DNA from: Zoogloea sp.
GTDB lineage: Bacteria > Pseudomonadota > Gammaproteobacteria > Burkholderiales > Rhodocyclaceae
Strand: one strand, 5' to 3'
DNA length: 64,000 nucleotides
NCBI RefSeq assembly: GCF_041915215.1
Contig: NZ_JAYSBV010000012.1
Numbering within the stretch: position 1 is the stretch's first letter; the number at the start of each line of letters is the position of its first letter. The translations under genes were made by a program, and so were the position numbers. The notes under the pieces are model-generated. The model worked only from the letters and a program-made list of their open reading frames with translations, did not search any database and was not told where the DNA came from. This document shows positions 1-64,000 of this stretch, piece after piece.

Positions 1-1
1 G

Positions 2-667
2 CGCCTGTTCTTCACCCACTCGGTGCTCCACAACCCCACCTCCAGCAATCTGTCGGCAGCCACTGCCTTTCGGGTGCTCCAGCTGGCGGAGCGGCATGAC
101 TTCATGATCGTGGAAGACGATATTTACGGGGATCTGGTGAATGGCAGCGCCACCCGGCTGGCCAGCCTGGATCAGCTCAGCCGGGTGATCTACACCAGCA
201 GCTTCTCCAAGACGATTTCGGGCAATCTGCGGGTTGGGTTTTTGGCCTGTCAGCCGGATCTGGCCCAGGCCCTGACGGACGTGAAGATCGTCTCGATGAT
301 GTCCTCCCCCGAGCTCCCCGAACAGCTGGTGCATCAACTGCTCACCGATGGCCATTACCGCAAGCACCTGGAGCGGGTGCGCGGACGCCTAAGCGAGGCC
401 ACCGCCCGGGGGCTGCGCATGCTGGAACGGGTGGGGCTCAAGGTGGACATGGAGCCCCGGGGCGGGCCCTTCATCTGGGCCCGGGTGCCGGGCCTGCAAG
501 ACACCGCCCAGCTGGCCCGGGATGCAGCCCGGGAAGACATCGTGCTGGCACCGGGGCATGTGTTCCGCCCCCAAAACCAGCCTTCGGGCAATCTGCGCTT
601 CAATGTGGGCCACTGCGACCACCCACGCCTGGAGCGCTACCTGGCCGAAGCCCTAGGCCGGCTCTGA
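2..667 (+). CDS. PLP-dependent aminotransferase (class I/II or MocR-type) C-terminal fragment; 5' end lies outside the window
   Basis: The ORF runs to the window edge. It carries the SFSKTISGNLRVGF pyridoxal-lysine motif typical of class I aminotransferase folds. Confidence 0.6.
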   Translation, partial: RLFFTHSVLHNPTSSNLSAATAFRVLQLAERHDFMIVEDDIYGDLVNGSATRLASLDQLSRVIYTSSFSKTISGNLRVGFLACQPDLAQALTDVKIVSMMSSPELPEQLVHQLLTDGHYRKHLERVRGRLSEATARGLRMLERVGLKVDMEPRGGPFIWARVPGLQDTAQLARDAAREDIVLAPGHVFRPQNQPSGNLRFNVGHCDHPRLERYLAEALGRL

Positions 668-693
668 ATGCCGCCTAGGAGCCAGGGTTCGGC

Positions 694-1212
694 TCAAGGC
701 CAGCGCCGCCAGCCTGGAGCGGGACGCATATAGGGGCCGGGATAAAAGAAGGGATCGGGATACATCCGGTAGGCGTCCATCTCCCGGCGTCGGGCAGCTT
801 CGGCCTCCGCCTTGGCCCGGGCCAGTGCGTCGGCCTGCTCCACTTCCCGCTTGTGCTTGTCGGCGGCGGCCTGATCCCGCAGCCAACGCTCATGGGCATC
901 CACCAGCGCATCCAGCACCGCCGGCTGTACCCCCTTCTGGCGCAGCTCCAGCACCTGGCTGGGGTTCAGGCCGTAGTGGGTGCCGGTTGTGCGGATCTGG
1001 TCGATCAACACTTCGGGGGGCGTGCTACGGGAGCGCGCCACGATCTCATCCAGGCTGAGCGGGCGCAGGGCCGCCTGGGCTGCTTCGATGCGGGCCAGCT
1101 CGGCCGGCTCAAGACGCTGCACCTGAGCCGCCACCGGCTGGGGCGGCGCCACCACGCAGCCCCCCAGCCCCAAAGCCAGCAGGGGTAGCACAACCCAGAC
1201 GGCGGGCCTCAC
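694..1212 (-). CDS. hypothetical lipoprotein (GTG start)
   Basis: Signal peptide with lipobox LALGLGGC. Ala/Glu-rich coiled segment. Overlaps the upstream gene by 4 nt, so probably the same operon. Confidence 0.5.
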   Translation of the reverse strand: MRPAVWVVLPLLALGLGGCVVAPPQPVAAQVQRLEPAELARIEAAQAALRPLSLDEIVARSRSTPPEVLIDQIRTTGTHYGLNPSQVLELRQKGVQPAVLDALVDAHERWLRDQAAADKHKREVEQADALARAKAEAEAARRREMDAYRMYPDPFFYPGPYMRPAPGWRRWP

Positions 1213-1994
1213 GCAGCCACCTTCTCGTACATGCTCACCACCGCATCCATCTGACCCAGGATGCGCTCACTGGTGCTGGCCACATCGGCGGCGGCCTTCT
1301 GCTGCTCCGAAGTCCGGGCACCCAGGGCCGTCTGGAAGAAGAACCACTGCTGCTCCACCAGACCCAGCTCGGACTTGATCTGGGCGGTGTTGAGGGGGCT
1401 GGCCTTGAGCTGGTCATGGGCCTTGGAGAACTCCAGTACCGACTGGGTCAGCATCTCGGTGGCCTGGGGCACGTTCACATTCATCACCCGGAACAAATAG
1501 GCCTTGGCCATGCGCTGGGACAGCATGCGCTGGCGCCCGGCCAGGTTGATGACCTGGGCGGCATGGGCGCCGCTGGCCTGTTCATAGGCCTTGGTCAGCT
1601 GATCTGCGCTCGTCAGCACGGACTCATTGGCCGTCCAGACCGCCTTGGGATCGCTCTGCACCGCCCCCAGCAGAGGACGAAACCGCCCCCACTCCTGCTC
1701 CAGATGCACCAGACGGGACTTCACATCATCATTCGGCACCACCCCACGCAGATCCTGGAGCTGCTGCTCGAACAGGCTCATGGACTGGCCCAGCAGCTGC
1801 TTGCCTTTGTCTGACTGCACCCCTGCAGCCTCCTGCAACCAGGCCTTGGCCAGACGTTGCGACAGCATGCGCTGGCGCCCCGCCTTGTTGATGGCCACAG
1901 GGAGGGAAGCTCCCGGTGCCGGGGCTGCAAACACGTCCCGACCCGCCAAAGTACAGCACACGCCCGCCAGGGCGAGAAAACCACGTCTATCCAT
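1209..1994 (-). CDS. periplasmic protein with two tandem NarX/PilJ-type four-helix sensor domains (P-box motif AGRQRMLSQR)
   Basis: Tat/Sec-like N-terminus RRGFLALAG. Two repeats of about 110 aa, each opening with INKAGRQRMLSQRLAKAWL or INLAGRQRMLSQRMAKAYL. Confidence 0.6.
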   Translation of the reverse strand: MDRRGFLALAGVCCTLAGRDVFAAPAPGASLPVAINKAGRQRMLSQRLAKAWLQEAAGVQSDKGKQLLGQSMSLFEQQLQDLRGVVPNDDVKSRLVHLEQEWGRFRPLLGAVQSDPKAVWTANESVLTSADQLTKAYEQASGAHAAQVINLAGRQRMLSQRMAKAYLFRVMNVNVPQATEMLTQSVLEFSKAHDQLKASPLNTAQIKSELGLVEQQWFFFQTALGARTSEQQKAAADVASTSERILGQMDAVVSMYEKVAA

Positions 1995-1997
1995 TGC

Positions 1998-3455
1998 TCA
2001 AGCTCCAGTACCGCCAACAGTCAAACCATCAATCCGCAGAGTGGGCTGGCCCACCCCCACCGGCACGCTCTGGCCGTCCTTGCCGCAGGTGCCCACCCCC
2101 GGGTCCAGGGCCAGATCGTTGCCGATCATCGAAACCCGGGTCAGGCAGTCCGGGCCGTTACCAATCAGGGTTGCACCCTTCACCGGCCGCGTCACCTTGC
2201 CGTCCTCAATCAGATAGCATTCTGAGGTGGAAAATACAAACTTGCCGGAGGTGATGTCCACTTGGCCGCCACCGAAGTTCACCGCATACAGGCCGTTTTT
2301 AACCGAGGCGATGATTTCGGCGGGATCATGCTGGCCGGGGAGCATGATGGTGTTGGTCATGCGCGGCAGGGGCAGATGGGCGAAGGATTCGCGCCGCCCG
2401 TTGCCGGTAGGCTCCACGCCCATCAGACGGGCGTTGAGGGTGTCCTGCATGTAGCCGGTCAGGATGCCGTCTTCGATCAGCACAGTGCGCCGGGTCGGGT
2501 TGCCCTCGTCGTCGATAGTGAGGGAACCGCGCCGATCCGGCAGGGTGCCGTCATCCACCACCGTCACACCCTTGGCGGCCACCTGCTGGCCGATGCGACC
2601 ACTGAAGGCGGAGCTTTCCTTGCGGTTGAAATCGCCCTCCAGCCCGTGGCCGATGGCCTCGTGGAGCAGGATGCCGGGCCAGCCATTGCCCAGCACCACG
2701 GTCATGCTGCCGGCAGGTGCGGGGCCGGCATCCAGGTTAACGCGGGCCTGGTGCACAGCAGCCCGGGCGAAGCTGGTGAGCACTTCATCGGTGAAATAGC
2801 CGTAGTCGTAGCGCCCGCCGCCGCCACCGGAGCCCTGCTCGCGGCGGCCCTTGTCTTCCATGATCACCGACACCGACACCCGCACCAGGGGGCGCACATC
2901 AGCCGCCAGGTGGCCGTCGCTGCGGGCCACCAGCACCACTTCCCAGCTTCCCACCAGGCTGGCCATGACTTCCTTGACGCGGGGGTCTTCGGCCCGGGCC
3001 AGGCCTTCGAGGCGCTCCAGCAGCTTCACCTTGGCGATGTCATCCAGGGAGCCCTGGGGGTTGTCGGCCCGGTAGAGGGCCAGGGGCGGCTTCTTGGCCG
3101 GCGAAAGGGGCACGCACTTGCGCCGCCCGGCAGCGGCAATCGCCCGGGTCGCATCGGCGGCATCCTTGAGGGCCTTCAGGCTGATGTCGTCGGAGTAGGC
3201 GAAGGCGGTCTTCTCGCCGGTGATGGCCCGCACCCCCACGCCCTGCTCAATGTTGAAGCTGCCGGATTTGACGATGCCTTCTTCCAGGCTCCAGGCCTCG
3301 GAACGGTGGTACTGGAAGTACAGATCGGCGTAGTCGAGCTTGTGGCGGTAGAGCTTGCGGAACACCTTGTCCAGGTCTTCCAGATCCAGGTCATAGGGCT
3401 TCAGCAACAGCTTGCTGGCGGTCTTGAGATGACTACTGGGGGCGTTTTTGCTCAT
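1998..3455 (-). CDS. tldD: metalloprotease TldD
   Basis: [12 protein letters not shown] motif. Full-length similarity to TldD. Start taken at MSKNAPSS by analogy to the E. coli N-terminus; the ORF extends 7 codons further to 3476. Confidence 0.85.
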
Positions 3456-3591
3456 GGTCTTGGGGAAATGTCGCAAGTTGGGCAGAAGGTGAACGCTTCT
3501 TCAACGCTTCTGCCAGTTTGAATCCGGAGGCCGGGCACAGTGCCCGGCCCGCTTGTGCATGTAGGTTCAGACGTTCAGGTTCGGGGCCGGC

Positions 3592-4407
3592 TCACTTCAC
3601 GCGGCGATGCTCCAGGGCGGGCAGGCTGGCCCGGACTTCGGCAATCCGGTTGCGATCCACGTTGCCCCTCACCACCCCGGGCCCTTCGGGCAGGCAACTC
3701 AGCACATCACCCCAGGGGTCGATCAGCATGCTGTGGCCCCAGGTGCGGCGCCCGCTCGGGTGCACGCCCCCCTGGGCGCTGGCCAGCACGTAGCACTGGT
3801 TTTCGATGGCCCGGGCGCGCAACAGGGTTTCCCAATGGGCCCGGCCTGTGGTGTAGGTGAAAGCGGCGGTGAGGATGATCAGATTCACCTCGCCCATCGC
3901 CCGGAACAGCTCGGGGAAGCGCAGGTCGTAACAAATCGACACCCCCACCCGGCCGCAGGGCGCCTCGAAGGTGACGACCTCGTTGCCTGCCTCGATGGTG
4001 GCAGATTCGTCGTAACGCTCGTTGCCCTTCACAAAGCCGAACAGGTGCAGCTTGTCATAAGACGCCACCCGACGCCCCTGATCGTCGAAGATCACGGTGG
4101 TGTTGCGCACCTTGTCGGCCGCCTCGGCCTCCAGGGGCAGGCTGCCGCCCACCACCCAGATCCGGTGCCGGCGGGCCGCATCGGCCAGAAAATTCTGGAT
4201 GGGGCCGCCAGTGCGCAACTCACGAATGCGCACCTTGGCCGACTCGTCGGGGCTGATGAGGGGGAAATACTCAGGCAGGGCCACCAGGCGGGCGCCTTGG
4301 TCGGCGGCCTCGGCAATCAGGCGCTCGGCCTCCTTCAGGTTGGCCTCCACATCGGGGCCGGAGATCATCTGGGCCGCCGCCACCGGCCATACCGGATTCA
4401 TCGTCAT
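3592..4407 (-). CDS. carbon-nitrogen hydrolase (nitrilase superfamily) protein
   Basis: ALPEYF glutamate region and ICYDLRFPE catalytic cysteine region. Overlaps the yhdP start by 4 nt. Confidence 0.8.
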   Translation of the reverse strand: MTMNPVWPVAAAQMISGPDVEANLKEAERLIAEAADQGARLVALPEYFPLISPDESAKVRIRELRTGGPIQNFLADAARRHRIWVVGGSLPLEAEAADKVRNTTVIFDDQGRRVASYDKLHLFGFVKGNERYDESATIEAGNEVVTFEAPCGRVGVSICYDLRFPELFRAMGEVNLIILTAAFTYTTGRAHWETLLRARAIENQCYVLASAQGGVHPSGRRTWGHSMLIDPWGDVLSCLPEGPGVVRGNVDRNRIAEVRASLPALEHRRVK

Positions 4408-7400
4408 GGGGTTTTCCCTTCAGGAACAGCGGAAGGCAGGGCCCGGGCCGACAGTTTATCCACCTTGGGATCGGACCAGCTTCCGGTGATTGCATACTCA
4501 AAACTGAACAACTGCTCGACCGGGTCGCGCAGGGCTTTCTGAACCAGATAGGTGGCCAGGCCCACCGCCGGGTGCACCGCCCCGACTCCGGTGGCCAGCA
4601 CCGAGCCCACCGCCACCGATTCGGTCAAGGTGGGCTGCACCTTGACCTTCAGGTTTTGGGACTCCCGGGCCAGATCCGCATCCCCGGTAATGAACACCCG
4701 GGCCGCAGCACCCGTCAGGGCCAGATCTTCGGTGTGCAGCACACCGCCATTCATCTGGATGCTACCGGAAATGCGGTCGAAGGCGAATCCTTCGGAAAAC
4801 ACATCGCGGAAATCCAGCGTGACCCGGCGCGGCAAGGCCTGCAGGCTCAGCACCCCCAGCAGACGCCCCACCCCGGGCTCCAGGCGGGTGAACTGGCCCT
4901 TGTCCACATGCAGCTGCATATGGCCGTTGAGGCTCGCGAAATCCAGATCCACCGGAGCGCCCTGCCAGCCCAACTCCCCCTCCAGGGTGGTATGGGCCTG
5001 GCGTACCGCTTCCGGGTAACCCAGGCGGGCCAGCATGCGCTCGGGGCTCGCCACATCCAGCCGGACATTGATCCGGGTTTCCTCCCGGCTCCCCGGACGC
5101 CAGCTGCCCTTGCCGCTCAGGCTGCCGTCGGGGTTGCTGATCAGAAACTGATCCAGGCTCCAGACATCGCCCTGGTTGGAAGCCTTCAGCTCCAGTTTGC
5201 CCAGCTGATGCCCCCGAATCACCAGACTATCGGCGCTGATGTCCAGCCCTGGCAACTCGGCCAGTTTTTCCTTGCTCTCCTGGCTCGGGGGCGGCATCCC
5301 GTTCCCGGTGGCACTGCCCAGCACCAGCTGGCGGAAACGGCCTTGCAGGCGGCCCCGGCCCTGATCGCGCCAGATGAACTCGCCGGTGGCCTCCCGGCTT
5401 TGGAGCCGGGCCTGCCAGCCGCCCTGCTCCATCACCGCCCGCAGATTGGCGTCATGCAGATGCTGGCCCAGCAGTTGCAAATCGCTTGCCTTGAGGGCCA
5501 GCCCGGACAAGGGAAAACCGCTCCCAGCGGCTGGCGCATGCTCATGCCCCCCGGCCTGGGCCTGGGGAGGGGGATTACCGGCCAGGGCCTTGCGCCAGGC
5601 ATCCGCATCCAGGGTATCGGCACTCGCCGCAATCATCACCCCCTGGTCGGGGATGCGCAGGGCTTCGTTCAGGGCCAGCCCACCCCGCTGGATGAGGCTG
5701 CGATTGCCCTCCCGCCGGCGAATGAACTGGGCCTGAAAACCGCCCCCCGCACTCAGCTTGAGGGTATCGCCCGGCACGCCCGGCGTAGCCAGCAGCTCAA
5801 AGTGGAAAGGCAGCGGCTGGCTCGCAGTTTTGCCAAAAGGCGGCGGCAGGCTGGCCGTAACCCCCTGCAAGCTACTGTCCAGCACAAACTCCACGCCCCC
5901 CGTATGGGGCACCGTGATCGTGCCCTTCCAGGGCGCGGTGCCGCTCATGTGGTCCAGCAAGGGCAGATCCAGCTCCTTGCGCAGGGCCGCCATGCCCACA
6001 CTGCCCTGGGCATTGAGCAGCACGCCCCCGTCGGGACGGGTGCCGCCACTCACACTGACCGCCTCGCCAAACACCCGGCCCACGCCCTGGCGGATCGTCA
6101 TCTGGCTTTCGGTAAAGCCCACCTTGGCCCCCGCCTCCACAATCACCGGCAAGGCCGGGTCGGGCTGGAAGCGGTTGTGGGCAAACTGAAACTCGCCCTT
6201 GACCCGGGATTTGGGCAGATCGTGCAGGGGCAGGCTCAGGTGCAGATCCAGGCTCCCCGCACCTTCTGAGCGAAACGGATCGGTAAAGTGGCCGATCCAG
6301 CCGCCCACCGGGCTCTCGCCCAGAAAACGCAAAAACTCCTGGGTGGGCCCCTGGGCCTGGCCGTGGATGGCCAGCACCGCATCGTTCTTGAAATCCGGCA
6401 ACACCACGCTCACATCGCGCAGCTCCACCCCCAGGGTCTTGCCGCGTCGGGCCTTGATGTTCATGCCAGCGCCCTCGAACACCAGATCACCCTGAATGTC
6501 TTCGATCCGGGGCCAGCCGGGGGCGTATTCGAGCAGCCCATCCATCACCTTCACATTCACCCGGAACAGCCCATCTGCCGAGTCGCGGAAGGGAAAATGG
6601 GACAGATCACCCTTCAGCACCAGCCGGGCATCGGGCGCCTTGCCGCCCAGCAGGCCGCGCTCCAGCCAGTCCCTGGCGCCCTTGCTCACCACGCCGGGCA
6701 TGTAGCGCCACACGGCGGTGCTGTCCGCATCCTGCAAACGGGCCTGAAGATCAATCACCCCCGGCGTGTCGGGGGTGGCCCGGTAGCGTCCGCTGGCCGT
6801 GCCCCGGGCATCCCGGTTGGCAAAGGTGGCCTTGCTCAGATTGAGTTCCAGCAGGCCTTCGGGGTGAGTCCAGGTACCTTCAGCGGCAAGCGCATCCAGG
6901 GCCAGACGTGGCTCGGGGAAGACCTTGGGCATCACGAGGGCCGCATCCTTGCCCGTCAGCACGAAATGGCCGCCCTTCTCACTGCCCTCGATCCGCCCCG
7001 AGAGGCCCGCAAAGCCTGGCCAGGCTTCCAGAGGCGCAATGCCCAGGCCCGAGAAACGCGCATCCACCGTATAGCTGGCCAGATCGCCCCCGCTATCCAG
7101 CGCCCATTTCAGGCTGAGCGGCCCCACCTGCCCGGTGGGCGCCAGGGTGTCCAGCCGGCTGCGCACGCCCACCGGCAGGGGCAGACGCCCGGCCAGTTCG
7201 GAGAGCACCGCCAGATCCAGCTGGCTGGCCACCAGCTCACCGCGCCCGCCGTGGCTGCCCGCCGGGGCCAACAGGCGCAGGAAGAAATCGGTAGGCGGCA
7301 GCACCAGCCCATCCCGGGTTTCGATGGACAACTGGCGGGCGCTCGCTTCCCGCAACCCGCCCTCATCCCGGTAGCGCAAGCGCCCGGAAGCCCGATTGAA

Positions 7401-8297
7401 GGGGATGTCCTCCAGATCTTTGGCGAGCCGGATGCGTGCATCCTTGAGGGAAAAATCGGCGGTAATGGACTGAACCCGACCATGCCCCAGGCTCAGCCAG
7501 GCCTTGAGCCCACCTGAGCCCTCCGCATCCAGTGGGTAATCCACCCAGGGGCGCCAGGCCCCCAGCTTGGCGTAATCGAGACCCGCAAACAGTTCTCCCC
7601 GCCAGCTGGCGCCATGCTTGAGATCGCTGCCGTGCAGCTCGCCGCGCACATCCAGCATGGTGGCCAGGGCCTCGGGCGGGTGGGCGGTCAGCCCGAAGCG
7701 GTGCAGCGCGCCCCGGTTTTCGAGCCGGAAATCCACCTCATCCAGGGCCAGGGGCGGGGCCTTGCGCAGCCCGTCGCGCCATTCCAGGCGGGCATGGCGG
7801 ATCAACACCTCCCGCTGGCTCAGGAGCCAATCGGCAAAAGCCCCATCGCTTTCGCCGGAGGTTTGCACCGGCAGGCCGGCCACAAACAGTTGCCCGTCCC
7901 CATCGCGCCGGATGCTCAGTTCGGGGGCATCGATCTCCAGCCGGTAGAGCTTGAGGCGCATCAGGGGCAAGGACACCCAGGCCACCTCAGCCTCCACCCG
8001 ATCCAGGGTGAGGGCAGGCAGCCCGGCCTTGTCATGAATCGTGAAGCCTTCGAGGTGCAGGCGCGGACGCCAGCCATCCAGGCTCGCCCCCAGCCCCCGG
8101 ATCTGCACCGGCAGACCAATGGAATGGGCAATCAGGCCCGCAATCTCGCCCCGGTACTCGGGCAGATGGGGCAAGACCAGATGCCGCACCCCAAGAAAGC
8201 TCAGGCCACACAGGAAATACACGCCCCCCCCCACCCACAACAACAGGCGCAGGGTCTTGCGGATTCGCCGGAACACGGAGAGGCGCAACTTAGCCAC
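4404..8297 (-). CDS. yhdP: YhdP/AsmA-family inner-membrane-anchored large periplasmic protein
   Basis: 1297 aa with an N-terminal TM helix and repetitive beta-rich body. Conserved tldD-yhdP neighbourhood, as in enterobacteria. Confidence 0.75.
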   Translation of the reverse strand: MAKLRLSVFRRIRKTLRLLLWVGGGVYFLCGLSFLGVRHLVLPHLPEYRGEIAGLIAHSIGLPVQIRGLGASLDGWRPRLHLEGFTIHDKAGLPALTLDRVEAEVAWVSLPLMRLKLYRLEIDAPELSIRRDGDGQLFVAGLPVQTSGESDGAFADWLLSQREVLIRHARLEWRDGLRKAPPLALDEVDFRLENRGALHRFGLTAHPPEALATMLDVRGELHGSDLKHGASWRGELFAGLDYAKLGAWRPWVDYPLDAEGSGGLKAWLSLGHGRVQSITADFSLKDARIRLAKDLEDIPFNRASGRLRYRDEGGLREASARQLSIETRDGLVLPPTDFFLRLLAPAGSHGGRGELVASQLDLAVLSELAGRLPLPVGVRSRLDTLAPTGQVGPLSLKWALDSGGDLASYTVDARFSGLGIAPLEAWPGFAGLSGRIEGSEKGGHFVLTGKDAALVMPKVFPEPRLALDALAAEGTWTHPEGLLELNLSKATFANRDARGTASGRYRATPDTPGVIDLQARLQDADSTAVWRYMPGVVSKGARDWLERGLLGGKAPDARLVLKGDLSHFPFRDSADGLFRVNVKVMDGLLEYAPGWPRIEDIQGDLVFEGAGMNIKARRGKTLGVELRDVSVVLPDFKNDAVLAIHGQAQGPTQEFLRFLGESPVGGWIGHFTDPFRSEGAGSLDLHLSLPLHDLPKSRVKGEFQFAHNRFQPDPALPVIVEAGAKVGFTESQMTIRQGVGRVFGEAVSVSGGTRPDGGVLLNAQGSVGMAALRKELDLPLLDHMSGTAPWKGTITVPHTGGVEFVLDSSLQGVTASLPPPFGKTASQPLPFHFELLATPGVPGDTLKLSAGGGFQAQFIRRREGNRSLIQRGGLALNEALRIPDQGVMIAASADTLDADAWRKALAGNPPPQAQAGGHEHAPAAGSGFPLSGLALKASDLQLLGQHLHDANLRAVMEQGGWQARLQSREATGEFIWRDQGRGRLQGRFRQLVLGSATGNGMPPPSQESKEKLAELPGLDISADSLVIRGHQLGKLELKASNQGDVWSLDQFLISNPDGSLSGKGSWRPGSREETRINVRLDVASPERMLARLGYPEAVRQAHTTLEGELGWQGAPVDLDFASLNGHMQLHVDKGQFTRLEPGVGRLLGVLSLQALPRRVTLDFRDVFSEGFAFDRISGSIQMNGGVLHTEDLALTGAAARVFITGDADLARESQNLKVKVQPTLTESVAVGSVLATGVGAVHPAVGLATYLVQKALRDPVEQLFSFEYAITGSWSDPKVDKLSARALPSAVPEGKTP

Positions 8298-8380
8298 GGA
8301 AATCAGGCTTGACGAAAATCAGTCCGGCAGACATAACACGAGACCAACATAGAAACGATCATTCTACCAATCGCGCCGCC

Positions 8381-11059
8381 ATGTCCGAAGCCTCCGCTCC
8401 CTTGCCCGCTGCCGTTCAGCATGCCGTTTCCTGCTCCCGTTTCCTGGCCCGCCAGCTCGCCAGCCGTTCCTGGCTGGCCGACGCCCTCGCCCGCAGCATC
8501 GAGCACCCTCTCAGCGCCGCCGCCCTGCGGGATTTCCTGCACGCCGAAAAGGTGGACGAAAATACCCTCAAACCCGCCCTGCGCAAGCTGCGCGCCTGGG
8601 TGATCTGCCACGCGATGGTGCGCGATCTGGCCGGTCTGGCGCCCCTCGCCGAAGTCACCGAGAGCATGACCCTGCTGGCCGATGTCGCCGTCGAGACCGC
8701 CCATGACATCCTGCGCGCCCAGCTGGTGGCACGCCACGGGGAACCCCTTTCTGCCGACGGACGCGAACAGGAGTTCATCATCATCGGCATGGGCAAGCTG
8801 GGCGGGCGGGAGTTGAATGTTTCTTCCGACATCGACCTGATCTTCGTCTACCCGGAAGACGGCGCCACCGCCGGCCCCAAGATCATCGACAACTACGAGT
8901 TCTTCACCAAGCTCGGACGTAGCCTGATCCAGGCCCTCAACGACCTGACCGGCGACGGCCAGGTCTTCCGGGTGGACATGCGCCTGCGCCCCAACGGCGA
9001 CTCCGGCCCCCTGGTGGCGAGCTTCGACATGCTCGAAAACTACTTCATCACCCAGGGCCGGGAGTGGGAGCGCTACGCCTGGATCAAGGCCCGGGTCATG
9101 ACCGGCATCCGGGGCGAGGAGCTGGCCCAGATCGCCCGCCCCTTCATCTTCCGCAAATACCTGGACTTTGGCGCCATCAACGCCATGCGCGACCTGCACG
9201 CCCAGATCCGGCGCGAAGTGGCCCGCAAGGATATGGTGAATAACGTCAAGCTGGGCCCCGGCGGCATCCGCGAGATCGAGTTTCTGGCCCAGGTTTTCCA
9301 GCTGATCCGGGGCGGGCGCGACACCCAGCTCCAGATCAAGCCCACCCTCCAGGTGCTGGCCCGGCTCGCCGAGCGGGGCATCATCACCCCCGAGGCCGAG
9401 CGGGAACTGGCGAGCGCCTATGACTTTCTGCGCCGGCTGGAACACCGGCTCCAGTACCTGGAAGACGCCCAGACCCACACCCTGCCCGGTCGCCCCGAAG
9501 ACCAGGCCATCATCGCCCGGGCCATGGGCTTTGCCAGCTACGCGGCCCTGCTCGAAGAACTGGACGACCACCGCCGGGCGGTGAGCCAGCACTTCAACGG
9601 CGTGTTTGGCGACCCCAACGAAAACGGCCACGACCTGGACAACCTGTGGGCCGGCGCCTGCGACGAAGAACGCAGCCAGGAAGCCTTCCGCAGCCTGGGC
9701 TACCCGGACCCGAGCGCCGCCGCCCGGCGCCTGGCCACCCTGCGCAATGGCAACCGCTACCAGCAGATGCCGCCCAGCATCAAGGTGCGCTTTGATCCGC
9801 TGATTCCCCGGGTAATCGAGGCCGCCGCCGAAACCGGCCACCCGAACGCAACCTTCGACCGGCTGCTCGACCTGCTGGACGCCATCAGCCGGCGCGCCGC
9901 CTATCTGGCCCTGCTCCAGCAATACCCCCAAACCCTGCACAAGGTGGCCGAGCTGGTGGGCGCCTCCGCCTGGGCCGCCCAGTTCCTGAACCGCCACCCC
10001 ATTCTGCTCGACGAAGCCCTGGACCCGCGCATCCTGGACGAGGAGCTGGACCTCAGCGCCTTCCGTACCGAACTTTCCGCCCAGCTGGACGCCGTGGAAC
10101 CCGACATGGAACGCCAGATGGACCTGATGCGCGAGCAGCACCACGCCCAGGTGTTCCGCCTGCTCACCAAGGACATCGCAGGTCGGCTCACCGTGGAGCG
10201 CCACGCCGACTTTCTCTCGGGCCTGGCCGACATCATCGTGGACCTCACCGTGAGCATGTGCTGGCGCAAGATCAAGAACCGCCACCGGGATGACCCGAAG
10301 TTTGCGGTGCTGGCCTACGGCAAGCTGGGCGGCAAGGAACTGGGCTACGCCTCCGACCTGGACATGGTTTACATCCACGACGACGAAGCCCCCGAAGCCG
10401 GCGAGCTCTACACCCGCCTGGGCCAGCGCACCAACACCTGGCTCTCGGCCCAGACTCCGGCAGGCCAGCTGTTTGATACCGACCTGCGCCTGCGCCCCAA
10501 TGGCGACGCGGGGCTCTTGGTGGTGTCCCTCGAATCCTTCCGCCAATACCAGCTCCAGAACGCCTGGGTGTGGGAACACCAGGCCCTCACCCGGGCCCGG
10601 TTCTGCGCCGGCGACCGGGAAATCGGACGCAAGTTTGAAGAAATCCGCATCGAAGTGCTGCGCCAGCCCCGGGATCTGGGCACGCTGCGCACCGAAGTGC
10701 TGGCCATGCGCCAGCGCATGCGCGATGCCCACCCGCCCAAGGCCGGGATCTTCGACCTCAAGCACGACCAGGGCGGCCTGATCGACGTGGAGTTCATGGT
10801 TCAGTACCTGGTGCTCGGCCACGCCCACGCCCACGCGGCCCTCACCGGCAATCTGGGCAACATCGCCCTGCTGCGGATTGCGGGCGAACTGGGGCTGATC
10901 CCCGTCGAGCAGGCCGCCTTCGTGGCCGATGCTTACCGGGAATACCGCCGCCTGCAACACGGCCTGCGCCTCAACACCCAGGAATCCCGCGTTGCCCCCG
11001 CCCAGGTCGAAACCCAGGCCGCCGGCGTGCGCCAGCTGTGGGCCCTGCTGTTCGACTAG
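8381..11059 (+). CDS. glnE: glutamine synthetase adenylyltransferase / adenylyl-removing enzyme GlnE
   Basis: Two nucleotidyltransferase halves (GMGKLGGRELNVSSDIDLIF and LAYGKLGGKELGYASDLDMVYIHD). About 890 aa from the ATG at 8381. Confidence 0.9.
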   Translation: MSEASAPLPAAVQHAVSCSRFLARQLASRSWLADALARSIEHPLSAAALRDFLHAEKVDENTLKPALRKLRAWVICHAMVRDLAGLAPLAEVTESMTLLADVAVETAHDILRAQLVARHGEPLSADGREQEFIIIGMGKLGGRELNVSSDIDLIFVYPEDGATAGPKIIDNYEFFTKLGRSLIQALNDLTGDGQVFRVDMRLRPNGDSGPLVASFDMLENYFITQGREWERYAWIKARVMTGIRGEELAQIARPFIFRKYLDFGAINAMRDLHAQIRREVARKDMVNNVKLGPGGIREIEFLAQVFQLIRGGRDTQLQIKPTLQVLARLAERGIITPEAERELASAYDFLRRLEHRLQYLEDAQTHTLPGRPEDQAIIARAMGFASYAALLEELDDHRRAVSQHFNGVFGDPNENGHDLDNLWAGACDEERSQEAFRSLGYPDPSAAARRLATLRNGNRYQQMPPSIKVRFDPLIPRVIEAAAETGHPNATFDRLLDLLDAISRRAAYLALLQQYPQTLHKVAELVGASAWAAQFLNRHPILLDEALDPRILDEELDLSAFRTELSAQLDAVEPDMERQMDLMREQHHAQVFRLLTKDIAGRLTVERHADFLSGLADIIVDLTVSMCWRKIKNRHRDDPKFAVLAYGKLGGKELGYASDLDMVYIHDDEAPEAGELYTRLGQRTNTWLSAQTPAGQLFDTDLRLRPNGDAGLLVVSLESFRQYQLQNAWVWEHQALTRARFCAGDREIGRKFEEIRIEVLRQPRDLGTLRTEVLAMRQRMRDAHPPKAGIFDLKHDQGGLIDVEFMVQYLVLGHAHAHAALTGNLGNIALLRIAGELGLIPVEQAAFVADAYREYRRLQHGLRLNTQESRVAPAQVETQAAGVRQLWALLFD

Positions 11060-11141
11060 GGCTAAGCGCAACAAAACACCTCGCCGGGCCCAGGTCCGGC
11101 ACCTCACCCCTTCCAGAAAATTTCGCCAAAATCACCCAAGC

Positions 11142-11801
11142 ATGCGCCCCTACACCCACATTCTGTTTGACCTGGACGGCACCCTGATCGACTCGGCCCC
11201 GGCCATTCTCGCCAGCTTCCGAGATGCCTTTGCCCGGGCCGGAATCAGCCCGGTGCGCAGCATCGACGACAGCATCATCGGCCCGCCCCTCACCGAGACC
11301 CTGCAACTGCTCGCCGGCAGCACCGATGCCCCCCTGATCGCCCAACTGGCCGAGCACTTCAAGGCCAGCTACGACACCGAAGGCTACAAGGCCACCAGCG
11401 CCTACCCGGGCATCACCGAGCTCCTGGCCGGCCTGAAGGGCGCCGGGCTGCACCTCTCCATCGCCACCAACAAGCGCATCCACCCCACCCGGCTGATCCT
11501 CGAACACCTGGGCTGGGCGGGCTTTTTCGATCACGTGTATGCGCTGGATCTGTTCACCCCGCGCCTGCCCCACAAGGCCGCGATGATCGAACGCCTGATG
11601 CACGACCAGCAGATCCCCGCCAGCCAGGCGGTCTACATCGGCGACCGCCCCGAAGACGGTCACTCCGCCGACGCCAACGCCCTCCCCTTCATCGCCGCCT
11701 GCTGGGGCTACGGCAGCATCAGCGAAGAAGAACGGGAAGCGGGCTGGGCGGTGTGCCGGAGCGCGGCAGAAATGCTGAAAAAACTGCAGGAAATGCGGTG
11801 A
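11142..11801 (+). CDS. HAD-superfamily phosphatase (phosphoglycolate phosphatase-like)
   Basis: Motif I FDLDGTLIDS and a C-terminal GDRPED motif. Start chosen at MRPYTHILFDLDGTL rather than the long upstream ORF extension. Confidence 0.75.
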   Translation: MRPYTHILFDLDGTLIDSAPAILASFRDAFARAGISPVRSIDDSIIGPPLTETLQLLAGSTDAPLIAQLAEHFKASYDTEGYKATSAYPGITELLAGLKGAGLHLSIATNKRIHPTRLILEHLGWAGFFDHVYALDLFTPRLPHKAAMIERLMHDQQIPASQAVYIGDRPEDGHSADANALPFIAACWGYGSISEEEREAGWAVCRSAAEMLKKLQEMR

Positions 11802-12028
11802 TCCATGCCACCTGACGGCATCAAAAACTGCACATAACACCTACAAAAATAAAAAAACGAAAACCAATCAACATTTACATTTTATGCAGTGATAAGCTCC
11901 AGAAGCCTTGCCAGCAAAAAACAAATGACAAAAGCACTTGTTACGCCCAAGGCCGTAAAAAACCCATCAATGCCAATTACAAGGCTGGCCCGTAAAACCT
12001 GGGCATATCTGGATCTGGAGATGTTGTC

Positions 12029-12796
12029 GTGAACAAATTTGCAACTTCTGGCCTGCTGCTCATGCTGGCCGGAGTGGTTGCAGGCTGTACGCCGCGCTAT
12101 GCGGACGTGCCTGCTCCAACCCGTTTTGAAAACTCAACCCAGCAAAAAATCCAGGCTGCACAACACTGGCAGAAAATCGCTGAGCACATGGCGATCCAGA
12201 TCGGCAGCGACCTCCAAGGGAAACTCAACGGGCGGGCATTGTTCATCCCGCTGCAGGAAGGAGAACAAGCCTTTGTCTCGGGCTTCCGGGAACTGCTGAT
12301 CACATCGCTGGTGCAACAAGGGGTGCCTGTCAGTACCGACAAGCGCAACGCATTGACCGTAGATGTGCGTTACTCCATCTACAAGTTCAATCCCGAGCGT
12401 TCGGCCAATACCTACAAGTACGGCCAAATCACCGCCCTCACAGCCGGACTCTGGAGCGCAGGCGGAATCATTGGGGCGATTGTGGATAGCAGCAGCTCTG
12501 CAGGCGCGACAGCCGCCGCGAGCGTGCTTGCCGTGGGTGCCGCAGAAACCCTGGGATGGGCGCTTAATGAGGCCGGTGAAGCCGGTAAACACGCACCTGG
12601 ATCAGTCCCGCGCTCAGAGATCGTGCTGACGCTCTCCATCAGCGATCAATCACAGATCATCGCCCGCCGCACCCAGATTTATTACGCGACGGACACCGAT
12701 CAGGATCTGTACTGGAAGCGCAGCACCAGCAACGGCTACACCCTCCCGGTGGTAGGCAGTTCCTGTAGCGAAGGAGGTGGCTCATGCGCACGCTAA
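12029..12796 (+). CDS. hypothetical lipoprotein (GTG start)
   Basis: Lipobox LAGVVAGC. Preceded by a roughly 230-nt AT-rich intergenic region. Gene GC is visibly lower than its surroundings. Confidence 0.5.
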   Translation: MNKFATSGLLLMLAGVVAGCTPRYADVPAPTRFENSTQQKIQAAQHWQKIAEHMAIQIGSDLQGKLNGRALFIPLQEGEQAFVSGFRELLITSLVQQGVPVSTDKRNALTVDVRYSIYKFNPERSANTYKYGQITALTAGLWSAGGIIGAIVDSSSSAGATAAASVLAVGAAETLGWALNEAGEAGKHAPGSVPRSEIVLTLSISDQSQIIARRTQIYYATDTDQDLYWKRSTSNGYTLPVVGSSCSEGGGSCAR

Positions 12797-13374
12797 GTCT
12801 CGGATTGATCAGCTGTGCGCTGCTGATGGGATGTGAAACCGCGCCGGTACAGGCCCCCCAGCAGGAACCGACCTACGAGCAAGCCCAGAACAACAACTTT
12901 CAAGCGGCCAACTATGCTGCCGTCACCGAGCTGCTCAAGCGCATGCCAGCCGGGGCTGTCAGTAGCAGTAACAGCTCTAGCAGCAATGATGGAAGCAACT
13001 CTCCTTTCATTGTCGCGACACTGGTCAACATTGACCAGCTGGAACAGTCATCCACGCTGGGACGCCTGATTTCCGAGCAGGTTGCCTCCAAAATGACTCA
13101 GCTTGGGCACAACGTGCTGGAGTTGAAAGTCCGCAACAGCGTCTATCTGAAGCGCAACGAAGGCGAACTACTGCTGACCCGCGAAATCCGCGAAGTTGCC
13201 AACAATCACCGTGCCCAGGCCGTGATTGTGGGCACCTACGCAGAAAGTGCCACCCTCGTGTATGTCAATCTGAAGGTGGTCAATCCGGCCACCAACGTGG
13301 TTCTGGCTGCCCACGACTACGCACTGCCGCTGAACAAGCAAGTGCGCAGCATGCTGCGCAAAACCCCAGGCTAA
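12784..13374 (+). CDS. outer-membrane lipoprotein, possibly FlgO/LpoB-like fold (uncertain)
   Basis: Lipobox LLMGC and a Ser-rich linker, then a compact alpha/beta domain (LGRLISEQVASKMTQLGHNVLE...VIVGTYAESATLVYVNLKVVN). Overlaps the previous gene by 13 nt. Confidence 0.5.
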   Translation: MRTLSLGLISCALLMGCETAPVQAPQQEPTYEQAQNNNFQAANYAAVTELLKRMPAGAVSSSNSSSSNDGSNSPFIVATLVNIDQLEQSSTLGRLISEQVASKMTQLGHNVLELKVRNSVYLKRNEGELLLTREIREVANNHRAQAVIVGTYAESATLVYVNLKVVNPATNVVLAAHDYALPLNKQVRSMLRKTPG

Positions 13375-13393
13375 GAAACGGTCGTTAAAACTC

Positions 13394-13415
13394 CCACCCC
13401 TGGCTGCAGGGGTGG
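13394..13415 (+). terminator. stem-loop (9-bp stem CCACCCCTG/CAGGGGTGG) downstream of the lipoprotein pair
   Basis: Perfect inverted repeat with a 4-nt loop, followed by a GTTT-containing tract. Confidence 0.4.
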
Positions 13416-13477
13416 CAGAGTTTGGCATACACTCGGGCCTTCGTTTTTACTTTCCGACTTGCTGTCCGACCCCTGCC

Positions 13478-13732
13478 ATGTTCCGTCTGCTGACCTGTAT
13501 CGCGCTGCTCGTCCCCACCCTCGCCCTGGCCCAAGTGCAGGTGATGACTGACCGTTCCGCCGCCTCCATCCTGGGGCAAGACAGTACCCGGGGCGGAGCC
13601 AAGGGGAGCGGGAACGAGAATGGCGGCAAGAGCCAGGCGGATGCACCGCCCGCCCCTCAGGATAACTGCGAGTACAAGGCGGTGATGACCGACGAGGATT
13701 ACCGCAAGTGCGGGATCAATCCCGGGCGTTGA
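13478..13732 (+). CDS. small secreted protein (84 aa) with a C-terminal Cys pair
   Basis: Signal peptide MFRLLTCIALLVPTLALAQ. Gly/Ser-rich middle and C-terminal CEYKAVMTDEDYRKC. Start chosen at the signal-peptide Met. Confidence 0.4.
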   Translation: MFRLLTCIALLVPTLALAQVQVMTDRSAASILGQDSTRGGAKGSGNENGGKSQADAPPAPQDNCEYKAVMTDEDYRKCGINPGR

Positions 13733-13757
13733 TGGCGCGCGGCGCCGGGCGCCAGGC

Positions 13758-14729
13758 TCAATCCTCGCGCAGGGATGCGGAGGGCAGTTCGCCGAACATG
13801 CGCCGGTAATCCTGGGCGAACTGGCTCAGGTGGGTGAAGCCCCAGTCGTAGGCCACGCTCGATACCGAGCGCCGCCCCTGCCCGTAGCGCAGCGCCCGCC
13901 GCACCTCGTTGAGGCGCAGGCTGCGGATGTAGGCGAGGGGTGCGAGGCCGGTGATTTCTTCCACACAGTTCTGCAGGGCGCGCCGGCTCAGGTGCAGCCG
14001 GGCACACAGTTCGGTGATGCTGGGCGGGCTTTCCGGGTCGGCCAGCACCAGCTGACGCAGGCGCTCCACCAGTTGCTGGTGCTGGAGCCGGGTACGCGCC
14101 GCCTGGGCTGGCAGGGAATCGGGGCTCACCAGCACCCCGGCCAGGGCGTCAAAGATGCGCTGCTGCAGGCTGGCCGGGCAATCCGGGGTCTGGGGTGCCT
14201 GGGCATCGGCCAGGATGCCATTGAGGGTGGCGCACAAGGATTCCTTGCGCCCGGGGGCCAGATCCCGCACATCGCCCTGGAGCAGCAGCCGGTCAAGATC
14301 CTGGTGCAGGTGCAGCTCCAGGTGTTCGGCCAATGCAGCCCGATCCACCACCACGCCGTACAGATTGAAATCAGGGGCGGTCAGCAGATCGAATTCGGCG
14401 CCCCCGTCCCGCACGCACACGGCCCGGGCGGACAGGGCCTTGCCGCCCATGGACATCATCCCGTCGGCGGCTGCCGGAATGCCGAACCACACCGATTCGG
14501 CCCAGGCCGCACAGGTCTGGCGCAGCTGGCGGTTGGCCTGCTCCACGAAGATCTGGGTCTTGGGCAGCCAGAGCTCGGTCACGCTGCCCTCGAAACTGCC
14601 CGGGGTGAGCTGGTCGTAACGCTGATCCCACTGGGACAGGTTGTGGGCCTGCTCGTCCGCATCCCGCGCCCGGGTCGTCCGGCGCAGGACAGACAGGGAG
14701 GTATAGGGATGCGAAGAAGAGGCGCTCAT
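13758..14729 (-). CDS. AraC-family transcriptional regulator (EutR-like; divergent from the ethanolamine genes)
   Basis: C-terminal AraC HTH (LAYIRSLRLNEVRRAL...GFTHLSQFAQDYRRMFG). Divergently placed relative to eat-eutBC. Confidence 0.75.
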   Translation of the reverse strand: MSASSSHPYTSLSVLRRTTRARDADEQAHNLSQWDQRYDQLTPGSFEGSVTELWLPKTQIFVEQANRQLRQTCAAWAESVWFGIPAAADGMMSMGGKALSARAVCVRDGGAEFDLLTAPDFNLYGVVVDRAALAEHLELHLHQDLDRLLLQGDVRDLAPGRKESLCATLNGILADAQAPQTPDCPASLQQRIFDALAGVLVSPDSLPAQAARTRLQHQQLVERLRQLVLADPESPPSITELCARLHLSRRALQNCVEEITGLAPLAYIRSLRLNEVRRALRYGQGRRSVSSVAYDWGFTHLSQFAQDYRRMFGELPSASLRED

Positions 14730-15094
14730 GGGTTTTTCCTGAACAACGTGCGGTGATTCTGCGAATAGAAGCAAACAACGTACCGCCCGCCCCCATTCTT
14801 GTGCCCCCATCACCCACCCCATGGCGGGCCTACGCAGCCGAACGGGCCATCTTTCGGGCCGTTTTTTTATAAGCTAAAGCCTGTACCTGCTTTTCTGCAA
14901 GGCCCATCGTTGGTGCATTGCAGCAGCGTATTCATTTCTTTTGCACCCCCTTGGTGCGGTTTTGGCGGCATTTTCGCGACACTTGGTTTTTTGTCGGGAA
15001 ATGTGCCAATTCTTGATAGTGGCGTGCCAAAACTTGATACATGTCAAACCCGCCCGTGGGCCACGATGCAGCCATCCAACCCAAGGAGTGAATC

Positions 15095-16480
15095 ATGAGT
15101 ACGCAGTCTGCGCCCCACGGCCTCTCGGCCACCCTGGGCACCTGGCAGTTGTGGGGGATCGCCGTCGGTCTGGTGATTTCTGGCGAATACTTTGGCTGGA
15201 GCTTCGGCTGGGCCTCGGCCGGAACCCTCGGTTTCATGGTCACCACCGTGATGGTGGCCATCATGTACGGCACCTTCATCTTCAGTTTCACCGAGCTGAC
15301 CGCCAGCATTCCCCACGCGGGCGGCCCCTTTGCCTACAGCTACCACGCCTTCGGCCCCCTGGGCGGCTACCTGGCCGGCATGGCCACCCTGATCGAGTTT
15401 GTGTTTGCCCCGCCCGCCATCGCCCTGGCGATTGGCGCCTACCTGAACGTCCAGTATCCGTCCCTGGATCCGAAGATTGCCGCCACCTGTGCTTACGTGG
15501 TGTTCATGGGCCTCAACATCGTGGGGGTGACGATTGCCGCCACCTTCGAGCTGTTCGTGACCCTGCTCGCCATTTTTGAACTGCTGGTGTTCATGGGCGT
15601 GGTCGCCCCCGGCTTTGAAATGGCCAACTTCACCAAGGGCGGCTGGAGCGGTGCGGATGAGTTCTCTGTGGCGGCCCTGCCCGGCATCTTTGCGGCGATT
15701 CCGTTTGCGATCTGGTTCTTCCTCGCCATCGAAGGCGTGGCCATGGCCGCCGAAGAGGCCAAAGACCCGAAGCGCTCCATCCCCATCGCCTACACCTGCG
15801 GCATCCTGACCCTGGTGGTGCTGGCCGTGGGCGTGATGATGTTCGCCGGCGGCGTGGGCGACTGGACCAAACTCGCCAACATCAACGATCCGCTGCCCCA
15901 GGCCATGAAGATCATCGTGGGCGAATCCAGCGGCTGGCTGCACATGCTGGTGTGGCTGGGCCTGTTCGGGCTGGTGGCGTCCTTCCACGGCATCATCCTG
16001 GGCTACTCGCGCCAGATCTACGCCCAAGCCCGGGCCGGCTACCTGCCCCCCTGGTTTGCCCAGGTTCATCCCCGCTTCAAGACCCCGCACCGGGCCATCA
16101 TCGCTGGCGGCGTGGTGGGGATTGCCGCGATCTTCAGCGACGAGCTGCTCTCCTTCGGCGGCCAGAGCCTGACCGCCAACATCGTCACCATCTCGGTGCT
16201 GGGCGCCCTCACCATGTACGCCATGAGCATGGTTGCGCTGTTCAAGCTGCGCGCCACCGAACCGAACCTGGAACGCCCCTACAAGGTGCCCTTCTACCCG
16301 GTGTTCCCCACCATCGCCCTGGCCGGCGCGCTGGTCTGCCTGGCGACCGTGATCTGGTTCAACCCCCTGCTGGCCGGGCTGTATGCAGGCATTCTGGTGG
16401 CGGGCTATGGCTACCACCTGGCCACCCACCATCACCGGGCCGCCCAGCCCATCGCCGCCCTGGCCAGCGAAACCAAGTAA
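15095..16480 (+). CDS. eat: ethanolamine permease (APC family)
   Basis: 12-TM amino-acid/polyamine permease pattern directly upstream of eutBC. RBS AAGGAG. Confidence 0.8.
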   Translation: MSTQSAPHGLSATLGTWQLWGIAVGLVISGEYFGWSFGWASAGTLGFMVTTVMVAIMYGTFIFSFTELTASIPHAGGPFAYSYHAFGPLGGYLAGMATLIEFVFAPPAIALAIGAYLNVQYPSLDPKIAATCAYVVFMGLNIVGVTIAATFELFVTLLAIFELLVFMGVVAPGFEMANFTKGGWSGADEFSVAALPGIFAAIPFAIWFFLAIEGVAMAAEEAKDPKRSIPIAYTCGILTLVVLAVGVMMFAGGVGDWTKLANINDPLPQAMKIIVGESSGWLHMLVWLGLFGLVASFHGIILGYSRQIYAQARAGYLPPWFAQVHPRFKTPHRAIIAGGVVGIAAIFSDELLSFGGQSLTANIVTISVLGALTMYAMSMVALFKLRATEPNLERPYKVPFYPVFPTIALAGALVCLATVIWFNPLLAGLYAGILVAGYGYHLATHHHRAAQPIAALASETK

Positions 16481-16513
16481 GCCGCCCCCCGCCAGCCCCG
16501 GAGCTCCAACGCC

Positions 16514-17896
16514 ATGAACTACAGCTGCAATCTGGGCGTACGCCGCTACGTCTTCCCCGACCTGAAAACGGTACTGGCCAAAGCCAGCCCGGCCCGCTCC
16601 GGCGACATGCTCGCCGGGGTCGCGGCGGCCAGCGAAGAAGAACGGATGGCCGCTCGCCTCGTGCTCGCCGACATCCCCCTGGTGCGCTTTCTGCACGAGG
16701 CGGTGGTGCCCTACGAGCGCGACGAGGTGACCCGGCTGATCATCGACGGTCACGATGCCACCGCCTTCGGGCCGGTGGCGATGCTGAGCGTCGGGGAGTT
16801 CCGGGACTGGCTCTTGTCTGATAACGCCGACAGCATCGCCCTCGCCGCCCTCGCCCCCGGGCTCACCCCCGAAATGGTGGCGGCGGTGAGCAAGCTGATG
16901 CGCAACCAGGATCTGATCCTGGTGGCCGCCAAATGCCAGGTGGTGACCCGCTTCCGCAACACCCTGGGGCTGCCGGGCCGGCTCGCCGTGCGGCTCCAGC
17001 CCAACCACCCCACCGACGACCCCCGGGGCATCGCCGCCTCCATGCTGGACGGGCTGCTCTACGGGGTGGGCGATGCGGTGATCGGCATCAACCCGGCCAC
17101 CGACAGCCTGCCCGCCATCACCACCCTGCTCAAACTGATCGACGATTTCCGCCAGCAGTACGAGGTGCCCACCCAGAGCTGCGTGCTGACCCATGTCACC
17201 AACAGCATCCGGGCCATCGAAAACGGCGCGCCGCTGGATCTGGTGTTCCAATCGATTGGCGGCACCGAAGGCGTCAATCGCAGCTTCGGCGTGACCACGG
17301 CCATTCTGGACGAAGCCTGGGATGCCGCCCTGTCCCTCAAACGCGGCACCGTGGGGCAGAACGTGATGTACTTTGAAACCGGCCAGGGTAGCGCCCTTTC
17401 GGCCAACGCCCACCATGGCGCCGACCAGCAGACCCTGGAAGCCCGGGCCTACGCCCTCGCCCGCCGCTACCAGCCCCTGCTGGTGAATACCGTGGTCGGC
17501 TTCATCGGCCCCGAATACCTCTACGACGGCAAGCAGATCATCCGCGCCGGGCTGGAGGATCACTTCTGCGGCAAGCTGCTGGGCCTGCCCATGGGCTGCG
17601 ACATCTGCTACACCAACCATGCCGAGGCCGACCAGGACGACATGGACACCCTGCTCACCCTGCTCGGGGTGGCGGGCATCAACTTCATCATCGGGGTGCC
17701 GGGGGCGGACGACATCATGCTCAATTACCAGAGCACCTCCTTCCACGACGCCCTCTACCTGCGCCGCATCCTCAACCGCCGGCGGGCCCCCGAGTTCGAA
17801 GACTGGCTCGAACGGATGGGCATCACCGATTACCGGGGCCAGCTCCTGCCCCCGGGCGCCGACCAGCCCCTGCTCGCCCTGGCCGAGCGGATCTGA
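16514..17896 (+). CDS. eutB: ethanolamine ammonia-lyase large subunit
   Basis: 460 aa with full-length EutB similarity (MNYSCNLGVRRYVFPDLKTVLAKASP...). Confidence 0.9.
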   Translation: MNYSCNLGVRRYVFPDLKTVLAKASPARSGDMLAGVAAASEEERMAARLVLADIPLVRFLHEAVVPYERDEVTRLIIDGHDATAFGPVAMLSVGEFRDWLLSDNADSIALAALAPGLTPEMVAAVSKLMRNQDLILVAAKCQVVTRFRNTLGLPGRLAVRLQPNHPTDDPRGIAASMLDGLLYGVGDAVIGINPATDSLPAITTLLKLIDDFRQQYEVPTQSCVLTHVTNSIRAIENGAPLDLVFQSIGGTEGVNRSFGVTTAILDEAWDAALSLKRGTVGQNVMYFETGQGSALSANAHHGADQQTLEARAYALARRYQPLLVNTVVGFIGPEYLYDGKQIIRAGLEDHFCGKLLGLPMGCDICYTNHAEADQDDMDTLLTLLGVAGINFIIGVPGADDIMLNYQSTSFHDALYLRRILNRRRAPEFEDWLERMGITDYRGQLLPPGADQPLLALAERI

Positions 17897-17916
17897 CCAC
17901 TGCCCCCCCACGCCCC

Positions 17917-18738
17917 ATGCCCCAAGGACAGGCCATGAACAAGCCCGCCATCATCACCCCCGACCCCTGGCAGCGCCTGCAAAGCCTCACCCGCGCCCGA
18001 CTCGCCCTGGGCCGGGCCGGGGTCAGCCTGCCCACCCGCGAAGTGCTGCGCTTTGGCACCGCCCACGCCCAGGCCCGGGATGCCGTCCACCAGGCCCTGG
18101 ATGTGGAAGGCCTGCAGCAAGAACTGCGGGCCAGCGGCTTCAAGCCCCTGCACGTGCATAGCCAGGCGCCCGACCGGGTCACCTACCTGCGCCGCCCGGA
18201 CTGGGGGCGCAGCCTGGCGCCCGCGAGTGCCGATACCCTGGGCGCCATCGCCCCCCAGGCCTGGCCCCGCCCTCCGGCACTGGCCATCGTGGTGGCCGAC
18301 GGGCTCTCGTCCCTCGCCACCCGCAGCCACGCCCAACCCCTGCTCCAGGCCCTGCTGCCGTACTTTCCGGATCTGCGCGAGATGCCGGTGGTGATCGCCA
18401 CCCAGGCCCGGGTCGCCCTGGGCGATGAAATCGGCCACCTGCTGCGGGCCGAACACGTGGTGGTGATGATCGGCGAACGCCCCGGGCTCTCATCCCCCGA
18501 CAGTCTGGGCCTCTACCTCACCGCCGCGCCCCGCCCGGGGCTGACCGACGCTTACCGGAACTGCATCTCCAACGTGCGCCCGGAAGGGCTCAACTACCCG
18601 GAAGCCGCCCGCAAGCTGGCCTTTCTGATCGCCGGCGCCCGCCGCCTGGGGCGTACCGGCGTGGATCTGAAGGACGACAGCGACGCCCCCGCCCTGGCTG
18701 CCGACACCCCAGAAACGCCCCTGCTGGCCAGCACCTGA
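17917..18738 (+). CDS. eutC: ethanolamine ammonia-lyase small subunit
   Basis: Follows eutB by 20 nt. Typical EutC length and conserved core (VVIATQARVALGDEIG...VVMIGERPGLSSPDSLG). Confidence 0.85.
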   Translation: MPQGQAMNKPAIITPDPWQRLQSLTRARLALGRAGVSLPTREVLRFGTAHAQARDAVHQALDVEGLQQELRASGFKPLHVHSQAPDRVTYLRRPDWGRSLAPASADTLGAIAPQAWPRPPALAIVVADGLSSLATRSHAQPLLQALLPYFPDLREMPVVIATQARVALGDEIGHLLRAEHVVVMIGERPGLSSPDSLGLYLTAAPRPGLTDAYRNCISNVRPEGLNYPEAARKLAFLIAGARRLGRTGVDLKDDSDAPALAADTPETPLLAST

Positions 18739-18802
18739 CACACCACATTTGCCCCCCTCGCCCGCCTTTTTTGATGCTTTGCCCTTTTTGAAGGAGAACA
18801 CC

Positions 18803-19666
18803 ATGATCCGCCCCGCCCTGCGTCCCCTCTCCGCCCTGATCGCCCTCGCCTGTCTGGGCGCCGCCGGCAGCAGCCGTGCCGCCGACGCCCCCGCCGATGC
18901 GCCCGCATCGGCCTGGACGGTGCCGGTGAGTGTGAGTCTGGTGAGCGATTACATCTTCCGGGGCCAGTCCCAGACCTGGGGCAAGCCGGCCCTGCAGCTG
19001 AGCGTGGAAGCCGACCACGCCTCCGGCGCCTATGTGGGCTTTGCCGCCTCCAATGTCTCCAGCCACTGGCTGCCCGGTGCCACTGTGGAAACCGACTTTT
19101 TCGGCGGCTTCCGGGGCAAACTCTCCGAGCCGGTGGGCTACGACGTGGGCCTGATCTACTACGCCTACCCGGGCGCCGACTGGAAGGATTCCTGGTTTGA
19201 TGGCTACAACAAGGGCAACAGCCTCAACACCGCCGAGGCCTATGTCTCGATCAGCTACGACTGGCTGAGCTTCAAGACCGGCCGCACCCTCACCGAATAC
19301 TTTGGCTGGAGCACCAACAATTCCCCGGTAGCGGGTGGCTTCAACGGCAACCCGGCGGCCGGCGTCACCGGCAGCACCCGGGGTTCGTATTTTTATGAAC
19401 TGAACGCCAGCAAGGACGTGGCCGAAGGCTGGAACCTGAGCGGCCAGATCGGGCGCCAGGTGATTGCCCACGCTACCGGGCTGGACATCACCTATTACAA
19501 GCTGGGCCTCACCCGCGCCCTGCCCGACGGCTGGAGCGCCGGAGCCTTCTACTCCGCCTCCAGCCAGCCCAAGGCTTACGACCGCTTCCTGAGCCTGGAC
19601 AACGGCCACTCGGAATCCAACATCGCCCGCAACAAGGTATTCGTGAGTCTGAGCAAGGCGTTCTGA
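18803..19666 (+). CDS. outer-membrane beta-barrel protein (TIGR02001-like conserved hypothetical porin)
   Basis: Signal peptide MIRPALRPLSALIALACLGAAGSSRA. Alternating amphipathic beta strands and a C-terminal aromatic residue (…KAF). RBS AAGGAGA. Confidence 0.55.
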   Translation: MIRPALRPLSALIALACLGAAGSSRAADAPADAPASAWTVPVSVSLVSDYIFRGQSQTWGKPALQLSVEADHASGAYVGFAASNVSSHWLPGATVETDFFGGFRGKLSEPVGYDVGLIYYAYPGADWKDSWFDGYNKGNSLNTAEAYVSISYDWLSFKTGRTLTEYFGWSTNNSPVAGGFNGNPAAGVTGSTRGSYFYELNASKDVAEGWNLSGQIGRQVIAHATGLDITYYKLGLTRALPDGWSAGAFYSASSQPKAYDRFLSLDNGHSESNIARNKVFVSLSKAF

Positions 19667-19710
19667 GCCACTCAACTCAACTCAACTTAACCCAACCCAG
19701 CTCAGCACCG

Positions 19711-19734
19711 CCACGTACCCCTCGGGGTACGTGG
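19711..19734 (+). terminator. perfect 10-bp-stem hairpin (CCACGTACCC-TCGG-GGGTACGTGG) without a U-tract
   Basis: Directly readable inverted repeat downstream of the outer-membrane protein gene. Confidence 0.4.
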
Positions 19735-20122
19735 CTTAGCAATTCCCCTTCTTGGCCTGACCCGGCGGGCAAAAATCCCCACCACCACGATGGCCCCCGC
19801 TGCCACCTCGGTTCGGGTCCACAATCACGGCGCCACCCGGGGTGTATACCGCGCAGCCCCCCAACAGATTCAAAAAACTCGCCACAGCAGCCAGCATCAG
19901 CACTTTTTTCATTATTTATCCCTCATCGCATTGATTGTGTGGAATGGATCAGACAGCACCCATCCTGCCACGAGTCATTAAAAAGCACATCTCCAAACAC
20001 CGCCATCCAGGGCCAGAGGCAGCGGTCTCCCCACCAAAATACCCCCCTTTCCTCCCCCTGTTCTCCCCTAAGCCCAAGGGCGCCGATATCTAAGATTGCT
20101 GCAACCCTTCCAAGGAGCAGCA

Positions 20123-20893
20123 ATGAAGGCCGTGATCCTCGCGGGTGGCCTGGGCACCCGTCTTAGCGAAGAAACCGTCTCCCGCCCCAAGCCCATGGTG
20201 AACATCGGGGGGCGTCCCATCCTGTGGCACATCATGAAGATCTACTCCAGTCATGGCATCCATGACTTCGTGATCTGCTGCGGCTACATGGGCTACGTGA
20301 TCAAAGAGTATTTCGCCAACTACTTCCTGCACATGTCGGACGTCACCTTCGACATGAGCAACAACCAGATGGAAATCCACGAGCACCACGCCGAGCCGTG
20401 GCGCATCACCCTCGTGGATACCGGCGACCAGACCCAGACCGGCGGCCGCCTGGCCCGGGTGAAGCAGTACGTGAAGAACGAAGAGATGTTCTGCTTCACC
20501 TACGGCGACGGGCTGGCCGACATCGATGTGCGGGCCGAAATCGACTTCCACCGACGCCACGGCAAGCCCGCCACGGTGGCCGCCGTCCAACCCCCGGGGC
20601 GCTTCGGCTCGCTCCAGCTGGACGGGCCCGATGTGAGCGCGTTTGTCGAAAAGCCCCTGGGCGACGGCGGCTTCATCAACGGCGGCTTTTTCGTGCTCAA
20701 CCCCGGAGTGCTGGATCTGATCGACGGCGATCACAGCGTCTGGGAAGGCGACGTGCTCGCCCGCCTGATCGAACGCCACGAGCTGGCCGCCTTCCAGCAC
20801 AACGGCTTCTGGCGCCCCATGGACACCCTGCGGGACAAGTCCTACCTCGAAGAACTCTGGAACACCGGGAGCGCCCCATGGAAAACCTGGTGA
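20123..20893 (+). CDS. rfbF: glucose-1-phosphate cytidylyltransferase
   Basis: MKAVILAGGLGTRLSEET nucleotidyltransferase motif. About 256 aa. RBS AAGGAG. Confidence 0.9.
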   Translation: MKAVILAGGLGTRLSEETVSRPKPMVNIGGRPILWHIMKIYSSHGIHDFVICCGYMGYVIKEYFANYFLHMSDVTFDMSNNQMEIHEHHAEPWRITLVDTGDQTQTGGRLARVKQYVKNEEMFCFTYGDGLADIDVRAEIDFHRRHGKPATVAAVQPPGRFGSLQLDGPDVSAFVEKPLGDGGFINGGFFVLNPGVLDLIDGDHSVWEGDVLARLIERHELAAFQHNGFWRPMDTLRDKSYLEELWNTGSAPWKTW

Positions 20894-22014
20894 CGCCTCT
20901 TGTAGATCCGGGCTTCTGGGCCGGGCGGCGGGTATTTCTCACCGGCCACACCGGCTTCAAGGGCAGCTGGCTCGCCCTGTGGCTGCACCAGATGGGCGCA
21001 GAGGTGCAGGGCTATGCCCTCGCCCCGCCCAACAGCCCCAATCTGTTTGCCCTGGCGGGCATCAGCGAGCTGCTCCACAACCGGATCGGCGATCTGCGCG
21101 ACGGTGCTCACCTGCGGGCCTGCCTCACCAGCTTCGCCCCGGAAGTGGTGCTCCACCTGGGTGCCCAGGCGCTGGTGTCGGAAGGCTATGCCGACCCGGT
21201 GGGCACCTTCGCCACCAATGTCCAGGGCACCGTGAACCTGCTCGAAGCCGTGCGCTACTGCCCCAGCGTGGGTGCCGTGGTGGTGGTGAGCAGCGACAAG
21301 TGCTACGAAAACCGCGAATACACCGCCACCGACCGGGGCTATCACGAAGATGACCCCATGGGCGGCTACGACCCCTATTCGGCCAGCAAGGGCTGCACCG
21401 AACTGGTCGCCTCTGCCTACCGGCGCTCGTTTCTGCTGCAACGGGGCGTGCCCCTGGCCAGCGCCCGGGCCGGCAACGTGATCGGTGGCGGCGACTGGAG
21501 CCCTGCCCGGCTGGTGCCGGACGTGCTCGCTGCCTTCAGCGCCGGCCGCCCGGTGCTGCTGCGCAACCCGGACGGCGTGCGCCCCTGGCAGCACGTGCTC
21601 GAACCCCTGGCCGGCTACCTGGCCCTGGCCCAGCGCCTGCACCAGGAAGGCGCCCCCTGGGCCGAAGGCTGGAACTTTGGCCCCGACCCGGCGGATGCCC
21701 GGAGCGTGGGCTGGGTGGTGGAACACCTGGCCCGGGCCTGGGGCCCGGATGCCTGCTGGGACAAGGGCGATGCCCCCATCCATGAAGCTGGCACCCTGCG
21801 CCTGGATTGCCACAAGGCCCACACCCGCCTGGGCTGGCAGCCCCGCTGGGACACCGCCACCGCCCTCGACCGCAGCCTGGCCTGGTTCCGGGCCTGGCAA
21901 CAGGGCGCCGACATGCGCCAGTACAGCCGCGCCGAGATCGACGCCTACTGCGACGCTCCCGGCCTGGCCCCCACCGCCCCCACCCTCCACGGAGACACAT
22001 CATGCCCGGTCTGA
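20878..22014 (+). CDS. rfbG: CDP-glucose 4,6-dehydratase
   Basis: SDR extended family with [14 protein letters not shown] Rossmann motif. About 378 aa. Overlaps rfbF by 16 nt. Confidence 0.85.
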
Positions 22015-23369
22015 TCCGCTACGCCCTGCGCCCCGACGCGTCTGGCCAATGCCAACTGAACCTGCCCGAACTGGCCGGCCAGGATGTGGAAATCCTGGTG
22101 CGCCCGCGCCAGCCCGACAGCAGCGACACCCCCTGGCGCGCCGGGCGGGACAGCGTGCAGCCCTCGGGCAAGGTAATCGGCGAACCCGAAAAGAACGCCA
22201 TGATCGAAGCCGCCCTGGATGGCTGGCTCACCACCGGGCGCTTCAACGATGCGTTTGAGGAGCGCCTCGCCCGCTTTGTCGGGGTGCCCTACGCCCTCAC
22301 CGTGAATTCCGGCTCCTCGGCCAATCTGGTGGCCTTCACCACCCTGACCTCGCCCCAGCTGGGCGAACGGGCGATCCGCCCGGGGGATGAAGTCATCACC
22401 GTGGCCGCCGGCTTCCCGACCACCGTGTATCCCATCATCCAGAACGGGGCGATCCCGGTGTTCGTGGATGCCCGGCTGCCCGACTACAACATCGACGTGG
22501 CCATGCTGGAAGCGGCCCTCAGCCCCCGCACCAAGGCCATCATGGTGGCCCACACCCTGGGCAACCCCATTGATCTGGACACGATTTGCGCCTTTGCCCA
22601 GGCCCACAAGCTGTGGCTGATCGAAGACTGCTGCGATGCCCTCGGCTCCCGCTGGAAAGGCCGCCGGGTGGGGAGCTTCGGGGATCTGGCCACCCTGTCC
22701 TTCTACCCCGCCCACCACATCACCATGGGCGAAGGGGGCGCGGTGCTGACCGCCAACCCGGAGCTCAAGCGGATTGCCGAATCCTTCCGCGACTGGGGGC
22801 GGGACTGCTGGTGCAAGACCGGCTGCGACAACACCTGCGGCAAGCGCTTTGGCTGGCAGCAGGGCCGCCTGCCCGCCGGCTACGACCACAAATACACCTA
22901 CAGCCATGTGGGCTACAACCTCAAGATCACCGACATGCAGGCCGCCTGCGGGCTGGCCCAGCTGGATCGGCTGGAAGACTTCATCGCCGCCCGCAAGCGC
23001 AACTTCAACCACCTGAAGGCGGCCCTGGCCGATTGCACCGACTTTTTGATCCTGCCCGAAGCCACCCCGGGCAGCGATCCGGCGTGGTTCGGCTTCCCCA
23101 TCACCCTCAAGCCTGAAGCCGGGGTGAACCGGGTGGATCTGGTCCAGTACCTGGATCAGCACAAAATCGGCACCCGGCTGCTGTTTGCCGGCAACCTGAT
23201 CCGCCAGCCGGCCATGGCCGGGCGGGATTACCGGGTGATCGGCACCCTGCCGGTGGCCGACCAGATCATGCGCGACACCTTCTGGATCGGCGTGTGGCCC
23301 GGCCTCAGCCGGGAGCAGCTGGACTATGCCGTGCATCACATCAAGACCTTCCTGGGAGTCGAATTATGA
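22002..23369 (+). CDS. rfbH: CDP-6-deoxy-D-xylo-4-hexulose 3-dehydrase (E1, PMP-dependent, DegT/AHBA family)
   Basis: [10 protein letters not shown]...[12 protein letters not shown]-terminal signature of RfbH/DdhC. Start codon uncertain; the ATG at 22002 gives 455 aa and overlaps rfbG by 13 nt. Confidence 0.8.
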
Positions 23370-24862
23370 GCACCAAGCCCCTCATGGTGTTTGAAATGGC
23401 CAACAACCACATGGGCGACCTGGGCCACGGCCTGGCCACCATCCGCGCCCTGCGCGAGGCCTGCACCGGCTTCGAGGCCGATTTCGACTTCGCCTTCAAG
23501 CTCCAGTACCGGGATCTGGACACCTTCATCCACGCCTCGGTGCGCGGGCGCGAAGACGTGAAGTACGTGAAGCGCTTTGAAGAAACCCGGCTGAGCGACG
23601 CTTCCTTTCAGGAACTGGTGCGGGAAATGCGCGACAACGGCTTTCAAACCGTATGCACACCCTTCGACGAGCCCTCGGTGGACAAGATCGAAGCCCACGC
23701 CATCGAGAGCATCAAGGTCGCCAGCTGCTCCTTCACCGATTGGCCCCTGCTGGAGCGCATCGCCCAGAGCAACAAGCCGGTGATCGCCTCCACCGCCGGC
23801 GCGACGCTGGAAGAGATCGACAACGTGGTGAGCTTCTTCCTGCACCGCCACAAGCAGCTCACCCTGATGCACTGCGTGGCCGAATACCCGACCCCGGACG
23901 CCAGCCTGCAGGTGAATCAGATCGCCCTGCTCCAGGCCCGCTACCCGGACTGCCGGATCGGCTACTCCACCCACGAATCCCCCGACAACACCCTGGCGGT
24001 GGCCCTGGCCGTGGCCAAGGGCGCCCGGGTGTTCGAGAAGCATGTGGTGCTGCCCACCGCCCGCTACCCGGCCAATGCCTACTCGGCCAACCCGGCCCAG
24101 ATCCGGGCCTGGCTGGAAAGTGCGCGCCGGGCCCTGGCCATCTGCGGCAGCGCCGACCGCTACCAGCCCTCCCGCGCCGAAGAAGCCAGCCTGCACAGCC
24201 TGCGCCGGGGGGTGTTTGCCACCCGCCCCATTCCTGCCGGCACCCAGCTGACCCGGGACATGATCGAGTTTGCCTTCCCGCCGGTGGAAGGCCAGCTCAC
24301 CGCCAACGCGTGGTCCAAGTACAGCCAGTTCCGCGCCACCCAGGACATTCCTGCCGGCACCCCGGTGCTGCACATGGATCTGGCCGAAAGCCACCTGCGC
24401 AGCCAGGTGATGGGCATCGTTCAAGACGTGAAGAAGCTGCTCAAGGCCGCCCATGTGGTGATTCCGGGCAAGTCGGAACTGGAGATTTCCCACCACTTCG
24501 GGCTGGAGCGCTTTGACGACTTCGGGCTCACCATGCTCACCGTGGTGAACCGGGAATACTGCAAGAAGCTGCTGGTGCTGCTGCCGGGCCAGACCCACCC
24601 CGAGCAATACCACCTCAAGAAGGAAGAAACCTTTGTGGTGGTGCACGGCGAACTCACCCTGTGGCTCGATGGCGAAGAACGCCTGGCCCACGCCGGCGAC
24701 GTGATCACCGTGAACCGGGGCGTGCGCCACCGCTTTTACACCCGCGTGGGCGCGGTGTTCGAGGAGATTTCCTCCACCCACGAGCCCAACGACTCCTACT
24801 ACACCGACCCGGCCATTGCGCGGAACACCCAGCGCAAGACCTGGCTCACCTACTGGATGTAA
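23366..24862 (+). CDS. NeuB-family (sialic-acid-synthase-like) PEP-condensing enzyme with SAF domain, fused to a C-terminal cupin
   Basis: NeuB signatures [44 protein letters not shown] domain [17 protein letters not shown]. An extra roughly 140-aa cupin ([23 protein letters not shown]). ATGA overlap with rfbH. Confidence 0.65.
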
Positions 24863-24880
24863 GCCCGGAGACTGCCCACC

Positions 24881-26704
24881 ATGCGCCTTGCCGACTGGAT
24901 CATGCAGCGCCTCGCCGCCGAAGGGGTGCGCCACGTTTTCACCCTGCCCGGGGGCGGTGCCATGCATCTGAACGATGCCTTGGCCTGCGAAACCCAGCTT
25001 ACCCCAGTGCCCGGCCACCACGAACAGGCCTGCGCCATTGCTGCCGAGGCCTGCGGGCGCAGCGGCCCCCCGGGCTTTGGCGTGGTGCTGGTGACCACCG
25101 GGCCGGGGGCCACCAATGTGGTGACGCCCGTGGCCGGGGCGTGGATAGACTCGGTGCCCCTGCTGGTGATTTCTGGCCAGGTGAAGCGGGCCGATCTGCT
25201 CAATGGCCGTCCCCTGCGCCAGACCGGCGTGCAGGAGGTGGACATCATCAGCATGGTGCGCGGCATCACCAAATACGCGGTCACCGTCACCGACCCCCTC
25301 ACCATCCGCCAGCACCTGGAACAGGCCCTGTACCGGATGCGCCATGGCCGGCCCGGCCCGGTCTGGCTGGATATTCCGTTGGACGTGCAGGCTGCCCCCA
25401 TCGAACCCGAACAGCTCCCCGGCTGGAGCGCCCCCGAGCTGGACAGCCCCCTGCCCGGTCACACCCTGAGCGCCATTGCCGGGCTGCTCCAGAAATCCCG
25501 CCGCCCGCTGATTCTGGCGGGCCACGGGGTGCGTCTGGCCGGCGCGGCCAAGGACTTCCGGCAACTGGTGGACGCCCTCGGGATTCCCGCCGTCACCACC
25601 TGGAACGCCCTGGACCTGCTCCCCTGGGAACACCCCCTCAACCTGGGCCGCCCCGGCGTGGTGGCCGCCCGGGCCGCCAATTTTGCGGTGCAGAACTGCG
25701 ACCTGCTGATCGCCATTGGCAGCCGGCTGGACCCCATCATCACCGCCTACAACCCCAAGGGCTTTGCCCGGGAGGCACGCAAGGTGGTGGTGGATGTGGA
25801 CCCCCACGAACTGGCCCGCCTCGCCCAGCAAGACATGCCCATCGACCACGCCCTGGCCCTGGATGCGGGCGACTTCATCCGGGGGCTGGAAGTGGCCACT
25901 CGCAGCCTGAACCTGGATCAGCACGAAGCCTGGCGGGTGCGCTGCCGGGGCTGGAAGACCCGCTATCCGCTCAACGAAACCCCGCGCTTCCCCAGCGAAG
26001 GCCCCATCGGCCACGCCCATTTTGTGGCGGCCCTCTCGGAGGCGGCCCCGCCGGATACCCTCATCAGCACCGGCAGTTCGGGGCTGGCGGTGGAGTTTTT
26101 CTATGCGGGCTTCAAGAACAAGGAAGGGCAGCGCTGCTTCCTCACTTCCGGGCTCGGGGCCATGGGCTACGGCCTGCCCGCAGCGATTGGCGCCAGCCTG
26201 GGCCAGGACAAGCAAGCCTCCCTGGCGGTGGAGTCCGATGGGAGCCTGCAGCTCAACCTGCAGGAACTCGCCACCCTGGTGGCCCAACGCCTGCCGGTGT
26301 GCCTGTTCATCATGAACAACGGGGGCTATGCATCGATCCGCAACACCCAGCGCAACTACTTTGCCGGGCGCTATCTGGCGAGCGGCCCCCAATCCGGCCT
26401 GCACATGCCCGAACTGGGCCCCCTCGCCACCGCCTACGGGCTGCCCTACATGCAGATCAGCAACTGCCGAAATCTGGCCCAGCAACTGCGCGAAGCGCAA
26501 AACCTGCCCCGCCCCTGCCTGATCGACGTGCGCCTGATTCCCGATGAAACCCTCGCCCCCAAGTGCGCCGCGATTCCCCGGCCCGACGGTTCGATTGTTT
26601 CCATGCCGCTCGAAGACATGAGCCCCCTGCTGCCCCTGGAAACCCTCCAGCGGGAAATGCTGGTGCCGCTCCTGCCCGCATCGCTGGAAGCCCCCCGTTC
26701 CTGA
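24881..26704 (+). CDS. thiamine-diphosphate-dependent acetolactate-synthase-like enzyme (YerE-type sugar two-carbon branching enzyme candidate)
   Basis: ALS/TPP family architecture, 607 aa, with a GDG-like TPP region. Embedded in the CDP-sugar operon, as yerE is in the yersiniose cluster. Confidence 0.7.
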   Translation: MRLADWIMQRLAAEGVRHVFTLPGGGAMHLNDALACETQLTPVPGHHEQACAIAAEACGRSGPPGFGVVLVTTGPGATNVVTPVAGAWIDSVPLLVISGQVKRADLLNGRPLRQTGVQEVDIISMVRGITKYAVTVTDPLTIRQHLEQALYRMRHGRPGPVWLDIPLDVQAAPIEPEQLPGWSAPELDSPLPGHTLSAIAGLLQKSRRPLILAGHGVRLAGAAKDFRQLVDALGIPAVTTWNALDLLPWEHPLNLGRPGVVAARAANFAVQNCDLLIAIGSRLDPIITAYNPKGFAREARKVVVDVDPHELARLAQQDMPIDHALALDAGDFIRGLEVATRSLNLDQHEAWRVRCRGWKTRYPLNETPRFPSEGPIGHAHFVAALSEAAPPDTLISTGSSGLAVEFFYAGFKNKEGQRCFLTSGLGAMGYGLPAAIGASLGQDKQASLAVESDGSLQLNLQELATLVAQRLPVCLFIMNNGGYASIRNTQRNYFAGRYLASGPQSGLHMPELGPLATAYGLPYMQISNCRNLAQQLREAQNLPRPCLIDVRLIPDETLAPKCAAIPRPDGSIVSMPLEDMSPLLPLETLQREMLVPLLPASLEAPRS

Positions 26705-26727
26705 CTCCGACTGACTGAGGTCTGCCC

Positions 26728-27888
26728 ATGAGCCTCGCCTGCCGGCTGTGTGACCAGCCCCTGTTCCCCGACCCGCTGCTGTGCCAGCACCACATGCCCG
26801 CCGCCGCCCAGGAGCTGCCCACCGCCGCCACCCTGAGCGCCGATGGGGGGGTGAGTCTGGCCCTGCACCAGTGCAGCGCCTGCGGCGTGGTCCAGCTCAC
26901 CAACCCACCGGTGCCCTATTACCGGGACGTGATCCGCGCTGCCGGGCTCTCGGCGGAGATGCGCGCCTTCCGCCTCCAGCAGTTTGGCGCCTGGGTGGCC
27001 GGGCACGACCTCGCCGGCAAGCCGGTGCTGGAAGTGGGCTGCGGCCAGGGGGAATACCTGGCCCTGCTGCGCGAGGCCGGCGTGGATGCGTGGGGCCTGG
27101 AGCACCGGGCCGCCTCGGTGGCCCACTGCCAGACCCAGGGCCTGCAGGTCTTGCAGGGCTTCATGGAAGGCCCTGAAACCCGCTTCGCCGGGCCGGGCAT
27201 CCCGGGCCACTTCGACGGCTTTGCGATTCTCAATTTTCTGGAACACATCCCCGCCGCGCACCGAACCCTGGCCGGCATCGCCGCCCACCTGAGCCCGGGG
27301 GCCAGCGGGCTGGTGGAAGTGCCCAATTTCGACATGATCCTGAAGGCCGGGCTGTTTGCCGAGTTCATCCCGGATCATCTGCACTACTTCACCCAGGCCA
27401 CCCTCACCGGCCTGCTGGAGCGCAGCGGTTTCGAGGTGCTGGAGTGCCGGCCCGAATGGCACGATTACGTGCTCTCGGCCACGGTGCGCAAGCGCCAGCC
27501 CCTGGATCTGTCCAGCCTCAACCAGCGCCAGCACGCCCTGGCCGACGAATTCCGCCGCTTTCTGGCCGGCTTTGCGCCGGGCCGGGTGGCGATCTGGGGC
27601 GCTGGCCACCAGGCCCTGGCCCTCATCAGCCTGATGGACATCGCCCCCCACATCCGCTACGTGCTGGATTCGGCCCCCTTCAAGCAGGGGCGTTACACCC
27701 CGGCCACCCACCTGCCCATCGTGCCCCCCGAGCGGCTGGCCGAGGGCGAGGTGGATGCGGTCATCGTGCTCGCCGCCAGCTATTCGGACGAAGTGTTGCG
27801 CACCCTGCGGGCGCGCCACGGCAGCCGCTTTCGCACCGCTGCCCTGCGTGGCGAGCACCTGGTCTGCGATCCGGAGCCCCAGCCATGA
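26728..27888 (+). CDS. sugar C-methyltransferase (TylC3-like; Zn-ribbon + class I SAM MTase + C-methyltransferase C-terminal domain)
   Basis: N-terminal Cys-rich CRLCDQP...CQHH...CSACG. SAM motif VLEVGCGQGEY. C-terminal Rossmann-like VAIWGAGHQALALISL domain. Confidence 0.7.
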   Translation: MSLACRLCDQPLFPDPLLCQHHMPAAAQELPTAATLSADGGVSLALHQCSACGVVQLTNPPVPYYRDVIRAAGLSAEMRAFRLQQFGAWVAGHDLAGKPVLEVGCGQGEYLALLREAGVDAWGLEHRAASVAHCQTQGLQVLQGFMEGPETRFAGPGIPGHFDGFAILNFLEHIPAAHRTLAGIAAHLSPGASGLVEVPNFDMILKAGLFAEFIPDHLHYFTQATLTGLLERSGFEVLECRPEWHDYVLSATVRKRQPLDLSSLNQRQHALADEFRRFLAGFAPGRVAIWGAGHQALALISLMDIAPHIRYVLDSAPFKQGRYTPATHLPIVPPERLAEGEVDAVIVLAASYSDEVLRTLRARHGSRFRTAALRGEHLVCDPEPQP

Positions 27889-28442
27889 ATGCGCCACCTT
27901 CAAGCCCCGTCACCCCGGACGCCCTGGAGGCCGCCATTGCCACCCTGCAGGCCGCCGTGGGCTCGGCCCAGGCGGGGCTGCCCGAGCCGGTGTTCCAGCT
28001 GGTCAGCAGCCTGACCCCGCTCATCAATGTGGATCTGCTGATCCACGACGAACACGGTCGCTGCCTGCTCACCTGGCGCCACGATGCCTTCTACGGGCCA
28101 GGCTGGCACATTCCGGGGGGCATCATCCGCTTCAAGGAAGCCGCCGCCCAGCGCATTGCCGCCGTGGCCGACCTGGAGCTGGGCTGCTGCGTCACGTTCG
28201 CACCCCTGCCCATCGCCCTGCACGAAATCACCAACCCGAACCGGGACGTGCGCGGCCATTTCATCTCGCTGCTGTACTCCTGCCGCCTGGCCAGCCCCCC
28301 CGACCCGGGCCGGGCCTTTGATCCGGCCAGCCCCCGGGCAGGGGACTGGGCCTGGCACACGGGCAGCCCGGACAACCTGATCCACCAGCAGCACATCTAC
28401 CGCCCCTACATCGACAACCCCCTTGCCGGAGTCTGGTCATGA
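27885..28442 (+). CDS. NUDIX hydrolase, GDP-mannose mannosyl hydrolase (Gmm/NudD)-like NDP-sugar hydrolase
   Basis: Modified Nudix box GGIIRFKEAAAQRIAAVADLELG, alignable to Gmm GGRVQKDETLEAAFERLTMAELG. ATGA overlap with the methyltransferase. Confidence 0.55.
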   Translation: MNAPPSSPVTPDALEAAIATLQAAVGSAQAGLPEPVFQLVSSLTPLINVDLLIHDEHGRCLLTWRHDAFYGPGWHIPGGIIRFKEAAAQRIAAVADLELGCCVTFAPLPIALHEITNPNRDVRGHFISLLYSCRLASPPDPGRAFDPASPRAGDWAWHTGSPDNLIHQQHIYRPYIDNPLAGVWS

Positions 28443-29512
28443 GCGCGCTCGATATTCTGGTCACCACCTACAACGGCGTCGCCCACCTGGGTGACTGCCT
28501 GCAATCCCTCGTCCGGCAACGCTTCACCGACTTTCGGGTGCTGGTGATCGACAACGCCTCCAGCGACGCCACCCCCGCGCTGGTGGAAGAATGGATGGCC
28601 CGGGATGCCCGCATCCACTACCACCGCAACCCCCAGAACATCGGCCACATGCTGTCCGCCGACACGGCCTACCGGATGACCGGGGCCGAATACGTGCTCC
28701 AGATCCACGACGACGACATGCTGCACCCGGACTTCCTCAGCCAGGTGCTGGAACAGGGTCTAATGCAGCATCCGGACTGCCCCTTCGCCTACAGCCTGTT
28801 TTACCGGCTGGTGGACGGTGTCACCCTACCCGGCATCCACCAGTACCGGCCCGAGCTGCCCACCGGCGTGCATGACGTGCTGCCCGCCCTGTGCTTCACC
28901 AACTGGATCCTCCAGTCCTTCACCGTGTTCCGGCGGGCATGGTTTGATGCGGTAGGCGGCTTCCAGCGCCACATCGCCCGGCTCCACCCGGAAGACGCGG
29001 TCAAGCTGCGGGGCGGGTTTGTGGATCACTACATGTGGGCCCGGCTCGCCACCCTGGGGCCCGCCTATGTGGTGGATGAGCCCCTGGGCTATTACCGCAT
29101 CCACGCCAGCAGCCAGTTCAACCAGTCCAGCGGCAGCCGGCGCCTGATCCAGGAAGCGATCCGCACCTACGACTACATCTACGACGATCACGACCTGTTC
29201 GACGACGTGACCCGCTACCTGGTCAAGCTCAACCAGGCGGGCCGGCTGCTGACCCAGTGCGGGCTGATCAAAACCGCCGTCGACATGCTCCAGAGCCCCG
29301 ACACGGGCCCCGAACTGGCGCCCATCCGGCGTGCCTTCCTGCAGGGTCTGCACACCGGGCTGGAGCACATGGTGTTCGATTCCCCCAAGTTTCGGGAGCA
29401 CTTCCGGCTGGAAACGCCGGAAACCCTGGGCATGCTGGCCCAGATCATCCGCGACCTGCCCCCCGACACCACCCTGCGGCCCCGCAACACCCTGCGCGCC
29501 CGCATGTCCTGA
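28439..29512 (+). CDS. glycosyltransferase family 2
   Basis: ILVTTYNG...LVIDNASSD GT2 Rossmann start and a DDD motif. 4-nt overlap with the NUDIX gene. Confidence 0.75.
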   Translation: MSALDILVTTYNGVAHLGDCLQSLVRQRFTDFRVLVIDNASSDATPALVEEWMARDARIHYHRNPQNIGHMLSADTAYRMTGAEYVLQIHDDDMLHPDFLSQVLEQGLMQHPDCPFAYSLFYRLVDGVTLPGIHQYRPELPTGVHDVLPALCFTNWILQSFTVFRRAWFDAVGGFQRHIARLHPEDAVKLRGGFVDHYMWARLATLGPAYVVDEPLGYYRIHASSQFNQSSGSRRLIQEAIRTYDYIYDDHDLFDDVTRYLVKLNQAGRLLTQCGLIKTAVDMLQSPDTGPELAPIRRAFLQGLHTGLEHMVFDSPKFREHFRLETPETLGMLAQIIRDLPPDTTLRPRNTLRARMS

Positions 29513-29527
29513 GCCGCCCCCCGCGCC

Positions 29528-30568
29528 ATGTCCCCCGCCCTGCTTGCCGCCCCACTAAACCCGTTTGCCGACTGGGCCGCCCTGCGTGGCGCCCGGATCT
29601 TCATCACCGGCGGCACCGGCCTGTTCGGCCACTGGCTGCAGCCCCTGCTCTGCCGGGCCAACCAAACCCACGGACTGGGGCTGCAGCTCACGGTACTGAG
29701 CCGCGACCCGGCGCGCTTTCTGGCCGCCCATCCGGAACTGGCCGATGATACGGCGCTCAGCTTCATCGCCGGGGATGTGCGCGACTTTGCCTTCCCGGCA
29801 GGGGAATTCAGCCATGTGATCCACGGGGCGGCCACCGCCGCTGCCGCCACCTTCCACCGCCAGGAAGACGCCCTCACCAAGTTCGACACCACCTATGCCG
29901 GTACCCGCCGGGTGCTGGATTTCGTGGCCGAACGGGGTATCCCGCGCCTGCTGGTGCTGGGCTCGGGCGCTTACTACGGCCCCCTCCAGGCGGGCCACAC
30001 GGCCTACCCGGAGGACTACCCGGTCGCCCCCGAGCCCGGCAATCTGGACGTGGCCATTGGCCATGCCAAGCGGGCGGCGGAGTTCCTGTGCGCGGCCTAC
30101 GCGGCCCGCCACGGGTTTTCGTATTCGGTGGCGCGCTGCTTTTCCTTTGTCGGCCCCCATCTGCCCCTGGATCTGCACTACGCCATCGGCAACTTCATTC
30201 GCGATGCGCTGACGGCGCCCGCCATCATCGTGGGGGGCGACGGCAGCCCGATCCGCTCCTATCTGTATCTGGGCGACCTGATGGTCTGGCTGCTGACCGT
30301 GCTCACCCGGGGCGCCCCGGGGCAGGCCTACAACGTGGGCTCGGATGAAGCGATCAGCATCGGCGAACTGGCCCGGCGGGTGGGCGCGCTGTTGGCGCCC
30401 GGCAAGCCGGTACACATCCTGGGCCAGCCGAACGGGCTGCCTACCCGCAACATCTACGTGCCGGACATCCGCCGCGCCCGGGCGGAACTGGGGCTGGACG
30501 TACTCACCCCGCTGGATGATGCGATCCGCATCACCGCCCGCCATGCCGCGCCCCAAAGGCCGAATTAG
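29528..30568 (+). CDS. NAD-dependent epimerase/dehydratase (SDR) family protein, candidate NDP-4-keto-sugar reductase/epimerase
   Basis: ITGGTGLFGHWL glycine-rich NAD-binding motif. About 346 aa. Confidence 0.7.
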   Translation: MSPALLAAPLNPFADWAALRGARIFITGGTGLFGHWLQPLLCRANQTHGLGLQLTVLSRDPARFLAAHPELADDTALSFIAGDVRDFAFPAGEFSHVIHGAATAAAATFHRQEDALTKFDTTYAGTRRVLDFVAERGIPRLLVLGSGAYYGPLQAGHTAYPEDYPVAPEPGNLDVAIGHAKRAAEFLCAAYAARHGFSYSVARCFSFVGPHLPLDLHYAIGNFIRDALTAPAIIVGGDGSPIRSYLYLGDLMVWLLTVLTRGAPGQAYNVGSDEAISIGELARRVGALLAPGKPVHILGQPNGLPTRNIYVPDIRRARAELGLDVLTPLDDAIRITARHAAPQRPN

Positions 30569-30694
30569 CCCCGGCTGACCGGTCTTTTCCGGCCATGGCC
30601 CGCCCGGGCCTGGTTTCACAATGTGCTCAAAGCCGGATAAGCCAATTACCCGGCTGGCTGCTGTCATTCCCCGACAACCCAGCGAGAGCACACC

Positions 30695-31807
30695 ATGAGC
30701 ATTGCCCTAACCCCTGACGCCGGCCTCAACCCCGGCGAAGCCGCGAAACGCAACGACCTGGCGCAACGCAAGCCCTACATCGCCGCCAAGCTGGCGCGCA
30801 TCACCGAGATGGAGGAACGCGGCGAGATCAGCCCCATCATCCGGCTGGAAAAGAGCTATCTGTGCAACTTCACTTGCACCCATTGCTCTGCCGAGTACTA
30901 CATGGACCGGCACCTTAAAAAGGTTTTCCAGATCGTGGATGAGCGCCGCAAGATTGATCTGGACGACATTCGCCGGATCTCCCGCGAAGCCGACGAACTG
31001 GGCCTTGCCCGCTTCGTGATTACCGGGGGCGAGCCCCTGGTGATGAAGGACTTCGATGAGGTGGTGGCCGCCATCGACCCGGATCGCCATTACGTGATCA
31101 CCGACACCAATGGCTGGTTCCTGGATCTGGCCAAGGCCAAGCACCTGAAATCCATCGGCGTTGAAAAAGTCCAGCTCTCGCTGGACAGCATGGTGGAAGC
31201 CGATCACGACGCCTTCCGCAACAAGCCCGGCTCCTACAAGCGGGTGATGCGCGCCATCGACGCGGCCCGGGAGGCCGGCCTCAACCTGATTCTCTCCACC
31301 GTGCTGGTCAAGGGCCGGGCCAAAACCGACGAGTTCCGCCAGATGTGCGAATTCGCCAAGGCCAAGGGCATCGGGCTGTATGTGTCTTACGCCAAGCCCA
31401 CCGGCTCGTGCACCGAACACCCGGAGTTCGTGATCGAGAAGGAAGACGCCGACATCGTGCGGGAGCTGGAAAAGGAATATCCGGTATTCACCCACATGAC
31501 CCCTTCCTACGGCTCCTTCAAGGGCTGCATCACGGTGAAGGGCATCATCACCATCACCTCCACCGCCGAGGTGACGCCCTGCCCCTACATTGATTTTTCG
31601 CTCGGCAACCTGCGCGAGACGCCCCTCAAGGAAATTCTCGCCCGGGGCATGCGCAATCCCTGGCTCGGCCCCCACCGGCCCGACTGCCTGATCGGCGAAG
31701 ACCCCCAGTTCATCAAGATCCACACCGAACGCACCCAGGGCCGCACCCATCTGCCGGTGCCCTGGGGCCAGGGTTTTTCGGATCACGACAGCCTCCAGGA
31801 CGAGTGA
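30695..31807 (+). CDS. radical SAM enzyme (CX3CX2C; C-terminal Cys-containing auxiliary region)
   Basis: CNFTCTHC cluster motif. GGEPLV SAM-binding motif. C-terminal CPYID...C residues. Confidence 0.75.
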   Translation: MSIALTPDAGLNPGEAAKRNDLAQRKPYIAAKLARITEMEERGEISPIIRLEKSYLCNFTCTHCSAEYYMDRHLKKVFQIVDERRKIDLDDIRRISREADELGLARFVITGGEPLVMKDFDEVVAAIDPDRHYVITDTNGWFLDLAKAKHLKSIGVEKVQLSLDSMVEADHDAFRNKPGSYKRVMRAIDAAREAGLNLILSTVLVKGRAKTDEFRQMCEFAKAKGIGLYVSYAKPTGSCTEHPEFVIEKEDADIVRELEKEYPVFTHMTPSYGSFKGCITVKGIITITSTAEVTPCPYIDFSLGNLRETPLKEILARGMRNPWLGPHRPDCLIGEDPQFIKIHTERTQGRTHLPVPWGQGFSDHDSLQDE

Positions 31808-31876
31808 ACGCACGAGCACGCACGCTCACGCAGCCCCCCACATACACCCCACCTTCCGACCCGGGAGCCAGAGACC

Positions 31877-32683
31877 ATGTTTGCCACCGCCGACACCCTG
31901 CCCGACCTGTCCCTGTTTGATGAAAGTGGCCGCTGCCTGCCCAAGGGCCTGAACGCCCCGGCCCACGCCCGCAGCCGTCGCTACTTCCGCCTCCAGCCGC
32001 CGCGTCTGGACATGCCCAATCTGCACGCCCGGCTGCGCCAGCACCTGGGCGCCGGCCAAGGCATCAGCACCCAGGATTTCTGCACCCGGGTGGACGCCCT
32101 GCGCGCCAACCTGCAGGCAGACCCCCACCTGGCCGCCATTACCCGGGGCATCGGGATTCCCTTCATCCTGCCCCGGCTGGAGCACCCTGATGTGGGTACC
32201 GTACTGGACAAGCGCTACCTGCCGGCCATTGCCAGCGCCTTTGGCCAGCGCTTCCCGGATTACCGCTTCACCAGCCACCACACCCGCCCCCTGGCCGGGC
32301 TGTTGGGGGTACTGGAAGGCAGTCGCCACGAACGCCTGATCGAAGCCAGCCGGGAACGGGAGGTGGTGGGCCTGTACTTCCCTTGCCTCTCGGAATACTC
32401 GGTGCCCGCCGCCCTCGAACAGGTGGCCCGGCTGCCCGACAACTTTGTGCTGGCCGGCGGCTATGACACCAGTGCCGCCCTGGTGGCCTGCCCCGAGCTG
32501 CTGCTGCGCACCGACGGTTACCCGCCCCTGCTGTGGCTTTCGGCCCTGGCCGAAAACGGCAAACCCGGCATTGGCTACCACTACGAAGCCTACGGCTACA
32601 ACCTGACCTTCAACCGGCGCCCCCACCTGGGCATGGCCGCCGAGTACTGGAGCCACGGCCTGAGCGTGCTGGAAACCGTCTGA
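31877..32683 (+). CDS. hypothetical protein
   Basis: Co-directional ORF inside the island with no recognisable motif. Start uncertain. Confidence 0.35.
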   Translation: MFATADTLPDLSLFDESGRCLPKGLNAPAHARSRRYFRLQPPRLDMPNLHARLRQHLGAGQGISTQDFCTRVDALRANLQADPHLAAITRGIGIPFILPRLEHPDVGTVLDKRYLPAIASAFGQRFPDYRFTSHHTRPLAGLLGVLEGSRHERLIEASREREVVGLYFPCLSEYSVPAALEQVARLPDNFVLAGGYDTSAALVACPELLLRTDGYPPLLWLSALAENGKPGIGYHYEAYGYNLTFNRRPHLGMAAEYWSHGLSVLETV

Positions 32684-32725
32684 CCCCCTCTTCTGCACAA
32701 GACTGCAAGACCAAGGAAGGCCCCC

Positions 32726-35700
32726 ATGTCCAGCACGCTCCTGCGTCAGCTCTACGGCGCCCGCCGCCATCCCTATTACGTGATGGCCCCGGACTACCGG
32801 CGCACCTCCGCCGGCATCCGGGTCATGCACCAGCTCTGCCATGCCCTGCGCCTGAGCGGGGAGGAGGCCTGGATCGTGACCCAGCAGACCCACCCGGGCC
32901 TGGACACGCCCCTCCTGACCGATGAAATCCGCGCCGCCCACCAGAAAGCCGGCCTGGTGCCCATCGCCATTTACCCGGAAGTGGTGGGCCGCAACCCGCT
33001 CAACGGACGCGTGGTGGTGCGCTACCTGCTCAACCGCCCGGGCATGCTGGGCGAAACCCCGGCCTACGGCGCCGATGATCTGATTTACGTATACGAACCC
33101 GAGCTGGCCACCCACAGCGAGCGGGTGGATGGGGTGCTGCACATGCCCTCCATCGACACCCGGCTGTTCCATAACCGGGACAACCCGGACGAGGGCCGAC
33201 GCTCGGGATGCTGCATCTACTTTGGGCGCTACACCGGCGGCCCCCAGGAATACGCCGAACTGGCCGCCCGCTGCACCACGATCACCAGCGACTTTCCGGC
33301 CAGCCGGGAAGCACTGGCCGCCCTGCTGCGCCGCTCCGAATGGCTCTACTGCTTCGAAAACACCGCCCTGTCGATGGAAGCCCGCCTGTGCGGCTGCCCG
33401 GTGGTGATCCTGCCCGGCCCCATGTTCCGGGCCGAGAGCTTCTTTGGCCGGGAGCAGGGCTTTGAGCAAGGGGTGGCCTTCTCCGAAGAGCCCGCCGCCC
33501 TCGCCCAGGCCCGGGCCAGCGTGGGGCGCATCCCCGCCCTCTACGCCCGGCTGGAAGAAAAGTTCTGGAGCGGGCTGGACAGCCTGATCGAACAGACCCA
33601 GACCCGGGCCCAGGAAGAAGCCGCCCGCATCGGCGAAGAAGACCCGGCCCACCCCCGGAGCAGCAGCCAGGACCCGGAATACGCCACCTGGCGCGCCCGC
33701 CAGAGCCTGCAGGAAGTGGATGCCGAGGTGCTGGCCGAACGCATGGTGCAGCGCTGGACCCACCGCCCGGGCATCCACCTGATCCTCGAACTGCGCGCCG
33801 GCCAGGAGCCCCTGCTGGCCGACACCCTGGACAGCCTGGCCGCCCAGCTCTACCCCGAGTGGCTGCTGACCGTGGTGACGGTGCTGGACAAGCCCCCGGT
33901 GGCCGATGAGATTCCGAATCTCCAGTGGCTGAGCCTGCGCGACATCACCCACACCGATTACGTCATCGACGAAATGGCCAAGGCCTCCCCGGGCCAGTGG
34001 GTCGCCCGCATCGTGCCCGGCCTGACCCTGGAACCCCAGGCCCTGCAGGTGGCAGCGGATTACATCAATGCCCGCCCGGCCTGGCGCCTGATCTACACCG
34101 ACGAAGACACCCTGGAAGCAGACGGCAGCTACAGCCAACCCCTGTTCAAGCCCGATTTCAACCTGGACCTGCTGCGCGCCCAGGCCTATTTCGGCAGCCT
34201 GGTGCTGGTGGAAAAGCAGGCCCTGGTGGCCGCCGGCAGCTATGGCCCGGGCCAATACCCCTGGGCCGAAAACTATGACCTGAGCCTGCGGGTGCTGGAA
34301 CAGCAGGGCGAGGCGAGCATCGGCCACATCGACCAGATGCTCGTGCACCTGCATCGTCACAGCCCCCTCAGCCTCAACCCGGCCAGCGAAAAGGCCGCCC
34401 TGGAAGCCCATCTGGCCCGTTGCGGGCTGGAAGTGCGGGTACACGACAGCCCCCTGGCCGGCACCCGCCGGCTGGAACACCTGTGGCCCACCACGCCCCT
34501 GGTCAGCCTCATCATCCAGACCCGGGACCGGGAGGAATACCTGCGCCCCCTGCTGGACAGCCTGCGCGAACGCACCCGCTACCCGGCCTGGGAAGTGGTG
34601 CTGGTGGATAACGACAGCAGCGAGCACGACAGCCTCGCCTACCTGGCCGAGCTGCAGGCCGACCCGTTCTGGAGTGCCCGGCTGCGCGTCGTCCCCTGCC
34701 CGGGTGAGTTCAGCTACGCCCGGGGCGCCAACACCGGCGCCCGCCAGGCCCGGGGCGCCTATCTGATGTTCCTGGACAACGACATGCACATCGTTCAGGA
34801 CGAATGGCTGGACCGGCTGATGAGCCACGCCCAGCGCCCCGAGGTACTGATCGTGGGCCCGCGCCTGAGCTACCCGGAAACTGGCAAGGTACAGCAGACC
34901 GGCTGGGTGCTGGGCCTGCGGGGCAGTGCCGGCAGCCCCTGGGACAATGATCTCGAACTGGCCGCCCCCGGCTACATGGGGCGCGGGCTGTGCGATCAGA
35001 ACGTGGGCGCCATTGGCGGCTCGGCCCTGCTGATCCGCCAGACCGAATTTGCCCGGGTGGGCGGGATGGACGAGGTGAATTTCCCCCTCGCCCAAAGCGC
35101 GCTGGATCTGTGCCTGCGCGTTACCGGCGAAGGGGCCCCGGCGGGTGCCAAGATCGTCTGGACCCCCCACGCGATGCTGGTCCATTACGGCAGCGTTTCC
35201 CTCAAGGCCCGCCAGCGCAAGACCGAGGTGGCCCTGGCCGACCTGCTTGAAGCCCAGCGCGCCCACGATCAGGTGGTGGAGCGCTGGCTCCCCCGGCTGG
35301 CCCGGGACCCGGCCTATAACCGCCATCTGAGCTTGGTCAGCCCCTTCAAGCCCGAACATGTGATCCCCATGGACTGGGATCCGAACTTCCACGACCGGCC
35401 CCGCATTCTGGGCGTTCCGCTCACCGGCGGCGCTGGGGAATACCGGCTGCGCGCCCCCCTGCGCGCCCTGGCCCAACGGGGCCTGGCCCAGACCACCATC
35501 TGCGATCCACCCCGGGCCTTTACGGTGCGCATCCTGTCGCCAGTGGAAGTGGCCCGGGCCGCGCCGGACAGCCTGGTGCTGCACCAGCCCCTGGATGATG
35601 CCCAGAGCGACGCCCTCGCGGCCTACGCCCGCTTCGTCCCTGAGGTGAAGCGCATCGTGACCATGGATGACCTGATCACCGCCCTGCCCAAGAAGAACTG

Positions 35701-36394
35701 CTTTTATAAAAGCGGCTTCAAGGACGCCCGGGCCCGGCTGCGCCGCAACCTGGGCCTGGCAGACCGGCTGGTGGTGAGCACCCAGCCCCTGGCCGAGCTG
35801 TGCGCCGGGATGATCGACGATATCCGGGTGATGCCCAACGGGCTGGAAAGCGCACTCTGGCTCCCGGTTCAGCCGCCCCGCAAAGCCCGCCGCAAGCCCC
35901 GGGTGGGCTGGGCCGGCGCCCAACAGCACCAGGGCGACCTGGAACTGATTTACCCGGTGGTGGAAGCCCTGGCCGATGAGGTGGACTGGATTTTCATGGG
36001 CATGTGCCCGGACCCGCTCAAACCCTTCGTACGGGAAGCCCACGGCTTCGAGCTGAATTTCCGGGCCTATCCGGCAGCCCTCGCCCGGCTGGATCTGGAT
36101 CTGGCCATCGCGCCCCTGGAAATCCACGCCTTCAACGAAGCCAAGAGCAACCTGCGCCTGCTGGAATACGGGGCCATGGGCTGGCCCGTGGTGTGCACCG
36201 ACATCTACCCTTACCAGGACGCACCGGTGACCCGACTCCCCAACGATCCACAACGCTGGATCACCACCCTGCGCGAAATGCTGGCCGAACCCGAGGCCCT
36301 GGCCGCTGCGGGTCAGCAGCTACGCCAATGGGTTCTGGATCGTTACCTACTTGAAAACCTGCTGCCAGACTGGCTCTCCGCCTACGGCCCCTGA
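32726..36394 (+). CDS. large multidomain glycosyltransferase (unknown N-terminal region + two GT2 domains + C-terminal GT1/GT4-like domain)
   Basis: LVSLIIQTRD...VVLVDNDSS...FLDNDM (GT2 with DxD). An earlier GT2-like segment (LILELRAG...YTDEDT). C-terminal RVGWAGAQQHQGD...GWPVVCTDIYPY GT1-like segment. Ends 290 nt before fliC. Confidence 0.75.
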   Translation: MSSTLLRQLYGARRHPYYVMAPDYRRTSAGIRVMHQLCHALRLSGEEAWIVTQQTHPGLDTPLLTDEIRAAHQKAGLVPIAIYPEVVGRNPLNGRVVVRYLLNRPGMLGETPAYGADDLIYVYEPELATHSERVDGVLHMPSIDTRLFHNRDNPDEGRRSGCCIYFGRYTGGPQEYAELAARCTTITSDFPASREALAALLRRSEWLYCFENTALSMEARLCGCPVVILPGPMFRAESFFGREQGFEQGVAFSEEPAALAQARASVGRIPALYARLEEKFWSGLDSLIEQTQTRAQEEAARIGEEDPAHPRSSSQDPEYATWRARQSLQEVDAEVLAERMVQRWTHRPGIHLILELRAGQEPLLADTLDSLAAQLYPEWLLTVVTVLDKPPVADEIPNLQWLSLRDITHTDYVIDEMAKASPGQWVARIVPGLTLEPQALQVAADYINARPAWRLIYTDEDTLEADGSYSQPLFKPDFNLDLLRAQAYFGSLVLVEKQALVAAGSYGPGQYPWAENYDLSLRVLEQQGEASIGHIDQMLVHLHRHSPLSLNPASEKAALEAHLARCGLEVRVHDSPLAGTRRLEHLWPTTPLVSLIIQTRDREEYLRPLLDSLRERTRYPAWEVVLVDNDSSEHDSLAYLAELQADPFWSARLRVVPCPGEFSYARGANTGARQARGAYLMFLDNDMHIVQDEWLDRLMSHAQRPEVLIVGPRLSYPETGKVQQTGWVLGLRGSAGSPWDNDLELAAPGYMGRGLCDQNVGAIGGSALLIRQTEFARVGGMDEVNFPLAQSALDLCLRVTGEGAPAGAKIVWTPHAMLVHYGSVSLKARQRKTEVALADLLEAQRAHDQVVERWLPRLARDPAYNRHLSLVSPFKPEHVIPMDWDPNFHDRPRILGVPLTGGAGEYRLRAPLRALAQRGLAQTTICDPPRAFTVRILSPVEVARAAPDSLVLHQPLDDAQSDALAAYARFVPEVKRIVTMDDLITALPKKNCFYKSGFKDARARLRRNLGLADRLVVSTQPLAELCAGMIDDIRVMPNGLESALWLPVQPPRKARRKPRVGWAGAQQHQGDLELIYPVVEALADEVDWIFMGMCPDPLKPFVREAHGFELNFRAYPAALARLDLDLAIAPLEIHAFNEAKSNLRLLEYGAMGWPVVCTDIYPYQDAPVTRLPNDPQRWITTLREMLAEPEALAAAGQQLRQWVLDRYLLENLLPDWLSAYGP

Positions 36395-36417
36395 AAGGGC
36401 AGCCTACCCCAGCCACA

Positions 36418-36446
36418 AAAACCCGGCCTGTTGCGCCGGGTTTTTG
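36418..36446 (+). terminator. Rho-independent terminator (CCCGGC-loop-GCCGGG + TTTTT)
   Basis: Readable hairpin and T-run immediately after the large GT gene. Confidence 0.6.
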
Positions 36447-36565
36447 TGCTTTGCACCCTAAAGACTCGGCCCTCCCAGGCCGCTACCACTGGCAAGCCGG
36501 TAATCCGTCCAGAACTCCAACAAAACACAAAAACAAAAAAGTCAAGAGATTTATAGGGCGTTTTC

Positions 36566-36593
36566 TAAAGTCTTTTCCGGGCTTTCCGTAAAT
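36566..36593 (+). promoter_or_regulatory. candidate sigma-28 (FliA) promoter of fliC: TAAAG-N15-CCGTAAAT
   Basis: Match to the TAAA-N15-GCCGATAA class III flagellar promoter consensus, about 90 nt upstream of fliC. Confidence 0.4.
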
Positions 36594-36681
36594 GAATTCA
36601 ACGGCGGTTGCACAGCACACAACAAAGCTGACGCAAACCAAAGTCGAACACTGCTCATGTACGGAATGAAGGAGAAGCAAA

Positions 36682-37506
36682 ATGGCTGCCACGATCAACA
36701 CCAATTCCATGTCGCTCAACGCACAGCGGAATCTGTCTTCCTCGGCCGGTATCATGGCCAAGTCGGTCCAACGCCTGTCTTCGGGCCTGCGGATCAACGG
36801 CGCATCCGATGATGCAGCCGGCCTGGCGATTGCCGACAAGATGAACTCCCAGGCCAAGGGTTTTGACGTGGCCATCCGCAATGCCAACGACGGCATCTCC
36901 ATGGCCCAGACCGCAGAAAGCGCGATGCAGGCCGTGACCGACAACCTCCAGCGGATGCGCGAACTGGCGGTCCAGTCGGCCAACGGTACCTACACCAGCG
37001 GTGACCAGGCCAACATGGATACGGAATTCCAGCAGCTGCAATCGGAAATCCAGCGGGTTGTGGGGGGCACCACCTTCAACGGTCAGAACGTGCTGAACCT
37101 CAGCTCCAACGTGAATTTCCAGGTGGGTGCCGGTACTGCCACCACGGACACCATCACGGTGCAAAGCAGCGCAGTGACCCTGTCCGGGGTGTCCGCCGCC
37201 GTGACCGGCAGCATCAGCGCCGCCTCGGCTGCCACCGCCGCGATTGCCAACATCGACACCCAGATCAACAACCTGAACACTGCCCGCGCCACGTGGGGCG
37301 CCGTGCAGAACCGGTTCTCCTCGGTGGTCCAGACCCTGCAGGTGGCTTCGGAAAACGCCAAGTCCTCCCGTGGCCGGATCATGGATGCAGACTTCGCCCA
37401 GGAAACCTCCAACATGACCCGCGGCCAGATCCTGCAACAGGCCGGTACCGCGATGGTGGCCCAGGCCAACAGCGCCCCCAACAACGTGCTGTCCCTGCTC
37501 CGCTAA
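36682..37506 (+). CDS. fliC: flagellin (short, 274 aa)
   Basis: Conserved flagellin N-terminus ([16 protein letters not shown]...[20 protein letters not shown]) and C-terminus ([26 protein letters not shown]). RBS AAGGAG. Confidence 0.9.
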
Positions 37507-37532
37507 GCCAAATTGTCCAATGAAACCCGGTG

Positions 37533-37561
37533 GGCGCCGTGATCCCCAGGGACACGGCGCC
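37533..37561 (+). other. stem-loop GGCGCCGTG/CACGGCGCC between fliC and flaG (no U-tract)
   Basis: 9-bp inverted repeat. Possible partial terminator or processing site. Confidence 0.35.
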
Positions 37562-37583
37562 AGCCGCATGAGGGGGAAGCAGC

Positions 37584-38036
37584 ATGAGTATCCAGCCCAT
37601 CGGCGCCAGCACGTCAGCCTACGTGCCACCACAGACCAGTGCCGCACCCAGCGCCGTGCGTCAGGCCGAGGGTCAGTCAGACAGCCAGCGGGCAGAAGTT
37701 GCCAAAGCTGAAGCCGCCAAGGCCGAGGCCAACAAGGCCGCCACCAACACATCCGCAGTTCAGGGCAGCAGCGCCGTCCAGAACCCGAATCAGCCCAACG
37801 CGGCCAAACCCAGCCGAGAAGATTTGGCCCATGCGGTCAAGCAGATCCAGGATGTGGTCAAACCCAGCGCCCAGAACCTGCAGATTTCCATCGATGAAGA
37901 TGTGAACATGACCGTGGTGAAGGTGGTGGATGGCGAATCCAAGAAGGTCATCCGCCAGATTCCATCCGAAGAGGTCATCGAGATCGCCAAAGCCCTGGAT
38001 AAACTCCAAGGGCTGTTCGTCAAGCAACAGGCCTGA
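37584..38036 (+). CDS. flaG: flagellar protein FlaG
   Basis: Position between fliC and fliD. C-terminal VVKVVDGESKKVIRQIPSEEVIEIAKAL typical of FlaG. Confidence 0.7.
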   Translation: MSIQPIGASTSAYVPPQTSAAPSAVRQAEGQSDSQRAEVAKAEAAKAEANKAATNTSAVQGSSAVQNPNQPNAAKPSREDLAHAVKQIQDVVKPSAQNLQISIDEDVNMTVVKVVDGESKKVIRQIPSEEVIEIAKALDKLQGLFVKQQA

Positions 38037-38075
38037 GGGGCCAAACACGCACCAGTTCCTCCTGGCAAGCAATTG

Positions 38076-38100
38076 ACCCACCCTTGCGGTGGGTTTTTTT
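38076..38100 (+). terminator. Rho-independent terminator (ACCCACC-loop-GGTGGGT + T7)
   Basis: Hairpin followed by seven T after flaG. Confidence 0.65.
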
Positions 38101-38270
38101 CGCCCCAACACATGCCAATTCACTAAACAACTCACCAAATGCGGGTAGCGCAAAGGCAGAAAAGCGGGGACAAGCCCCCTCTGCTATGGCTCAAGTTCTG
38201 GGCCCGGAAACCGTAATCTGGCTTATCCGTTTTAACGCTCCCCCATCAGCCAAATATCAGGGGATACCAA

Positions 38271-39644
38271 ATGGCAACGCTTTCTTCCGCCGGCATAGGT
38301 TCGGGACTCAATGTGGAGTCCCTGATTTCAGGCTTGATGCAGATCGAGCGGCAACCGCTGACGAGTCTCCAGACCCAGCAGAGCACCGCCCAATCCAAGA
38401 TTTCGGCCCTCGGGACCATCAAGAGCAATCTGGCTTCGCTCCAGAACGCTGCCAAGGCCCTGACGCCCACCACGCTGCAAACGGCCACCTCGGCCCTGTC
38501 CAACTACACGGCAGCCCTGACCGACACCACCATTGGCAGCGCCAGTGCCACCAGCTCGGCCGTGCCGGGCACCTACAGCATCGAAGTCACCGCCCTCGCC
38601 AACGAGCAGCGCTACCAGCTGGGCAAGTCCTACGCCAGCACCGATGCGGTCATCGATTTCGGTGGCGCGAGCACCAAGACCCTGAGCTTCACCAAAGGCA
38701 GCACCACCGTTAACGTAACCCTGGACACCACCCAGAACACCCTGGGCGGCATCCGTGATGCGATCAACAAGGCCGGCACGGGTCTGAACGCCACCGTGGT
38801 CACCGGCACCGACGGCAAGCAGAACCTCCTGCTTTCGGCCGCCACCGGGGGGACGGCCAACACCGTCAGCATCGGAGGCACGGCCCAGTTCATCGACAGC
38901 AGCAACCCGAGTTCGCCGATTGCCGCCAGCAGTGCCTTCAACCAGACCCAAGCCGCCACCGACGCGGTGGTCAAAGTGCAAGGGGTTTCGATCAGCACTG
39001 CCGGCAACACCATCACCGGCGCGGTGGATGGTGTCACCCTGAACCTCACCAAAACAGGCACCACCACCCTCACCGTGTCCCGGGACACCTCGGCCCTGCA
39101 GACCAAGCTGCAGACCTTGGTGAATTCCTACAACACCCTGAACAGCTCCATCAAAAACCTGAGCGCCTACAACGCCAACACCAAGACCGCAGCCGTCCTG
39201 AACGGCGACTCCACCCTGCGCAGCATCCAGGGCACCCTGCGCAACACCCTGGGCAATGCCTCCGACTCCACCAGCAGCAGCATCAAACAGCTGGCCGATA
39301 TCGGCGTGAGTTTCCAGACCGACGGCAGCCTGAGCCTGGATACTGCCAAGTTCAGCAAGGCCGCTACCACCGATTTTGCCGCGACAGCCAGCGTGATCGC
39401 GTACTACTCCAAGGCCCTCAAGAGTGACGCTACGGCCATGCTGGACACCAATGGCACCCTGACCAACCGAACAACGGGCCTGAACTCCACGGTCAAGAAT
39501 CTGGGCAAGCAGATCGACGCCATGAACACCCGGCTCACCCGCATCGAAAATAACTACCGCAGCCAGTACACAGCCCTGGACAAGGCCATGAGCAGCATGA
39601 GCACCACCAGCAGCTACCTCACCCAACAATTGGCACTGCTCTAA
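38271..39644 (+). CDS. fliD: flagellar filament cap protein FliD (hook-associated protein 2)
   Basis: N-terminal GIGSGLNVESLISGLMQIERQPLTSLQTQQ signature. 457 aa. Confidence 0.85.
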   Translation: MATLSSAGIGSGLNVESLISGLMQIERQPLTSLQTQQSTAQSKISALGTIKSNLASLQNAAKALTPTTLQTATSALSNYTAALTDTTIGSASATSSAVPGTYSIEVTALANEQRYQLGKSYASTDAVIDFGGASTKTLSFTKGSTTVNVTLDTTQNTLGGIRDAINKAGTGLNATVVTGTDGKQNLLLSAATGGTANTVSIGGTAQFIDSSNPSSPIAASSAFNQTQAATDAVVKVQGVSISTAGNTITGAVDGVTLNLTKTGTTTLTVSRDTSALQTKLQTLVNSYNTLNSSIKNLSAYNANTKTAAVLNGDSTLRSIQGTLRNTLGNASDSTSSSIKQLADIGVSFQTDGSLSLDTAKFSKAATTDFAATASVIAYYSKALKSDATAMLDTNGTLTNRTTGLNSTVKNLGKQIDAMNTRLTRIENNYRSQYTALDKAMSSMSTTSSYLTQQLALL

Positions 39645-39669
39645 GCCCTGATCCCGACAGGAGAACACG

Positions 39670-40086
39670 ATGTCCTTTGGCCTAGCCTCCCGCCGCGCAG
39701 CCGCCGCCTATAACGAAGTCAGCGTTGAAACCGGCGTATCCGGTGCAGACCCCCATAAACTCATCCTGATGCTGTTTGAGGGTGCCCTGCTCCAGGTGGG
39801 CAGTGCGGCCATCGCCATGGAAAACCGCGACATCCCGGCCAAGGGCACCGCCATTTCCAAGGCCATCGAGATCATCACCAATGGCCTCAAGATCAGCCTC
39901 GACTTTGAAGCCGGTGGAGAACTGGCCGAACGCCTCGGCGCCCTCTACGATTACATGGCCCAGCGCCTTCTGTACGCCAATCTCCATAACAGCCGGCCCG
40001 CCCTGGACGAGGTCACCCGGCTGCTCACCGATTTGAAAGACGCCTGGGCAGCCATCGGGTCTGCCACGGTGGAGCCCGCCCGCTGA
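39670..40086 (+). CDS. fliS: flagellin-specific chaperone FliS
   Basis: AYNEVSVETGVSGADPHKLILMLFEGAL...LYDYM FliS motifs. Confidence 0.85.
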   Translation: MSFGLASRRAAAAYNEVSVETGVSGADPHKLILMLFEGALLQVGSAAIAMENRDIPAKGTAISKAIEIITNGLKISLDFEAGGELAERLGALYDYMAQRLLYANLHNSRPALDEVTRLLTDLKDAWAAIGSATVEPAR

Positions 40087-40102
40087 ACGTCCGGAGAGTT
40101 GA

Positions 40103-40432
40103 TTGATGAGTTCCCTCGCCTTGCTCAAAGAGATGAGCCAATACTCCCACCAGATGGTGGATGCCGCCCGCGCCAACGACTGGGATCGTCTCAGCCGGCT
40201 GGAGCGTCAGGTGGCTTCCCTGCGGGATCGTCTGGGGGTGGAAGACGCGCTCAATCTTCCCAACCGTAACCGACGCCTGTCCGATGATGAGCGCCAGCAA
40301 CGGGTCAAGCTGATTAACCGTATTCTCGATGACGACAAAGAGGTCCGGGTGCACACCCAACCCTGGCTCGACAACGTTCGTCAGCTGCTTTCAGGTCGCC
40401 GTACGGATACCTCCCCGTCCGGAGACGCCTAA
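40103..40432 (+). CDS. fliT: FliT-like flagellar chaperone/regulator
   Basis: Small helical protein immediately after fliS. Confidence 0.5.
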   Translation: MMSSLALLKEMSQYSHQMVDAARANDWDRLSRLERQVASLRDRLGVEDALNLPNRNRRLSDDERQQRVKLINRILDDDKEVRVHTQPWLDNVRQLLSGRRTDTSPSGDA

Positions 40433-40462
40433 ACCCACGCCCCACCGGCCAGGAGCCACCCC

Positions 40463-41722
40463 ATGATTCCGGGCGATCTGGCCAGCCGCCTGCGCATGCT
40501 GGGCGAGGCAGGCTTCCTCAGCGGGGAGCCCAGCCTCGCACCACTGGCGCGCATCAAGGCCATTTCAGGCCAGCTCCCCGACTTCACCCCCGGGGAGCGC
40601 ATCATTGCCCACCTGGAAGCGCCCCGCCCGGACAACACCGCCCAGGCTCGCATCGACGGGCGGGAGGTGATTCTGGCCCTCTCCCCTGGCGTCAAGGCCG
40701 GGGACGTGCTTGAACTGGTGGTGACCCATGTGAGCCCCCAGGCTGTGCTAGCCCGGCTCGCCACCAATCCGGCACCACTCCCCCCCACCCCCGGGGAAAC
40801 GATCACCACCCCCCAGACGAGCGGCCCCATCCTGAGCCAGGCCGGACGCCTGATCAGCTATCTGCTCGCTGGCCCACCGGGCCAGGCCCCGGAAGTCACC
40901 CTCTCATCCACCGCCCAACTGCTGAGTGCCCGCAACGACAGCGCCCCCCAGGCCGCCAGCAGCAGCGCCCCGCTGCTCGCCACCCCGCCCGGCGCGCCCC
41001 AGGACGTGCCCCGCCTGGCGGGCCAGCTGGCCCAGGCTTTGGGTGAAAGCGGGCTGTTCTACGAGGCCCATCAGGCCCGCTGGCTGGCAGGCCAGACCCA
41101 AGCCAGCCAACTCCTGCAGGAACCCCAGGGCCGGCTCTCGCCCCTGCTCCAGCTGTTTGGTGGCAAGCTGCCCGATGCGGCCACCCTCAACCAGCTGGTA
41201 CAAGACACCATCCCCAAAACCAGCAGCTCCACCCCCTGGATGCCGGGGGACGGGAGCATGCCCGCTGAAGACACACCGCCCCCCCCGGCCCTGCGCTTCG
41301 TATCTGCCAACGAAAGCGGCCCGGCGGGCATTCCCGAACGGCTGGTGCCCCTGGTGCATCAGCAGTTGGACAGCCTCGCCACCCATCAGGTGAGCTGGCA
41401 GGGACAGATCTGGCCTGGGCAGATGATGGAATGGGAGATCGAAGACCCGGAGACTCAGGAGCGCGAAGCTGGCAATCCGGACGAACCCGCCGCCCACTGG
41501 AACTCCACCCTGCGCCTCACCCTACCCGGTCTGGGCCAGATCGAGGCCCGGCTGCAGCTGACACCCCAGGGCGTCGCCCTGCGCCTGGTGAGCGAGGACG
41601 AAAATACCCGCCAGCAACTCCAGCGTAACGCGGCCAGCCTGGAAGAGGCCCTCGCCGCCGCCAACGTGCCCCTCACCGGTCTGGTGGCCGAAGTCCGCCG
41701 CCGGGGGCTGCTGCGCCTATGA
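40463..41722 (+). CDS. fliK: flagellar hook-length control protein FliK-like
   Basis: Pro/Ala/Gln-rich central region. C-terminal FliK-type domain (TLRLTLPGLGQIEARLQLTPQGVALRLVSED). Confidence 0.6.
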   Translation: MIPGDLASRLRMLGEAGFLSGEPSLAPLARIKAISGQLPDFTPGERIIAHLEAPRPDNTAQARIDGREVILALSPGVKAGDVLELVVTHVSPQAVLARLATNPAPLPPTPGETITTPQTSGPILSQAGRLISYLLAGPPGQAPEVTLSSTAQLLSARNDSAPQAASSSAPLLATPPGAPQDVPRLAGQLAQALGESGLFYEAHQARWLAGQTQASQLLQEPQGRLSPLLQLFGGKLPDAATLNQLVQDTIPKTSSSTPWMPGDGSMPAEDTPPPPALRFVSANESGPAGIPERLVPLVHQQLDSLATHQVSWQGQIWPGQMMEWEIEDPETQEREAGNPDEPAAHWNSTLRLTLPGLGQIEARLQLTPQGVALRLVSEDENTRQQLQRNAASLEEALAAANVPLTGLVAEVRRRGLLRL

Positions 41723-42048
41723 ACAAACCCGACCCCCGCGCCGAAGCCGTCGCCCTGGCCTACACCGCCGGCCAAAGTGCGCCCACAGTAGTGGCCAAGG
41801 GGCGCGGGCTGATGGCGGGCCAGATCATCGCCCGGGCCAAGGAGGCGGGGGTGTATGTGCATGAATCCCCCGAGCTGGTGGCCCTGCTGATGCAGGTGGA
41901 TCTGGACGCCCGGATTCCCCCCGCCCTGTATGTGGCGGTGGCCGAGCTGCTGGCCTGGCTCTACCGGATCGAACAGGGCCAGAGCAGCCCGCCCCCTGAA
42001 TTCAAAACCCCGGTGCCGGAGCCCGAACCCGCCAAACCCGAGGCCTGA
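41719..42048 (+). CDS. FlhB C-terminal-domain-like protein (EscU/YscU/HrcU-family export switch domain, stand-alone)
   Basis: VVAKGRGLMAGQIIARAKEAGVYVHESPELV matches the FlhB cytoplasmic C-domain. 4-nt overlap with the fliK-like gene. Confidence 0.6.
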   Translation: MNKPDPRAEAVALAYTAGQSAPTVVAKGRGLMAGQIIARAKEAGVYVHESPELVALLMQVDLDARIPPALYVAVAELLAWLYRIEQGQSSPPPEFKTPVPEPEPAKPEA

Positions 42049-42054
42049 CCCCGC

Positions 42055-42146
42055 CCGCCGTATCAAATCACGCCGTATCAAATCACGCCGAATCAAAGCA
42101 CGCCGAATCAAAGCACGCCGAATCAAAGGCACGCCGAATCAAAGGC
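42055..42146. repeat. six-copy tandem direct repeat of a 15-16-nt unit CGCCG(T/A)ATCAAA(T/G/GG)CA
   Basis: Read directly: two copies with TATCAAATCA, two with AATCAAAGCA, two with AATCAAAGGCA. Confidence 0.85.
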
Positions 42147-42185
42147 ACGGGGCCCCGCCCACCCGAAGGTGAACGGGGCCCCGTG
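42147..42185. terminator. two copies of the GC palindrome CGGGGCCCCG forming a hairpin between convergent genes (flhB-like and yggX)
   Basis: ACGGGGCCCCGCCCACCCGAAGGTGAACGGGGCCCCGTG. Likely a bidirectional terminator. Confidence 0.45.
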
Positions 42186-42239
42186 CAGATCCGGGCACCC
42201 AAAGGCGCCCTGGATCGGATCTTCAGTTCAGATCAGGGC

Positions 42240-42512
42240 TCAGGCCTGGGGCGGCACGTAGCCGCCGATCTGGTCGGCGCCACCGGCAAAGAAGTAACGA
42301 TCCATCTGCTCGGCCAGGTACTTGCGGGCGCGGGGGTCCATCAGGTTGAGCCGGTTTTCGTTGATCAGCATGGTCTGATGCCGGATCCACTGCTGCCAGG
42401 CTTCCTTGGAAACGTTCTCGAACACCTTCTTGCCCAGCTCACCGGGCAGGGGCGGGAGATCCAGACCTTCGGCCTCGCGGCCGAGCTTCACACAATTGAC
42501 CATCCGTGCCAT
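42240..42512 (-). CDS. yggX: Fe(2+)-trafficking / oxidative-damage protection protein YggX
   Basis: 90 aa, [18 protein letters not shown]...[11 protein letters not shown], typical of YggX. Confidence 0.85.
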
Positions 42513-42618
42513 GTATCACCTCTTCTAATGGAATAGCCGCCGGAAGCGGCAGGGCTTCCGAAGCGGTAGCAAGATTCTAGCCCAAAGCCGGAGCGCCCGA
42601 ACGCTCCGTAAAACCGCG

Positions 42619-44019
42619 CTAGGGCAGGGGTTTCATGAAGATCTTGGAGCGCCGGTTCACGTCGTACATTTCCCGCTTCTGGCGCGGCAGACGCTCGGGG
42701 GCGACCTCATTGAAGCCCCGTTCCCGAAACCAGTGGGCGGTGCGGGTGGTGAGCACAAAGAGCTGCTCCACCCCCATCCGGCGCGCCCGACCTTCGATCC
42801 GTTTGAGGAGCATTTCCCCCAATCCGGAGCGCCGATGTTCGGGAACCACCGCAACGCAGGCCATTTCGGCCAGGTGCTCGGCCATGAAAGGGTAAAGGGC
42901 GGCGCAGCCCACCAGCACCCCGTCGTACTCCACCACGGTGAATAATTCGATCTCGGCCTCCAGCCGCTCGCGGCTGCGCCGCACCAGGGTGCCGTCGGCC
43001 TCCATGGGGGCGATCATGGTGGCCAGGGCGCCGATATCTTCCACCGTCGCTTCCCGCAGGCGGAACAGGGGGTCGCGGGTCAGCACCGTGCCCACTCCCT
43101 GGGGGGTGAAGAATTCGAGCAGCAGCCCGCCGTCCTTGTCCCGGTCGATCAGGTGGGCGCGGCCAACGCCCTGGCGCACCGCCCGAATCGCGCAGGGCAG
43201 GTACAAGTCCAAATCTTCGGTAAGCCCCTGACCGGCCTTGAGCATGGATTCGGCGTCGTCGGCGGTGATGGCCTCGATCAGGCCCCCGTCCTCATCCAGC
43301 AAGCCGGGGGCGTCGCACAGGTAGATCAGCTTTTCGGCCTTGAGGGCCACGGCCACCGCCTCGGCCACCCGCTCCATGCTCATGTTGAAGATTTCACCCG
43401 CAGGCGAAACCCCCAGGGGCGACATCAGCACCACATTCTGCTGATCCAGATCGGCGGCGATTTCTTCGGCGATCACCCGGCGTACCGCGCCGGTATAGCC
43501 GTAATCCACCCCATCCACGATGCCCACCGGCTTGGCGGTGATGAAGTTGCCGCTGGTCACCCGCATGAAGCTGCCCGCCATGGGGGTATTGGGCAGGCCC
43601 TGGGACAGCATGGCCTCCACCTCGATGCGGGTGACGGCCATGGCGGCCTTCACGCATTCGAGGGCGGCTGCATCGGTCACGCGCAGGCCCTGGTGGAAAC
43701 GGGGCTGCAAGCCCCGGCGCGCCAGCTCCGCATCAATCTGGGGGCGGGCCCCATGCACCAGCACCAGGCGCACCCCCAGGGCGGCCAGCAGGTTGCAGTC
43801 GTAGGCCAGGGATTCGGCCAGCTTGCCGGCGGCCACCTCGCCCCCGAAGCCGAGCACGAAGGTCTTGCCCCGGAAGGCGTGGATGTAGGGAGCGGCGGCG
43901 CGCACCCAGGCGACAAAACGTTGGGACAGATCCCCCGGCGGCACCGGGGCGGCATTCACTTGTTGAACAGGGTTCACGGCATTCCTTCGGCAGATCCGGG
44001 TACGGGTACGGGTACGCAC
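42619..44019 (-). CDS. argA: amino-acid N-acetyltransferase (N-acetylglutamate synthase, kinase-like + GNAT domains)
   Basis: HAFRGKTFVLGFGGE...VLVHGARPQID matches the ArgA N-terminus. C-terminal GNAT domain. True start probably internal (GTG/ATG) to the 466-aa ORF. Confidence 0.8.
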   Translation of the reverse strand: MRTRTRTRICRRNAVNPVQQVNAAPVPPGDLSQRFVAWVRAAAPYIHAFRGKTFVLGFGGEVAAGKLAESLAYDCNLLAALGVRLVLVHGARPQIDAELARRGLQPRFHQGLRVTDAAALECVKAAMAVTRIEVEAMLSQGLPNTPMAGSFMRVTSGNFITAKPVGIVDGVDYGYTGAVRRVIAEEIAADLDQQNVVLMSPLGVSPAGEIFNMSMERVAEAVAVALKAEKLIYLCDAPGLLDEDGGLIEAITADDAESMLKAGQGLTEDLDLYLPCAIRAVRQGVGRAHLIDRDKDGGLLLEFFTPQGVGTVLTRDPLFRLREATVEDIGALATMIAPMEADGTLVRRSRERLEAEIELFTVVEYDGVLVGCAALYPFMAEHLAEMACVAVVPEHRRSGLGEMLLKRIEGRARRMGVEQLFVLTTRTAHWFRERGFNEVAPERLPRQKREMYDVNRRSKIFMKPLP

Positions 44020-44128
44020 ACCGGATCATCATCGTTGCGCAGCATGACGGGACGACGGGGCGCCGCCATGCATCATCGGGTCAAAGACATGGAGATAAAG
44101 CGACAGACTTCCCGGGCCAGGCCCGGAT

Positions 44129-45631
44129 TCATCGTCGCAAGGCCTGCTCCAACCGTTCGACCAGGGTCGTCATCACCTTGATGCGCGCGTAGTACTTGTT
44201 GTCGGCCTCCACCAGGGTCCAGGGGGCGTTCTCGGTGCTGGTGCGATCCATCATGTCGCACACGGCCTGCTCGTAGGCGGGCCATTTTTCCCGGTTGCGC
44301 CAGTCTTCGGCGGTGATCTTGTAGCGCTTGAAGGCGGCTTCTTCCCGGGCCTTGAAGCGGGCGAGCTGCTCGTCAGCGCTGATCGAGAGCCAGAACTTGA
44401 GCACCAGCCCGCCAGCAGCCACGATCTGATCCTCAAAATCGTTGATCTCAGCATAGGCCCGCATCCAGTCGGCTTCCGAGCAGAAGCCTTCCACCCGCTC
44501 CACCAGCACCCGGCCATACCAGGAGCGATCAAAAATCGCCACCTTGCCCCGGCGCGGCACCTTGCGCCAGAAGCGCCACAGATAGGGCTGGGCACGCTCC
44601 TCCTCGGTGGGCGCGGCGATGGGCATCACATGGTACTGGCGCGCATCCAGGGCCTGGGTCACGCGCCGGATGGTACCGCCCTTGCCTGCAGCATCCATGC
44701 CTTCGAACACCAGCACCAGGCTGCGCTTGGCAAATTCGGGGCTGCGCACCGCCAGGGCGAGGCGTCCCTGGAGCTTTTCCAGCTGGCGCTCGTAGTCTTT
44801 TTTGTCCAGGGGGCGGTTGAGCACCAGCGCATTCAGCAGATTGCGTCCGTCGGCGCTCGGGGCCAGGGGCGCGGCGCTCTGGCGCGGCAGAAAGCCCTTG
44901 CGCTGCTGCTCCAGGCGGCCGTGCAAGGCATCCACCACGGTGCGCGCCACCTGCACCGCCCGGTAACGGGGGTCGGAACCATCCACGATCACCCAGGGGG
45001 CGTGGCCGGTGCTGGTGCGGCGCAGCACATGCTCGGCCACTTTCCGGTAGCGGTCGTAGTTGTGATAGTAGGCCCAGTCTTCGTCCCCCACCCGCCAGCG
45101 GGTGTCCGGGTCGGCCTCCAGGGCCTTGAGGCGCTGCTTCTGGCCATCCCGGGAGAGGTGGAACCACAGCTTGATGAGCACCACTCCTTCGGCGGCCAGC
45201 ATGGCTTCGAAGCGATTGAACTCGGACAGGCGCTGATCCAGCCCGTCCTTGCGCAGCCGCCCTTCGGCCCGCTCGGCGAGGGGGTCGGAATACCAGTTGC
45301 CAAAAAATACCCCGATCTTGCCCCGGGGCGGCAGGGCGTGCCAGAAACGCCACAACAGGGGGCGGGCGCGGGCCTCGTCGGTGGCGCGGTCGAAGGCATG
45401 GACGTCGATATGGCGCGGGTCCATCCACTCGTTGAGCAGATTGACGGTTTCACCCCGCCCGGCGCCGTCGATGCCGTTGATGAGGATCACCGCCGCAAAG
45501 GCACGGTTTTCCAGCAGCTCAAACTGGGCCTCCAGCAGGGCGGTGCGCAGGCCCGGCACCAGGGCTTCGTACTCGGCCTTGGCCAGCTTGTGGCCCAGCT
45601 CGGCAGATTCAAACATCGGCATCCCCCGCAA
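44129..45631 (-). CDS. two-domain polyphosphate kinase 2 (polyphosphate:AMP/ADP phosphotransferase type)
   Basis: Two PPK2 P-loops: GIDGAGRGET and GMDAAGKGGT. About 500 aa. Confidence 0.8.
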   Translation of the reverse strand: MRGMPMFESAELGHKLAKAEYEALVPGLRTALLEAQFELLENRAFAAVILINGIDGAGRGETVNLLNEWMDPRHIDVHAFDRATDEARARPLLWRFWHALPPRGKIGVFFGNWYSDPLAERAEGRLRKDGLDQRLSEFNRFEAMLAAEGVVLIKLWFHLSRDGQKQRLKALEADPDTRWRVGDEDWAYYHNYDRYRKVAEHVLRRTSTGHAPWVIVDGSDPRYRAVQVARTVVDALHGRLEQQRKGFLPRQSAAPLAPSADGRNLLNALVLNRPLDKKDYERQLEKLQGRLALAVRSPEFAKRSLVLVFEGMDAAGKGGTIRRVTQALDARQYHVMPIAAPTEEERAQPYLWRFWRKVPRRGKVAIFDRSWYGRVLVERVEGFCSEADWMRAYAEINDFEDQIVAAGGLVLKFWLSISADEQLARFKAREEAAFKRYKITAEDWRNREKWPAYEQAVCDMMDRTSTENAPWTLVEADNKYYARIKVMTTLVERLEQALRR

Positions 45632-46358
45632 TCCCGGCGTAATCGCCCCACAGGGTTTGCAGGGCCGCCATGGCGGCCAGCCCGGCAGTTTCGGTACGGA
45701 ACACCCGGGGGCCCAGGGCCAGGGGCTCGCAGCCGGCCCGCTCGGCCAAGGCGAGCTCGGCGGGCGACCAGCCCCCTTCGGGCCCGATCAGGATTTCGAC
45801 AGGGCCAGCGGGCGCCTGCTTGCGGGCCAGGGCCCCAGCAGCCCCCGGCGCCAGGATGAAGCGCTTGCCCCGAGCCGGCTGGGCCAGATAGGCGGCCAGG
45901 CTGAGAATCTCGGCCACCTGGGGCACCCGGTTGCGCCCGCTTTGCTCGCAGGCCGATACGACCACCTGCTGCCAGTGGGCCACCCGCTTGGCCGCCCGGT
46001 CGCCGGAGAGGCGCAGCACCGAGCGCTCGGCGGCCACCGGCTGCACACCAGCGGCGCCCAGCTCAACGGCCTTCTGGATCACCCAGTCCATTTTGTCGCC
46101 ACTGGCGAGGGCCTGCACCAGATGGATCTGGAGGGGAGATTCCCGCTCCACCGGCAGACGCGGGCCGAGCCGGGCCACAGGCTGCTTGCCCAGGCTTTGC
46201 AAGGTGGCGGCACATTCGCCGCCCTGGCCATCAAACAACACCACCTCATCCCCCACGCGCAGGCGCAGTACGCGCTCCGCATGGTGGGCCACCGCGTCGG
46301 GGAGAGGCATTTCAGAGTCGGGCACCAGGCCCTCGGGGCAGAAGAAGCGTGGATTCAT
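45609..46358 (-). CDS. rsmE: 16S rRNA (uracil1498-N3)-methyltransferase RsmE
   Basis: 249 aa with an RsmE-type PUA-like N-domain and SPOUT C-domain (ILIGPEGGWSPAE). Confidence 0.75.
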   Translation of the reverse strand: MNPRFFCPEGLVPDSEMPLPDAVAHHAERVLRLRVGDEVVLFDGQGGECAATLQSLGKQPVARLGPRLPVERESPLQIHLVQALASGDKMDWVIQKAVELGAAGVQPVAAERSVLRLSGDRAAKRVAHWQQVVVSACEQSGRNRVPQVAEILSLAAYLAQPARGKRFILAPGAAGALARKQAPAGPVEILIGPEGGWSPAELALAERAGCEPLALGPRVFRTETAGLAAMAALQTLWGDYAGIAGDADV

Positions 46359-46472
46359 CATGCTATTATCCGCAAAACCACGCCTCGAACGGGATCGAAA
46401 CTTGAATCCTGCCCTCGGTTTTTCATTTCCACCCGCCAGCGGCCTGCGCCGTTGCCTGCTTCCTGCACATCC

Positions 46473-47294
46473 ATGGCTCACGAACTGAACACCAGCGCCC
46501 AGCGCCTCACCTGCGCCCGCGCCCTGGCCGACCTGGTCCGGGACATGGCCCGGGACACCATCCTGCCCCTCTACCAGAAGGCCGTGCGCGAACAGAAGGC
46601 CGACGGGACCCTGCTCACCCAGGCTGATCTGGCGTCCCAGGCGGCCCTGGAAATCCGGCTGCCCACCCTGCTCCCGGCCCCCGTGCTGGGCGAAGAGATG
46701 ACCCCGGAGGCCCAGGGCCAGGTCTGGCAGGAAGGGCAAGAGGGCCTGTGGGTGATCGATCCCATCGACGGCACCACCAACTTCGCCAACGGCATCCCCT
46801 TCTTCGGGGTGGCGGTGGCCTATCTGGTCAAGCACAAGACCCAGCTCGGCGTGGTGTACAACCCGGTGACCGACGAGGCCTTCTACGCCGCCCGGGGCGC
46901 CGGGGCCTGGCTCAACGCGGTGCCCCTGCCCCTGCGCAGCCCCGCCACCCAGCTCAAGGATGCCGTCGCGGGCGTGGACTTCAAGCGCATCAGCCACCAT
47001 CTGGGCGATGAACTGGCGGTGCGCCCGCCGTATTACTCCCAACGCAACTTTGGCTCCAGCGCGCTGGAGTGGTGCTACGTGGCGGCGGGCCGGCTGGACG
47101 TATACATCCACGGCGGCCAGATGTTGTGGGACTACGCCGCCGGGCGCCTGATCCTCGAAGAGGCGGGCGGCAGCTACAGCACCCTGGGGGGCACGCCCCT
47201 CACCGCCGGGCCGGCCATCAAGCGCTCGGTGATCGCCGCCGCCAGCCCATCCCTGTTCGAGCAGTGGCGCACCTGGCTGCACGTCCACGCCTGA
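46473..47294 (+). CDS. inositol monophosphatase family protein (SuhB-like)
   Basis: WVIDPIDGTTNF metal-binding motif. 273 aa. Confidence 0.75.
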   Translation: MAHELNTSAQRLTCARALADLVRDMARDTILPLYQKAVREQKADGTLLTQADLASQAALEIRLPTLLPAPVLGEEMTPEAQGQVWQEGQEGLWVIDPIDGTTNFANGIPFFGVAVAYLVKHKTQLGVVYNPVTDEAFYAARGAGAWLNAVPLPLRSPATQLKDAVAGVDFKRISHHLGDELAVRPPYYSQRNFGSSALEWCYVAAGRLDVYIHGGQMLWDYAAGRLILEEAGGSYSTLGGTPLTAGPAIKRSVIAAASPSLFEQWRTWLHVHA

Positions 47295-47326
47295 CCCGCC
47301 GGCCCCCGCGTCCGTCCTTCATTTCA

Positions 47327-47367
47327 AGGCCCACCTGCCACAAATTTGTGGGGTGGGCCTGTTTATT
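47327..47367 (+). terminator. Rho-independent terminator (AGGCCCACC...GGTGGGCCT hairpin + T-rich tail)
   Basis: Long hairpin with an internal CACAAATTTGTG palindrome, followed by GTTTATTGCT. Confidence 0.55.
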
Positions 47368-47474
47368 GCTCGGAAATCTGCAAAAATCAGTGCTGTAACG
47401 TGCGTTCCGAGTGCTTTTGGGCCAGGCCATGGGGCCGTGCCCTGCTCCAAAACTACTCACTTTCGGGAATCATC

Positions 47475-48350
47475 ATGTCCATGAAACACCCCATCATCGT
47501 GGTGACAGGCTCCTCAGGGGCCGGCACCACCACGGTGAAGCACACCTTTGAAGGGATCTTCTGGCGCGAGAAGGTGAATGCGGCGGTCATCGAGGGGGAC
47601 AGCTTTCACCGCTACACCCGCGACGAGATCCGGGATCTGATCGTGGACGCCGAAAGCCGTGGGGAGCGGGGCATCAGCCATTTCGGCCCCGAAGCCAACC
47701 TGCTCGAAGAGCTGGAGCAGCTGTTCCGCTCCTACGGGGAAACCGGCACCGGGCGGCGGCGCCATTACGTGCACACCCCCGAAGAATCCCTTCGGCTGAA
47801 TGTTCCGATGGGCAACTTCGGCCCCTGGGAAAACCTGCCCGAAGACACCGACTGTCTGTTCTACGAGGGCCTGCACGGGGCCGTCATCACCGACAAGACC
47901 AACACCTGTCGCCACGCCGATCTACTGATCGGCGTCGTTCCAATCATCAACCTGGAGTGGATACAAAAGATCCACCGGGACACCAAAACCCGGGGCTATT
48001 CGCTTGAGGCGGTGCAGGAAACCATCCTGCGCCGGATGCACGACTACGTGCATTACATCGTCCCCCAGTTCTCCCACACCCACATCAACTTCCAGCGGGT
48101 GCCGATGGTGGACACCTCCAACCCCTTCATCGCCCGGGACATCCCGTCCCAGGATGAATCCATGGTGATCATCCGCTTCCGCGACCCCCGGGGCGTGGAT
48201 TTTCCCTACCTGCTGCGCATGATCCACGACAGCTTCATGTCCCGCGCCAACACCATCGTGGTGCCGGGCGGCAAGCTGGATCTGGCAATGCAGCTGATCC
48301 TGACGCCCCTCATCTGGAAGCTGATGGAACGCCGCCGCCAGTGGGTGTGA
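47475..48350 (+). CDS. prk: phosphoribulokinase
   Basis: MSMKHPIIVVTGSSGAGTTTVKHTFEGIF P-loop N-terminus and VVPIINLEWIQKIHRD, closely matching PRK/PrkB. Confidence 0.8.
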   Translation: MSMKHPIIVVTGSSGAGTTTVKHTFEGIFWREKVNAAVIEGDSFHRYTRDEIRDLIVDAESRGERGISHFGPEANLLEELEQLFRSYGETGTGRRRHYVHTPEESLRLNVPMGNFGPWENLPEDTDCLFYEGLHGAVITDKTNTCRHADLLIGVVPIINLEWIQKIHRDTKTRGYSLEAVQETILRRMHDYVHYIVPQFSHTHINFQRVPMVDTSNPFIARDIPSQDESMVIIRFRDPRGVDFPYLLRMIHDSFMSRANTIVVPGGKLDLAMQLILTPLIWKLMERRRQWV

Positions 48351-48395
48351 GGGTGACGCCTGGGCCAGGCGCCCCCCGCCGGGCCTCAACTGGCT

Positions 48396-50165
48396 TCAGC
48401 GGGCGCTGATGACCCGGCCACTCTCGGTACGCTGGTCGTCCCGGAACTCGCCTTCCCAGCCATCCCCACCGGGCCAGGTGATGCGCCCCTGGCCGTGCTT
48501 GCGCCCCATCACCCATTCACCTTCGTACAGGTTGCCGTTTTTCCAGAGATAGTTGCCCCGACCGTGGAAGACGCCGCGCACGAAGTCGCCGGTGTAGCGG
48601 TCGCCGCTGGCAAACACCATCACCCCTCGCCCGTGGGGCTGGCCATCCTGCACCGCACCTTCGTAGCGGTTCCCCCCCGGGAACTGGATGGTGCCCTGGC
48701 CCAGGGCTCGACCTTCCTGCCAGTCGCCTTCGTACCACTGGCCCGTGGTCCAGTTGAAGCGCCCGCGCCCTTGGCGCACCCCGTTCACCAAAGTCCCCTG
48801 AAAGCTTTCTCCGTTGGCCCACTCCACCCGCCCGGTGCCACTCACGATGCCACTCACCGGATCGGGGGTAAAGCGCCCGGTATAAGTGGTATCACCCGCC
48901 ACCAGCACACCTTCGGCGGGTGCCTGCGGGGCGGTGGGTGCCACCAACGCAGCACTGCTGGCCGGCGCCTGGGCTCCGCTCCGAGCGGGAGCTGCCGCCG
49001 GGGTCGTTGCAGCCGGCGCTGCACCTGCTACGGCGCTTGATGTAGCACTTGATGTGGTGCTTGCAGGAGCGGCTTGCGCGGCGGTATGTGTGGCCACAGG
49101 CGCTGCAGCTGCCGGCACCGGCCCGGCCTTGCGGCTGGCGTACTGGCTCATGGCCTGGGGTGGCAAGGGTGCACCCCGCTCCCGGGCCAGGGCGTCTGCG
49201 TTATTGCGGGCCTGGCTCTGGGGCGTACCCCGGCACTGGCTGGCAGCCTCGCGCCAGGCCACTTCAGCCCGGATCGAGAGCCCGTCCCGTTCGCTGGCGG
49301 GGGCCGTGACTGCCCCTTTGTAGCGCTGGCTCAGGTCGGTGGCTGCCTCCCACAGGGGGCCGCAGAATTCAGCGTTGTGGGCGTCCACCTGGGTCTGTTC
49401 GGCCTTGCGTTGGGCCTGTTGCTGGCGGGGGCCAGTGCATTTGTCGGCGGCCCCTTCCCAACCCAGCACCGCCTTCCCATACAGGGCCGATGCGTCTTCC
49501 CAGCGCTTTTCGCGCCAGGCACTACGGGCGTAATCCACCAGCGCCCCGGCACTCTTCCAGGCGGCGTCACACGCGGGGCCTGCACTCAACAGCTCGGCAT
49601 TGGCGGCCCGCTGGCGAATGGTGGCGGCCAGATTGCGTTCGGCCTTCTCCCGATTGGGGGGCAGGCACAGACTGGAAGCCTCCCGCCACAGGGTTTCCAC
49701 CTCGGCAAACAGGCGCTCCAGGGCGGCCGGTTCGGCCTGCTCGGCCCGGGCTGCAGCCACCCGCACCTCCAGCTCCAGGGCTTTGTCGAGGCGGGGTTGG
49801 CATTCGGTCTGGTGGGTGACCTGGGCTTCGGCCTGACGCAGCGCCTGCAGCACCTGTTCACCCTGGCGCTGGGCCTGGGGCGCTTGGGCGGCGCATTCGG
49901 CCCCCACCCGGCCAAACTGGCGGGAGGCTTCCCGCAGCAGGGGCAAGGCATCTTTCCAGCGCCGGACGGCGAGGAGTTCGCGCCCCCGTTCGCCCCCCGC
50001 CTCGGCCTCCTGGAGCAGTACCGGACAATCGGCCCCCGCACCGCCCGAAGACTCGGGGAGCAGCGCATCCCCCTGGGCCGCCACCGGCAGGGCGCAGCCC
50101 AGCAGCAGGGCGGAAAAACAGGCATCAAGCCGGAACATGGGCATCTTGGGTCGCATCATCATCAA
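48396..50165 (-). CDS. lipoprotein with C-terminal MORN repeats
   Basis: Lipobox ALLLGCA. Ala/Gln/Glu-rich helical middle. At least 6 MORN-type repeats (YEGDWQEGRALGQG, YTGDFVRGVFHGRG, YEGEWVMGRKHGQG). Confidence 0.6.
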   Translation of the reverse strand: MMMMRPKMPMFRLDACFSALLLGCALPVAAQGDALLPESSGGAGADCPVLLQEAEAGGERGRELLAVRRWKDALPLLREASRQFGRVGAECAAQAPQAQRQGEQVLQALRQAEAQVTHQTECQPRLDKALELEVRVAAARAEQAEPAALERLFAEVETLWREASSLCLPPNREKAERNLAATIRQRAANAELLSAGPACDAAWKSAGALVDYARSAWREKRWEDASALYGKAVLGWEGAADKCTGPRQQQAQRKAEQTQVDAHNAEFCGPLWEAATDLSQRYKGAVTAPASERDGLSIRAEVAWREAASQCRGTPQSQARNNADALARERGAPLPPQAMSQYASRKAGPVPAAAAPVATHTAAQAAPASTTSSATSSAVAGAAPAATTPAAAPARSGAQAPASSAALVAPTAPQAPAEGVLVAGDTTYTGRFTPDPVSGIVSGTGRVEWANGESFQGTLVNGVRQGRGRFNWTTGQWYEGDWQEGRALGQGTIQFPGGNRYEGAVQDGQPHGRGVMVFASGDRYTGDFVRGVFHGRGNYLWKNGNLYEGEWVMGRKHGQGRITWPGGDGWEGEFRDDQRTESGRVISAR

Positions 50166-51550
50166 TCGGCAGATTCGAGGGGCATGTGCAGCAGGGCATC
50201 CACCAGGCCGCCCCCTGGCGATCCAGCAGGACGCCCCTCATCAGCGTCGGAAGCCAAGGCCATGCCGGCCTGGCTGGTTTCTTCCATCTGGCTGGGCAAA
50301 TCGCCCAACTGGAGGGAAAACGCTTCCAGGGATTCACCCTTGAGCAGGGCAGTAAACAGATCCCGGCGCTGGGCCTGGGTGGCCAGACCGCCGTAATGCT
50401 GCAGGCGCTCCGGGTCGAGTACAAACACGTTGCTGACCTTGCCCAGATCCAGCAGTTTCTGGTGCAGGCTGGCTCCGGCCAAAGGGTCGCGCCCCAGACG
50501 CAGCATGCGGTCGAAGGCCCAACGATCTGCATCGTCAAAAGCGGTGGTCGCCACCCATGAAAGACTGGAGACTGACATCCCAACGCGTCCCATGAAGGTC
50601 GTGGTGAGCGCATTGGTTGCCTGACGTCCAACCGCTTTGGCCACCTCCTGCCCCACCCGCTGGGCGTAATCCTGGGCCGCCTGTTCGGCGATCTGACGCG
50701 CTGCTTCCTGAAGCGCCTGCTTGGCAGCCGCTTCGCTGGCAGACTTGGCCGCCGCCGCTGCAGCCGTCTGGGCCGCCTGGTTCACAGCCACCTTGGCCGC
50801 CTGGGCAGCCGCGTTAAGGCCCGTGGCCAGGGTGGCCAACTCGAACAGGGTGGACACGACCTCCTTGGTGTAGTGGAAGGTCTTCATGCGCCCGCCCCCT
50901 TCCTCGGACAGGCCTTGGCTCCAGAGCACCACCCACAGGGCTTCATCCTCACTCAGGCGGGGCTCGAACACCTCCAGGGGCTGCACGCTCATCAACCAGT
51001 GAAAATCCTGGTAGCCCGGGGTGAGGGGCGGGGCCAGACGGGTATAGCCCCGGCACACCTGCAGGGGGGTAATGGGCACCTGGCGCCCGCTGGCTGTGCG
51101 TACGGTGAAGGGTTTGCCGTTATCGCGCAGCTCGGCCAATTCGAGCAGCATCTTGTTGGCGTTATCCCGCCGGTAGCCGTTAAGCTCCACCAGCTTGTCG
51201 CCGGGCTCCAGCGCCAGCCCGGGGCTGGTCGCCACCACGGTCAGGCGCTCGTCCACCTGAAGCGCCCGCACCCAGGCCACTCGATCATTCTCGGGCCATT
51301 CATAGCTGGTGGCCACGCTGAAGGGTAGATCCCACTGCTGGCTGCAATCGGGATCCTTGAGCTGGGCGGCCCGCACAATGGCCGGCCGCAGGGCCCGTTC
51401 TCCGTGGCCCAACAGGCGCAGATTGGCGAGCAGAGCCTCGTCCACCTTGCGTCCGTCATCAACGGTATATTTCATCGAACTGCAAGCACTCAGCAGCAAG
51501 GCCAGCACACCGGCCAGCACGCGCCCTCCCTTGCACAGACCTCCCCCCAT
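50162..51550 (-). CDS. hypothetical lipoprotein (operon partner of the MORN lipoprotein)
   Basis: Lipobox LLLSAC. Ala-rich low-complexity block (AAQAAKVAVNQAAQTAAAAAAKSASEAAAKQ). 4-nt overlap with the downstream gene. Confidence 0.5.
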   Translation of the reverse strand: MGGGLCKGGRVLAGVLALLLSACSSMKYTVDDGRKVDEALLANLRLLGHGERALRPAIVRAAQLKDPDCSQQWDLPFSVATSYEWPENDRVAWVRALQVDERLTVVATSPGLALEPGDKLVELNGYRRDNANKMLLELAELRDNGKPFTVRTASGRQVPITPLQVCRGYTRLAPPLTPGYQDFHWLMSVQPLEVFEPRLSEDEALWVVLWSQGLSEEGGGRMKTFHYTKEVVSTLFELATLATGLNAAAQAAKVAVNQAAQTAAAAAAKSASEAAAKQALQEAARQIAEQAAQDYAQRVGQEVAKAVGRQATNALTTTFMGRVGMSVSSLSWVATTAFDDADRWAFDRMLRLGRDPLAGASLHQKLLDLGKVSNVFVLDPERLQHYGGLATQAQRRDLFTALLKGESLEAFSLQLGDLPSQMEETSQAGMALASDADEGRPAGSPGGGLVDALLHMPLESAD

Positions 51551-51725
51551 CGCAGTCTCCCCAAACCGGCATATGCTTTCGAATTTGTAAGATTATGCCG
51601 CAAGCGCAGGCCCACCCGCATATCCGGTGAAATGGGGGCCGTTTTCCTGCAGCGCTACCCAAGTACCGGAAAATCAACGATAATCACGGTCTTTGCGTGC
51701 CGTTCTCCGGCCCAAGGTTCTTGCG

Positions 51726-53759
51726 ATGTCTTCTACGCGTAACGTCAAGCTGCCTGTCTTCAATCCTCTGACTGGCGCTATCCGCGCGCTGGCCATGGAC
51801 GCCGTCCAAAAGGCCAATTCCGGTCACCCCGGTGCTCCCCTCGGCATGGCCGAAATCGCTGAAGTGCTGTGGCGCCGTCATCTGCGCCACAACCCGGCCA
51901 ACCCGCAATGGGCCGACCGGGACCGCTTCGTGCAATCCAACGGCCACGGCTCCATGCTGATCTACAGCCTGCTGCACCTGACCGGCTACGATCTGTCCAT
52001 CGACGACCTCAAGAACTTCCGCCAGCTGCACAGCAAGACCCCGGGCCACCCCGAAGTGGGCTACACCCCCGGCGTCGAAACCACCACCGGCCCCCTGGGC
52101 CAGGGCATCACCAACGCCGTGGGCATGGCCCTGGCTGAAAAGATTCTGGCCGACAGTTTCAACCGCCCCGGCCACGACATCGTCAACCACTACACCTACG
52201 TGTTCCTGGGTGATGGCTGCCTGATGGAAGGCGTGTCCCACGAAGCCTGCTCCCTGGCCGGCACTTGGGGCCTGGGCAAGCTGATCGCTTTCTACGACGA
52301 CAACAACATCTCCATCGACGGCCACGTCGAAGGCTGGTTCACCGACGACACCCCCAAGCGCTTCGAAGCCTACGGCTGGCATGTGGTGCGGGACGTGCAA
52401 GGCCACGATCCGGTCGAGATCGAAGCCGCCCTGAAGGCCGCCCAGGCTGAAACCGGCAAGCCCACCCTGATCTGCTGCAAGACCGTGATCGGTGCCGGCT
52501 CCCCCAACAAACAGGACAGCCACGACGTGCACGGCGCCCCCCTGGGTGCTGCCGAAATCGAAGCGGCCCGCGCCTACATCGGCTGGACCCACGCCCCCTT
52601 CGAAATCCCCGCTGACGTTTACGCCGCCTGGGATGCGCGTGAAAAGGGTGCCGCTGCCGAAGCAGAATGGAATACCCGCTTCGACGCCTACGCCGCCGAG
52701 TTCCCCGAACTGGCCGCCGAATTCAAGCGTCGCATGGCCGGCGAGCTGCCCGCCGACTGGGCAGCCCACGTCGAGAGCGTGATTGGCCAGGTCACTGCCA
52801 AGGGCGAAACCATCGCCACCCGCAAGGCCAGCCAGAACGCCATTCAGGCCTTCGCCCCCAAGCTGCCCGAACTGCTGGGCGGCTCCGCCGACCTGGCCGG
52901 CTCCAACCTGACCCTGTGGTCCGGCGCCAAGGGCGTGAGCCGTGAAACCGGCGGCAACTACGTGTATTACGGCGTGCGCGAGTTCGGCATGGCAGCCATT
53001 GCCAACGGCGCGGCCCTGCACGGCGGCCTGATCCCCTACACCGCCACTTTCCTGATGTTCTCCGAGTACGCCCGCAATGCCCTGCGCATGGCGGCGCTGA
53101 TGAAGGTGCGTCAGGTGTTCGTGTTCACCCACGACTCCATCGGCCTGGGCGAAGATGGCCCCACCCACCAGCCGGTCGAACAAATCGCCACCCTGCGCCT
53201 GATCCCCAACATGGACGTGTGGCGCCCCTGCGACACCACCGAATCCGCAGTGGCTTGGGCCGCCTCCATCGAACGCAAAGATGGCCCCTCTTCCCTTGCC
53301 TTCTCCCGCCAGAACCTCCCGTTCGTGACCCGGGATGGCGAGCAAGTGGCCAATATCCGGCGCGGCGGCTATGTTCTGAGCGAAGCGGCGGGCAATGATT
53401 CACAGTCTGTAACCGCACAAGCCGTTATCATTGCGACCGGCTCCGAAGTCGCGCTGGCGCTGGCCGCGCAGCAACAGCTCGCCCAAGAAGGCATTGCCAC
53501 CCGCGTGGTGTCCATGCCCAACACCAACGCCTTCGACCGGCAGGATGCAGCCTACAAGGCCAGCGTGCTGCCTAAGGGTCTGCCGCGGGTTGCGGTGGAA
53601 GCCGGTGTTACCGACATCTGGCGCAAGTATGTGGGCCTGGAAGGTGAAGTGATCGGGATCGACCGCTTCGGCGAATCCGCCCCGGCCGGCGAGCTGTTCA
53701 AGTATTTCGGCATCACCACCGACGCCGTTGTGGCTGCGGTGAAGAAGGTTCTGGCCTGA
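51726..53759 (+). CDS. tkt: transketolase
   Basis: [33 protein letters not shown]-terminus. About 677 aa. Confidence 0.9.
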
Positions 53760-53870
53760 TCCTGCGGGGTCGGGTCCGGCCCCCCAAAAAGCTTTCCGGC
53801 GCTGCCCCGAGGCGGCGCCGAACTGAATCCGGTTTCAAGTGCATTTAGATTTGTCTAGGGAGAAGAATCG

Positions 53871-54899
53871 ATGAGCATCAAGGTCGCCATCAACGGTTTC
53901 GGTCGTATCGGTCGCTGCACGCTGCGCGCCATCTACGAGCAAGGTCTGCAAAACGAATTTGAAGTGGTCGCCATCAACGCCTCCGGCGATCTGGCCACCA
54001 ACGCCCACCTGCTGAAGTACGACACCACCCACGGTCGCTTCGCTACCTCCGTGGAAACCGAAGGCGAAAACACCATCATCATCGATGGCAAGAAGATCCC
54101 CTTCTACTCCACCAAAGATCCCAAGGGCGTGAACTGGGGCAGCCACGGCGTGGACGTGCTGCTCGAATGTACCGGCGCCTACACCACCAAGGCCAAGGCC
54201 CAAGCCCTGCTGGAGCAAGGTGCCAAGCGCGTGCTGATCTCCGCCCCCGGCGGTGATGACGTGGACACCACCATCGTCATGGGCGTGAACGAAGGCGACC
54301 TGAAGGGCGAATTCACCGTCGTCTCCAACGCCTCCTGCACCACCAACTGCCTGGCCCCCGTGGCCAAGATCCTGGCTGACAGCGTTGGCATCAAGCAAGG
54401 CCTGATGACCACCATCCACGCCTACACCAACGACCAGGTCACCGTGGACGTGCGCCACAAGGATCTGCGCCGCGCCCGCGCCGCTGCCGCCAACATCATC
54501 CCCACCAAGACCGGCGCCGCCAAGGCCGTGGGTCTGGTGCTGCCCCAACTGAAGGGCAAGGTGGATGGTTTCGCCCTGCGCGTGCCGACCATCAACGTCT
54601 CCCTGGTGGATCTGACCTTCACCGCCGAGCGCGCCACCACCAAGGAAGAAATCAACGAGCTGATGACCGCCGCCGCCAATGGCCCCCTGAAGGGCATCCT
54701 GGCTGTGAACACCGATCCGCTGGTTTCCTCCGACTTCAACCACACCACCGTGTCCTCCACCTTCGACGCCACCCAAACCCGCGTCATCAAGGGTGAAGAC
54801 GGTTCCACCCTGGTCAAGGTGCTGGCCTGGTACGACAACGAGTGGGGCTACTCCTGCCGCATGCTGGACGCTGCCCGCGCCTTCGTGAACGCCAAGTAA
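53871..54899 (+). CDS. gap: glyceraldehyde-3-phosphate dehydrogenase (type I; could be an Epd-like paralogue)
   Basis: [12 protein letters not shown] motif and [12 protein letters not shown] catalytic Cys motif. Confidence 0.9.
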
Positions 54900-54911
54900 G
54901 CAGCAAGAATC

Positions 54912-54942
54912 GGCGGGGAGCCTGGCTCCCCGCCCTTTTTTT
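54912..54942 (+). terminator. Rho-independent terminator (GGCGGGGAGC-CTG-GCTCCCCGCC + T7)
   Basis: Perfect 10-bp stem followed by a T-run after gap. Confidence 0.65.
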
Positions 54943-54995
54943 GCCCATTGTTTGCCCTCACCCCACTCCTTTTCGGAACACCACGGAACACGATC

Positions 54996-56180
54996 ATGCA
55001 AGTCAAGAAACTCACCGACCTCGACGTCAACGGCAAGCGCGTCTTCATCCGCGCTGACCTGAACGTGCCCCAGGACGACGCCGGCAACATCACCGAAGAC
55101 ACCCGCATCCGCGCCTCCATTCCCTCCATCAAGTACGCCCTGGACGGCGGCGCTGCCGTGATGGTCACCTCCCACCTGGGTCGCCCCACCGAAGGCGAAC
55201 TCAAGGCCGACGACACCCTGGCCCCCGTGGCCGTGCGTCTGGGCCAGCTGCTGGGCAAGCCCGTGCGCCTGATCCAGAACTGGGTTGACGGTGGCTTTGA
55301 AGTGGCCCCGGGCGAAGTGGTGCTGCTCGAAAACTGCCGCTGCAACAAGGGCGAAAAGAAGGACAACGAAGAGCTGGCCAAGAAAATGGCCGCCCTGTGC
55401 GATGTCTACGTGAACGATGCCTTCGGTACCGCCCACCGGGCCGAAGCCACCACCCACGGCATCGCCCGCTTCGCCCCCGTGGCCTGCGCCGGCATCCTGA
55501 TGGGCGCCGAAATCGACGCCCTGGGCAAGGCCCTGCACGCCCCGGCCCGCCCCCTGGTGGCCATCGTGGGTGGTTCCAAGGTCTCTTCCAAGCTGACCAT
55601 CCTCAAGTCCCTGGCCGACAAGGTGGACCAACTGATCGTCGGTGGCGGCATCGCCAACACTTTCCTGCTGGCCTCCGGCAAGCGCATCGGCGAATCCCTG
55701 GCCGAGCCCGAGCTGGTCAAGGAAGCCCAGGCCATCATCGACATGATGAAGGCCCGTGGCGCCGAAGTGCCCCTGCCCGTCGACGTGGTGGTGGCGGATG
55801 AAGTCTCCGCCATGGCCCGCGCCAACAAGGTGTCGGTGGATGACGTCGGCCCCCACGACCGCATTCTGGACGTGGGCCCCAAGACCGCTGCCAAGCTGTC
55901 TGACATCATCGCCCACGCAGGCACCATCGTCTGGAACGGCCCGGTGGGCGTGTTCGAACTGCCCCAGTTTGCTGGCGGCACCAAGATGATGGCTTCCGCC
56001 ATTGCCCACTCCGAGGCTTTCTCGATTGCCGGTGGTGGCGACACCCTGGCCGCCATCGCCAAGTTCGACATCGCGGGCGATGTGGGTTACATCTCCACCG
56101 GCGGCGGCGCCTTCCTCGAGTTCCTGGAAGGCAAGACCCTGCCCGCCATCGCAGCCCTGGAAGAACGCTTCAAGGACTGA
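54996..56180 (+). CDS. pgk: phosphoglycerate kinase
   Basis: [26 protein letters not shown]-terminus. 394 aa. Confidence 0.9.
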
Positions 56181-56226
56181 ACGCCGCCAAGCTGCCGTTA
56201 GCACACCGACGGCATCCAACGGCCAT

Positions 56227-56251
56227 GCGACCCTGCGGGGTCGCATTTTTT
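56227..56251 (+). terminator. Rho-independent terminator (GCGACCC-TGCG-GGGTCGC + T6)
   Basis: Hairpin and T-run after pgk. Confidence 0.65.
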
Positions 56252-56326
56252 GTACACGACATTTCCAACAGCACGCACAATTGCGGGAATCCCTAAACTT
56301 GCCTTGTCTGCGTTGGCCCCTCCTTC

Positions 56327-57520
56327 ATGCGTGATTCGGTTCCAGGCCTTGCTTATCCCTCCAACCGTCTGCTGGGCGCCGTACTTCTGTTCCTGATCCT
56401 GGATCTAAGCGTTTTGCTGATCAATCTATGGATTGCGAACGAGGTCGCCTGCAATGCGGTCGCCATCAACCTGGCGGGCCGCCAGCGCATGCTTTCCCAA
56501 CAAATCAGCAAGAATCTACTCCTGCTGACCCAAACCGACCCCCAGCAAGTCCCACCGGGCACCCGCCAGGAACTCAACCAGGGCTTGTACCTCTTCCAGC
56601 AAACCTTGAGCGCCTTTGCCGAAGGCAGCACCGCCACCGACACCACCCTCCAGCCGGTAGCCCTACGCGCCGTCGAGGGCGAAGCGGCGCTCCTGGTGAG
56701 TCGCACCCGCCTCCTGATTCAACCCCTCACCCGCCTGCTCCACAGCGCTCATCCAGGGCCCACCTCAGACCCCAGCGTACTGCAGCCCGCCAACCGCTAT
56801 ATGGTGGAACATAATCGGGAAATCCTCGATCTCATGAACCGCCTGACCTGGCGCTTGGAAGAGGATGCCCGCCAGCGCACCCGAACCCTCCAGATCGTGC
56901 AGGTGTGTGCTTTCACCCTGGCTATTGGCAATTTCGCAGCCATCATGATCTGCATGCTCAGACGCATGCGCCAAGCCGAACGCCAACGGCGCGAATGGCA
57001 AGATGCGGCTTACCACGATCCGCTCACCGGCCTCCTCAATCGCCATGGCCTCGAAACCAAGGCCCGTCACCTGCTCGCCGATGGGCACACCCAGGGCACC
57101 CTGTTGCTGCTGGATCTGGACGGCTTCAAACCCATCAACGATCTCCACGGCCACCCCACCGGGGATCTGGTATTGAAATACGTGGCCCAGGCCCTCCGGC
57201 AGGTGGCACGCAATACCGACCTGCTCGCCCGCATGGGCGGCGATGAATTCGTCCTCATTTGCCCTCGCATCGACCAAGCCGATGCGGTGCAGCATCTATG
57301 CAACCGGCTGCTGGATGCCATTGCCCGAGTCAGCCTGCCCGATCACCCCATTCATCTGCGGGTCAGCATTGGCGCAGCCTTCTTTCCTCGCCAAGCCGCC
57401 CACTTGCCCGAATTGATCAGAATCGCCGATCAGGCCATGTATCTTTCCAAACGGGACGGGGGGCAACGCTGGAGCCTGGCCCCCCAGAGCGCCCCTGTCG
57501 CAAACCCGACAGCCCGCTAA
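56327..57520 (+). CDS. membrane sensor diguanylate cyclase (NarX/PilJ-type P-box sensor domain + GGDEF)
   Basis: AINLAGRQRMLSQQISKNLLLL sensor motif between two TM segments. GGDEF motif RMGGDEFVLI. Confidence 0.8.
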   Translation: MRDSVPGLAYPSNRLLGAVLLFLILDLSVLLINLWIANEVACNAVAINLAGRQRMLSQQISKNLLLLTQTDPQQVPPGTRQELNQGLYLFQQTLSAFAEGSTATDTTLQPVALRAVEGEAALLVSRTRLLIQPLTRLLHSAHPGPTSDPSVLQPANRYMVEHNREILDLMNRLTWRLEEDARQRTRTLQIVQVCAFTLAIGNFAAIMICMLRRMRQAERQRREWQDAAYHDPLTGLLNRHGLETKARHLLADGHTQGTLLLLDLDGFKPINDLHGHPTGDLVLKYVAQALRQVARNTDLLARMGGDEFVLICPRIDQADAVQHLCNRLLDAIARVSLPDHPIHLRVSIGAAFFPRQAAHLPELIRIADQAMYLSKRDGGQRWSLAPQSAPVANPTAR

Positions 57521-57589
57521 GCCTCTCGCCTGCATCCTCCGCGTCAATACTCGGGTTTTGCCTGCAAAACCACATGGCACCCCGCTTGC

Positions 57590-58981
57590 TTGGCTCTCCA
57601 TCTCTGGAGAGCCCCCATGAAACATCACCTCGATTGGTCGTCCTATGAAACCGCCGGGCAGGGCGATGCCTATGCCGGCATCCCTGCCACTGGCGGCGAT
57701 TTTGCCCGGGCGGTGGCGGTCTGCATCAGCGACCGCCAGTGCCAGCGCAGCCCCAAGGGGGTCATGTGCCCCAGCTTTCGCGCCACCCAAGACCCGGTTC
57801 AATCGCCCGGCGGGCGGGTGGTGCTGCTCAAGGCCGCCCTGAACGGGGAGCTGGGGCTCACGCCCTTCACCCACCCCGAGCTCGCCGCCGCGATGGATCT
57901 GTGCGTGGGCTGCAAGGGCTGCAAGCGGGAATGCGCCAACCAGGTGGACATGGCCGCCCTCAAGATCGAATACCAAGCCCAGCGCAACGCCCTGAACGGC
58001 GTGCGCCTGCGGGATCGGCTGTTTGCCGCCATGCCCCGCCTGCTGGCCCGCCACCCGGGCAGCGTGCGCAACCTGATCAAGCTGCGGGATCGCGTCCCCG
58101 GAGCAGCCCAGCTGGCCGAGCGCCTGGTGGGGATTGCCGCCCAACGCCAACTCCCCCTGCCCGCCCCCCAGCCCTTTGTAGCGCCCGAGCCCCAGGGAGA
58201 AGGACGCACGGTGATCCTGTTTGTGGACACCTTTGCCCGCCATTTTTCCCCCAGCATCGCCGATGCAGCCTGCCAGGTGCTGACGCGGGGCGGCTATCGG
58301 GTGCAGGTGCTCGAACCCGCCCCGGATGATGCAGAAGCCGACCGCCCCCTGTGCTGCGGACGCACCTATCTTTCCCTGGGCCAGGTCGAGGCCGCCCGCC
58401 ACGAAGCCCAGCGCATGCAGCGAGCCCTGCGCCCGGCCCTGGCCAGTGGGCATCCCATCATCGGGCTGGAACCCTCCTGCATCCTCTCGCTGCGGGACGA
58501 TCACCTCAAGCTGGGGCTGGGCCCGGAAGCCGAAGCCCTGGCCCGCCAGGTTCATTTGCTTGAAGAATTCATCGCCCGGGAACACGACCGCAAGCAGCTC
58601 CAACTACCGCTTCAACCTCTGCCGGGCCCCCGGTTGCTGGTGCATGGCCACTGCCACCAGAAAGCCGTGGGGGCCATGAAATCCATGCGCAAGGTGCTAC
58701 GCCTGATCCCGGCTCTGGACTTCGAATTCATCGAAAGCAGCTGCTGCGGGATGGGGGGCAGCTTCGGGCTGGAGGCCGAGCACGCGGCCCTGGCCGATGC
58801 CATGGGCGAGCTGGCCCTGTTTCCGGCGATCAGGAACGCGCCCACTTCGCCTCTGCTCGCCAACGGCTTTTCCTGTCGTGGCCACTGTGAAGAAGCCACC
58901 GGGCGTCGGGGGCTGCATGTGGCCGAAATCCTGCTCCACAGCCTGGACGGCACCGCCCTCAGCCCGACCGAAGTGGCTTGA
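57590..58981 (+). CDS. (Fe-S)-binding protein with CCG cysteine-rich domains (GlcF/GlpC-like), stand-alone
   Basis: CVGCKGCKRECAN ferredoxin-like cluster motif and C-terminal CCG motifs (HGHCHQKA..., SSCCGMGGSF). No adjacent FAD-binding partner. Confidence 0.55.
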   Translation: MALHLWRAPMKHHLDWSSYETAGQGDAYAGIPATGGDFARAVAVCISDRQCQRSPKGVMCPSFRATQDPVQSPGGRVVLLKAALNGELGLTPFTHPELAAAMDLCVGCKGCKRECANQVDMAALKIEYQAQRNALNGVRLRDRLFAAMPRLLARHPGSVRNLIKLRDRVPGAAQLAERLVGIAAQRQLPLPAPQPFVAPEPQGEGRTVILFVDTFARHFSPSIADAACQVLTRGGYRVQVLEPAPDDAEADRPLCCGRTYLSLGQVEAARHEAQRMQRALRPALASGHPIIGLEPSCILSLRDDHLKLGLGPEAEALARQVHLLEEFIAREHDRKQLQLPLQPLPGPRLLVHGHCHQKAVGAMKSMRKVLRLIPALDFEFIESSCCGMGGSFGLEAEHAALADAMGELALFPAIRNAPTSPLLANGFSCRGHCEEATGRRGLHVAEILLHSLDGTALSPTEVA

Positions 58982-60659
58982 TCTGCCCGATCTGCTCAAA
59001 ACTCAAGCCAAAGCGGGCCAGATACTTGCGCAGGCGGTCTGCATCATTGGGCTGCTTGCGCCCCTGCCGGGATACCGCAAACAAGTGGCGCCCGGCCTCC
59101 GAGAGGCTGGATGCCCGGGCGCAGACCTCCACCACCGCCCGCAGCTGGACTTGATCGAACACATCCAGCGCCGCCCAGCCCCTTTCCCCCAGCAGCGCAA
59201 TCATGGGATCGACGGCGCCCCCATCGACATCGAGAACCTTCTCCCCTTCTCCGCAGGCTGCAGGGTGCCACGTGGCCTGGAGCCGCCCAATCTCTTCTTC
59301 CACCCCGGCCTCGGTGATCCGCCCGGCGTTCGCCAGGGTCGCCATGCGGGTAAGCGAGGCGCCCAGCTCCCGGAAGTTACCCCGCCAGCAGGCCTCCGGC
59401 CCGGTGGCAAACGCCAAGTAGCGGCGCCGGGCTTCGGCGTTAAAGCGCACCTGCTCGCCGTACTCCCGGGCATGGCGGGCCAGTTCAAAATCCAGATTCG
59501 GCTCGATGTCCTCACGCCGCCCGGCCAAACCCGGGAGTTGGAAAGTCCAGAGGTTGATGCGCGCAAACAGATCTTCCCGAAACAGCCCTTCACTCACCCG
59601 CTGCCGCAAATCCCGATGGGTGCCGGCGATCAGCTGAAAATCGCTCTCCACCTCCCGATCTGAACCAAAGGGGAAGAAACGTTTCTCCTCGATGGCCTTG
59701 AGCAACATGGCCTGCTCATCCAGCCCCAGTTCGCCGATTTCATCCAGAAAGAGCACGCCCCCATGGGCCGCCCGCAGCAGCCCGGCCCGCTCCCCAAGGG
59801 CCCCCGTAAAAGCCCCCTTCACATGGCCAAACAGGGTGGACATGGCGGCATCGCCCCGCAGGGTGGCGCAATTCACCTCCACAAAACGCCCTTCCAGGCG
59901 CTGATGCTGGGCCTTGAGCGTGTGGATGCGTCGGGCCAGAAAAGACTTGCCCGCGCCCGTCGGCCCCACCAACAGCATGGGCGCCCGGGAACGCCCTGCC
60001 ACCCGCTCAATCTGCTCGATCATCCGGTTAAAGGGCTCGTTTCGGGTCGCGATGCCCGCCTTCAGGAAGCTCAGGTTATCGGCCTGCTCCCGGGCAAAAC
60101 GCTGGGCGATCTGGTCGTAGCGCGACAAATCCAGGTCGATGATGGCATGCCCACCCACGGTTTTGGAGACCTCCTCCTGACGTGGCGGGAAAGTCTGGAT
60201 CAGACGCGCCGGCAGATAACGGGCCTCCGTCAGCAAAAACCAGCAGATCTGGGCCACATGGGTGCCGGTGGTGATGTGCACCAGATAATCCTCGGCCTCG
60301 GGCGCAAAGGAATAGGCCCGGGTGAAATCATGCAGCCGGGTGTAAACCTCTTCAAAATCCCAGGGGTCATGCAGATCCAGGGCATGGAGCACCACCTCCA
60401 CATGGGGTGCCAGCAGCGCAATATCCGCCCGCACCCGCGCCGCCAGCCCCAGGCTGGCCGGAGCATGGATCAAATCCAGTCGATCCACCGGCAAATCCGG
60501 CTGCAGGCAAAGCCCCACCGTAGGACGCCACTTGCCAAAGCGCCTCCCCTTGCGCCCCATGAAATCCAACTGGGTGCCCACAAAGCCGATAACCACCCGC
60601 TTCTTGCCCCCAGCCGGGATCAGCCGCCCATCCACGTCCATGTCCATGCTCACACTCAT
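58959..60659 (-). CDS. rtcR: sigma-54-dependent transcriptional regulator RtcR (CARF + AAA+ sigma-54 activator)
   Basis: Near-colinear match to E. coli RtcR (FGFVGT...KWRP, HNPWDFEEVY, IHITTGTHVAQICWFLL, GAFVEVNCATLRGD, FLDEIGELG, DADRLRKYLARFGL). Confidence 0.9.
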   Translation of the reverse strand: MSVSMDMDVDGRLIPAGGKKRVVIGFVGTQLDFMGRKGRRFGKWRPTVGLCLQPDLPVDRLDLIHAPASLGLAARVRADIALLAPHVEVVLHALDLHDPWDFEEVYTRLHDFTRAYSFAPEAEDYLVHITTGTHVAQICWFLLTEARYLPARLIQTFPPRQEEVSKTVGGHAIIDLDLSRYDQIAQRFAREQADNLSFLKAGIATRNEPFNRMIEQIERVAGRSRAPMLLVGPTGAGKSFLARRIHTLKAQHQRLEGRFVEVNCATLRGDAAMSTLFGHVKGAFTGALGERAGLLRAAHGGVLFLDEIGELGLDEQAMLLKAIEEKRFFPFGSDREVESDFQLIAGTHRDLRQRVSEGLFREDLFARINLWTFQLPGLAGRREDIEPNLDFELARHAREYGEQVRFNAEARRRYLAFATGPEACWRGNFRELGASLTRMATLANAGRITEAGVEEEIGRLQATWHPAACGEGEKVLDVDGGAVDPMIALLGERGWAALDVFDQVQLRAVVEVCARASSLSEAGRHLFAVSRQGRKQPNDADRLRKYLARFGLSFEQIGQIKPLRSG

Positions 60660-60859
60660 CGCTCGGTCTACGTCTATGCACGTTTGTGACTATCGCAGAC
60701 AGCTTAGCTAAATTTATAAACACTGCTCAAGTTTGTTATCTATTTGTATAAAAAACCCACTTTGCGCCAGCCTCAAAGCCTCCGCGTAGGCACCTATCAA
60801 AAAATAAAATCATTTAAAAACATACAGATAAAAACAAAACCAGGCCCAAGCAAGCATTC

Positions 60860-60875
60860 TGGCACGCTCTTCGCA
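60860..60875 (+). promoter_or_regulatory. candidate sigma-54 (-24/-12) promoter TGGCACGCTCTTCGCA
   Basis: GG and GC elements at consensus spacing (TGGCACG-N4-TTGCW, 14/16 match). Preceded by a 200-nt AT-rich region. Lies divergent to rtcR, where the RtcR-activated promoter is expected. Confidence 0.5.
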
Positions 60876-60887
60876 ATAGCATGCGGG

Positions 60888-61170
60888 ACGGTATCCAACC
60901 GCCAGCCTACGGACAGGGCTTTCCCGCCCGTCGGTACGCCACTGCCAGGGTCTCAAAGCTGAGTTGCAGGGGCGCATGCCGCACCGGTTGGAACCGCCAC
61001 GTCAGCACGCCCGTTGGGGGTGATCGGGTTCGATTCCCGACGTGCAGCTTGCAGCACTCTCGGTAGATCAGGCCTTACCGGCCTGAGCGGGTTCGACTCC
61101 CGCTTTAGCGCTGTGTCCCAGCGCCTTCAGTGCAGTACCCCACCGGTTGTGGCTAGACCTCGGTCTGCCC
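60888..61170 (+). ncRNA. candidate structured RNA / long leader with two tRNA-like T-arm modules (possible Y-RNA-like tRNA mimic)
   Basis: TCGGGTTCGATTCCCGA at 61024-61040 and GCGGGTTCGACTCCCGC at 61087-61103 (5-bp stems with 7-nt TTCGAYT loops). D-loop-like CTCGGTAGATCAG at 61058-61070. Hairpin AGGCC-TTACC-GGCCT at 61070-61084. No credible ORF; no canonical acceptor stem. Confidence 0.3.
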
Positions 61171-61344
61171 CCCGGGCTGAGCCGGTCTCCGCGTCTCCTC
61201 CGATGGCCGGATGCCCTCCGCCTATGCCGTGCCCACTCGGGCGGCCTGGGCCCAGAGCATCCACCCATCCGCGGCACGCCCCACCCGCCCAGCCCGGGCC
61301 CCACCGGCCAGCCCCAATTCGCCCTGTTCCTTTGGAGAACCCTG

Positions 61345-62490
61345 ATGTGGCAAAGCTTTCTAATCAAGAAAAATGAATACGCTATCCTGTTCCAGAGCGG
61401 AGACTTCAAGGCCATTCTGACGCCCGGCCATTATCGTTTCATCGATCCCTTACGGCGCCTGACCCTCCAGACTTGGCAAGCGGGCTGCCTGATGGATAAC
61501 GAAGACTGGATGGATTGGCTGCGCGAACATCACCCCGAAGAAGTCGCACGCCATTTCGATGATCTGAGCCTCGGCGAACACGAAGCCGGACTGCTCTACG
61601 TGGATGATCTGCTGGTTGAAATACTTCCCCCAGGCCAACGCGTGGCGTTCTGGAAAGGCTCCCGCCAACGCCGACTACTGTCTGTGGATCTGCGCGACCA
61701 ACTCAGCCTGCCCAGCGAGCTGGCACTCCAGCTCCAGCAACCCGCCCTGCGTCATCAAGCCCTCCGGGGGCAAAATTCAGTGCTCATGGCCCAGATCCCG
61801 GCTTACCACCAGGGCATTCTGAAAGTGGATGGGCAGGTGCAACGCTTGCTGCCACCTGGCATCGAATATTTCTGGCGCTTGCGTCACGAGGTACAGGTGG
61901 AACTGGTGGACACCCGATTGCAAAGCATGGAGGTCAGCGGCCAGGAAATCCTGACCCGAGACAAGGTAAACCTGCGGATTAACTTGGCCGCCAACTGGCA
62001 ATACACCGACGTGCTCCAAGCTCATGCAGCCCTCAGCCGACCGACAGACTTCATATATCGCGAACTCCAGTTCGGCCTGCGAGCAGCCGTGGGCACCCGC
62101 AGTCTGGATGAGCTGCTCGAAAACAAGCAGATCCTTGATGAGCTTATTAGTCAGCACATGGCTCGCCAACTGAACGGTCTGGGCCTGGTCGTGGGGAGCC
62201 TGGGGGTGAAAGACATCATTCTCCCCGGAGAAATGAAAACCATCCTGAGCCAGGTCGTGGAAGCTCAAAAAGCCGCCGAAGCCAATGTGGTACGACGCCG
62301 GGAAGAAACCGCCGCCACCCGGGCCCTGCTCAATACTGCCAAGGTGATGGAAGACAACCCCATCGCCCTGCGCTTGAAAGAACTCGAAACCCTGGAGCGG
62401 GTGGCCGAAAGAATCGACCGAATTTCAGTTTTCGGAGGACTGGATCAAGTGCTGAATGGTTTGATCCACATTCCCACCCGCCAAGGCTAA
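61345..62490 (+). CDS. SPFH/band-7 (slipin-like) domain protein
   Basis: Band-7 core (KVNLRINLAANWQY...ILPGEMKTILSQVVEAQKAAEANVVRRREETAA). RBS GGAGAA. Sits between the structured leader and rtcB. Confidence 0.75.
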   Translation: MWQSFLIKKNEYAILFQSGDFKAILTPGHYRFIDPLRRLTLQTWQAGCLMDNEDWMDWLREHHPEEVARHFDDLSLGEHEAGLLYVDDLLVEILPPGQRVAFWKGSRQRRLLSVDLRDQLSLPSELALQLQQPALRHQALRGQNSVLMAQIPAYHQGILKVDGQVQRLLPPGIEYFWRLRHEVQVELVDTRLQSMEVSGQEILTRDKVNLRINLAANWQYTDVLQAHAALSRPTDFIYRELQFGLRAAVGTRSLDELLENKQILDELISQHMARQLNGLGLVVGSLGVKDIILPGEMKTILSQVVEAQKAAEANVVRRREETAATRALLNTAKVMEDNPIALRLKELETLERVAERIDRISVFGGLDQVLNGLIHIPTRQG

Positions 62491-62533
62491 GCGCCAGGCC
62501 CATCCATAACAACAAGGAAAAAGGACAATACCC

Positions 62534-63751
62534 ATGGATCACGATTTGCTCCACGCCCCAGGCGCCCATCCCATCAAACTATGGACCCACGGCGTTCCGG
62601 TCGAGGAAGATGCCCGCAAGCAACTTATCAACACCGCCCGCATGCCTTTCATCTTCAAGCACCTGGCGGTGATGCCGGATGTGCATCTGGGAAAGGGATC
62701 AACCATCGGTAGCGTGATTCCCACCCAGGGCGCCATCATTCCGGCGGCGGTTGGCGTGGATATCGGCTGCGGCATGATGGCCGCCCGTACCAGCCTCAAG
62801 GCGGCTGATCTGCCAGACCATCTGTTCGGGCTACGCACCGCCATTGAGGCGGCTGTTCCCCACGGACGTACTGCCCAGCGCGGAATCCGCGACAAGGGCG
62901 CCTGGGGAGAAGCGCCCCATGAAGTGGATCAAATGTGGGCGCACTTAGAACCGGGCTTCAAGCGCATCACCGAGAAATATCCCCGGCTCGAAAAGACCAA
63001 CAACCACCTGCATCTGGGAACCCTGGGCACCGGGAACCATTTCATCGAGGTCTGCTTGGATGAAGGCGAAAACGTGTGGTTCATGCTGCACTCCGGCTCC
63101 CGGGGGGTGGGAAACGCCATCGGAACCCTATTCATCGAACTCGCCCAACAAGACATGCGTCAGCATATGGCCCAGCTACCGGACAAGGATCTGGCGTATT
63201 TCACCGAAGGTAGCCAGCACTTTGAAGATTACGTGGAGGCCGTCGGCTGGGCTCAGGATTACGCCCGCCGTAACCGGCAGGTGATGATGGCGCGCGTGGT
63301 GGCCGCCGCTCGCAGCATCATTGCCAAACCTTTCGATGCACAAGTGGAGGCCGTCAATTGCCACCACAACTACGTGCAGCAAGAAACCCACTTCGGCGCC
63401 CAGGTATTGGTCACCCGCAAAGGAGCCGTTTCAGCCCATAAAGGTGAACTGGGTATCATCCCCGGCTCCATGGGGGCTCGCAGCTACATCGTGCGGGGGC
63501 TGGGAAATGAGGAAAGTTTCTGCTCCTGCAGCCACGGTGCAGGCCGCGTGATGAGCCGCAACGAAGCACGCCGCCGCTTCAGCATCGCCGATCAGGAACA
63601 GGCCACCGCCCACGTGGAATGCCGCAAGGACAGCGAGGTGATCGACGAAATCCCGATGGCCTACAAAGACATCGACGCGGTCATGGCCGCCCAACGGAGC
63701 CTGGTGGAAGTCGTCCATACCCTGCGCCAGGTGATCTGCGTGAAGGGGTAA
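62534..63751 (+). CDS. rtcB: RNA-splicing ligase RtcB
   Basis: 405 aa with MPDVHLGKGSTIGSV, GVDIGCGM, NHFIE, HSGSRG and CNHN motifs of RtcB (3'-phosphate/5'-OH RNA ligase). Confidence 0.9.
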   Translation: MDHDLLHAPGAHPIKLWTHGVPVEEDARKQLINTARMPFIFKHLAVMPDVHLGKGSTIGSVIPTQGAIIPAAVGVDIGCGMMAARTSLKAADLPDHLFGLRTAIEAAVPHGRTAQRGIRDKGAWGEAPHEVDQMWAHLEPGFKRITEKYPRLEKTNNHLHLGTLGTGNHFIEVCLDEGENVWFMLHSGSRGVGNAIGTLFIELAQQDMRQHMAQLPDKDLAYFTEGSQHFEDYVEAVGWAQDYARRNRQVMMARVVAAARSIIAKPFDAQVEAVNCHHNYVQQETHFGAQVLVTRKGAVSAHKGELGIIPGSMGARSYIVRGLGNEESFCSCSHGAGRVMSRNEARRRFSIADQEQATAHVECRKDSEVIDEIPMAYKDIDAVMAAQRSLVEVVHTLRQVICVKG

Positions 63752-63880
63752 ACGCATAGAACCCACATAAAGCCGGCATCGAGCATCAGCTAAAAATCAG
63801 CTATTTTCAATGCCGGCTTTTTCGTACATCAGATTTTTGCACCGTAATCTAAACGCCAAATATCTAAACGCCCAACGCAA

Positions 63881-63912
63881 AAAACCCCACTGCCATTTGG
63901 CAGCGGGGTTTT
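63881..63912. terminator. bidirectional Rho-independent terminator (AAAA-CCCCACTGCC-ATTT-GGCAGCGGGG-TTTT) shared by rtcB and the convergent rrn operon
   Basis: 10-bp stem flanked by an A-run and a T-run, so a U-tract is available on either strand. Confidence 0.55.
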
Positions 63913-63921
63913 GCATGGGGT

Positions 63922-64000
63922 AGCCTGACGATGACCTACTTTCACGCACGCGTGTGCACTATCATCGGCGCGGTCTCGTTTCACGGTCCTGTTCGGGATG
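63922..64000 (-). rRNA. rrf: 5S rRNA, 3' portion (the gene continues beyond the window end)
   Basis: The reverse complement reads ...CCCGAACAGGACCGTGAAACGAGACCGCGCCGATGATAGTGCACACGCGTGCGTGAAAGTAGGTCATCGTCAGGCT. This matches the conserved proteobacterial 5S core (CCGAAC...GTGAAACG...GCCGATGGTAGTG...AGTAGG...CAGGC). Confidence 0.7.

Follow-up and report, generated by a model that had tools for sequence, protein, structure and literature searches.

A twitch-type radical-SAM enzyme and its orphan partner protein: a probable tailoring step in a branched-sugar cassette of Zoogloea

The open reading frame at 30695..31807 (plus strand, ATG start, 370 aa) in a 64,000-nucleotide stretch of Zoogloea sp. 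DNA (hereafter, the window) is, judging from its sequence, a genuine radical-SAM enzyme of an uncharacterized family. We conclude with high confidence that this protein is the catalytic subunit of a two-protein enzyme formed with the product of the adjacent gene, here denoted p268, and that the pair performs a tailoring step in the sugar pathway encoded by the surrounding cassette.

The translation contains the sequences YLC57NFTC61THC64, ITGGEPLV and TPC296PYID, so that all three motifs listed in the initial annotation (CNFTCTHC, GGEPLV and CPYID) are present. The CX3CX2C site (codons C57-N-F-T-C61-T-H-C64, 30863..30886, plus strand) is predicted to provide the ligands of the SAM-cleaving [4Fe-4S] cluster, and its three cysteines (C57, C61 and C64) show no variation among 28 close or 18 distant relatives. 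In the 'GGE' SAM-binding motif (codons G111-G-E-P-L-V116, 31025..31042, plus strand), residues G111-G112-E113-P114 are conserved, the last three of them without exception throughout the wider clade. The Radical_SAM domain (PF04055) is recognized with an E-value of 5.6e-23 and a score of 82.4 bits, well above the Pfam cut-off of 29.5. The GC3 of the reading frame (0.84) equals that of the other genes of the host, which identifies 30695..31807 on the plus strand as coding; its mirror image on the minus strand, at 30707..31819, was discarded as the usual high-GC artifact. The protein, which ends with ...DSLQDE, is 100% identical to WP_374489718.1, described as 'radical SAM/SPASM domain-containing protein [Zoogloea sp.]', and carries a family-specific N-terminal helical extension of about 50 aa. 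Its fold falls with those of MoaA, SkfB and BlsE; confidence in the AF2 model is low near the cluster loops (pLDDT 72).

The additional C-terminal cysteines noted in the initial annotation (CPYID) are there, but they belong to a truncated rather than a full SPASM domain. The Pfam SPASM profile scores 24.2 bits over residues 278-316, somewhat above its cut-off of 21.5, and the match spans only profile positions 1-44 of 67, with C278-X17-C296 inside the N-terminal portion. Five extra cysteines (C218, C239, C278, C296 and C331) are invariant in close homologs. C239 is replaced by alanine in a homolog of 72% identity and varies in the wider clade, C218 is likewise not conserved, and among relatives of 30-50% identity C278, C296 and C331 are the only C-terminal cysteines that are still invariant. 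The full SPASM subfamily with two auxiliary clusters was rejected: the match is partial, and the C-terminal region contains neither the CX2CX5CX3C block nor the 7-8 cysteines of complete SPASM domains. By these sequence features, the protein is a member of the twitch subfamily, in which a truncated SPASM domain keeps its beta-hairpin half and provides cysteines for a single auxiliary cluster, and the region at 31526..31687 (plus strand) with C278, C296 and C331 is a candidate three-cysteine auxiliary Fe-S site.

The pattern of cysteine conservation also bears on the type of reaction. Radical epimerases such as NeoN and YydG/EpeE return the hydrogen atom from a conserved cysteine. A redox-neutral epimerization at an unactivated stereocenter of the sugar or its side chain, similar to that catalyzed by NeoN or AviX12, could in principle be envisaged for the Zoogloea enzyme, but it contains no conserved non-cluster cysteine, C239 and C218 both being variable, and we regard such an activity as distinctly unlikely.

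None of the curated radical-SAM families accepts this protein. The scores are 99.3 bits against a cut-off of 284 for MoaA (TIGR02666), 103 against 500 for AhbD, 94 against 500 for NirJ2, 69.5 against 515 for NirJ, and 52 against 225 for HpnH. The full SPASM domain and the sulfatase partner expected of an anSME were not found, the B12-binding domain (PF02310) that typifies GenK and Fom3 has no match, and close similarity to DesII or AprD4 was not detected at either the sequence or the fold level. Because all curated cut-offs are missed widely and the gene lies among sugar genes, a housekeeping assignment (MoaA, AhbD/NirJ, PqqE, HpnH or anSME) can be ruled out. The initial annotation had named membership in a housekeeping family with no conserved linkage to sugar genes as a threat to its reading, and had proposed a comparison with DesII, Fom3/GenK and the SPASM/twitch subfamilies; the threat is not borne out, and in the comparison only the twitch subfamily proved a match. 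The family has no characterized member at any identity level, so that both substrate and reaction are predicted here entirely from gene context and analogy.

The gene of p268 (31877..32683, plus strand; WP_374489719.1, 'hypothetical protein'), which encodes an orphan-family protein of 268 aa, follows immediately. A p268 gene is found next to the radical-SAM gene, on the same strand, in all 72 related loci, and in homologs of approximately 630 aa, which occur in many organisms, the two proteins are fused into one chain, with one of these fusions located in the same sugar cassette. A p268-like ORF also adjoins a radical-SAM relative of only 49% identity. The p268 sequence matches no known family or fold, and a Foldseek search returned no significant relative.

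Upstream of the pair and on the same strand, the window encodes three enzymes for CDP-4-keto-3,6-dideoxyglucose, each scoring above its equivalog cut-off: the glucose-1-phosphate cytidylyltransferase RfbF (20123..20893; TIGR02623, 461.6 bits versus 300; gene call from an identical contig), the CDP-glucose 4,6-dehydratase RfbG (20878..22014; TIGR02622, 447.6 bits versus 278) and the E1-type CDP-6-deoxy-4-hexulose 3-dehydrase RfbH (22002..23369; NF011936, 719.8 bits versus 423). These genes are followed by a fusion of a NeuB-type PEP-condensing synthase with SAF and cupin domains (23366..24862; Pfam NeuB, SAF and Cupin_2), in which the NeuB part is similar to PDB 3g8r (483 bits) and the cupin part, resembling D-lyxose/D-mannose isomerases, to 2y0o (E-value 1.5e-7) and 7nzo. 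The next gene encodes a predicted YerE/JanthE-like ThDP carboligase, or 'brancher', with three TPP domains (24881..26704), for which the best solved relative is 8rph (377 bits, compared to 249 bits for acetolactate synthases). The 8rph structure is that of JanthE, an enzyme whose own physiological substrates are unknown (PMC12188165). The methyltransferase gene at 26728..27888 combines PF13489 (Methyltransf_23) with the C-terminal C-methyltransferase domain PF08484 and has its best PDB matches among sugar 3-C-methyltransferases (5t64, TcaB9 and mycarose 3-C-methyltransferase), placing the protein in the NDP-sugar 3-C-methyltransferase family. Thus, the two neighbors to which the initial annotation had pointed, a ThDP brancher and a C-methyltransferase, are both real and match the respective Pfam domains. 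The remaining cassette genes encode a 185-aa NUDIX hydrolase (27885..28442; Pfam E-value 6.7e-5; weak best PDB match, GDP-mannose mannosyl hydrolase, E-value 0.003), a 357-aa family-2 glycosyltransferase (28439..29512; Glycos_transf_2) present in just 10% of the related loci, and an extended SDR of the epimerase/reductase family (29528..30568; Pfam Epimerase), a candidate side-chain ketoreductase.

RfbH scores above its equivalog cut-off, yet no gene for its E3 reductase (DdhD/RfbI-like) was detected in the island within the window or among the gene families recurring around 74 loci. This gap could be taken to mean that the Fe-S pair replaces the missing reductase and feeds electrons to RfbH for C-3 deoxygenation. 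We consider this extremely improbable: the CX3CX2C and GGE apparatus for SAM cleavage is invariant, which would be needless in a mere electron carrier, and both proteins lack flavin and NAD(P)H domains. Furthermore, E1-type enzymes can be served by general cellular reductases.

The link between the pair and this cassette recurs across phyla, in support of the proposal in the initial annotation that the radical-SAM protein is a sugar-pathway enzyme in an island for an elaborate product. We examined the 10-kb surroundings of 50 loci from Beta-, Gamma- and Alphaproteobacteria, Nitrospirales, Bacteriovoracia and Pirellulales. The ThDP enzyme is encoded within 10 kb of the pair in 45 of these (90%), and the C-methyltransferase, NUDIX, NeuB-cupin and SDR genes co-occur with the pair in 88%, 82%, 80% and 76% of the loci, respectively. 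In one of the five loci seemingly devoid of a ThDP gene in this range, re-examination located the cassette elsewhere on that contig, about 17 kb upstream; a further contig, with flanks too short for inclusion among the 50, likewise carries it about 17 kb upstream of the pair, and the existence of the pair without the ThDP cassette was discarded for both contigs. Sulfuricella-type loci possess the pair and lack the TylC3-like methyltransferase, the NUDIX hydrolase and the extended SDR, indicating that coupling to these three genes is not obligatory. A PNP_UDP_1 nucleosidase gene lies beside the cassette in nine loci, mostly in Chromobacterium, and separate B12-dependent radical-SAM genes occur in 21 related loci and not in the Zoogloea window.

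From Betaproteobacteria to Nitrospirales and Pirellulales, the radical-SAM family has diverged far less than the other components of the pathway, with a mean identity across phyla of 80%, compared to 50-65% for the cassette neighbors. For the Zoogloea copy, recent horizontal transfer was discarded as the cause because its GC3 is host-like and the neighbors are much more diverged. Searches of phage and plasmid collections yielded only superfamily-level matches, with less than 30% identity.

More distant relatives, which at 30-50% identity match no curated family, retain the association with sugar genes: those with 41-50% identity still adjoin ThDP, NeuB-cupin, DegT or C-methyltransferase genes. 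At 27-31% identity, nine of the ten multidomain relatives are fusions with a Methyltransf_23 domain. The methyltransferase and radical-SAM-relative genes overlap in one locus (L081), and in another (L084) the methyltransferase gene is located directly 3' of that of the relative; in loci of the Sulfuricella type, PF08484, which is the sugar-binding domain, is itself fused to radical-SAM domains. Together with the methyltransferase adjacency, these fusions could indicate that the radical-SAM enzyme and the SAM methyltransferase form a system for radical methylation or alkylation, or for later processing of the C-methyl branch. However, the fold, with no B12 domain and neither HemN-like nor RlmN-like, corresponds to no known class of radical methylases, some pairs have no TylC3-like methyltransferase nearby, and the fusion partner within the family proper is p268 rather than a methyltransferase. 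A role in methylation therefore appears quite improbable.

The explanation that we favor, albeit tentatively, is that the pair catalyzes a tailoring step in a pathway for a CDP-linked, C-branched 3,6-dideoxyhexose by a radical mechanism that forms a carbonyl. RfbF, RfbG and RfbH would supply CDP-4-keto-3,6-dideoxyglucose, and the NeuB-isomerase fusion, aided by the NUDIX hydrolase (and in other genomes by a HAD phosphatase), would produce a 3-deoxy-2-ulosonic acid, that is, an alpha-keto acid. The JanthE/YerE-like enzyme would decarboxylate this acid and add it to C-4 of the sugar, and the sugar 3-C-methyltransferase and the SDR would modify the coupled product. In the radical-SAM protein, the CX3CX2C-bound [4Fe-4S] cluster would reductively cleave SAM, and the resulting 5'-deoxyadenosyl radical would take a hydrogen atom from a carbinol carbon in the sugar ring or the polyhydroxyalkyl side chain. 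The substrate radical could then be resolved, with the help of the putative twitch auxiliary cluster (C278, C296, C331), either by one-electron oxidation, as in BtrN, or, in the manner of AprD4 or DesII, by elimination of a vicinal hydroxyl group. Both routes would give a carbonyl open to the methyltransferase and the SDR, and p268 may bind or present the sugar substrate. By analogy with these enzymes, formation of a carbonyl on the CDP-sugar or a side-chain intermediate is conceivable, and we put it forward with reserve: the annotated cassette reaches a branched, methylated and reduced sugar without the radical-SAM enzyme, so that no step demands carbonyl formation.

The gene order downstream of the pair suggests where the sugar might be used. 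In Zoogloea, the cassette lies directly upstream of the gene for a 1222-aa glycosyltransferase (32726..36394, plus strand; Pfam, GT2 core at residues 594-719), a candidate flagellin glycosyltransferase that co-locates with FliC in related loci of Rhodocyclales. This gene is followed on the same strand by fliC (36682..37506; flagellin of 274 aa; Pfam Flagellin_N/C, identical contig) and then by flaG, fliD (38271..39644) and fliS (Pfam FlaG, FliD and FliS, identical contig; FliD reconfirmed by Pfam in the window). Given that glycosyltransferases are encoded directly upstream of fliC and would transfer the finished sugar, flagellin is the likely target of the branched sugar in Zoogloea, as judged solely by gene position. 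A literature search on radical-SAM enzymes in connection with flagellin glycosylation, yersiniose/caryophyllose-type sugars or CDP-dideoxy sugars found no relevant paper. Alternatively, the pair could act on the glycoprotein or flagellin itself, after or alongside glycosyl transfer, in the manner of anSME, SkfB or SuiB. Against such a role, FliC is encoded within 10 kb of the pair in only 26% of the loci; the Nitrospirales and Pirellulales loci examined contain the cassette and the pair with no flagellar genes nearby; distant relatives retain sugar-enzyme neighbors and not flagellin; and p268 has no significant structural relative. Direct action on the protein thus seems very improbable.

The general scheme recently put forward for acyl-branched bacterial sugars has so far included no radical chemistry; this family would bring in such a step, and the cassette provides a physiological setting for JanthE-like ThDP enzymes, which have been studied as biocatalysts. 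To our knowledge, sugar-tailoring radical-SAM enzymes are few, and each of them (DesII, BtrN, AprD4, BlsE and MoaA) has revealed new chemistry. In Zoogloea, which forms flocs in wastewater, and in Chromobacterium, flagellin probably carries the sugar, which may therefore affect motility, recognition by phages or the immune system, and flocculation. Direct tests of the system are within reach, given defined genes, natural fusions for expression and a flagellin amenable to mass spectrometry.

Among solved structures, the nearest relative of the radical-SAM protein by both sequence and fold is MoaA (GTP 3',8-cyclase), which also has a three-cysteine auxiliary cluster, in this case binding the substrate. 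This kinship invites the alternative of C-C bond formation or rearrangement by the Zoogloea enzyme: attack of the substrate or 5'-deoxyadenosyl radical on an sp2 carbon would yield a higher-carbon sugar with a carbocycle, a contracted ring or an extended chain, as in reactions of MoaA, PolH/NikJ, Cds/HpnJ/PtmC or HpnH/MqnE. Radical-SAM enzymes are a known route to sugar-derived carbocycles, the cross-phylum conservation suggests an unusually demanding reaction, and the nucleosidase gene beside some of the cassettes would fit as well; moreover, caryose, which co-occurs with ThDP-branched caryophyllose, is of unknown origin (PMC9092360). The Zoogloea protein differs from MoaA in lacking the C-terminal Gly-Gly tail, in its N-terminal extension, in its obligate partner p268 and in its association with sugar rather than molybdopterin genes. 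We consider C-C bond chemistry unlikely. Also rather unlikely is that the pair represents a new two-component enzyme, with a partner fold absent from solved structures, which performs a skeleton-changing step (carbocyclization, ring contraction or radical C-C coupling) on the ThDP-branched CDP-sugar. In that case, many phyla would display a caryose-like or unprecedented higher-carbon sugar on their flagella and in further surface glycans, and the 80% identity would reflect the demands of the chemistry.

For the carbinol oxidation considered as one route to the carbonyl, the precedent is BtrN, or 2-deoxy-scyllo-inosamine dehydrogenase. This sugar/cyclitol-tailoring radical-SAM protein, with which the twitch group was founded, has a truncated SPASM domain and one auxiliary cluster. 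Carbonyl formation at unactivated positions of sugars is exemplified by AprD4/AprD3 and DesII (radical dehydratase/deaminase). In the case of AprD4, a partner reductase comes next, an arrangement mirrored by the radical-SAM enzyme and SDR of the cassette. With BlsE (cytosylglucuronate decarboxylase), the similarity is confined to the core (query residues ~52-198), and BlsE acts in another pathway, without a partner protein.

At the level of the whole pathway, ErwE, MMAR_2332 and MyGE are established cases of the coupling of an alpha-keto acid to CDP-4-keto-3,6-dideoxyglucose (PMC9306805), and a 2025 review of the enzymes of acyl-branched sugars does not contain the word 'radical'. The pathways of YerE, ErwE, MMAR_2332 and MyGE (for yersiniose, erwiniose, caryophyllose and gastriose) employ the same acceptor, an alpha-keto acid donor, a ThDP carboligase and then a reductase, as is predicted for the Zoogloea cassette; their clusters, however, encode class II pyruvate aldolases and no radical-SAM enzyme. 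More than 200 YerE-like cassettes are on record. In Zoogloea, by comparison, the donor apparently comes from the NeuB-isomerase fusion, and the radical-SAM enzyme with p268, the 3-C-methyltransferase and the NUDIX hydrolase are added to the common scheme.

The open reading frame at 30695..31807 (+ strand, ATG start) encodes a 370-aa protein identical to the deposited WP_374489718.1 from Zoogloea sp., and its translation bears out the motifs named in the initial annotation: the CX3CX2C motif reads C57-NFT-C61-TH-C64, the GGEPLV SAM motif is part of ITGGEPLV (residues 110-116), and the C-terminal CPYID is present as TPC296PYID. Pfam Radical_SAM matches the protein with an E-value of 5.6e-23, and SPASM scores above the threshold with a partial alignment limited to profile positions 1-44 of 67. 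The GC3 of the gene (0.84) is in line with the rest of the genes in this genome (~66% GC), which indicates that the frame is coding and that this copy is a long-standing resident. An NCBIfam search yielded no model near its cut-off (AhbD, 103 bits against 500; MoaA, 99 against 284; NirJ2, 94 against 500; HpnH, 52 against 225). Among solved structures, MoaA is the top hit in a sequence search, ahead of BlsE, SkfB and PqqE; with a profile of the wider clade, MoaA scores 106 bits and SkfB 90 bits, with SuiB, BlsE, PqqE and BtrN lower. The radical-SAM motifs and fold class of this protein are established.

Cysteines 57, 61, 64, 218, 239, 278, 296 and 331 are invariant among 28 close homologs, and position 239 is Ala in one 72%-identical homolog. 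At 30-50% identity, only C57, C61 and C64 together with C278, C296 and C331 stay invariant, so the C-terminal domain, in which three cysteines are conserved, is a truncated SPASM of the twitch type. We infer that this site binds an auxiliary cluster; the substrate-binding auxiliary cluster of MoaA has the same cysteine count. The MoaA-like three-cysteine site, the extreme conservation of the protein and the precedents for carbocycle formation by radical-SAM enzymes (PMC9092360) speak for C-C bond formation or rearrangement, a reaction that we nevertheless regard as rather unlikely. Epimerization is unlikely, given that the protein has no conserved hydrogen-donor cysteine. An N-terminal helical extension of ~50 residues, with invariant K26, P27 and K32, is specific to the clade.

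The next open reading frame (31877..32683, +) encodes a 268-aa protein, p268, that matches no Pfam or NCBIfam family and whose homologs are all named 'hypothetical protein'. AF2 models p268 with confidence, yet comparison with the PDB gives no significant structural match. Of 72 related loci, all 72 have a p268 gene directly 3' of the radical-SAM gene and in the same orientation, and a p268-like frame also accompanies a radical-SAM relative of 49% identity. About one quarter of the top radical-SAM homologs are ~630 aa long; since residues 381-632 of one of these, P0047, align with p268 (48% identity), the long homologs are fusions of the two proteins. The P0047 gene has the same cassette around it as the unfused pair. 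Many such fusions are present among metagenomic homologs. Given the absence of a family match, the uniformly 'hypothetical' homologs and the constant pairing or fusion, we treat p268 as an orphan family; our guess is that its role is substrate recognition.

All genes between ~20.1 and 39.6 kb of the window are on the + strand. The island opens with RfbF, glucose-1-phosphate cytidylyltransferase (20123..20893), RfbG, CDP-glucose 4,6-dehydratase (20878..22014), and RfbH, the E1 3-dehydrase (22002..23369), each passing the equivalog cut-off, and continues with a NeuB-SAF-cupin fusion (23366..24862), a ThDP enzyme (24881..26704), a C-methyltransferase (26728..27888), a NUDIX hydrolase (27885..28442), a GT2 glycosyltransferase (28439..29512) and an extended SDR (29528..30568). 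The radical-SAM-p268 pair is followed by a 1222-aa glycosyltransferase (32726..36394) and by flagellin (36682..37506), then flaG, fliD and fliS. Directly upstream (15095..19666, +) are genes for an amino-acid permease, ethanolamine ammonia-lyase EutB and EutC, and a Gcw_chp protein, so that the island is not flanked by flgL, in contrast to the flagellin glycosylation islands of Pseudomonas. Because the island is immediately upstream of fliC, flagellin is the likely sugar acceptor in this Zoogloea; that the radical-SAM enzyme itself acts on flagellin or the glycoprotein seems highly improbable.

Scanning a single genome for each species gave 74 loci with radical-SAM homologs of 68-88% identity (mean 80%) in Beta-, Gamma- and Alphaproteobacteria, Nitrospirales, Bacteriovoracia and Pirellulales. 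In the 50 loci whose flanks extend for 9 kb or more in both directions, tblastn with the island proteins detected p268 in 100%, the ThDP enzyme in 90%, the C-methyltransferase in 88%, NUDIX in 82%, NeuB-cupin in 80%, SDR in 76%, RfbH in 58% (often it is just outside the flank), the giant glycosyltransferase in 32% and FliC in 26%. Five loci apparently lack the cassette; in the two contigs checked, L073 (one of the five) and L076 (short flank, outside the 50), the ThDP, NeuB-cupin and C-methyltransferase genes are found ~17 kb upstream of the pair in the same island, separated from it by a second sugar-acyl module. This module (loci L089 and L090, on these same two contigs) encodes DegT, a FabA-like protein, a second ThDP enzyme, NeuB, adh_short, KAS III, a PglD-like acetyltransferase, ACP and an AMP-binding enzyme; such modular flagellar islands, up to ~30 kb long, occur in some Rhodocyclaceae. 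Two accessory genes are absent from the window: a HAD phosphatase gene directly 3' of p268 (23 loci) and a B12-dependent radical-SAM gene (21 loci, from Chromobacterium to Pirellulales); examples are L079 17118..18863, L055 11911..14724 and L068 16582..18339. No flagellar genes are found near the cassette in the Nitrospirales and Pirellulales loci examined, which makes it a sugar module that is portable and not tied to flagella. Over the 74 loci, all neighbors of the radical-SAM gene average 50-65% identity, with p268, the fused partner, at 50%. As a source of the high radical-SAM identity, recent transfer is at odds with the host-like GC3 of the window copy.

The linkage extends deep into the radical-SAM clade. 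Relatives of 49-50% identity adjoin a TylC3-like C-methyltransferase gene, and one of 41% adjoins a split ThDP enzyme, a methyltransferase, DegT and an epimerase. The cassette of a 44% relative encompasses NTP-transferase, SDR, DegT, SDR, NeuB-cupin, a 99-aa frame, the radical-SAM protein, a second radical-SAM protein, ThDP and GT2. In metagenome contigs L082 and L083, this compact cassette ends with ThDP, GT2, GT2, the second radical-SAM protein is of the rSAM/SPASM type, and the many short flanking frames without Pfam matches may belong to a phage or other mobile element. Conserved sugar-gene linkage in both close and distant relatives supports the sugar-pathway role proposed in the initial annotation over a housekeeping family lacking such linkage. 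Coupling to SAM-methyltransferases is likewise recurrent: 9 of 10 multidomain relatives (27-31% identity) are fused to Methyltransf_23, a class I SAM methyltransferase domain, in either order (P0316-P0318, P0335, P0337, P0342, P0347, P0350 and P0360). That the enzyme performs methylation chemistry jointly with the methyltransferase is decidedly unlikely in our view. The P0360 gene belongs to a glycan cluster of the CMP-sugar type, in which there are five or more radical-SAM genes and several methyltransferases. Two adjacent Sulfuricella proteins (L039 17715..18992 and 18989..20239) each combine Radical_SAM with PF08484, the C-terminal domain of NDP-sugar C-methyltransferases, an architecture of which we know no description.

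The best solved relative of the ThDP enzyme, at 377 bits, is 8rph (acetolactate synthases reach 249); this is JanthE, a YerE-like carboligase of Janthinobacterium that has no known physiological substrates (PMC12188165). JanthE is a biocatalysis enzyme, and the cassette may offer a clue to what enzymes of its type do physiologically. In the alignment, the ThDP-binding motif is SDG in the window enzyme, CDG in JanthE and GDG in canonical enzymes. The C-methyltransferase is closest to sugar 3-C-methyltransferases (the PDB 5t64 enzyme, TcaB9 and the mycarose enzyme), and the NUDIX protein matches GDP-mannose mannosyl hydrolase weakly. The NeuB part of the fusion scores 483 bits against the structural-genomics entry 3g8r and the cupin part resembles D-lyxose/D-mannose isomerases, which suggests, by analogy with KdsD followed by KdsA, an isomerase-synthase tandem that would supply the ThDP enzyme with a 3-deoxy-2-ulosonic acid donor. 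The gene set fits the published acyl-branched sugar scheme, in which a YerE-like enzyme decarboxylates an alpha-keto acid and adds it to C-4 of CDP-4-keto-3,6-dideoxyglucose, followed by reduction (PMC9306805); in the window, the 4-hydroxy-2-oxo acid would come from a PEP-dependent NeuB-type synthase instead of the pyruvate aldolase. Membership of the pair in a branched-CDP-sugar cassette is established. No E3 (DdhD/RfbI-type) reductase gene was detected in the island or among the families recurring around the 74 loci. RfbH, the E1 enzyme, passes its equivalog cut-off, yet the island has no E3 gene to provide electrons for C-3 deoxygenation; substitution of the radical-SAM protein as electron donor to RfbH is an idea to which we give hardly any credence.

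The radical-SAM protein, with p268, is very probably a tailoring enzyme of this sugar pathway. By analogy with characterized enzymes, we tentatively favor carbonyl-forming chemistry: the enzyme would take a hydrogen from a carbinol carbon in a pathway intermediate, which may be the CDP-sugar, the side chain added to it by the ThDP enzyme, or the ulosonic-acid donor. The radical would become a carbonyl either in the manner of BtrN, through oxidation via the auxiliary cluster, or with loss of a hydroxyl, for which AprD4 and DesII are precedents. This carbonyl would then be passed on to the C-methyltransferase and the SDR. In a concrete version, the radical-SAM protein and the SDR, as an analog of AprD4/AprD3, would deoxygenate the fully hydroxylated NeuB-derived side chain, giving omega-deoxy side chains as in caryophyllose-type sugars.

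Literature searches retrieved no account of a radical-SAM enzyme that takes part in flagellin glycosylation or comparable sugar pathways, and the word 'radical' does not occur in PMC12247030. We class the protein as a radical-SAM sugar-tailoring enzyme; its family is uncharacterized, widespread and hyper-conserved, and its obligate partner is novel. YerE-type pathways have been described without a radical enzyme (PMC9306805), whereas the window cassette includes one. The enzyme works like MoaA, BtrN and BlsE, the small group of twitch radical-SAM enzymes that tailor sugars and nucleotides, but belongs to none of these families, since all family-defining tests applied failed except for those of the superfamily and the twitch class.

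Follow-up and report, generated by a model that had tools for sequence, protein, structure and literature searches.

What does the large, multi-domain glycosyltransferase encoded directly upstream of the flagellin gene fliC act on, and how do its modules share the work? The question arises from a stretch of Zoogloea DNA of 64 kb (the window, meaning the whole 64,000 nt analysed), in which a preliminary description had singled out the 1222-aa product as a candidate flagellin glycosyltransferase of the kind found in pseudomonad islands. From sequence comparison, we consider the product likely to be a soluble cytoplasmic flagellin O-glycosyltransferase of the Fgt1/FgtA family, and its gene likely to stand last in a ~16-kb sugar-nucleotide operon, with fliC served by sigma-28-type promoter(s) of its own. 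Fgt1/FgtA-type flagellin enzymes are known from Pseudomonas; less ordinary here is an uncharacterised extra N-terminal domain.

The region has a window GC of 68% and long ORFs on both strands, as would be expected if the frame were a chance opening or a decaying pseudogene in a GC-rich genome. The glycosyltransferase ORF, however, showed gene-like codon-position GC (GC3 of 0.859, against 0.84-0.90 in neighbouring genes), and its ATG is preceded at ~7 nt by a Shine-Dalgarno-like run, AAGGAAGG. Homology searches returned 296 homologs, the full-length ones sharing 34-69% identity, and a recorded protein from a Rhodocyclales MAG was 100% identical; source annotations of the relatives read only ‘glycosyltransferase’ or ‘O-antigen biosynthesis protein’. 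Structure prediction of the protein in two halves gave confident models (mean pLDDT 90.8 and 93.8) with four folded domains, and catalytic motifs are intact in the G and C modules described below. The homologs, models and codon-position GC together refute the idea of an artefactual or decaying ORF, to which we attach practically no weight, and support a real gene. The antisense 1475-aa ORF (31826..36253), already suspected of being a GC artefact, was likewise rejected as a gene: its GC1 of 0.858 exceeds its GC3 of 0.719 and Gly, Ala and Val make up 44% of its residues, the signature of a shadow frame. All modelled domains of the glycosyltransferase are globular, and neither a signal peptide nor a transmembrane segment was found in it (Kyte-Doolittle 19-residue mean, maximum 1.12).

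Table 1 Features of the glycosyltransferase-fliC locus, in window coordinates.
Feature	Position	Strand	Details
Co-oriented sugar-biosynthesis island	20096..32683	+	rfbF, rfbG, rfbH, NeuB/cupin, TPP enzyme, C-methyltransferase, NUDIX, GT2, SDR, radical SAM/SPASM, orf268; Pfam
Fgt1/FgtA-family glycosyltransferase gene, modules N-M-G-C	32726..36394	+	ATG start, 1222 aa; ORF list and translation
N module, uncharacterised family	32726..33625	+	aa 1-300; high-confidence structure model
M module, degenerate GT-A (GT2-like)	33758..34486	+	aa 345-587
G module, canonical GT2 (GT-A)	34487..35311	+	aa 588-862; D628-N-D, D684-N-D, D794
C module, complete GT-B (GT4-like), most conserved part of family	35312..36391	+	aa 863-1222
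Intrinsic-terminator-like hairpin, putative end of glycosylation operon	36422..36445	+	CCCGGC, 7-nt loop, GCCGGG, TTTTT; terminator scan
Upstream sigma-28-like motif, TAAAG-N15-GCCGCTAC	36459..36486	+	both blocks invariant in six Zoogloea-clade intergenic regions
fliC-proximal sigma-28-like motif, TAAAGTCT-N11-TCCGTAAA	36566..36592	+	sole match of motif scan in window; 0.17 expected by chance
fliC, flagellin, presumed acceptor	36682..37506	+	274 aa; Pfam Flagellin_N and Flagellin_C

The protein had been divided into three modules, two of them GT2, but we found four (N, M, G and C), and only the second of the supposed GT2 pair stood up. That module, G, adopts the GT-A fold, matched PF00535 at 72.9 bits (gathering cutoff 23.3) and carries the DxD and upstream Asp motifs as DND at 628-630 and 684-686, as previously noted. 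The first, M, is GT-A-like and has VPG at the expected DxD position, so that it lacks one of the two marks of a GT2 (GT-A fold together with a DxD metal/diphosphate-binding motif); D459 in its YTDED motif is nonetheless invariant. M is unlikely to act as a conventional transferase. The GT1/GT4-like module proposed at the C terminus proved to be a complete GT-B domain with both Rossmann folds. It scored below the Pfam cutoffs for Glycos_transf_1 and Glyco_trans_1_4 (15.5 and 17.0 bits versus 27 and 25), and among 31 relatives Glyco_trans_1_4 was matched by 18 (best E 7e-7) and Glyco_trans_1_2 by 13 (best E 1e-9). E1147 is invariant, but the first Glu of an EX7E motif varies. Conservation is much stronger in C and N, with 18.9 and 14.3 conserved positions per 100 aa, than in M and G, with 4.9 and 5.5.

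Fgt1 is the flagellin rhamnosyltransferase of Pseudomonas syringae / P. amygdali pv. tabaci 6605. We made the comparison through its ortholog in P. asturiensis of the P. syringae group (locus L047, 9113-12694), with which aa 300-1222 aligned at 37% identity over 929 aa (BLASTP, E 2e-138). The M-G-C core is collinear in the two proteins, which are close in size (1222 versus 1193 aa) and are both encoded in a flagellar locus 5' of a short, Ser/Thr-centred flagellin (274 versus 282 aa). Fgt1 moves rhamnose onto Ser (PMC3927599), and deletion of fgt1 leaves flagellin unglycosylated (PMC12915359). The two enzymes differ at the N terminus, where ~290 aa of Fgt1 form a further GT2 domain in place of the N module, and in the G module, where the Fgt1 ortholog has SPH instead of a DxD, while DND is kept here and in Zoogloea relatives. 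They also differ in setting: the order at the ortholog locus is flgK-flgL-fgt1-fgt2-orf3-fliC, so that fgt2 and orf3 separate fgt1 from fliC, whereas here a single gene abuts fliC. Fgt2 of P. syringae comprises M-G only and is 33% identical to the present protein. As to donors, P. syringae uses dTDP-rhamnose and viosamine, in contrast to the CDP-hexose island found here.

A second characterised relative is P. aeruginosa PAO1 FgtA/PA1091, with which aa 368-1222 shared 36.8% identity over 873 aa (BLASTP, E 3e-100), the FgtA sequence compared being machine-read from a PDF supplement and possibly missing some residues. FgtA, of b-type flagellin glycosylation, likewise has the M-G-C core in a multi-activity fusion protein encoded immediately 5' of fliC, and the pa1091 mutant makes non-glycosylated flagellin (PMC11833859). 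It differs from the present enzyme in its greater length (about 1,685 aa as read), in a G module lacking both Asp motifs (GAG at the DxD position) and in an N-terminal stretch of ~830 aa that includes a TagF/CD0244-like phosphotransferase (PMC10714395) dissimilar to the N module. A TagF/CD0244-like identity for N was rejected: aa 1-300 against FgtA gave a best BLASTP E of 2.8, and Pfam returned no Glyphos_transf match. The glycan of the FgtA system is a deoxyhexose bearing phospho-N,N-dimethylthreonine. The statement that large multi-domain glycosyltransferases sit next to flagellin in pseudomonad islands is supported by Fgt1 and FgtA, both genetically required for flagellin glycosylation (PMC12915359, PMC3927599, PMC11833859).

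We also compared the protein with other flagellin glycosyltransferases. Their catalytic folds, like those here, are GT-A or GT-B. Maf, FlmG (TPR plus GT-B), GmaR (GT2 plus TPR) and CD0240 O-glycosylate the flagellin centre in the cytoplasm before export. Past the generic GT2 or GT-B fold we saw no sequence kinship to them; GmaR (22ao) gave a weak GT2 match only (E 3.5e-5). Membership of the Maf, FlmG or GmaR types was rejected, as Pfam scans of the glycosyltransferase and 30 relatives revealed neither a Maf (DUF115) nor a TPR domain.

Flagellar context was conserved well beyond this window. Across 79 related loci, 26 had a co-oriented fliC no more than 600 nt downstream and 9 more had one within 6 kb, and a flagellar gene was present within 10 kb in 63; of the 16 loci without one nearby, 8 are short contigs. 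The position directly 5' of fliC recurs across beta- and gammaproteobacteria of many genera. The protein thus shows three features of the Fgt1/FgtA type: collinear M-G-C homology, a co-oriented position 5' of fliC in a flagellar locus, and solubility. Taken together, the Fgt1/FgtA homology and the flagellar synteny argue that the gene very probably encodes a cytoplasmic flagellin O-glycosyltransferase, in line with the preliminary description.

The region between the two genes fits this assignment as described earlier, with a gap close to the ~290 nt given: fliC starts 287 nt past the glycosyltransferase stop, with flaG, fliD, fliS and a fliK-like gene behind it, and the gap holds the terminator-like hairpin (a 6-bp all-GC stem plus T5) and, in place of one sigma-28-like promoter, two sigma-28-like motifs. 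Six Zoogloea-clade loci carry the two motifs unchanged, with variable spacers. The sugar-nucleotide operon would thus end at the terminator, and fliC would then be read from its own sigma-28-type promoter(s). The centre of FliC is Ser/Thr-rich (aa ~140-190, by sequence and by alignment with P. syringae-group FliC), and the glycosylated serines of P. syringae flagellin lie in the corresponding central region (PMC12915359). The enzyme is predicted to act on unexported FliC, at Ser/Thr of this short surface-exposed region.

A ~16-kb sugar island closes with the glycosyltransferase gene. The island encodes the CDP-dideoxyhexose entry enzymes RfbF, RfbG and RfbH, each an NCBIfam equivalog match above cutoff. 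Its genes are operon-like, with short intergenic gaps; they include a separate 357-aa GT2 gene (28439-29512) and a YerE-like TPP enzyme, and orf268 had no match in PDB or NCBIfam. The island probably supplies sugar donors to the glycosyltransferase, and its CDP-3,6-dideoxyhexose entry enzymes, YerE-like TPP enzyme, C-methyltransferase and radical SAM/SPASM protein suggest an unusual flagellin sugar. RfbF, RfbG and RfbH are, on the other hand, classical O-antigen genes, and the island might serve the cell envelope, with a glycosyltransferase for O-antigen, EPS or capsule lying beside fliC by chance. One relative was indeed named ‘O-antigen biosynthesis protein’ by JGI, standalone N-domain genes occur in O-antigen/EPS-like clusters, beside ABC-transporter or lipid A genes, and not in flagellar ones, and the 16 loci lacking flagellar neighbours would agree. 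By Pfam, however, Wzx/Wzy, ABC-transporter, polyprenyl-phosphate initiating transferase and chain-length genes are all missing from the island. The glycosyltransferase lacks membrane segments, the fliC-upstream position is conserved over many genera, and flagellin is the substrate of the nearest homologs that have been characterised. We therefore regard a polysaccharide acceptor as very improbable.

Within flagellin glycosylation, the enzyme could begin the glycan or extend it. OrfN, of the P. aeruginosa PAK a-type island, is reportedly encoded beside fliC and required for the proximal rhamnose. VioT of P. syringae, a 1,173-aa modified-viosamine transferase 40% identical to OrfN, adds the distal sugar (PMC3927599). 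Both are large flagellin-glycan transferases of ~1,170 aa (PMC3927599), and VioT, unlike the gene here, is encoded away from the fliC-proximal position. By analogy with VioT, the enzyme might merely elongate or cap the glycan, the first Ser/Thr sugar being attached by the island's separate 357-aa GT2 or by a gene outside the window. Such a role could also be read from several islands of Pseudomonas, Pantoea and Pectobacterium where N-type paralogs accompany Fgt1-/Fgt2-type genes, and from P. brassicacearum, in which a methyltransferase gene precedes that of a 1168-aa N-type transferase, the arrangement seen in vioM-vioT. Set against this, the protein adjoining fliC is the only M-G-C protein of the 64-kb window, and it has the full core of Fgt1 and FgtA, two enzymes without which no glycosylation takes place (PMC11833859, PMC12915359). 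An exclusively elongating or capping role seems to us rather unlikely.

The several transferase-like modules of the enzyme make it probable that it builds a short oligosaccharide. In the scheme we propose, C, conserved family-wide, would be catalytic or directed at the acceptor; G, whose motifs are intact here, would add a further sugar; M would have a structural or acceptor-binding part; and N would be a transferase-like accessory that goes with the island SDR and CDP-hexose genes and adds or handles a specialised sugar. The comparison suggests that, across the whole Fgt1/FgtA family, the first sugar may be placed on flagellin Ser/Thr by the C-terminal GT-B rather than by the GT2 on which their present classification rests: Fgt1 and FgtA have both lost the Asp motifs of the GT2, most of the invariant residues lie in the GT-B, and Fgt2, without C, is not needed for initiation. 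A GT-B as the conserved catalytic module conflicts with published work in which FgtA was mapped structurally onto CD0240 and its glycosyltransferase activity placed in the GT2 part (PMC10714395, PMC11833859).

Should this reading hold, Fgt1/FgtA-type flagellin glycosylation reaches beyond pseudomonads into the Zoogloea/Rhodocyclales lineage. Its members are floc-forming bacteria of wastewater, whose attachment may be influenced by the surface chemistry of the flagellum. The family appears to combine a fixed M-G-C core with a swappable N-terminal accessory (Fgt1 has a GT2, FgtA a TagF-like phosphotransferase and the present protein the N module), and the accessory would then track the kind of glycan made. 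Two questions follow: which module initiates O-glycosylation, and what role the unannotated N-domain family plays.

The N-terminal domain of unknown function, put earlier at ~270 aa, was recovered as ~270-300 aa with no known relative. Its model consists of two beta/alpha/beta halves and a long predicted helix (aa 256-304), and it carries an invariant EAxLCGCPVV motif (E218, C222, G223, C224). The module gave no significant match in Pfam, NCBIfam or PDB, and N-module profiles built from 12 and 61 sequences gave none against PDB. The best PDB lead was the GT4 C-terminal half of WbaZ-1 at a non-significant E of 0.7, over the EAxxxGxPV motif; this 12-residue motif was all that hhalign matched between N and C, again without significance. 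Fold searches with the module were dominated by the GT-A module and do not establish its fold class.

N-domain proteins also stand alone, at 300-450 aa, and the family, unannotated, comprises 2,375 clusters (50% identity clusters, E<=1e-10); N is an autonomous, widespread module swapped among members of the glycosyltransferase family. Homologs of the island SDR were present in 7/16 loci with an N-module transferase and 0/63 others (Fisher p = 4e-6, phylogeny ignored). The module may be a compact GT-B-like transferase whose gene usually follows an SDR gene, often together with CDP-hexose (RfbF/G/H) pathways, and may have been fused to the flagellin enzyme for adding an unusual dideoxy or branched sugar. 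That the GT-B starts the glycan family-wide and that N also founds an uncharacterised, Pfam-less sugar-cluster family is, as a joint proposal, conceivable but doubtful. N-type proteins of 1163-1176 aa also occur in Pseudomonas, some directly 5' of fliC (loci L009 and L012).

The preliminary description had placed a 1222-aa multi-module transferase upstream of fliC, and its open reading frame was recovered exactly as given there (see table), preceded by a Shine-Dalgarno-like AAGGAAGG about 7 nt 5' of the ATG. We regard it as a real gene because GC at its third codon position (0.859) agreed with that of neighbouring genes (0.84-0.90), homologs are on record, and AlphaFold models of its two halves were confident (mean pLDDT 90.8 and 93.8). 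These homologs included an identical Rhodocyclales MAG protein, Zoogloea relatives at 58-69% identity, and full-length relatives at 34-38% identity in Pseudomonas, Chromobacterium, Methylophaga and others. The antisense 1475-aa ORF (31826-36253) had its GC peak at codon position 1 (0.858) and a Gly+Ala+Val content of 44%, as befits the GC artefact it had been taken for.

Coordinates of the transferase gene and neighbouring features
Feature	Position	Strand	Remarks
Sugar island	20096-32683	+	12.6 kb, tightly packed, co-oriented; transferase gene is the last gene after it
Further island products	20096-32683	+	NeuB/SAF/cupin fusion; YerE-like (acetolactate-synthase-like) TPP enzyme; C-methyltransferase; NUDIX protein
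Remaining island products	20096-32683	+	357-aa GT2; SDR; radical SAM/SPASM enzyme; 268-aa protein
rfbG, mechanical ORF call	20398-22014	+	overlaps upstream neighbour by hundreds of bases
rfbH, mechanical ORF call	21807-23369	+	same
NeuB-like, mechanical ORF call	23294-24862	+	same
NUDIX, mechanical ORF call	27444-28442	+	same
268-aa ORF	31877-32683	+	directly 5' of transferase gene
Transferase gene	32726-36394	+	ATG start, 1222 codons
Hairpin + T5	36422-36445	+	clean; between transferase gene and fliC
Sigma-28-like motif, upstream	36459-36486	+	same intergenic region
Sigma-28-like motif, second	36566-36592	+	sole match in window; 0.17 expected by chance
fliC	36682-37506	+	274 aa; start 287 nt downstream of transferase gene

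Pfam returned one significant domain in the transferase, a GT2 at aa 594-719 (72.9 bits), with sub-threshold GT1-type matches at the C-terminus. Structure and profile comparisons resolved four modules: N (aa 1-300), a degenerate GT-A module M (aa 345-587), the GT2 module G (aa 588-862) and a GT-B module C (aa 863-1222). The architecture proposed earlier therefore held in substance, although the modules number four instead of three and the first of its two GT2 modules is degenerate. Its second GT2 module was confirmed as canonical, carrying D628-N-D, D684-N-D and D794, and so was an N-terminal domain without known function, as Pfam, NCBIfam and PDB searches with the N module returned no significant match; the model of N predicts two beta/alpha/beta halves and, after them, a long helix. 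No membrane segment was found in the transferase sequence.

A scan of species-representative genomes yielded 79 related loci (L001-L079), among which that of P. asturiensis in the P. syringae group (L047) showed the textbook order flgK-flgL-fgt1-fgt2-orf3-fliC, with products of 1193 aa (Fgt1), 971 aa (Fgt2) and 282 aa (FliC). The Fgt1 ortholog aligned with aa 300-1222 of the transferase at 37% identity (E 2e-138), and alignment of the Fgt2 ortholog was limited to M and G (33%). PAO1 FgtA (PA1091), whose sequence was machine-read from the PDF supplement of PMC11833859, was 36.8% identical to aa 368-1222 over 873 aa (E 3e-100). Flagellin is non-glycosylated in an fgt1 deletion and partially glycosylated in an fgt2 deletion (PMC12915359); Fgt1 is a rhamnosyltransferase acting on Ser (PMC3927599). 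A pa1091 mutant also has non-glycosylated flagellin, and part of FgtA is in addition a TagF/CD0244-like phosphotransferase (PMC11833859, PMC10714395). The family consists of a constant M-G-C core and a variable N-terminal accessory module, which is a further GT2 in Fgt1 and the phosphotransferase region in FgtA, whereas the window protein carries N instead; other relatives carry fused dehydratase, methyltransferase or TPR domains. Two or three paralogs (Fgt1-type X-M-G-C, Fgt2-type M-G and N-type, i.e. N-carrying) adjoin one another in several Pseudomonas, Pectobacterium and Pantoea islands (L035, L049, L041, L066, L072, L078).

Gene order pointed in the same direction, with fliC lying on the same strand within 600 nt downstream in 26 of the 79 loci and within 6 kb in 9 more. 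At least one flagellar gene occurred within 10 kb in 63 loci, and 8 of the 16 others were short contigs. The transferase-fliC arrangement recurred in Zoogloea, Methylophaga, Sulfuricella, Azonexus, Dechloromonas, Formivibrio, Andreprevotia and many Pseudomonas. Homology to Fgt1 and FgtA together with fliC synteny thus favoured the initial reading as a candidate flagellin glycosyltransferase and supported membership of the known Fgt1/FgtA kind, in a lineage not previously studied for such enzymes. This will not surprise a specialist; of modest interest are the modular build, the question of GT-B versus GT2 roles, the family to which the N domain belongs and the unusual sugars that the island may make.

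Between the two genes, the reported terminator was borne out, and in place of a single sigma-28-like promoter we found two tandem motifs. Both motifs were invariant across six Zoogloea-clade intergenic regions with variable spacers; the terminator region, unlike the motifs, also diverged. Downstream of fliC come flaG, fliD, fliS and a fliK-like gene. Methylophaga loci L006, L007 and L010 have two tandem flagellin genes 3' of the transferase. The window FliC is short, with a Ser/Thr-rich central region (aa ~140-190) that corresponds to the P. syringae flagellin stretch with six glycosylated serines (PMC12915359).

Across 31 full-length relatives, C was the most strongly conserved module, with 18.9 positions per 100 aa conserved at ≥90%, compared with 14.3 for N, 5.5 for G and 4.9 for M. 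Across L001-L079, the G-module DxD was DND in the window protein and its Zoogloea relatives, NND in many others, SPH in the P. syringae-group Fgt1 ortholog (L047 10835-11614) and NPY in fluorescens-group proteins; the machine-read FgtA has GAG there and also lacks the upstream Asp. Attachment of the first sugar requires Fgt1 and FgtA in their respective hosts but does not require the C-less Fgt2. Because G has lost its DxD in Fgt1 and FgtA, C is most conserved, and Fgt2 without C is dispensable for the first sugar, a parsimonious hypothesis would assign the role of conserved, flagellin-directed transferase to the GT-B module, in conflict with the published assignment of FgtA activity to its GT2 part. 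Judged by its motifs, G of the window protein looks fully competent, and at least two sugars could therefore be added by this single polypeptide.

N-type proteins may correspond to the VioT/OrfN subfamily, which raises the main alternative, that the transferase elongates the flagellin glycan rather than initiating it. VioT (1,173 aa), a transferase of similar size and 40% identical to PAK OrfN, places modified viosamine at the distal end of the P. syringae glycan (PMC3927599). In P. brassicacearum (L039 22-4190), a methyltransferase gene and a 1168-aa N-type transferase gene lie directly 5' of flgF-G-H-I-J-K-L, a pair resembling vioM-vioT when likened by gene order and length. We consider elongation improbable and retain the assignment to the Fgt1/FgtA kind.

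RfbF, RfbG and RfbH of the island all exceeded NCBIfam equivalog cutoffs; these enzymes catalyse the entry steps to CDP-3,6-dideoxyhexoses, and the gene content points to a CDP-derived dideoxyhexose that is branched or unusual in some other way. Since family matches begin only at residues ~173 (rfbG), ~106 (rfbH), ~29 (NeuB-like) and ~194 (NUDIX), the true starts probably lie well downstream of those called. The island is flanked 5' by eutBC and a Gcw_chp gene, whereas Pseudomonas has flgL there. The 268-aa product had no match in Pfam, NCBIfam or PDB, and its homologs (48-54% identity) adjoin a radical SAM/SPASM homolog in L010, L043, L064 and L069, all with an N-type transferase. Given this island and a short FliC whose Ser/Thr-rich centre matches the glycosylated P. 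syringae stretch, we think, from homology and context, that the transferase very probably O-glycosylates FliC in the cytoplasm, with sugars that the island enzymes probably supply.

Sequence comparison places the N module in a large family that lacks annotation and a Pfam model; among 1.84 billion representatives, this family comprised 2,858 clusters (50% identity) at E≤1e-3 and, with the stricter cutoff of E≤1e-10, 2,375. Most members are standalone 'hypothetical proteins' of 300-450 aa encoded by the last gene of a sugar cluster, usually right after an SDR gene (as noted in L080, L082, L084, L085 and L086), and none of the standalone neighbourhoods examined had flagellar context. Standalone copies accompany a NUDIX, radical SAM/SPASM and SDR cassette resembling that of the window in Sulfuricella, RfbF/G/H-like genes with TPP or DHQS-like enzymes in Roseomonas and Acidithiobacillus, and rml-like genes in Holophaga. 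In its predicted topology and its invariant EAxLCGCPVV motif, N is reminiscent of GT-B enzymes in their C-terminal half, with every comparison below significance. Our best guess is an accessory transferase for the specialised sugar. Homologs of the window SDR occurred in 7 of 16 loci with an N-carrying transferase vs 0 of 63 without N (p = 4e-6, phylogeny not accounted for). N is also fused to FkbM methyltransferases and TPR repeats.

Follow-up and report, generated by a model that had tools for sequence, protein, structure and literature searches.

A strain-variable intergenic minisatellite beside a predicted yggX terminator in one Zoogloea species

Simple sequence repeats form phase-variable contingency loci in Neisseria, Haemophilus, and Campylobacter, where they lie in promoters or reading frames and changes in unit number switch expression. 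REP elements, another kind of bacterial repeat, usually sit between convergent genes near GC-rich palindromes. REP, BIME, and ERIC sequences are palindromic and dispersed in tens to hundreds of copies. The locus described here belongs to a 64-kb stretch of Zoogloea DNA, the whole of which was analyzed and is termed the window. Its array resembles contingency loci in being apparently slippage-prone with a high mutation rate, and REP/BIME/ERIC sequences in its intergenic position between convergent genes and its tie to a GC-rich palindrome. Unlike the former, it lies outside coding sequence, 3′ of both neighboring genes; unlike the latter, its unit is non-palindromic and occupies one locus.

The array has the defining features of the bacterial intergenic VNTRs (minisatellites) used in MLVA typing: a short unit repeated head to tail in noncoding DNA at a single locus, with whole-unit differences among close strains and unit variants shuffled between alleles. 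For the Wolbachia VNTR-105 and VNTR-141 loci, which likewise adjoin hairpins as a plausible slippage trigger, the variation has been ascribed to slipped-strand mispairing (PMC3287509). Judging from the names of the Wolbachia loci, the Zoogloea unit of 15 or 16 nt is shorter. MLVA schemes for Xanthomonas are a further case of such VNTR typing (PMC4045669, PMC6459536). The Zoogloea array differs from MLVA loci in coming from an uncultured activated-sludge community rather than a typed pathogen, and in a unit that apparently originated in a terminator's tail and foot.

The palindrome next to the array resembles the Rho-independent terminators found between convergent genes, having a 19-bp GC-rich stem capped by a UUCG tetraloop and, on the yggX strand, a T-rich tail. 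At the same place, related species carry a simpler GGCCCCG hairpin. The Zoogloea tail, CCUUUGAUU, is interrupted instead of being a clean U-run, and is itself part of the repeat unit. Bidirectional terminators differ in a further respect: the flagellar-operon strand of the Zoogloea structure has no U-tract, so it is not bidirectional by that criterion.

The array and its gene context

The original prediction, made from the window alone, described a six-copy direct repeat of 15–16 nt, composed of three same-sequence pairs and starting 7 nt past the stop of an FlhB-C-like gene. This was confirmed at 42056–42147 (Table 1), and the head-to-tail units fall within the range of about 10–100 bp that defines VNTRs and minisatellites. 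Tandem Repeats Finder reported the array at 42056–42149, with a period of 15, 6.1 copies, 96% matches, and a score of 142, the highest in the 64 kb. The runner-up, with a score of 67, was an in-frame 21-nt (7-codon) tandem duplication within fliD at 39212–39255 (CACCCTGCGCAACACCCAGGG, 2.1 copies). The last three nucleotides of the array (GCA) double as the foot of the hairpin, and the final unit abuts CGGGGCCCCG-CCCACCCGAAGGTGAA-CGGGGCCCCG without a spacer (sequence 42040–42190).

The FlhB-like gene is the last of a fliD-fliS-fliT-fliK-like cluster and ends with a TGA at 42046–42048; yggX is convergent with it. In exact-sequence look-ups, FliD corresponded to WP_374489723.1 (Zoogloea sp.) and the FlhB-like protein to WP_374489727.1 (Zoogloea). 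Many of the related contigs originated from activated-sludge metagenomes. On the 5′ side of the fliD cluster, an A-rich tract of the CAAAAAAA type and about 23 nt (36518–36540) is odd in a sequence of roughly 65% GC.

Table 1. Features of the window discussed in the text (positions from the first nucleotide of the 64-kb stretch)
Feature	Position	Strand	Sequence or basis
Gcw_chp (PF09694) gene	18803-19666	+	TGA precedes pentamer repeat
fliD	38271-39644	+	
fliS	39670-40086	+	
fliT	40103-40432	+	
Flg_hook (FliK-like) gene	40463-41722	+	
FlhB-C-terminal-like gene	41719-42048	+	109 aa, EscU/YscU/HrcU family; ORF and Pfam PF01312 Bac_export_2
Spacer, stop codon to first unit	42049-42055	+	CCCCGCC, 7 nt
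Array units 1 and 2	42056-42070, 42071-42085		CGCCGTATCAAATCA each
Array units 3 and 4	42086-42100, 42101-42115		CGCCGAATCAAAGCA each
Array units 5 and 6	42116-42131, 42132-42147		CGCCGAATCAAAGGCA each
T-rich tail	42136-42144	-	CCTTTGATT, directly 3′ of main hairpin; terminator scan
Main hairpin (predicted)	42145-42186	-	19 pairs (15 GC), 4-nt UUCG loop; terminator scan
Second hairpin (predicted)	42188-42216	-	GATCCGGGCACCCAAAGGCGCCCTGGATC on the plus strand; between yggX stop and main hairpin
yggX	42240-42512	-	90 aa, Fe2+-trafficking family; ORF and PF04362 Iron_traffic
argA-like	42619-44019	-	
ppk2	44129-45631	-	

The 12-nt core of the unit, CGCCGWATCAAA, was matched six times in the window with at most one mismatch, compared with 0.44 matches expected; all six matches were inside the array, and none of 100 shuffles reached this number. 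The full 15-mer, with up to three mismatches allowed, gave four extra scattered matches in the window, which is the chance level. Six near-identical direct repeats with a constant core would suit an iteron-like or operator-like series of sites bound by a regulatory or nucleoid protein, and protein-binding sites had been among the suggestions of the original prediction. We regard this reading as very unlikely. The core had no further copy in the window or in the fetched loci of relatives, and with a period of 15/16 bp neighboring units do not face the same side of the helix. The array lies 3′ of both genes in a region with no promoter-like site, and neither a rep gene nor a promoter was found near it. 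The number of units varies freely between 2 and 6 among strains, and sister species do without the array. The likeness of the unit to the sigma-28 −10 box was too weak, no unit being among the one-mismatch matches.

A sigma-28 promoter array was rejected on similar details. Although the unit (GCCGAATC / GCCGTATC) is reminiscent of the −10 box GCCGATAA, three of the eight positions are mismatched, and CAAA and GCCG would be separated by 4 or 19 nt, not 15. Exact matches to this sigma-28 (FliA) consensus in the window occurred only at 60076–60083 (minus strand) and 60585–60592 (plus strand). The two lie about 500 nt apart on opposite strands, and may mark divergent flagellar or chemotaxis promoters.

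A coding role was also considered. The FlhB-like frame stays open for 70 codons past its TGA (42046–42258), and the 15-nt units would read PYQIT/PNQST; such a translation would extend the proline-rich C-terminal tail of the protein. A coding extension was rejected, as none of the strain sequences found has lost the stop and units of 16 nt shift the reading frame. The open frame is probably coincidental. Antisense and overlapping ORFs running through the array were set aside as the usual artefacts of high-GC sequence. As plus-strand RNA, the array alone folds weakly (−11.4 kcal/mol over 96 nt). Rfam 15 gave no match, either in the gap (E ≤ 1) or, at the gathering score, in the window as a whole.

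Copy-number variation among strains

Contigs bearing the gap between the FlhB-like gene and yggX were collected through exact-protein look-ups with YggX, the FlhB-like protein, and two of its cluster mates in NCBI, ENA, and Logan assemblies. Thirty-three independent contigs carry the gap and are 96–100% identical to the window across the aligned kilobases. Comparison of the copy number among strains, which the original prediction had put forward as a check, yielded 2, 3, 4, 5, or 6 units in these contigs and the window, and at least 14 alleles. For the description of alleles, each unit was given a code for the base at position 6 (T or A) and for its ending (t = TCA, g = GCA, G = GGCA; Table 2). 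The window allele, with six units, is the longest of those seen.

Table 2. Alleles of the array, with units listed from the FlhB-like gene toward the hairpin
Copies	Allele	Sequences
2	Tt TG	L112, L115
3	Tt Ag TG	6 contigs
3	Tt Tt TG	5 contigs
3	Tt Ag AG	L006
3	two CACCG variants	L008; L118/L121
4	Tt Ag Tt TG	6 contigs
4	Tt At Ag TG	L004
5	five different alleles	L002, L009, L014, L106, L111
6	Tt-Tt-Ag-Ag-AG-AG	window, L012, L013, L015, L016

All length differences corresponded to whole units, and the left spacer and the hairpin remained constant. The gap measured 141/142, 157, 167, 172, or 188 nt, and about 125 nt in the two-copy allele. This allele is also the exception to an otherwise invariant spacer before the first unit, which reads CCCCGCT there. 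A Tt first unit and a GG-type last unit were common to all alleles; the constancy of these two units could reflect selection on the terminator tail and not mere edge stability. The locus thereby shows within-species differences in copy number, in whole-unit steps between conserved flanks, as is characteristic of VNTRs and minisatellites.

The flanking SNP haplotypes were compared across about 670 nt. One haplotype carried three alleles, namely a 4-copy allele (L001, L103, L105, L107) and two distinct 5-copy alleles (L106, L111). The 5-copy sequence L014 had no difference from the 6-copy window over 337 nt on the upstream side of the array, and covers just 23 nt downstream. Conversely, the allele Tt-Ag-TG was found on at least three flanking haplotypes. 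Since the same haplotype occurs with differing copy numbers, the array changes faster than point substitutions accumulate in its flanks. Intermediates can be arranged in a step-wise series, from Tt-Ag-AG (L006, three units) through Tt-Ag-Ag-AG-AG (L014, five) to Tt-Tt-Ag-Ag-AG-AG (window, six). The suggestion that the array grew by step-wise duplication and varies in length in a VNTR-like manner through slipped strands is thus strongly supported by near-identical strains with 2–6 units, whole-unit steps, and intermediates.

The copy-number differences might be artefacts of short-read metagenome assembly, given that most of the contigs are short and some had low coverage (1.1x for L004 and 0.5x for L121). 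The recurrence of alleles across independent samples and assemblers leaves only a minimal chance for this: the 6-copy allele was obtained in 5 sequences, Tt-Ag-Tt-TG in 6, Tt-Tt-TG in 5, and Tt-Ag-TG in 6. The array is at most 97 nt long and should be spannable by single 150-nt reads. No allele has three identical consecutive units, an arrangement that would be expected to confuse a 31-mer graph.

A second strain-variable repeat in the window, at 19664–19733, has the same layout as the main array, with a stop codon followed by a short tandem repeat and a terminator hairpin. Downstream of the Gcw_chp gene, pentamers at 19670–19704 (ACTCA three times, ACTTA, ACCCA twice, and GCTCA) precede the hairpin CCACGTACCCCTCGGGGTACGTGG. 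Strains had the alleles (ACTCA)3/(GCTCA)1, (ACTCA)3/(GCTCA)2, and (ACTCA)2/(GCTCA)2. This locus is an independent second case, and supports the view that 3′ spacers of such a kind tolerate slippage.

One locus in one species

Neither the array unit nor its core, the latter with at most one mismatch, had a copy elsewhere in the 64-kb window. The whole gap, compared with the window by BLAST, found nothing above 13 nt elsewhere, and no mobile-element or MITE signature. We then searched 185,579 species genomes, one per species, for the dimer CGCCGWATMAAA-N3-4-CGCCGWATMAAA. Five matches were returned, in Armatimonadales, Planctomycetaceae, Cyanobacteriota, Synergistaceae, and Terracidiphilus; all were A-rich repeats of two or three copies, unrelated and in different settings, and none was a related array. 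From the source species there was no match, and it is possibly absent from the collection, so that the scan speaks for other species and is silent on dispersal within its genome.

A local cluster of a dispersed REP/BIME-like intergenic family would fit the setting, as the array is intergenic between convergent genes and adjoins a GC-rich palindrome. The sequence itself makes this highly improbable: the unit is not an imperfect palindrome, and the 64 kb holds no other copy of it or of the hairpin arm CGGGGCCCCG; the dimer scan of the species genomes found no related array. An ordinary REP element, spread genome-wide and constant in copy number, was the outcome that the original prediction had named as its refutation. 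The window, the loci of relatives, and the 185,579 species genomes gave no sign of it. Within this range, the array occupies one defined locus, as VNTRs do.

A protein-based scan of 241 million metagenome records provided 80 loci encoding relatives of the FlhB-like protein. Two of these, at 98% identity, represent the same species, and one of the two (L022) reaches the gap and has a 4-copy array. The array was absent from the about 80 orthologous loci of related species. In 27 loci of relatives, with FlhB-like proteins 69–85% and YggX 86–92% identical, the convergent gene pair was kept and none had the array. We infer that the array is a recent acquisition of one species-level lineage, because relatives with the conserved gene pair lack it. 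The idea of a 3′-UTR element of the late flagellar operon lost its support in the same comparison, relatives with the same gene order being entirely without the array.

The computed gaps between the FlhB-like gene and yggX in relatives were −22 (an apparent overlap), 12–17, 31–34, or 66–100 nt. The longer ones contain one hairpin with a GGCCCCG core, preceded by an A-tract and followed by a T-tract on the minus strand, as exemplified by CCAAAACGCCGAAGGCCCCG-CAAA-CCGGGGCCTTCGGCATTG in L027. The value of −22 nt, calculated from stop to stop, was found in several relatives (L026, L029, L030, L032, L035, L036, L041, and L042). It would mean that the FlhB-like and yggX frames run into each other at their 3′ ends and that no terminator separates them.

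The predicted yggX terminator and the origin of the array

The original prediction saw a duplicated GC palindrome after the array. This was not borne out. The decamer CGGGGCCCCG is present exactly twice in the window, at 42148–42157 and 42174–42183, and the two copies are the paired arms of a single 19-bp hairpin that lies 53 nt 3′ of the yggX stop. The hairpin is fully paired as minus-strand RNA alone, GCACGGGGCCCCGUUCACC-UUCG-GGUGGGCGGGGCCCCGUGC; its G-U pairs become C-A mismatches on the plus strand, and the folding energies are −44.1 and −37.8 kcal/mol, respectively. The second hairpin showed the same asymmetry (−22.7 kcal/mol as minus-strand and −18.3 kcal/mol as plus-strand RNA). The main hairpin was kept in all strain sequences, and the hairpin-proximal repeat unit, which is of the GG type in every allele seen, forms its T-rich tail.

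All six terminator-like sites returned by a scan of positions 41000–43000 were on the minus strand; the plus strand had none. The plus-strand sequence past the stem, CAGATCCGGG, has no U-tract, and does not present the features of a terminator of the flagellar operon. With terminator-like sites on the minus strand only and no U-tract on the plus strand, these structures would therefore serve the yggX transcript. The features by which Rho-independent terminators are recognized in sequence, i.e., a GC-rich stem-loop and a U-rich tract 3′ of the stop, are all present for yggX. We assign the main hairpin and its tail as the predicted intrinsic (Rho-independent) terminator of this gene, because the hairpin is more stable in minus-strand RNA and the T-rich tract occurs on that strand alone. 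By these sequence features, the palindrome beside the array is an ordinary predicted intrinsic terminator.

In the lineage of L002, L011, L112, and L115, the second hairpin was remodeled through 10 substitutions and one indel within about 30 nt. It still folds, around a GGCGCC core, and the flanking genes are about 98–99% identical there. The replacement may be a small recombination patch or compensatory remodeling.

In another reading, unit number would tune the 3′ ends of transcripts, by altering termination and read-through (paired neighboring units could act as back-up mini-terminators for yggX) or the length and stability of the flagellar mRNA 3′ UTR, with contingency-like differences in expression. 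The minus-strand segment GGCGUGCC is self-complementary through G-U pairs, and two GG-type units fold at −12.2 kcal/mol ahead of UUUGAUU (scan site 42149–42130), which may influence termination to some degree. There is no canonical plus-strand terminator, so plus-strand transcripts may enter the array and the hairpins, and the array is hypervariable among strains. Despite these features, a tunable module of this kind appears unlikely. The hairpins of other unit pairs are weak and allele-dependent (−5.3 kcal/mol for TCA units and −6.7 kcal/mol for GCA units), and the commonest alleles (Tt-Ag-TG and Tt-Tt-TG) lack adjacent GG-type units, the sole appreciably stable pair. The main hairpin and its tail are invariant and should already terminate transcription. 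Relatives without the array cope with gaps from −22 (the apparent overlap) to 100 nt. Known contingency loci lie in promoters or 5′ coding regions; this array follows the stop codon, 3′ of both genes, with no promoter-like site.

An extended form of the proposal, in which the array would be a copy-number-tuned buffer at the convergent transcription junction and a contingency locus acting at the 3′ end, strikes us as distinctly improbable. If it were true, each unit would add a weak minus-strand hairpin and a U-rich tract and would lengthen the 3′ UTR of the flagellar operon. Read-through between the late flagellar operon and yggX would then vary among sludge strains of Zoogloea, in a way both heritable and reversible, with possible effects on the balance of motility and floc formation.

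We consider it likely that the array is a young, single-locus slippage VNTR of one Zoogloea species, residing in a noncoding spacer between convergent genes, with copy-number changes that are probably neutral. Single units would be gained and lost via slipped-strand mispairing during replication or repair, with slippage taking place between identical neighboring units. The adjoining, very stable 19-bp hairpin (−44 kcal/mol) probably promotes this process. The position would be permissive for length change, since it lies past the predicted yggX terminator and, for the flagellar operon, in the 3′ region that is not translated. Most likely, the extra units have no sequence-specific function.

The unit itself may have arisen through duplication of the foot and tail of an ancestral terminator (A-tract plus stem foot), followed by expansion. 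Where the last unit meets the hairpin, the sequence CGCCGAATCAAAGGCACG-GGGCCCCG can be aligned to CGCCCACCCAAAAGCACGAAGGCCCCG, the A-tract and stem foot of the relative L040, and only 6 of 1000 shuffles scored as well. The corresponding alignment of L027 is CAAA--ACGCCGAA, with 20–66 of 1000 shuffles as good. Against relatives other than L040 and L027, the scores were no better than those of shuffles. The minus-strand form of the unit, UUCGGCGUGCUUUGA, is similar to the 3′ end of the stem together with the U-tract in the terminators of these relatives (UUCGGCG-UUUUGG; UUCG-UGCUUUUGG). On about 25 nt of alignment, the A-tract and stem foot of an ancestral terminator appear to be the source of the unit.

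The array challenges no current idea, and a regulatory role is not indicated; the only mildly unusual point appears to be the recruitment of the repeat unit from the terminator's own tail. It would provide an example of the birth of a minisatellite from the tail and foot of an intrinsic terminator, expanding beside a strong hairpin. Its practical value is modest. With at least 14 alleles within about 100 bp, which a single read or a small amplicon can cover, the array is a ready marker for telling apart strains of one Zoogloea species at high resolution in wastewater metagenomes.

Follow-up and report, generated by a model that had tools for sequence, protein, structure and literature searches.

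Within the window (the whole 64-kb stretch of Zoogloea DNA that was analysed) we found an rtc locus in which a divergent rtcR and a sigma-54 promoter are followed by a long non-coding leader, an SPFH/Band-7 gene and rtcB, with two hairpins and an rRNA operon beyond. The features are as follows.

58959-60659, minus strand: rtcR, encoding a CARF-type RtcR domain and a sigma-54 AAA+ activator
60860-60875, plus strand: sigma-54 (-24/-12) promoter TGGCACGCTCTTCGCA, TGGCACG-N4-TCGCA, from a motif search
60886-61344, plus strand: non-coding leader, a structured RNA of ~460 nt, from alignment and covariation
61345-62490, plus strand: SPFH/Band-7 ('slipin') gene, 381 aa (Pfam Band_7, 93 bits)
62534-63751, plus strand: rtcB, RNA 3'-phosphate/5'-OH ligase, 405 aa (Pfam RtcB, 439 bits)
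63770-63822, plus strand: rtcB-proximal terminator hairpin with a loop of 30 nt, AAGCCGGCAT ... ATGCCGGCTT then a T run, from the sequence itself
63879-63912, no strand assigned: bidirectional hairpin A6-CCCCACTGCC-ATTT-GGCAGCGGGG-T4, read from the sequence
63923-64000, minus strand: 5S rRNA (30 bits), adjoining the bidirectional hairpin and cut by the window end

The regulator was identified by Pfam (RtcR, 268 bits; Sigma54_activat, 170 bits), NCBIfam (RNA_repair_RtcR, 813 bits against a cut-off of 650) and PADLOC (RtcR--CARF_AAA_HTH, 845 bits), and RtcB matched the solved RtcB proteins of Thermus, Pyrococcus and human with E = 1e-33 to 1e-25. In metagenome gene calls the start of rtcR lies four codons further downstream, giving 562 aa. 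The sigma-54 motif has two matches in the window against 0.22 expected, and transcription is predicted to start near 60886. For the SPFH gene, a mechanical TTG start at 61147 was set aside for the ATG at 61345, with GGAG at 61334-61337. The gap between the SPFH gene and rtcB is 43 nt and holds no promoter-like site. The preliminary description had rtcR diverging from a sigma-54 promoter, with SPFH and then rtcB after the leader; genes and motif were found at or near where it had put them, and the Band_7 and RtcB matches bear out the two downstream genes. It had also proposed a bidirectional terminator beside the rrn operon. The hairpin at 63879-63912 does abut the 5S rRNA and separates the rtc operon from the convergent rrn operon, but it is one of two, being preceded by the rtcB-proximal terminator, which a simple terminator scan missed because its loop exceeds 8 nt. 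Metagenome contigs with an identical SPFH protein all stop just past rtcB, as expected at an rRNA repeat.

To place the locus among its relatives, we used the SPFH protein to find 80 related loci in Beta- and Gammaproteobacteria and compared them. Most of them, across two proteobacterial classes, share the order rtcR, sigma-54 promoter, long leader, SPFH, rtcB, with rtcR divergent upstream in ~67 and rtcB downstream in 72. The intergenic distance is constant at 600-730 nt, and in 63 of the 80 the sigma-54 motif keeps its spacing to the SPFH start codon. The accessory RNA-repair genes of the relatives are RlaP (PF10127; downstream in 38/80), RtcA (PF01137; 28/80) and zf_Tbcl. The zf_Tbcl protein, the RlaP nucleotidyltransferase and the RtcA cyclase are all absent from the Zoogloea locus; tblastn gave no match to RtcA or RlaP within the 64-kb window, nor was a TROVE/Ro60 domain found among its ten best ORFs of 457-681 aa. 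The lack of RtcA and of a Ro60 homologue reported for this locus holds within these searches. Lack of rtcA is nevertheless a property of the window copy and not of the family, although the gene is also missing in some other loci (e.g. Burkholderia, Ralstonia, Proteus). In a few loci (L029, L030, L068, L069) leader and SPFH gene are present but RtcB is not, which suggests that no other two components are coupled as tightly as the RNA and the SPFH protein.

The leader itself contains the following elements, all on the plus strand.

60904-60984: 5' domain, covariance model R1
60909-60935: helix H2 of the 5' domain, with a conserved purine-purine mismatch
60936-60975: extended hairpin H3 of the 5' domain
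60976-60983: invariant single-stranded AUGCCGC(A/C) of the 5' domain
61004-61046: tRNA-like module 1, 'minihelix' type, from sequence and columns 160-205 of alignment A2
61050-61137: tRNA-like module 2, counterpart of b7a-tRNA, from model R2 and a single-sequence fold (z = -2.7)
61050-61058 / 61129-61137: closing pairing of module 2, TGC.GCACT / AGTGC.GTA
61069-61085: anticodon-like hairpin of module 2
61087-61103: T-arm of module 2, GCGGG-TTCGACT-CCCGC
61108-61124: extra hairpin of module 2
61143-61307: 3' domain, from covariation and a single-sequence fold
61143-61147 / 61303-61307: long-range helix LR0, CCGGT / ACCGG, covarying at its outer pairs
61151-61169: hairpin Pa of the 3' domain
61171-61179 / 61290-61298: long-range helix LR1, CCCGGGCTG / CAGCCCGGG, all 9 pairs covarying
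61181-61288: long irregular inner hairpin of the 3' domain

The leader is one large RNA, comprising the 5' domain, two tRNA mimics and the 3' domain, which long-range helices close; compensatory changes maintain its fold. In an alignment of 30 leader sequences (A2) it forms 90 pairs in 15 helices, 63 of them with changes on both sides; 90.5% of cells are paired against 36-45% with the partners slid, and the covariation score is 0.406 against at most 0.113, with none of 500 shuffles reaching the observed values. The window leader folded alone gave z = -3.0. Model R1 matched the 5' domain of the window with 59 bits (E = 1e-9), its sole match in 64 kb, and found one match per locus in 69 of the 80 loci, 41 of these outside the model-building set. 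In the 70-sequence R1 alignment 92.4% of the 5' domain cells are paired, against 36-44% when slid, with a covariation score of 0.543. The 3' domain of the window, folded alone, recovered LR0, Pa, LR1 and the inner hairpin (z = -4.57, 0/200 shuffles as good), and the 3' segments of 30 further leaders outside A2 mostly gave z from -2.5 to -8 (mononucleotide shuffles). None of this large RNA is represented in Rfam. A leader of ~450 nt devoid of ORFs had been described; mechanical ORFs do overlap it, but none is conserved as a protein.

Two T-arm-like modules had been pointed out, and both hairpins were recovered, at 61024-61040 and 61087-61103; the leader RNA is far larger than these modules. In module 1 a 5-bp acceptor-like stem (GCACG/CGTGC) is combined with a small hairpin and with the T-arm TCGGG-TTCGATT-CCCGA at 61024-61040. 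The window copy has no encoded CCA and gave a weak mascRNA-like Rfam alignment (18.6 bits); in ~13 of 30 relatives module 1 ends in NCCA right before module 2, and the Pseudomonas version is a complete tRNA-like cloverleaf. Module 2 has a degenerate D stem and a degenerate canonical acceptor stem in the window. Model R2, built from 26 relatives with the window left out, had a single significant match in the window, at 61004-61111 with 39 bits (E = 2e-10; next best 4.7 bits, E = 4.4), with 3/5 acceptor pairs and 2/4 D pairs broken. Relatives score 60-123 bits with this model and real tRNAs 24-58 bits. Since the mimics are degenerate and real tRNAs also reach 39 bits, any tRNA-specific function may be weakened in the window copy. 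ARAGORN called no tRNA in the window leader, and both modules fell below its threshold and that of the Rfam tRNA family, the best module 2 match being tRNA-Sec at 20 bits. Leaders of relatives yield one or two tRNA-like gene calls with ARAGORN and Rfam (Rfam tRNA 37-56 bits against a gathering threshold of 29), and the anticodon loops are non-conserved or malformed. Two T-loop motifs spaced 70-75 nt apart occur in most of the 80 loci. Some Pseudomonas loci keep the 5' domain and miss the tRNA mimics entirely, and the mimics are therefore not indispensable to the leader's role.

SPFH proteins are usually membrane organisers, and the known SPFH rings are membrane-bound. No transmembrane segment or membrane anchor was found in the SPFH protein of this locus; two N-terminal beta modules (residues 1-145), which repeat the SPFH N-terminal motif, precede the SPFH core and a C-terminal helix. 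The rtc locus of P. aeruginosa contains the gene for the SPFH protein PaFlo8 (PA14_60630; PMC13086221), and PA4582 of the rtc operon in strain PAO1 is listed as conserved and of unknown function (PMC8619066). With Foldseek, the whole SPFH model aligned to MVP with E = 1e-9 to 1e-6 over 410-440 columns.

A system of this kind was reportedly predicted by comparative genomics by Burroughs & Aravind in Nucleic Acids Res in 2016. A passage of a later preprint (bioRxiv 10.1101/312249) describes RtcB with Band-7 and b7a-tRNA, citing Burroughs & Aravind 2016, and the b7a-tRNA is stated there as not validated in 2018. For no family member did we find data on expression, processing or binding in the literature later than this preprint. 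Judged by comparison of sequences, the locus matches this 'Band-7 / b7a-tRNA / RtcB' system and is a real, widely conserved variant of the rtc operon. The large 15-helix leader fold may go beyond the 2016 description, as may an SPFH protein with two extra N-terminal beta modules and without a membrane segment. The preliminary description had proposed a variant RNA-repair module, with an SPFH protein and a tRNA-mimic RNA in place of rsr, Y RNA and rtcA. The comparative evidence agrees and supports that reading as correct, but its implied novelty is much reduced because the variant had already been described (Burroughs & Aravind 2016).

We consider it likely, with a probability of roughly 0.75, that the locus represents the RtcR/sigma-54-controlled 'Band-7(SPFH) / b7a-tRNA / RtcB' RNA-repair system in a minimal form. 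It has the gene identities, the promoter motif, the conserved order promoter-leader RNA-SPFH-RtcB, a large leader RNA with a maintained fold and an anchorless SPFH protein. The mechanism that we infer is one in which an RNA-protein scaffold or decoy serves RtcB repair. RtcR of Salmonella responds to tRNA fragments (PMC7790460), and by analogy the CARF domain would sense damaged tRNA fragments with 2',3'-cyclic phosphate ends and turn the promoter on. The leader would be made first, in cis with the proteins, and its tRNA-like modules would probably be excised or trimmed by tRNA-processing enzymes; an RNase P cut at the 5' side of module 2 would leave the NCCA end encoded after module 1 in many relatives. 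The soluble SPFH protein, for which a scaffold role is suggested by analogy, would form an oligomeric ring or cage with which the folded RNA associates. Thus assembled, the RNA might be a scaffold or cofactor bringing RtcB to broken tRNA-like substrates or, alternatively, a decoy shielding real tRNAs, and would parallel the role proposed for Ro60 and YrlA in rsr-yrlBA-rtcBA operons.

The leader might instead be mainly a cis-acting sensor or attenuator rather than a trans-acting ncRNA, its fold, or its cleavage by the nucleases that also damage tRNA, controlling translation or stability of the SPFH-rtcB mRNA; we regard this as possible but rather unlikely. In another variant, cleavage of the leader would release cyclic-phosphate fragments that feed back on the RtcR CARF domain. 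The known response of RtcR to tRNA fragments (PMC7790460) speaks for a cis-acting role. Structured RNA runs continuously to 15-40 nt before the SPFH ribosome-binding site with no terminator between RNA and genes, the 3' strand of LR0 lies near that site, and the 5' domain persists where the tRNA mimics are lost. However, mutually exclusive pairings with covariation were not found, candidate AUGCCGCC switches showing none, and the conserved helices do not sequester the ribosome-binding site. Moreover, ~460 nt in 15 helices far exceeds known attenuators, and tRNA-like modules with an encoded NCCA resemble processed, stable products.

That the T-arm modules are decaying real tRNA genes, e.g. what is left of a former tRNA cluster or of the integration site of a mobile element, and functionless in a long 5' UTR, appears very improbable. 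Such an origin would suit the sub-threshold ARAGORN and Rfam scores of both window modules, the broken acceptor and D stems of module 2, the matches of model R2 to real tRNAs (24-58 bits) and the real tRNA clusters that Comamonadaceae loci carry upstream of the leader, at a distance of 1-2 kb. It fits poorly with modules whose position, after a conserved sigma-54 promoter and before SPFH, is fixed in ~70 loci of different orders and which are co-conserved with the flanking 5' and 3' domains. Changes on both sides in 5/5 anticodon-stem pairs and 3/5 T2 pairs argue against it too, and erratic anticodon loops on retained stems are the signature of a selected mimic, not of drift. We give still less credence to the SPFH gene being an unrelated membrane-scaffold gene that merely neighbours rtcB, with the leader belonging to SPFH and outside RNA repair. 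The usual membrane role of SPFH proteins and the few loci with leader and SPFH but no RtcB would favour it; against it, rtcB follows SPFH in 72/80 loci and rtcR precedes it in ~67/80, RlaP and RtcA come after them in the same orientation, the SPFH protein lacks a transmembrane segment, and the 43-nt gap before rtcB in the window has no promoter-like site.

Among known systems, the Band-7/SPFH - b7a-tRNA - RtcB system, which is predicted from comparative genomics only, likewise has RtcB beside a Band-7/SPFH protein and a predicted tRNA-like ncRNA; the relatives analysed here carry an RlaP-type nucleotidyltransferase and RtcA as there, and the role proposed in both is that of a scaffold or cofactor for RNA ligation. 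The window copy differs in having degenerate tRNA mimics and no RlaP, RtcA or zf_Tbcl, and the leader RNA here is much larger than one tRNA. With rsr-yrlB-yrlA-rtcB-rtcA of Salmonella Typhimurium (Chen et al. 2013, 2014; Hughes et al. 2020) the locus has in common a divergent RtcR with a sigma-54 promoter, a putative induction logic via the RtcR CARF domain, an operon-encoded ncRNA whose tRNA-like domain mimics T-arm and D-arm, and a gene for an RNA-binding or scaffolding protein upstream of RtcB. Here, however, there is no TROVE/Ro60 protein, the partner being SPFH and not a Ro ring, and the RNA comes before the scaffold gene rather than after it. The leader has no Rfam YrlA or Y-RNA match, and its inspection did not reveal the motif GNCGAAN0-1G by which YrlA binds Ro (PMC4201824). 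The canonical rtcR / rtcBA locus of E. coli has the same RtcR activator, sigma-54 promoter and RtcB ligase, whereas here RtcA is not adjacent, and promoter and rtcB are separated by a structured leader of 460 nt and an SPFH gene. Compared with the SPFH rings of stomatin, HflK-HflC, QmcA and flotillin, this protein has two additional N-terminal beta modules, no N-terminal membrane anchor and no NfeD partner, and its genomic context is RNA repair. The eukaryotic vault particle consists of MVP, whose shoulder is SPFH-like, together with vault RNA and TEP1, a TROVE protein. Both it and the system described here have a soluble protein in which beta modules are repeated and combined with an SPFH-like domain and a long helix, and this protein is genetically linked to a small structured RNA.

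The preliminary description had placed rtcR divergently from a sigma-54 promoter, with a long leader, a band-7/SPFH gene and rtcB following on the other strand, and profile and motif searches bore out this order. The features found were:

58959-60659, minus strand: rtcR (Pfam RtcR 268 bits, Sigma54_activat 170 bits; NCBIfam RNA_repair_RtcR 813 bits, cut-off 650; PADLOC RtcR--CARF_AAA_HTH 845 bits)
60860-60875, plus strand: sigma-54-type site TGGCACGCTCTTCGCA, from the motif search
61345-62490, plus strand: SPFH/Band-7 gene, with its ATG at 61345 after GGAG (Band_7 93 bits)
62534-63751, plus strand: rtcB (Pfam RtcB 439 bits)
63770-63822: hairpin with a T run, 3' of rtcB
63879-63912: bidirectional hairpin
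63923-64000, minus strand: 3' part of a 5S rRNA, interrupted by the window end (30 bits, E = 1.5e-4)

RtcR, which joins a CARF domain to a sigma-54 AAA+ activator, is divergent from a sigma-54 promoter, a canonical feature of rtcBA operons that is present in the window. The sigma-54 motif search gave 2 matches in the 64 kb against 0.22 expected. The second site, TGGCACCCCGCTTGCT (57575-57590, plus strand), stands directly before ORF 57590-58981, which encodes a 4Fe-4S dicluster protein (Fer4_8), perhaps GlcF-like; at their 3' ends this ORF and rtcR share 23 nt. Between the promoter and the SPFH gene lie about 460 nt without a credible gene. The SPFH gene and rtcB are directly adjacent in the same orientation, with a gap of 43 nt. 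Within this locus PADLOC recognised RtcR alone; SPFH and RtcB were not among its catalogued defence proteins.

The transcript had been said to stop at a bidirectional terminator abutting an rrn operon. Both the bidirectional hairpin and the adjoining 5S rRNA were found, and the hairpin with a T run precedes them. As the 5S rRNA is on the minus strand, rtcB and an rrn operon run towards each other. A 'slipin family protein' of Zoogloea sp. matches the SPFH protein at 100% identity, and the metagenome contigs coding for the identical protein all end just past rtcB, as expected at an rRNA repeat.

Through alignment of SPFH homologues, 80 related loci were fetched from one-genome-per-species collections, taking in Accumulibacter, Azoarcus, Thiobacillus, Dechloromonas, Burkholderia, Ralstonia, Pseudomonas, Erwinia, Hafnia, Proteus, Xenorhabdus, Neisseriaceae and Comamonadaceae. 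About 67 of the 80 have a divergent rtcR upstream of the SPFH gene, at a distance of 600-730 nt; a GGCAC-N5-TCGCW site stands at a conserved distance in 63, and rtcB is downstream of the SPFH gene in 72. Most loci also carried two GTTCGAnTC T-loop motifs spaced 70-75 nt apart. Further genes among the relatives were a small zf_Tbcl protein between SPFH and RtcB (25 loci), the RlaP nucleotidyltransferase (PF10127; 38 loci), RtcA (28 loci) and a HEAT-repeat protein. Loci as minimal as that of the window were present in Burkholderia, Ralstonia and Proteus.

The leader RNA and SPFH gene were seen with no RtcB nearby in L029, L030, L068 and L069. The neighbour in L029 is a protein of 1085 aa whose HEAT repeats are weak, and L030 has unrelated genes there; in L068 (Hafnia) it is RlaP alone, and in L069 an ORF that matches a ClpP-like SDH protease weakly and below threshold. 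A divergent RtcB paralogue, 31% identical to the window RtcB (Pfam RtcB 205 bits), adjoins SPFH at about 6600-7830 in three termite-gut Betaproteobacteria MAGs (L033, L041, L044), and in an Azoarcus MAG (L042, 1334-2545) rtcB is upstream of rtcR, not after the SPFH gene. No rtcR was present upstream in L067, L072 and L074 (Comamonadaceae and other Burkholderiales; 2600-3800), where 1-7 ordinary tRNA genes lie 1-2 kb ahead of the leader. Two conserved operon ORFs of 215 and 192 aa (L023, 9714-10361; L060, 7800-8378; also L054, L056, L061 and L026) sit among RtcB, RlaP and RtcA genes and had no Pfam match.

Reading frames called mechanically across the leader (61014-61376, an extension at 61147, 60881-61066, 60744-60962 and, on the minus strand, 61068-61415) were translated and searched against the related loci by tblastn. 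A coding leader was rejected, the matches being almost all scattered, of low complexity and at random places on both strands. No translation had a consistently syntenic match across these loci, and the sole leader-internal exception was one weak match in the leader of L035 (35% identity, E = 1e-8). The SPFH homologues begin at a position matching the ATG at 61345.

Conservation spans the entire leader in an alignment of 30 sequences (A2). RNAalifold placed 76 pairs on this alignment, with compensatory changes in 52, and the curated structure comprises 90 pairs in 15 helices. In the curated structure 90.5% of cells are paired, compared with 36-45% when the partners were slid by 1-3 columns; its covariation score is 0.406 against at most 0.113. 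Changes on both sides were seen in 63 pairs, and 500 column shuffles never reached any of the observed measures. As judged from sequence comparison, the leader is one large structured RNA.

In the predicted 5' domain, a conserved purine-purine mismatch marks the stem that flanks the first hairpin; an extended hairpin and the invariant single-stranded AUGCCGCC follow. A covariance model of this domain (R1) found exactly one match per locus in 69 of the 80 loci, all upstream of the SPFH gene; 41 of these 69 had not been used in building the model. In the 64-kb window the model has one match only, at 60904-60984 (59 bits, E = 1e-9). R1 found nothing in L071, L073, L076 and L077 (Enterobacterales, Orbus, Neisseriaceae), and the leader is therefore built differently there. 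In viral contigs, the 5'-domain pattern matched at least 120 stretches; the 80 of these that were listed were all chance matches by R1 and were rejected.

In the 3' domain, a hairpin with a GNRA cap and another that is long and irregular lie inside two nested long-range helices, LR0 and LR1; all nine pairs of LR1 covary. When the 3' domain of the window was folded alone, both long-range helices and both hairpins came back (z = -4.57). Mononucleotide shuffles served as the control for long-range stacks in the 3' segments of further leaders; GC-rich shuffles likewise gave stacks of at least 7 bp in half of the cases, and only the z-scores and the stacks of 10-12 bp are mildly supportive. Rfam 15 returned nothing at gathering thresholds in the whole window, and tRNA was the only family matched in 13 relatives. 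With matches limited to tRNA or tRNA-like families, neither the 5' nor the 3' domain has a counterpart among the curated families.

Two conserved stretches are single-stranded in the family model: the invariant AUGCCGC(C/A) (AUGCCGCC; 60976-60983, A2 columns 107-114) and the conserved G-Y-A-R-Y-A ('GCAGUA'; 61132-61137, columns 325-330). No covarying partner was found for either in the leader family alignment, and they may be protein-binding or tertiary-contact sites. Two alternative pairings were tried and rejected. A pseudoknot of AUGCCGCC with GGCGGCA of the 3' domain fails at column 443, which varies uncompensated, and columns 441-445 covary with 569-573 instead; the RNAalifold pairing of UGCCG with the 3' strand of LR0 has zero covariation and two counter-examples. 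A local CCGC/GCGG hairpin was also considered for the inner 3' domain, where the long inner helix 438-452/562-576 has more double changes; the two may be alternatives or may both form.

Two tRNA-like T-arm modules had also been described in the leader, and the T-arm-like hairpins were located at 61024-61040 and 61087-61103, 250-320 nt upstream of the SPFH start codon. Across the family, module 1 comprises an acceptor-like stem, a small hairpin and a T-arm, and is followed in about 13 of the 30 sequences by an encoded NCCA directly before module 2. Module 2 is predicted to form a cloverleaf; its acceptor stem has 5 bp, its D-arm and T-arm are invariant, and all five pairs of its anticodon stem covary beneath a variable loop. 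A covariance model of the tandem region built from 26 relatives without the window (R2) matched the window at 61004-61111 (39 bits, E = 2e-10), compared with 60-123 bits in most relatives; in this alignment the D and acceptor stems of the window module 2 are broken or degenerate and its cloverleaf is incomplete. ARAGORN found no tRNA in 55000-64000. At E <= 10, Rfam aligned only tRNA-Sec and mascRNA-like families to the T-arm modules of the window leader, both weakly (20 bits against a gathering score of 47, and a sub-threshold 19 bits, respectively).

Where module 2 lies, many relatives have a tRNA-like gene according to ARAGORN and Rfam tRNA (37-56 bits against a gathering score of 29), and Pseudomonas has two in tandem. 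Their anticodons vary by locus, or the loop is wrong-sized and reported as 'tRNA-???'. The complete cloverleaf, 7-bp acceptor stem, 7-nt loop and conserved anticodon of a genuine tRNA were not found together in the modules, which are, on the predicted folds, tRNA mimics and not decoding tRNAs. The leaders of L034, L040 and L066 (Pseudomonas aegrilactucae, P. donghuensis and P. entomophila; about 4570-4670) keep the 5' domain (R1 53-59 bits) with no T-loop motif and no match to the tRNA-like model; the mimics can thus disappear from a leader whose other parts remain.

The SPFH domain of the window protein is followed by an oligomerising helix, as in membrane SPFH scaffolds. The protein has no hydrophobic segment, and no transmembrane or membrane-inserted N-terminal segment was found; the maximum Kyte-Doolittle 19-residue average is 1.35, inside the SPFH core, and the N-terminus is made of beta strands. 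In the structure model (pLDDT near 88), residues 1-145 fold into two beta modules, both repeats of the N-terminal SPFH motif. In homologues of about 520 aa (P0003, P0011, P0036 and P0088, from Xenorhabdus and others; loci L071, L073, L076 and L077) an N-terminal beta module of about 140 aa is duplicated in tandem.

The absence of rtcA and of a Ro60 homologue from the locus, noted from the start, was also upheld. A tblastn search with the RtcA of L023 had no match in the 64-kb window at E <= 1e-5, and downstream of rtcB come terminators and then the rrn operon, with no co-encoded RtcA of the kind that the canonical rtcBA operon has. No TROVE domain (Ro60/Rsr) was found among the ten best window ORFs of 457-681 aa; the operon consists of SPFH and RtcB only. 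No Y RNA or YrlA family reached its Rfam gathering score in the window, and none appeared even at E <= 10 in 60500-61500. The zf_Tbcl protein, the HEAT-repeat protein and RlaP are, like RtcA, absent from the 64-kb window.

The arrangement matches a system that Burroughs and Aravind reportedly described in 2016 by comparative genomics, and the window locus is therefore filed as a minimal member of this Band-7/SPFH-b7a-tRNA-RtcB system, b7a-tRNA being its predicted tRNA-like ncRNA. The earlier suggestion of a variant RNA-repair module agrees with this match and with the recurrent SPFH-rtcB pairing. We found no experimental test of this branch of rtc systems in the literature, and a 2018 preprint (bioRxiv 10.1101/312249) states that b7a-tRNA had not been validated. 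For P. aeruginosa, one article has the SPFH protein PaFlo8 (PA14_60630) embedded in the rtc locus (PMC13086221), and another enters PA4582 of the PAO1 rtc operon as a conserved protein of unknown function (PMC8619066); on these proteins neither goes further.

It is possible, with a chance of roughly three in ten, that the leader is more than a b7a-tRNA and represents an uncatalogued class of large structured RNA (about 430-500 nt and at least 15 covarying helices, its 5' domain being followed by one or two tRNA mimics and by a 3' domain that long-range helices close), and that this RNA and a soluble, repeat-bearing SPFH protein could build an RNP cage in the cytoplasm, the bacterial equivalent of Ro/Y-RNA or vault particles, to organise RNA repair by RtcB.

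For the main reading of the locus, as a minimal member of the 2016 system, the probable mechanism is as follows. Damaged tRNA fragments, which activate RtcR in Salmonella (PMC7790460), would by analogy activate it here and lead to transcription from the sigma-54 promoter. The leader would then fold, be processed by tRNA enzymes and assemble with an SPFH oligomer, as a scaffold or a decoy for RtcB. The main rival explanation is that the role of the leader is purely cis-regulatory, yet no covarying alternative pairings indicating a switch were found.

Among the organisms that have the SPFH/b7a-tRNA branch are tractable ones such as Pseudomonas aeruginosa (PA4581-PA4585), Burkholderia, Erwinia and Proteus. 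A leader fold is now to hand, accompanied by two covariance models, a set of explicit helices, and RNase P and CCA features as predictions; with this fold and an SPFH partner predicted to be soluble, direct experiments become possible. Is the RNA excised, is it loaded into an SPFH ring, and does it recruit RtcB or decoy anticodon nucleases? If the leader and SPFH protein did form an RNP cage, SPFH biology would reach beyond membranes, and the cage would be a second case in bacteria, following Ro/Y RNA, in which tRNA mimicry serves RNA quality control.

Compared with the canonical rtcBA operon, the window locus shares the divergent RtcR and sigma-54 promoter but lacks RtcA, and unlike the rsr-Y RNA-rtcBA operon it has neither a Ro60/TROVE protein (Rsr) nor a Y RNA match. 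Its SPFH protein resembles stomatin, HflK/C and QmcA in its SPFH domain and oligomerising helix, whereas the N-terminal membrane segment of those proteins is missing. With the Band-7/SPFH-b7a-tRNA-RtcB system it shares both an SPFH gene adjoining rtcB and a tRNA-like ncRNA adjoining the Band-7 gene.
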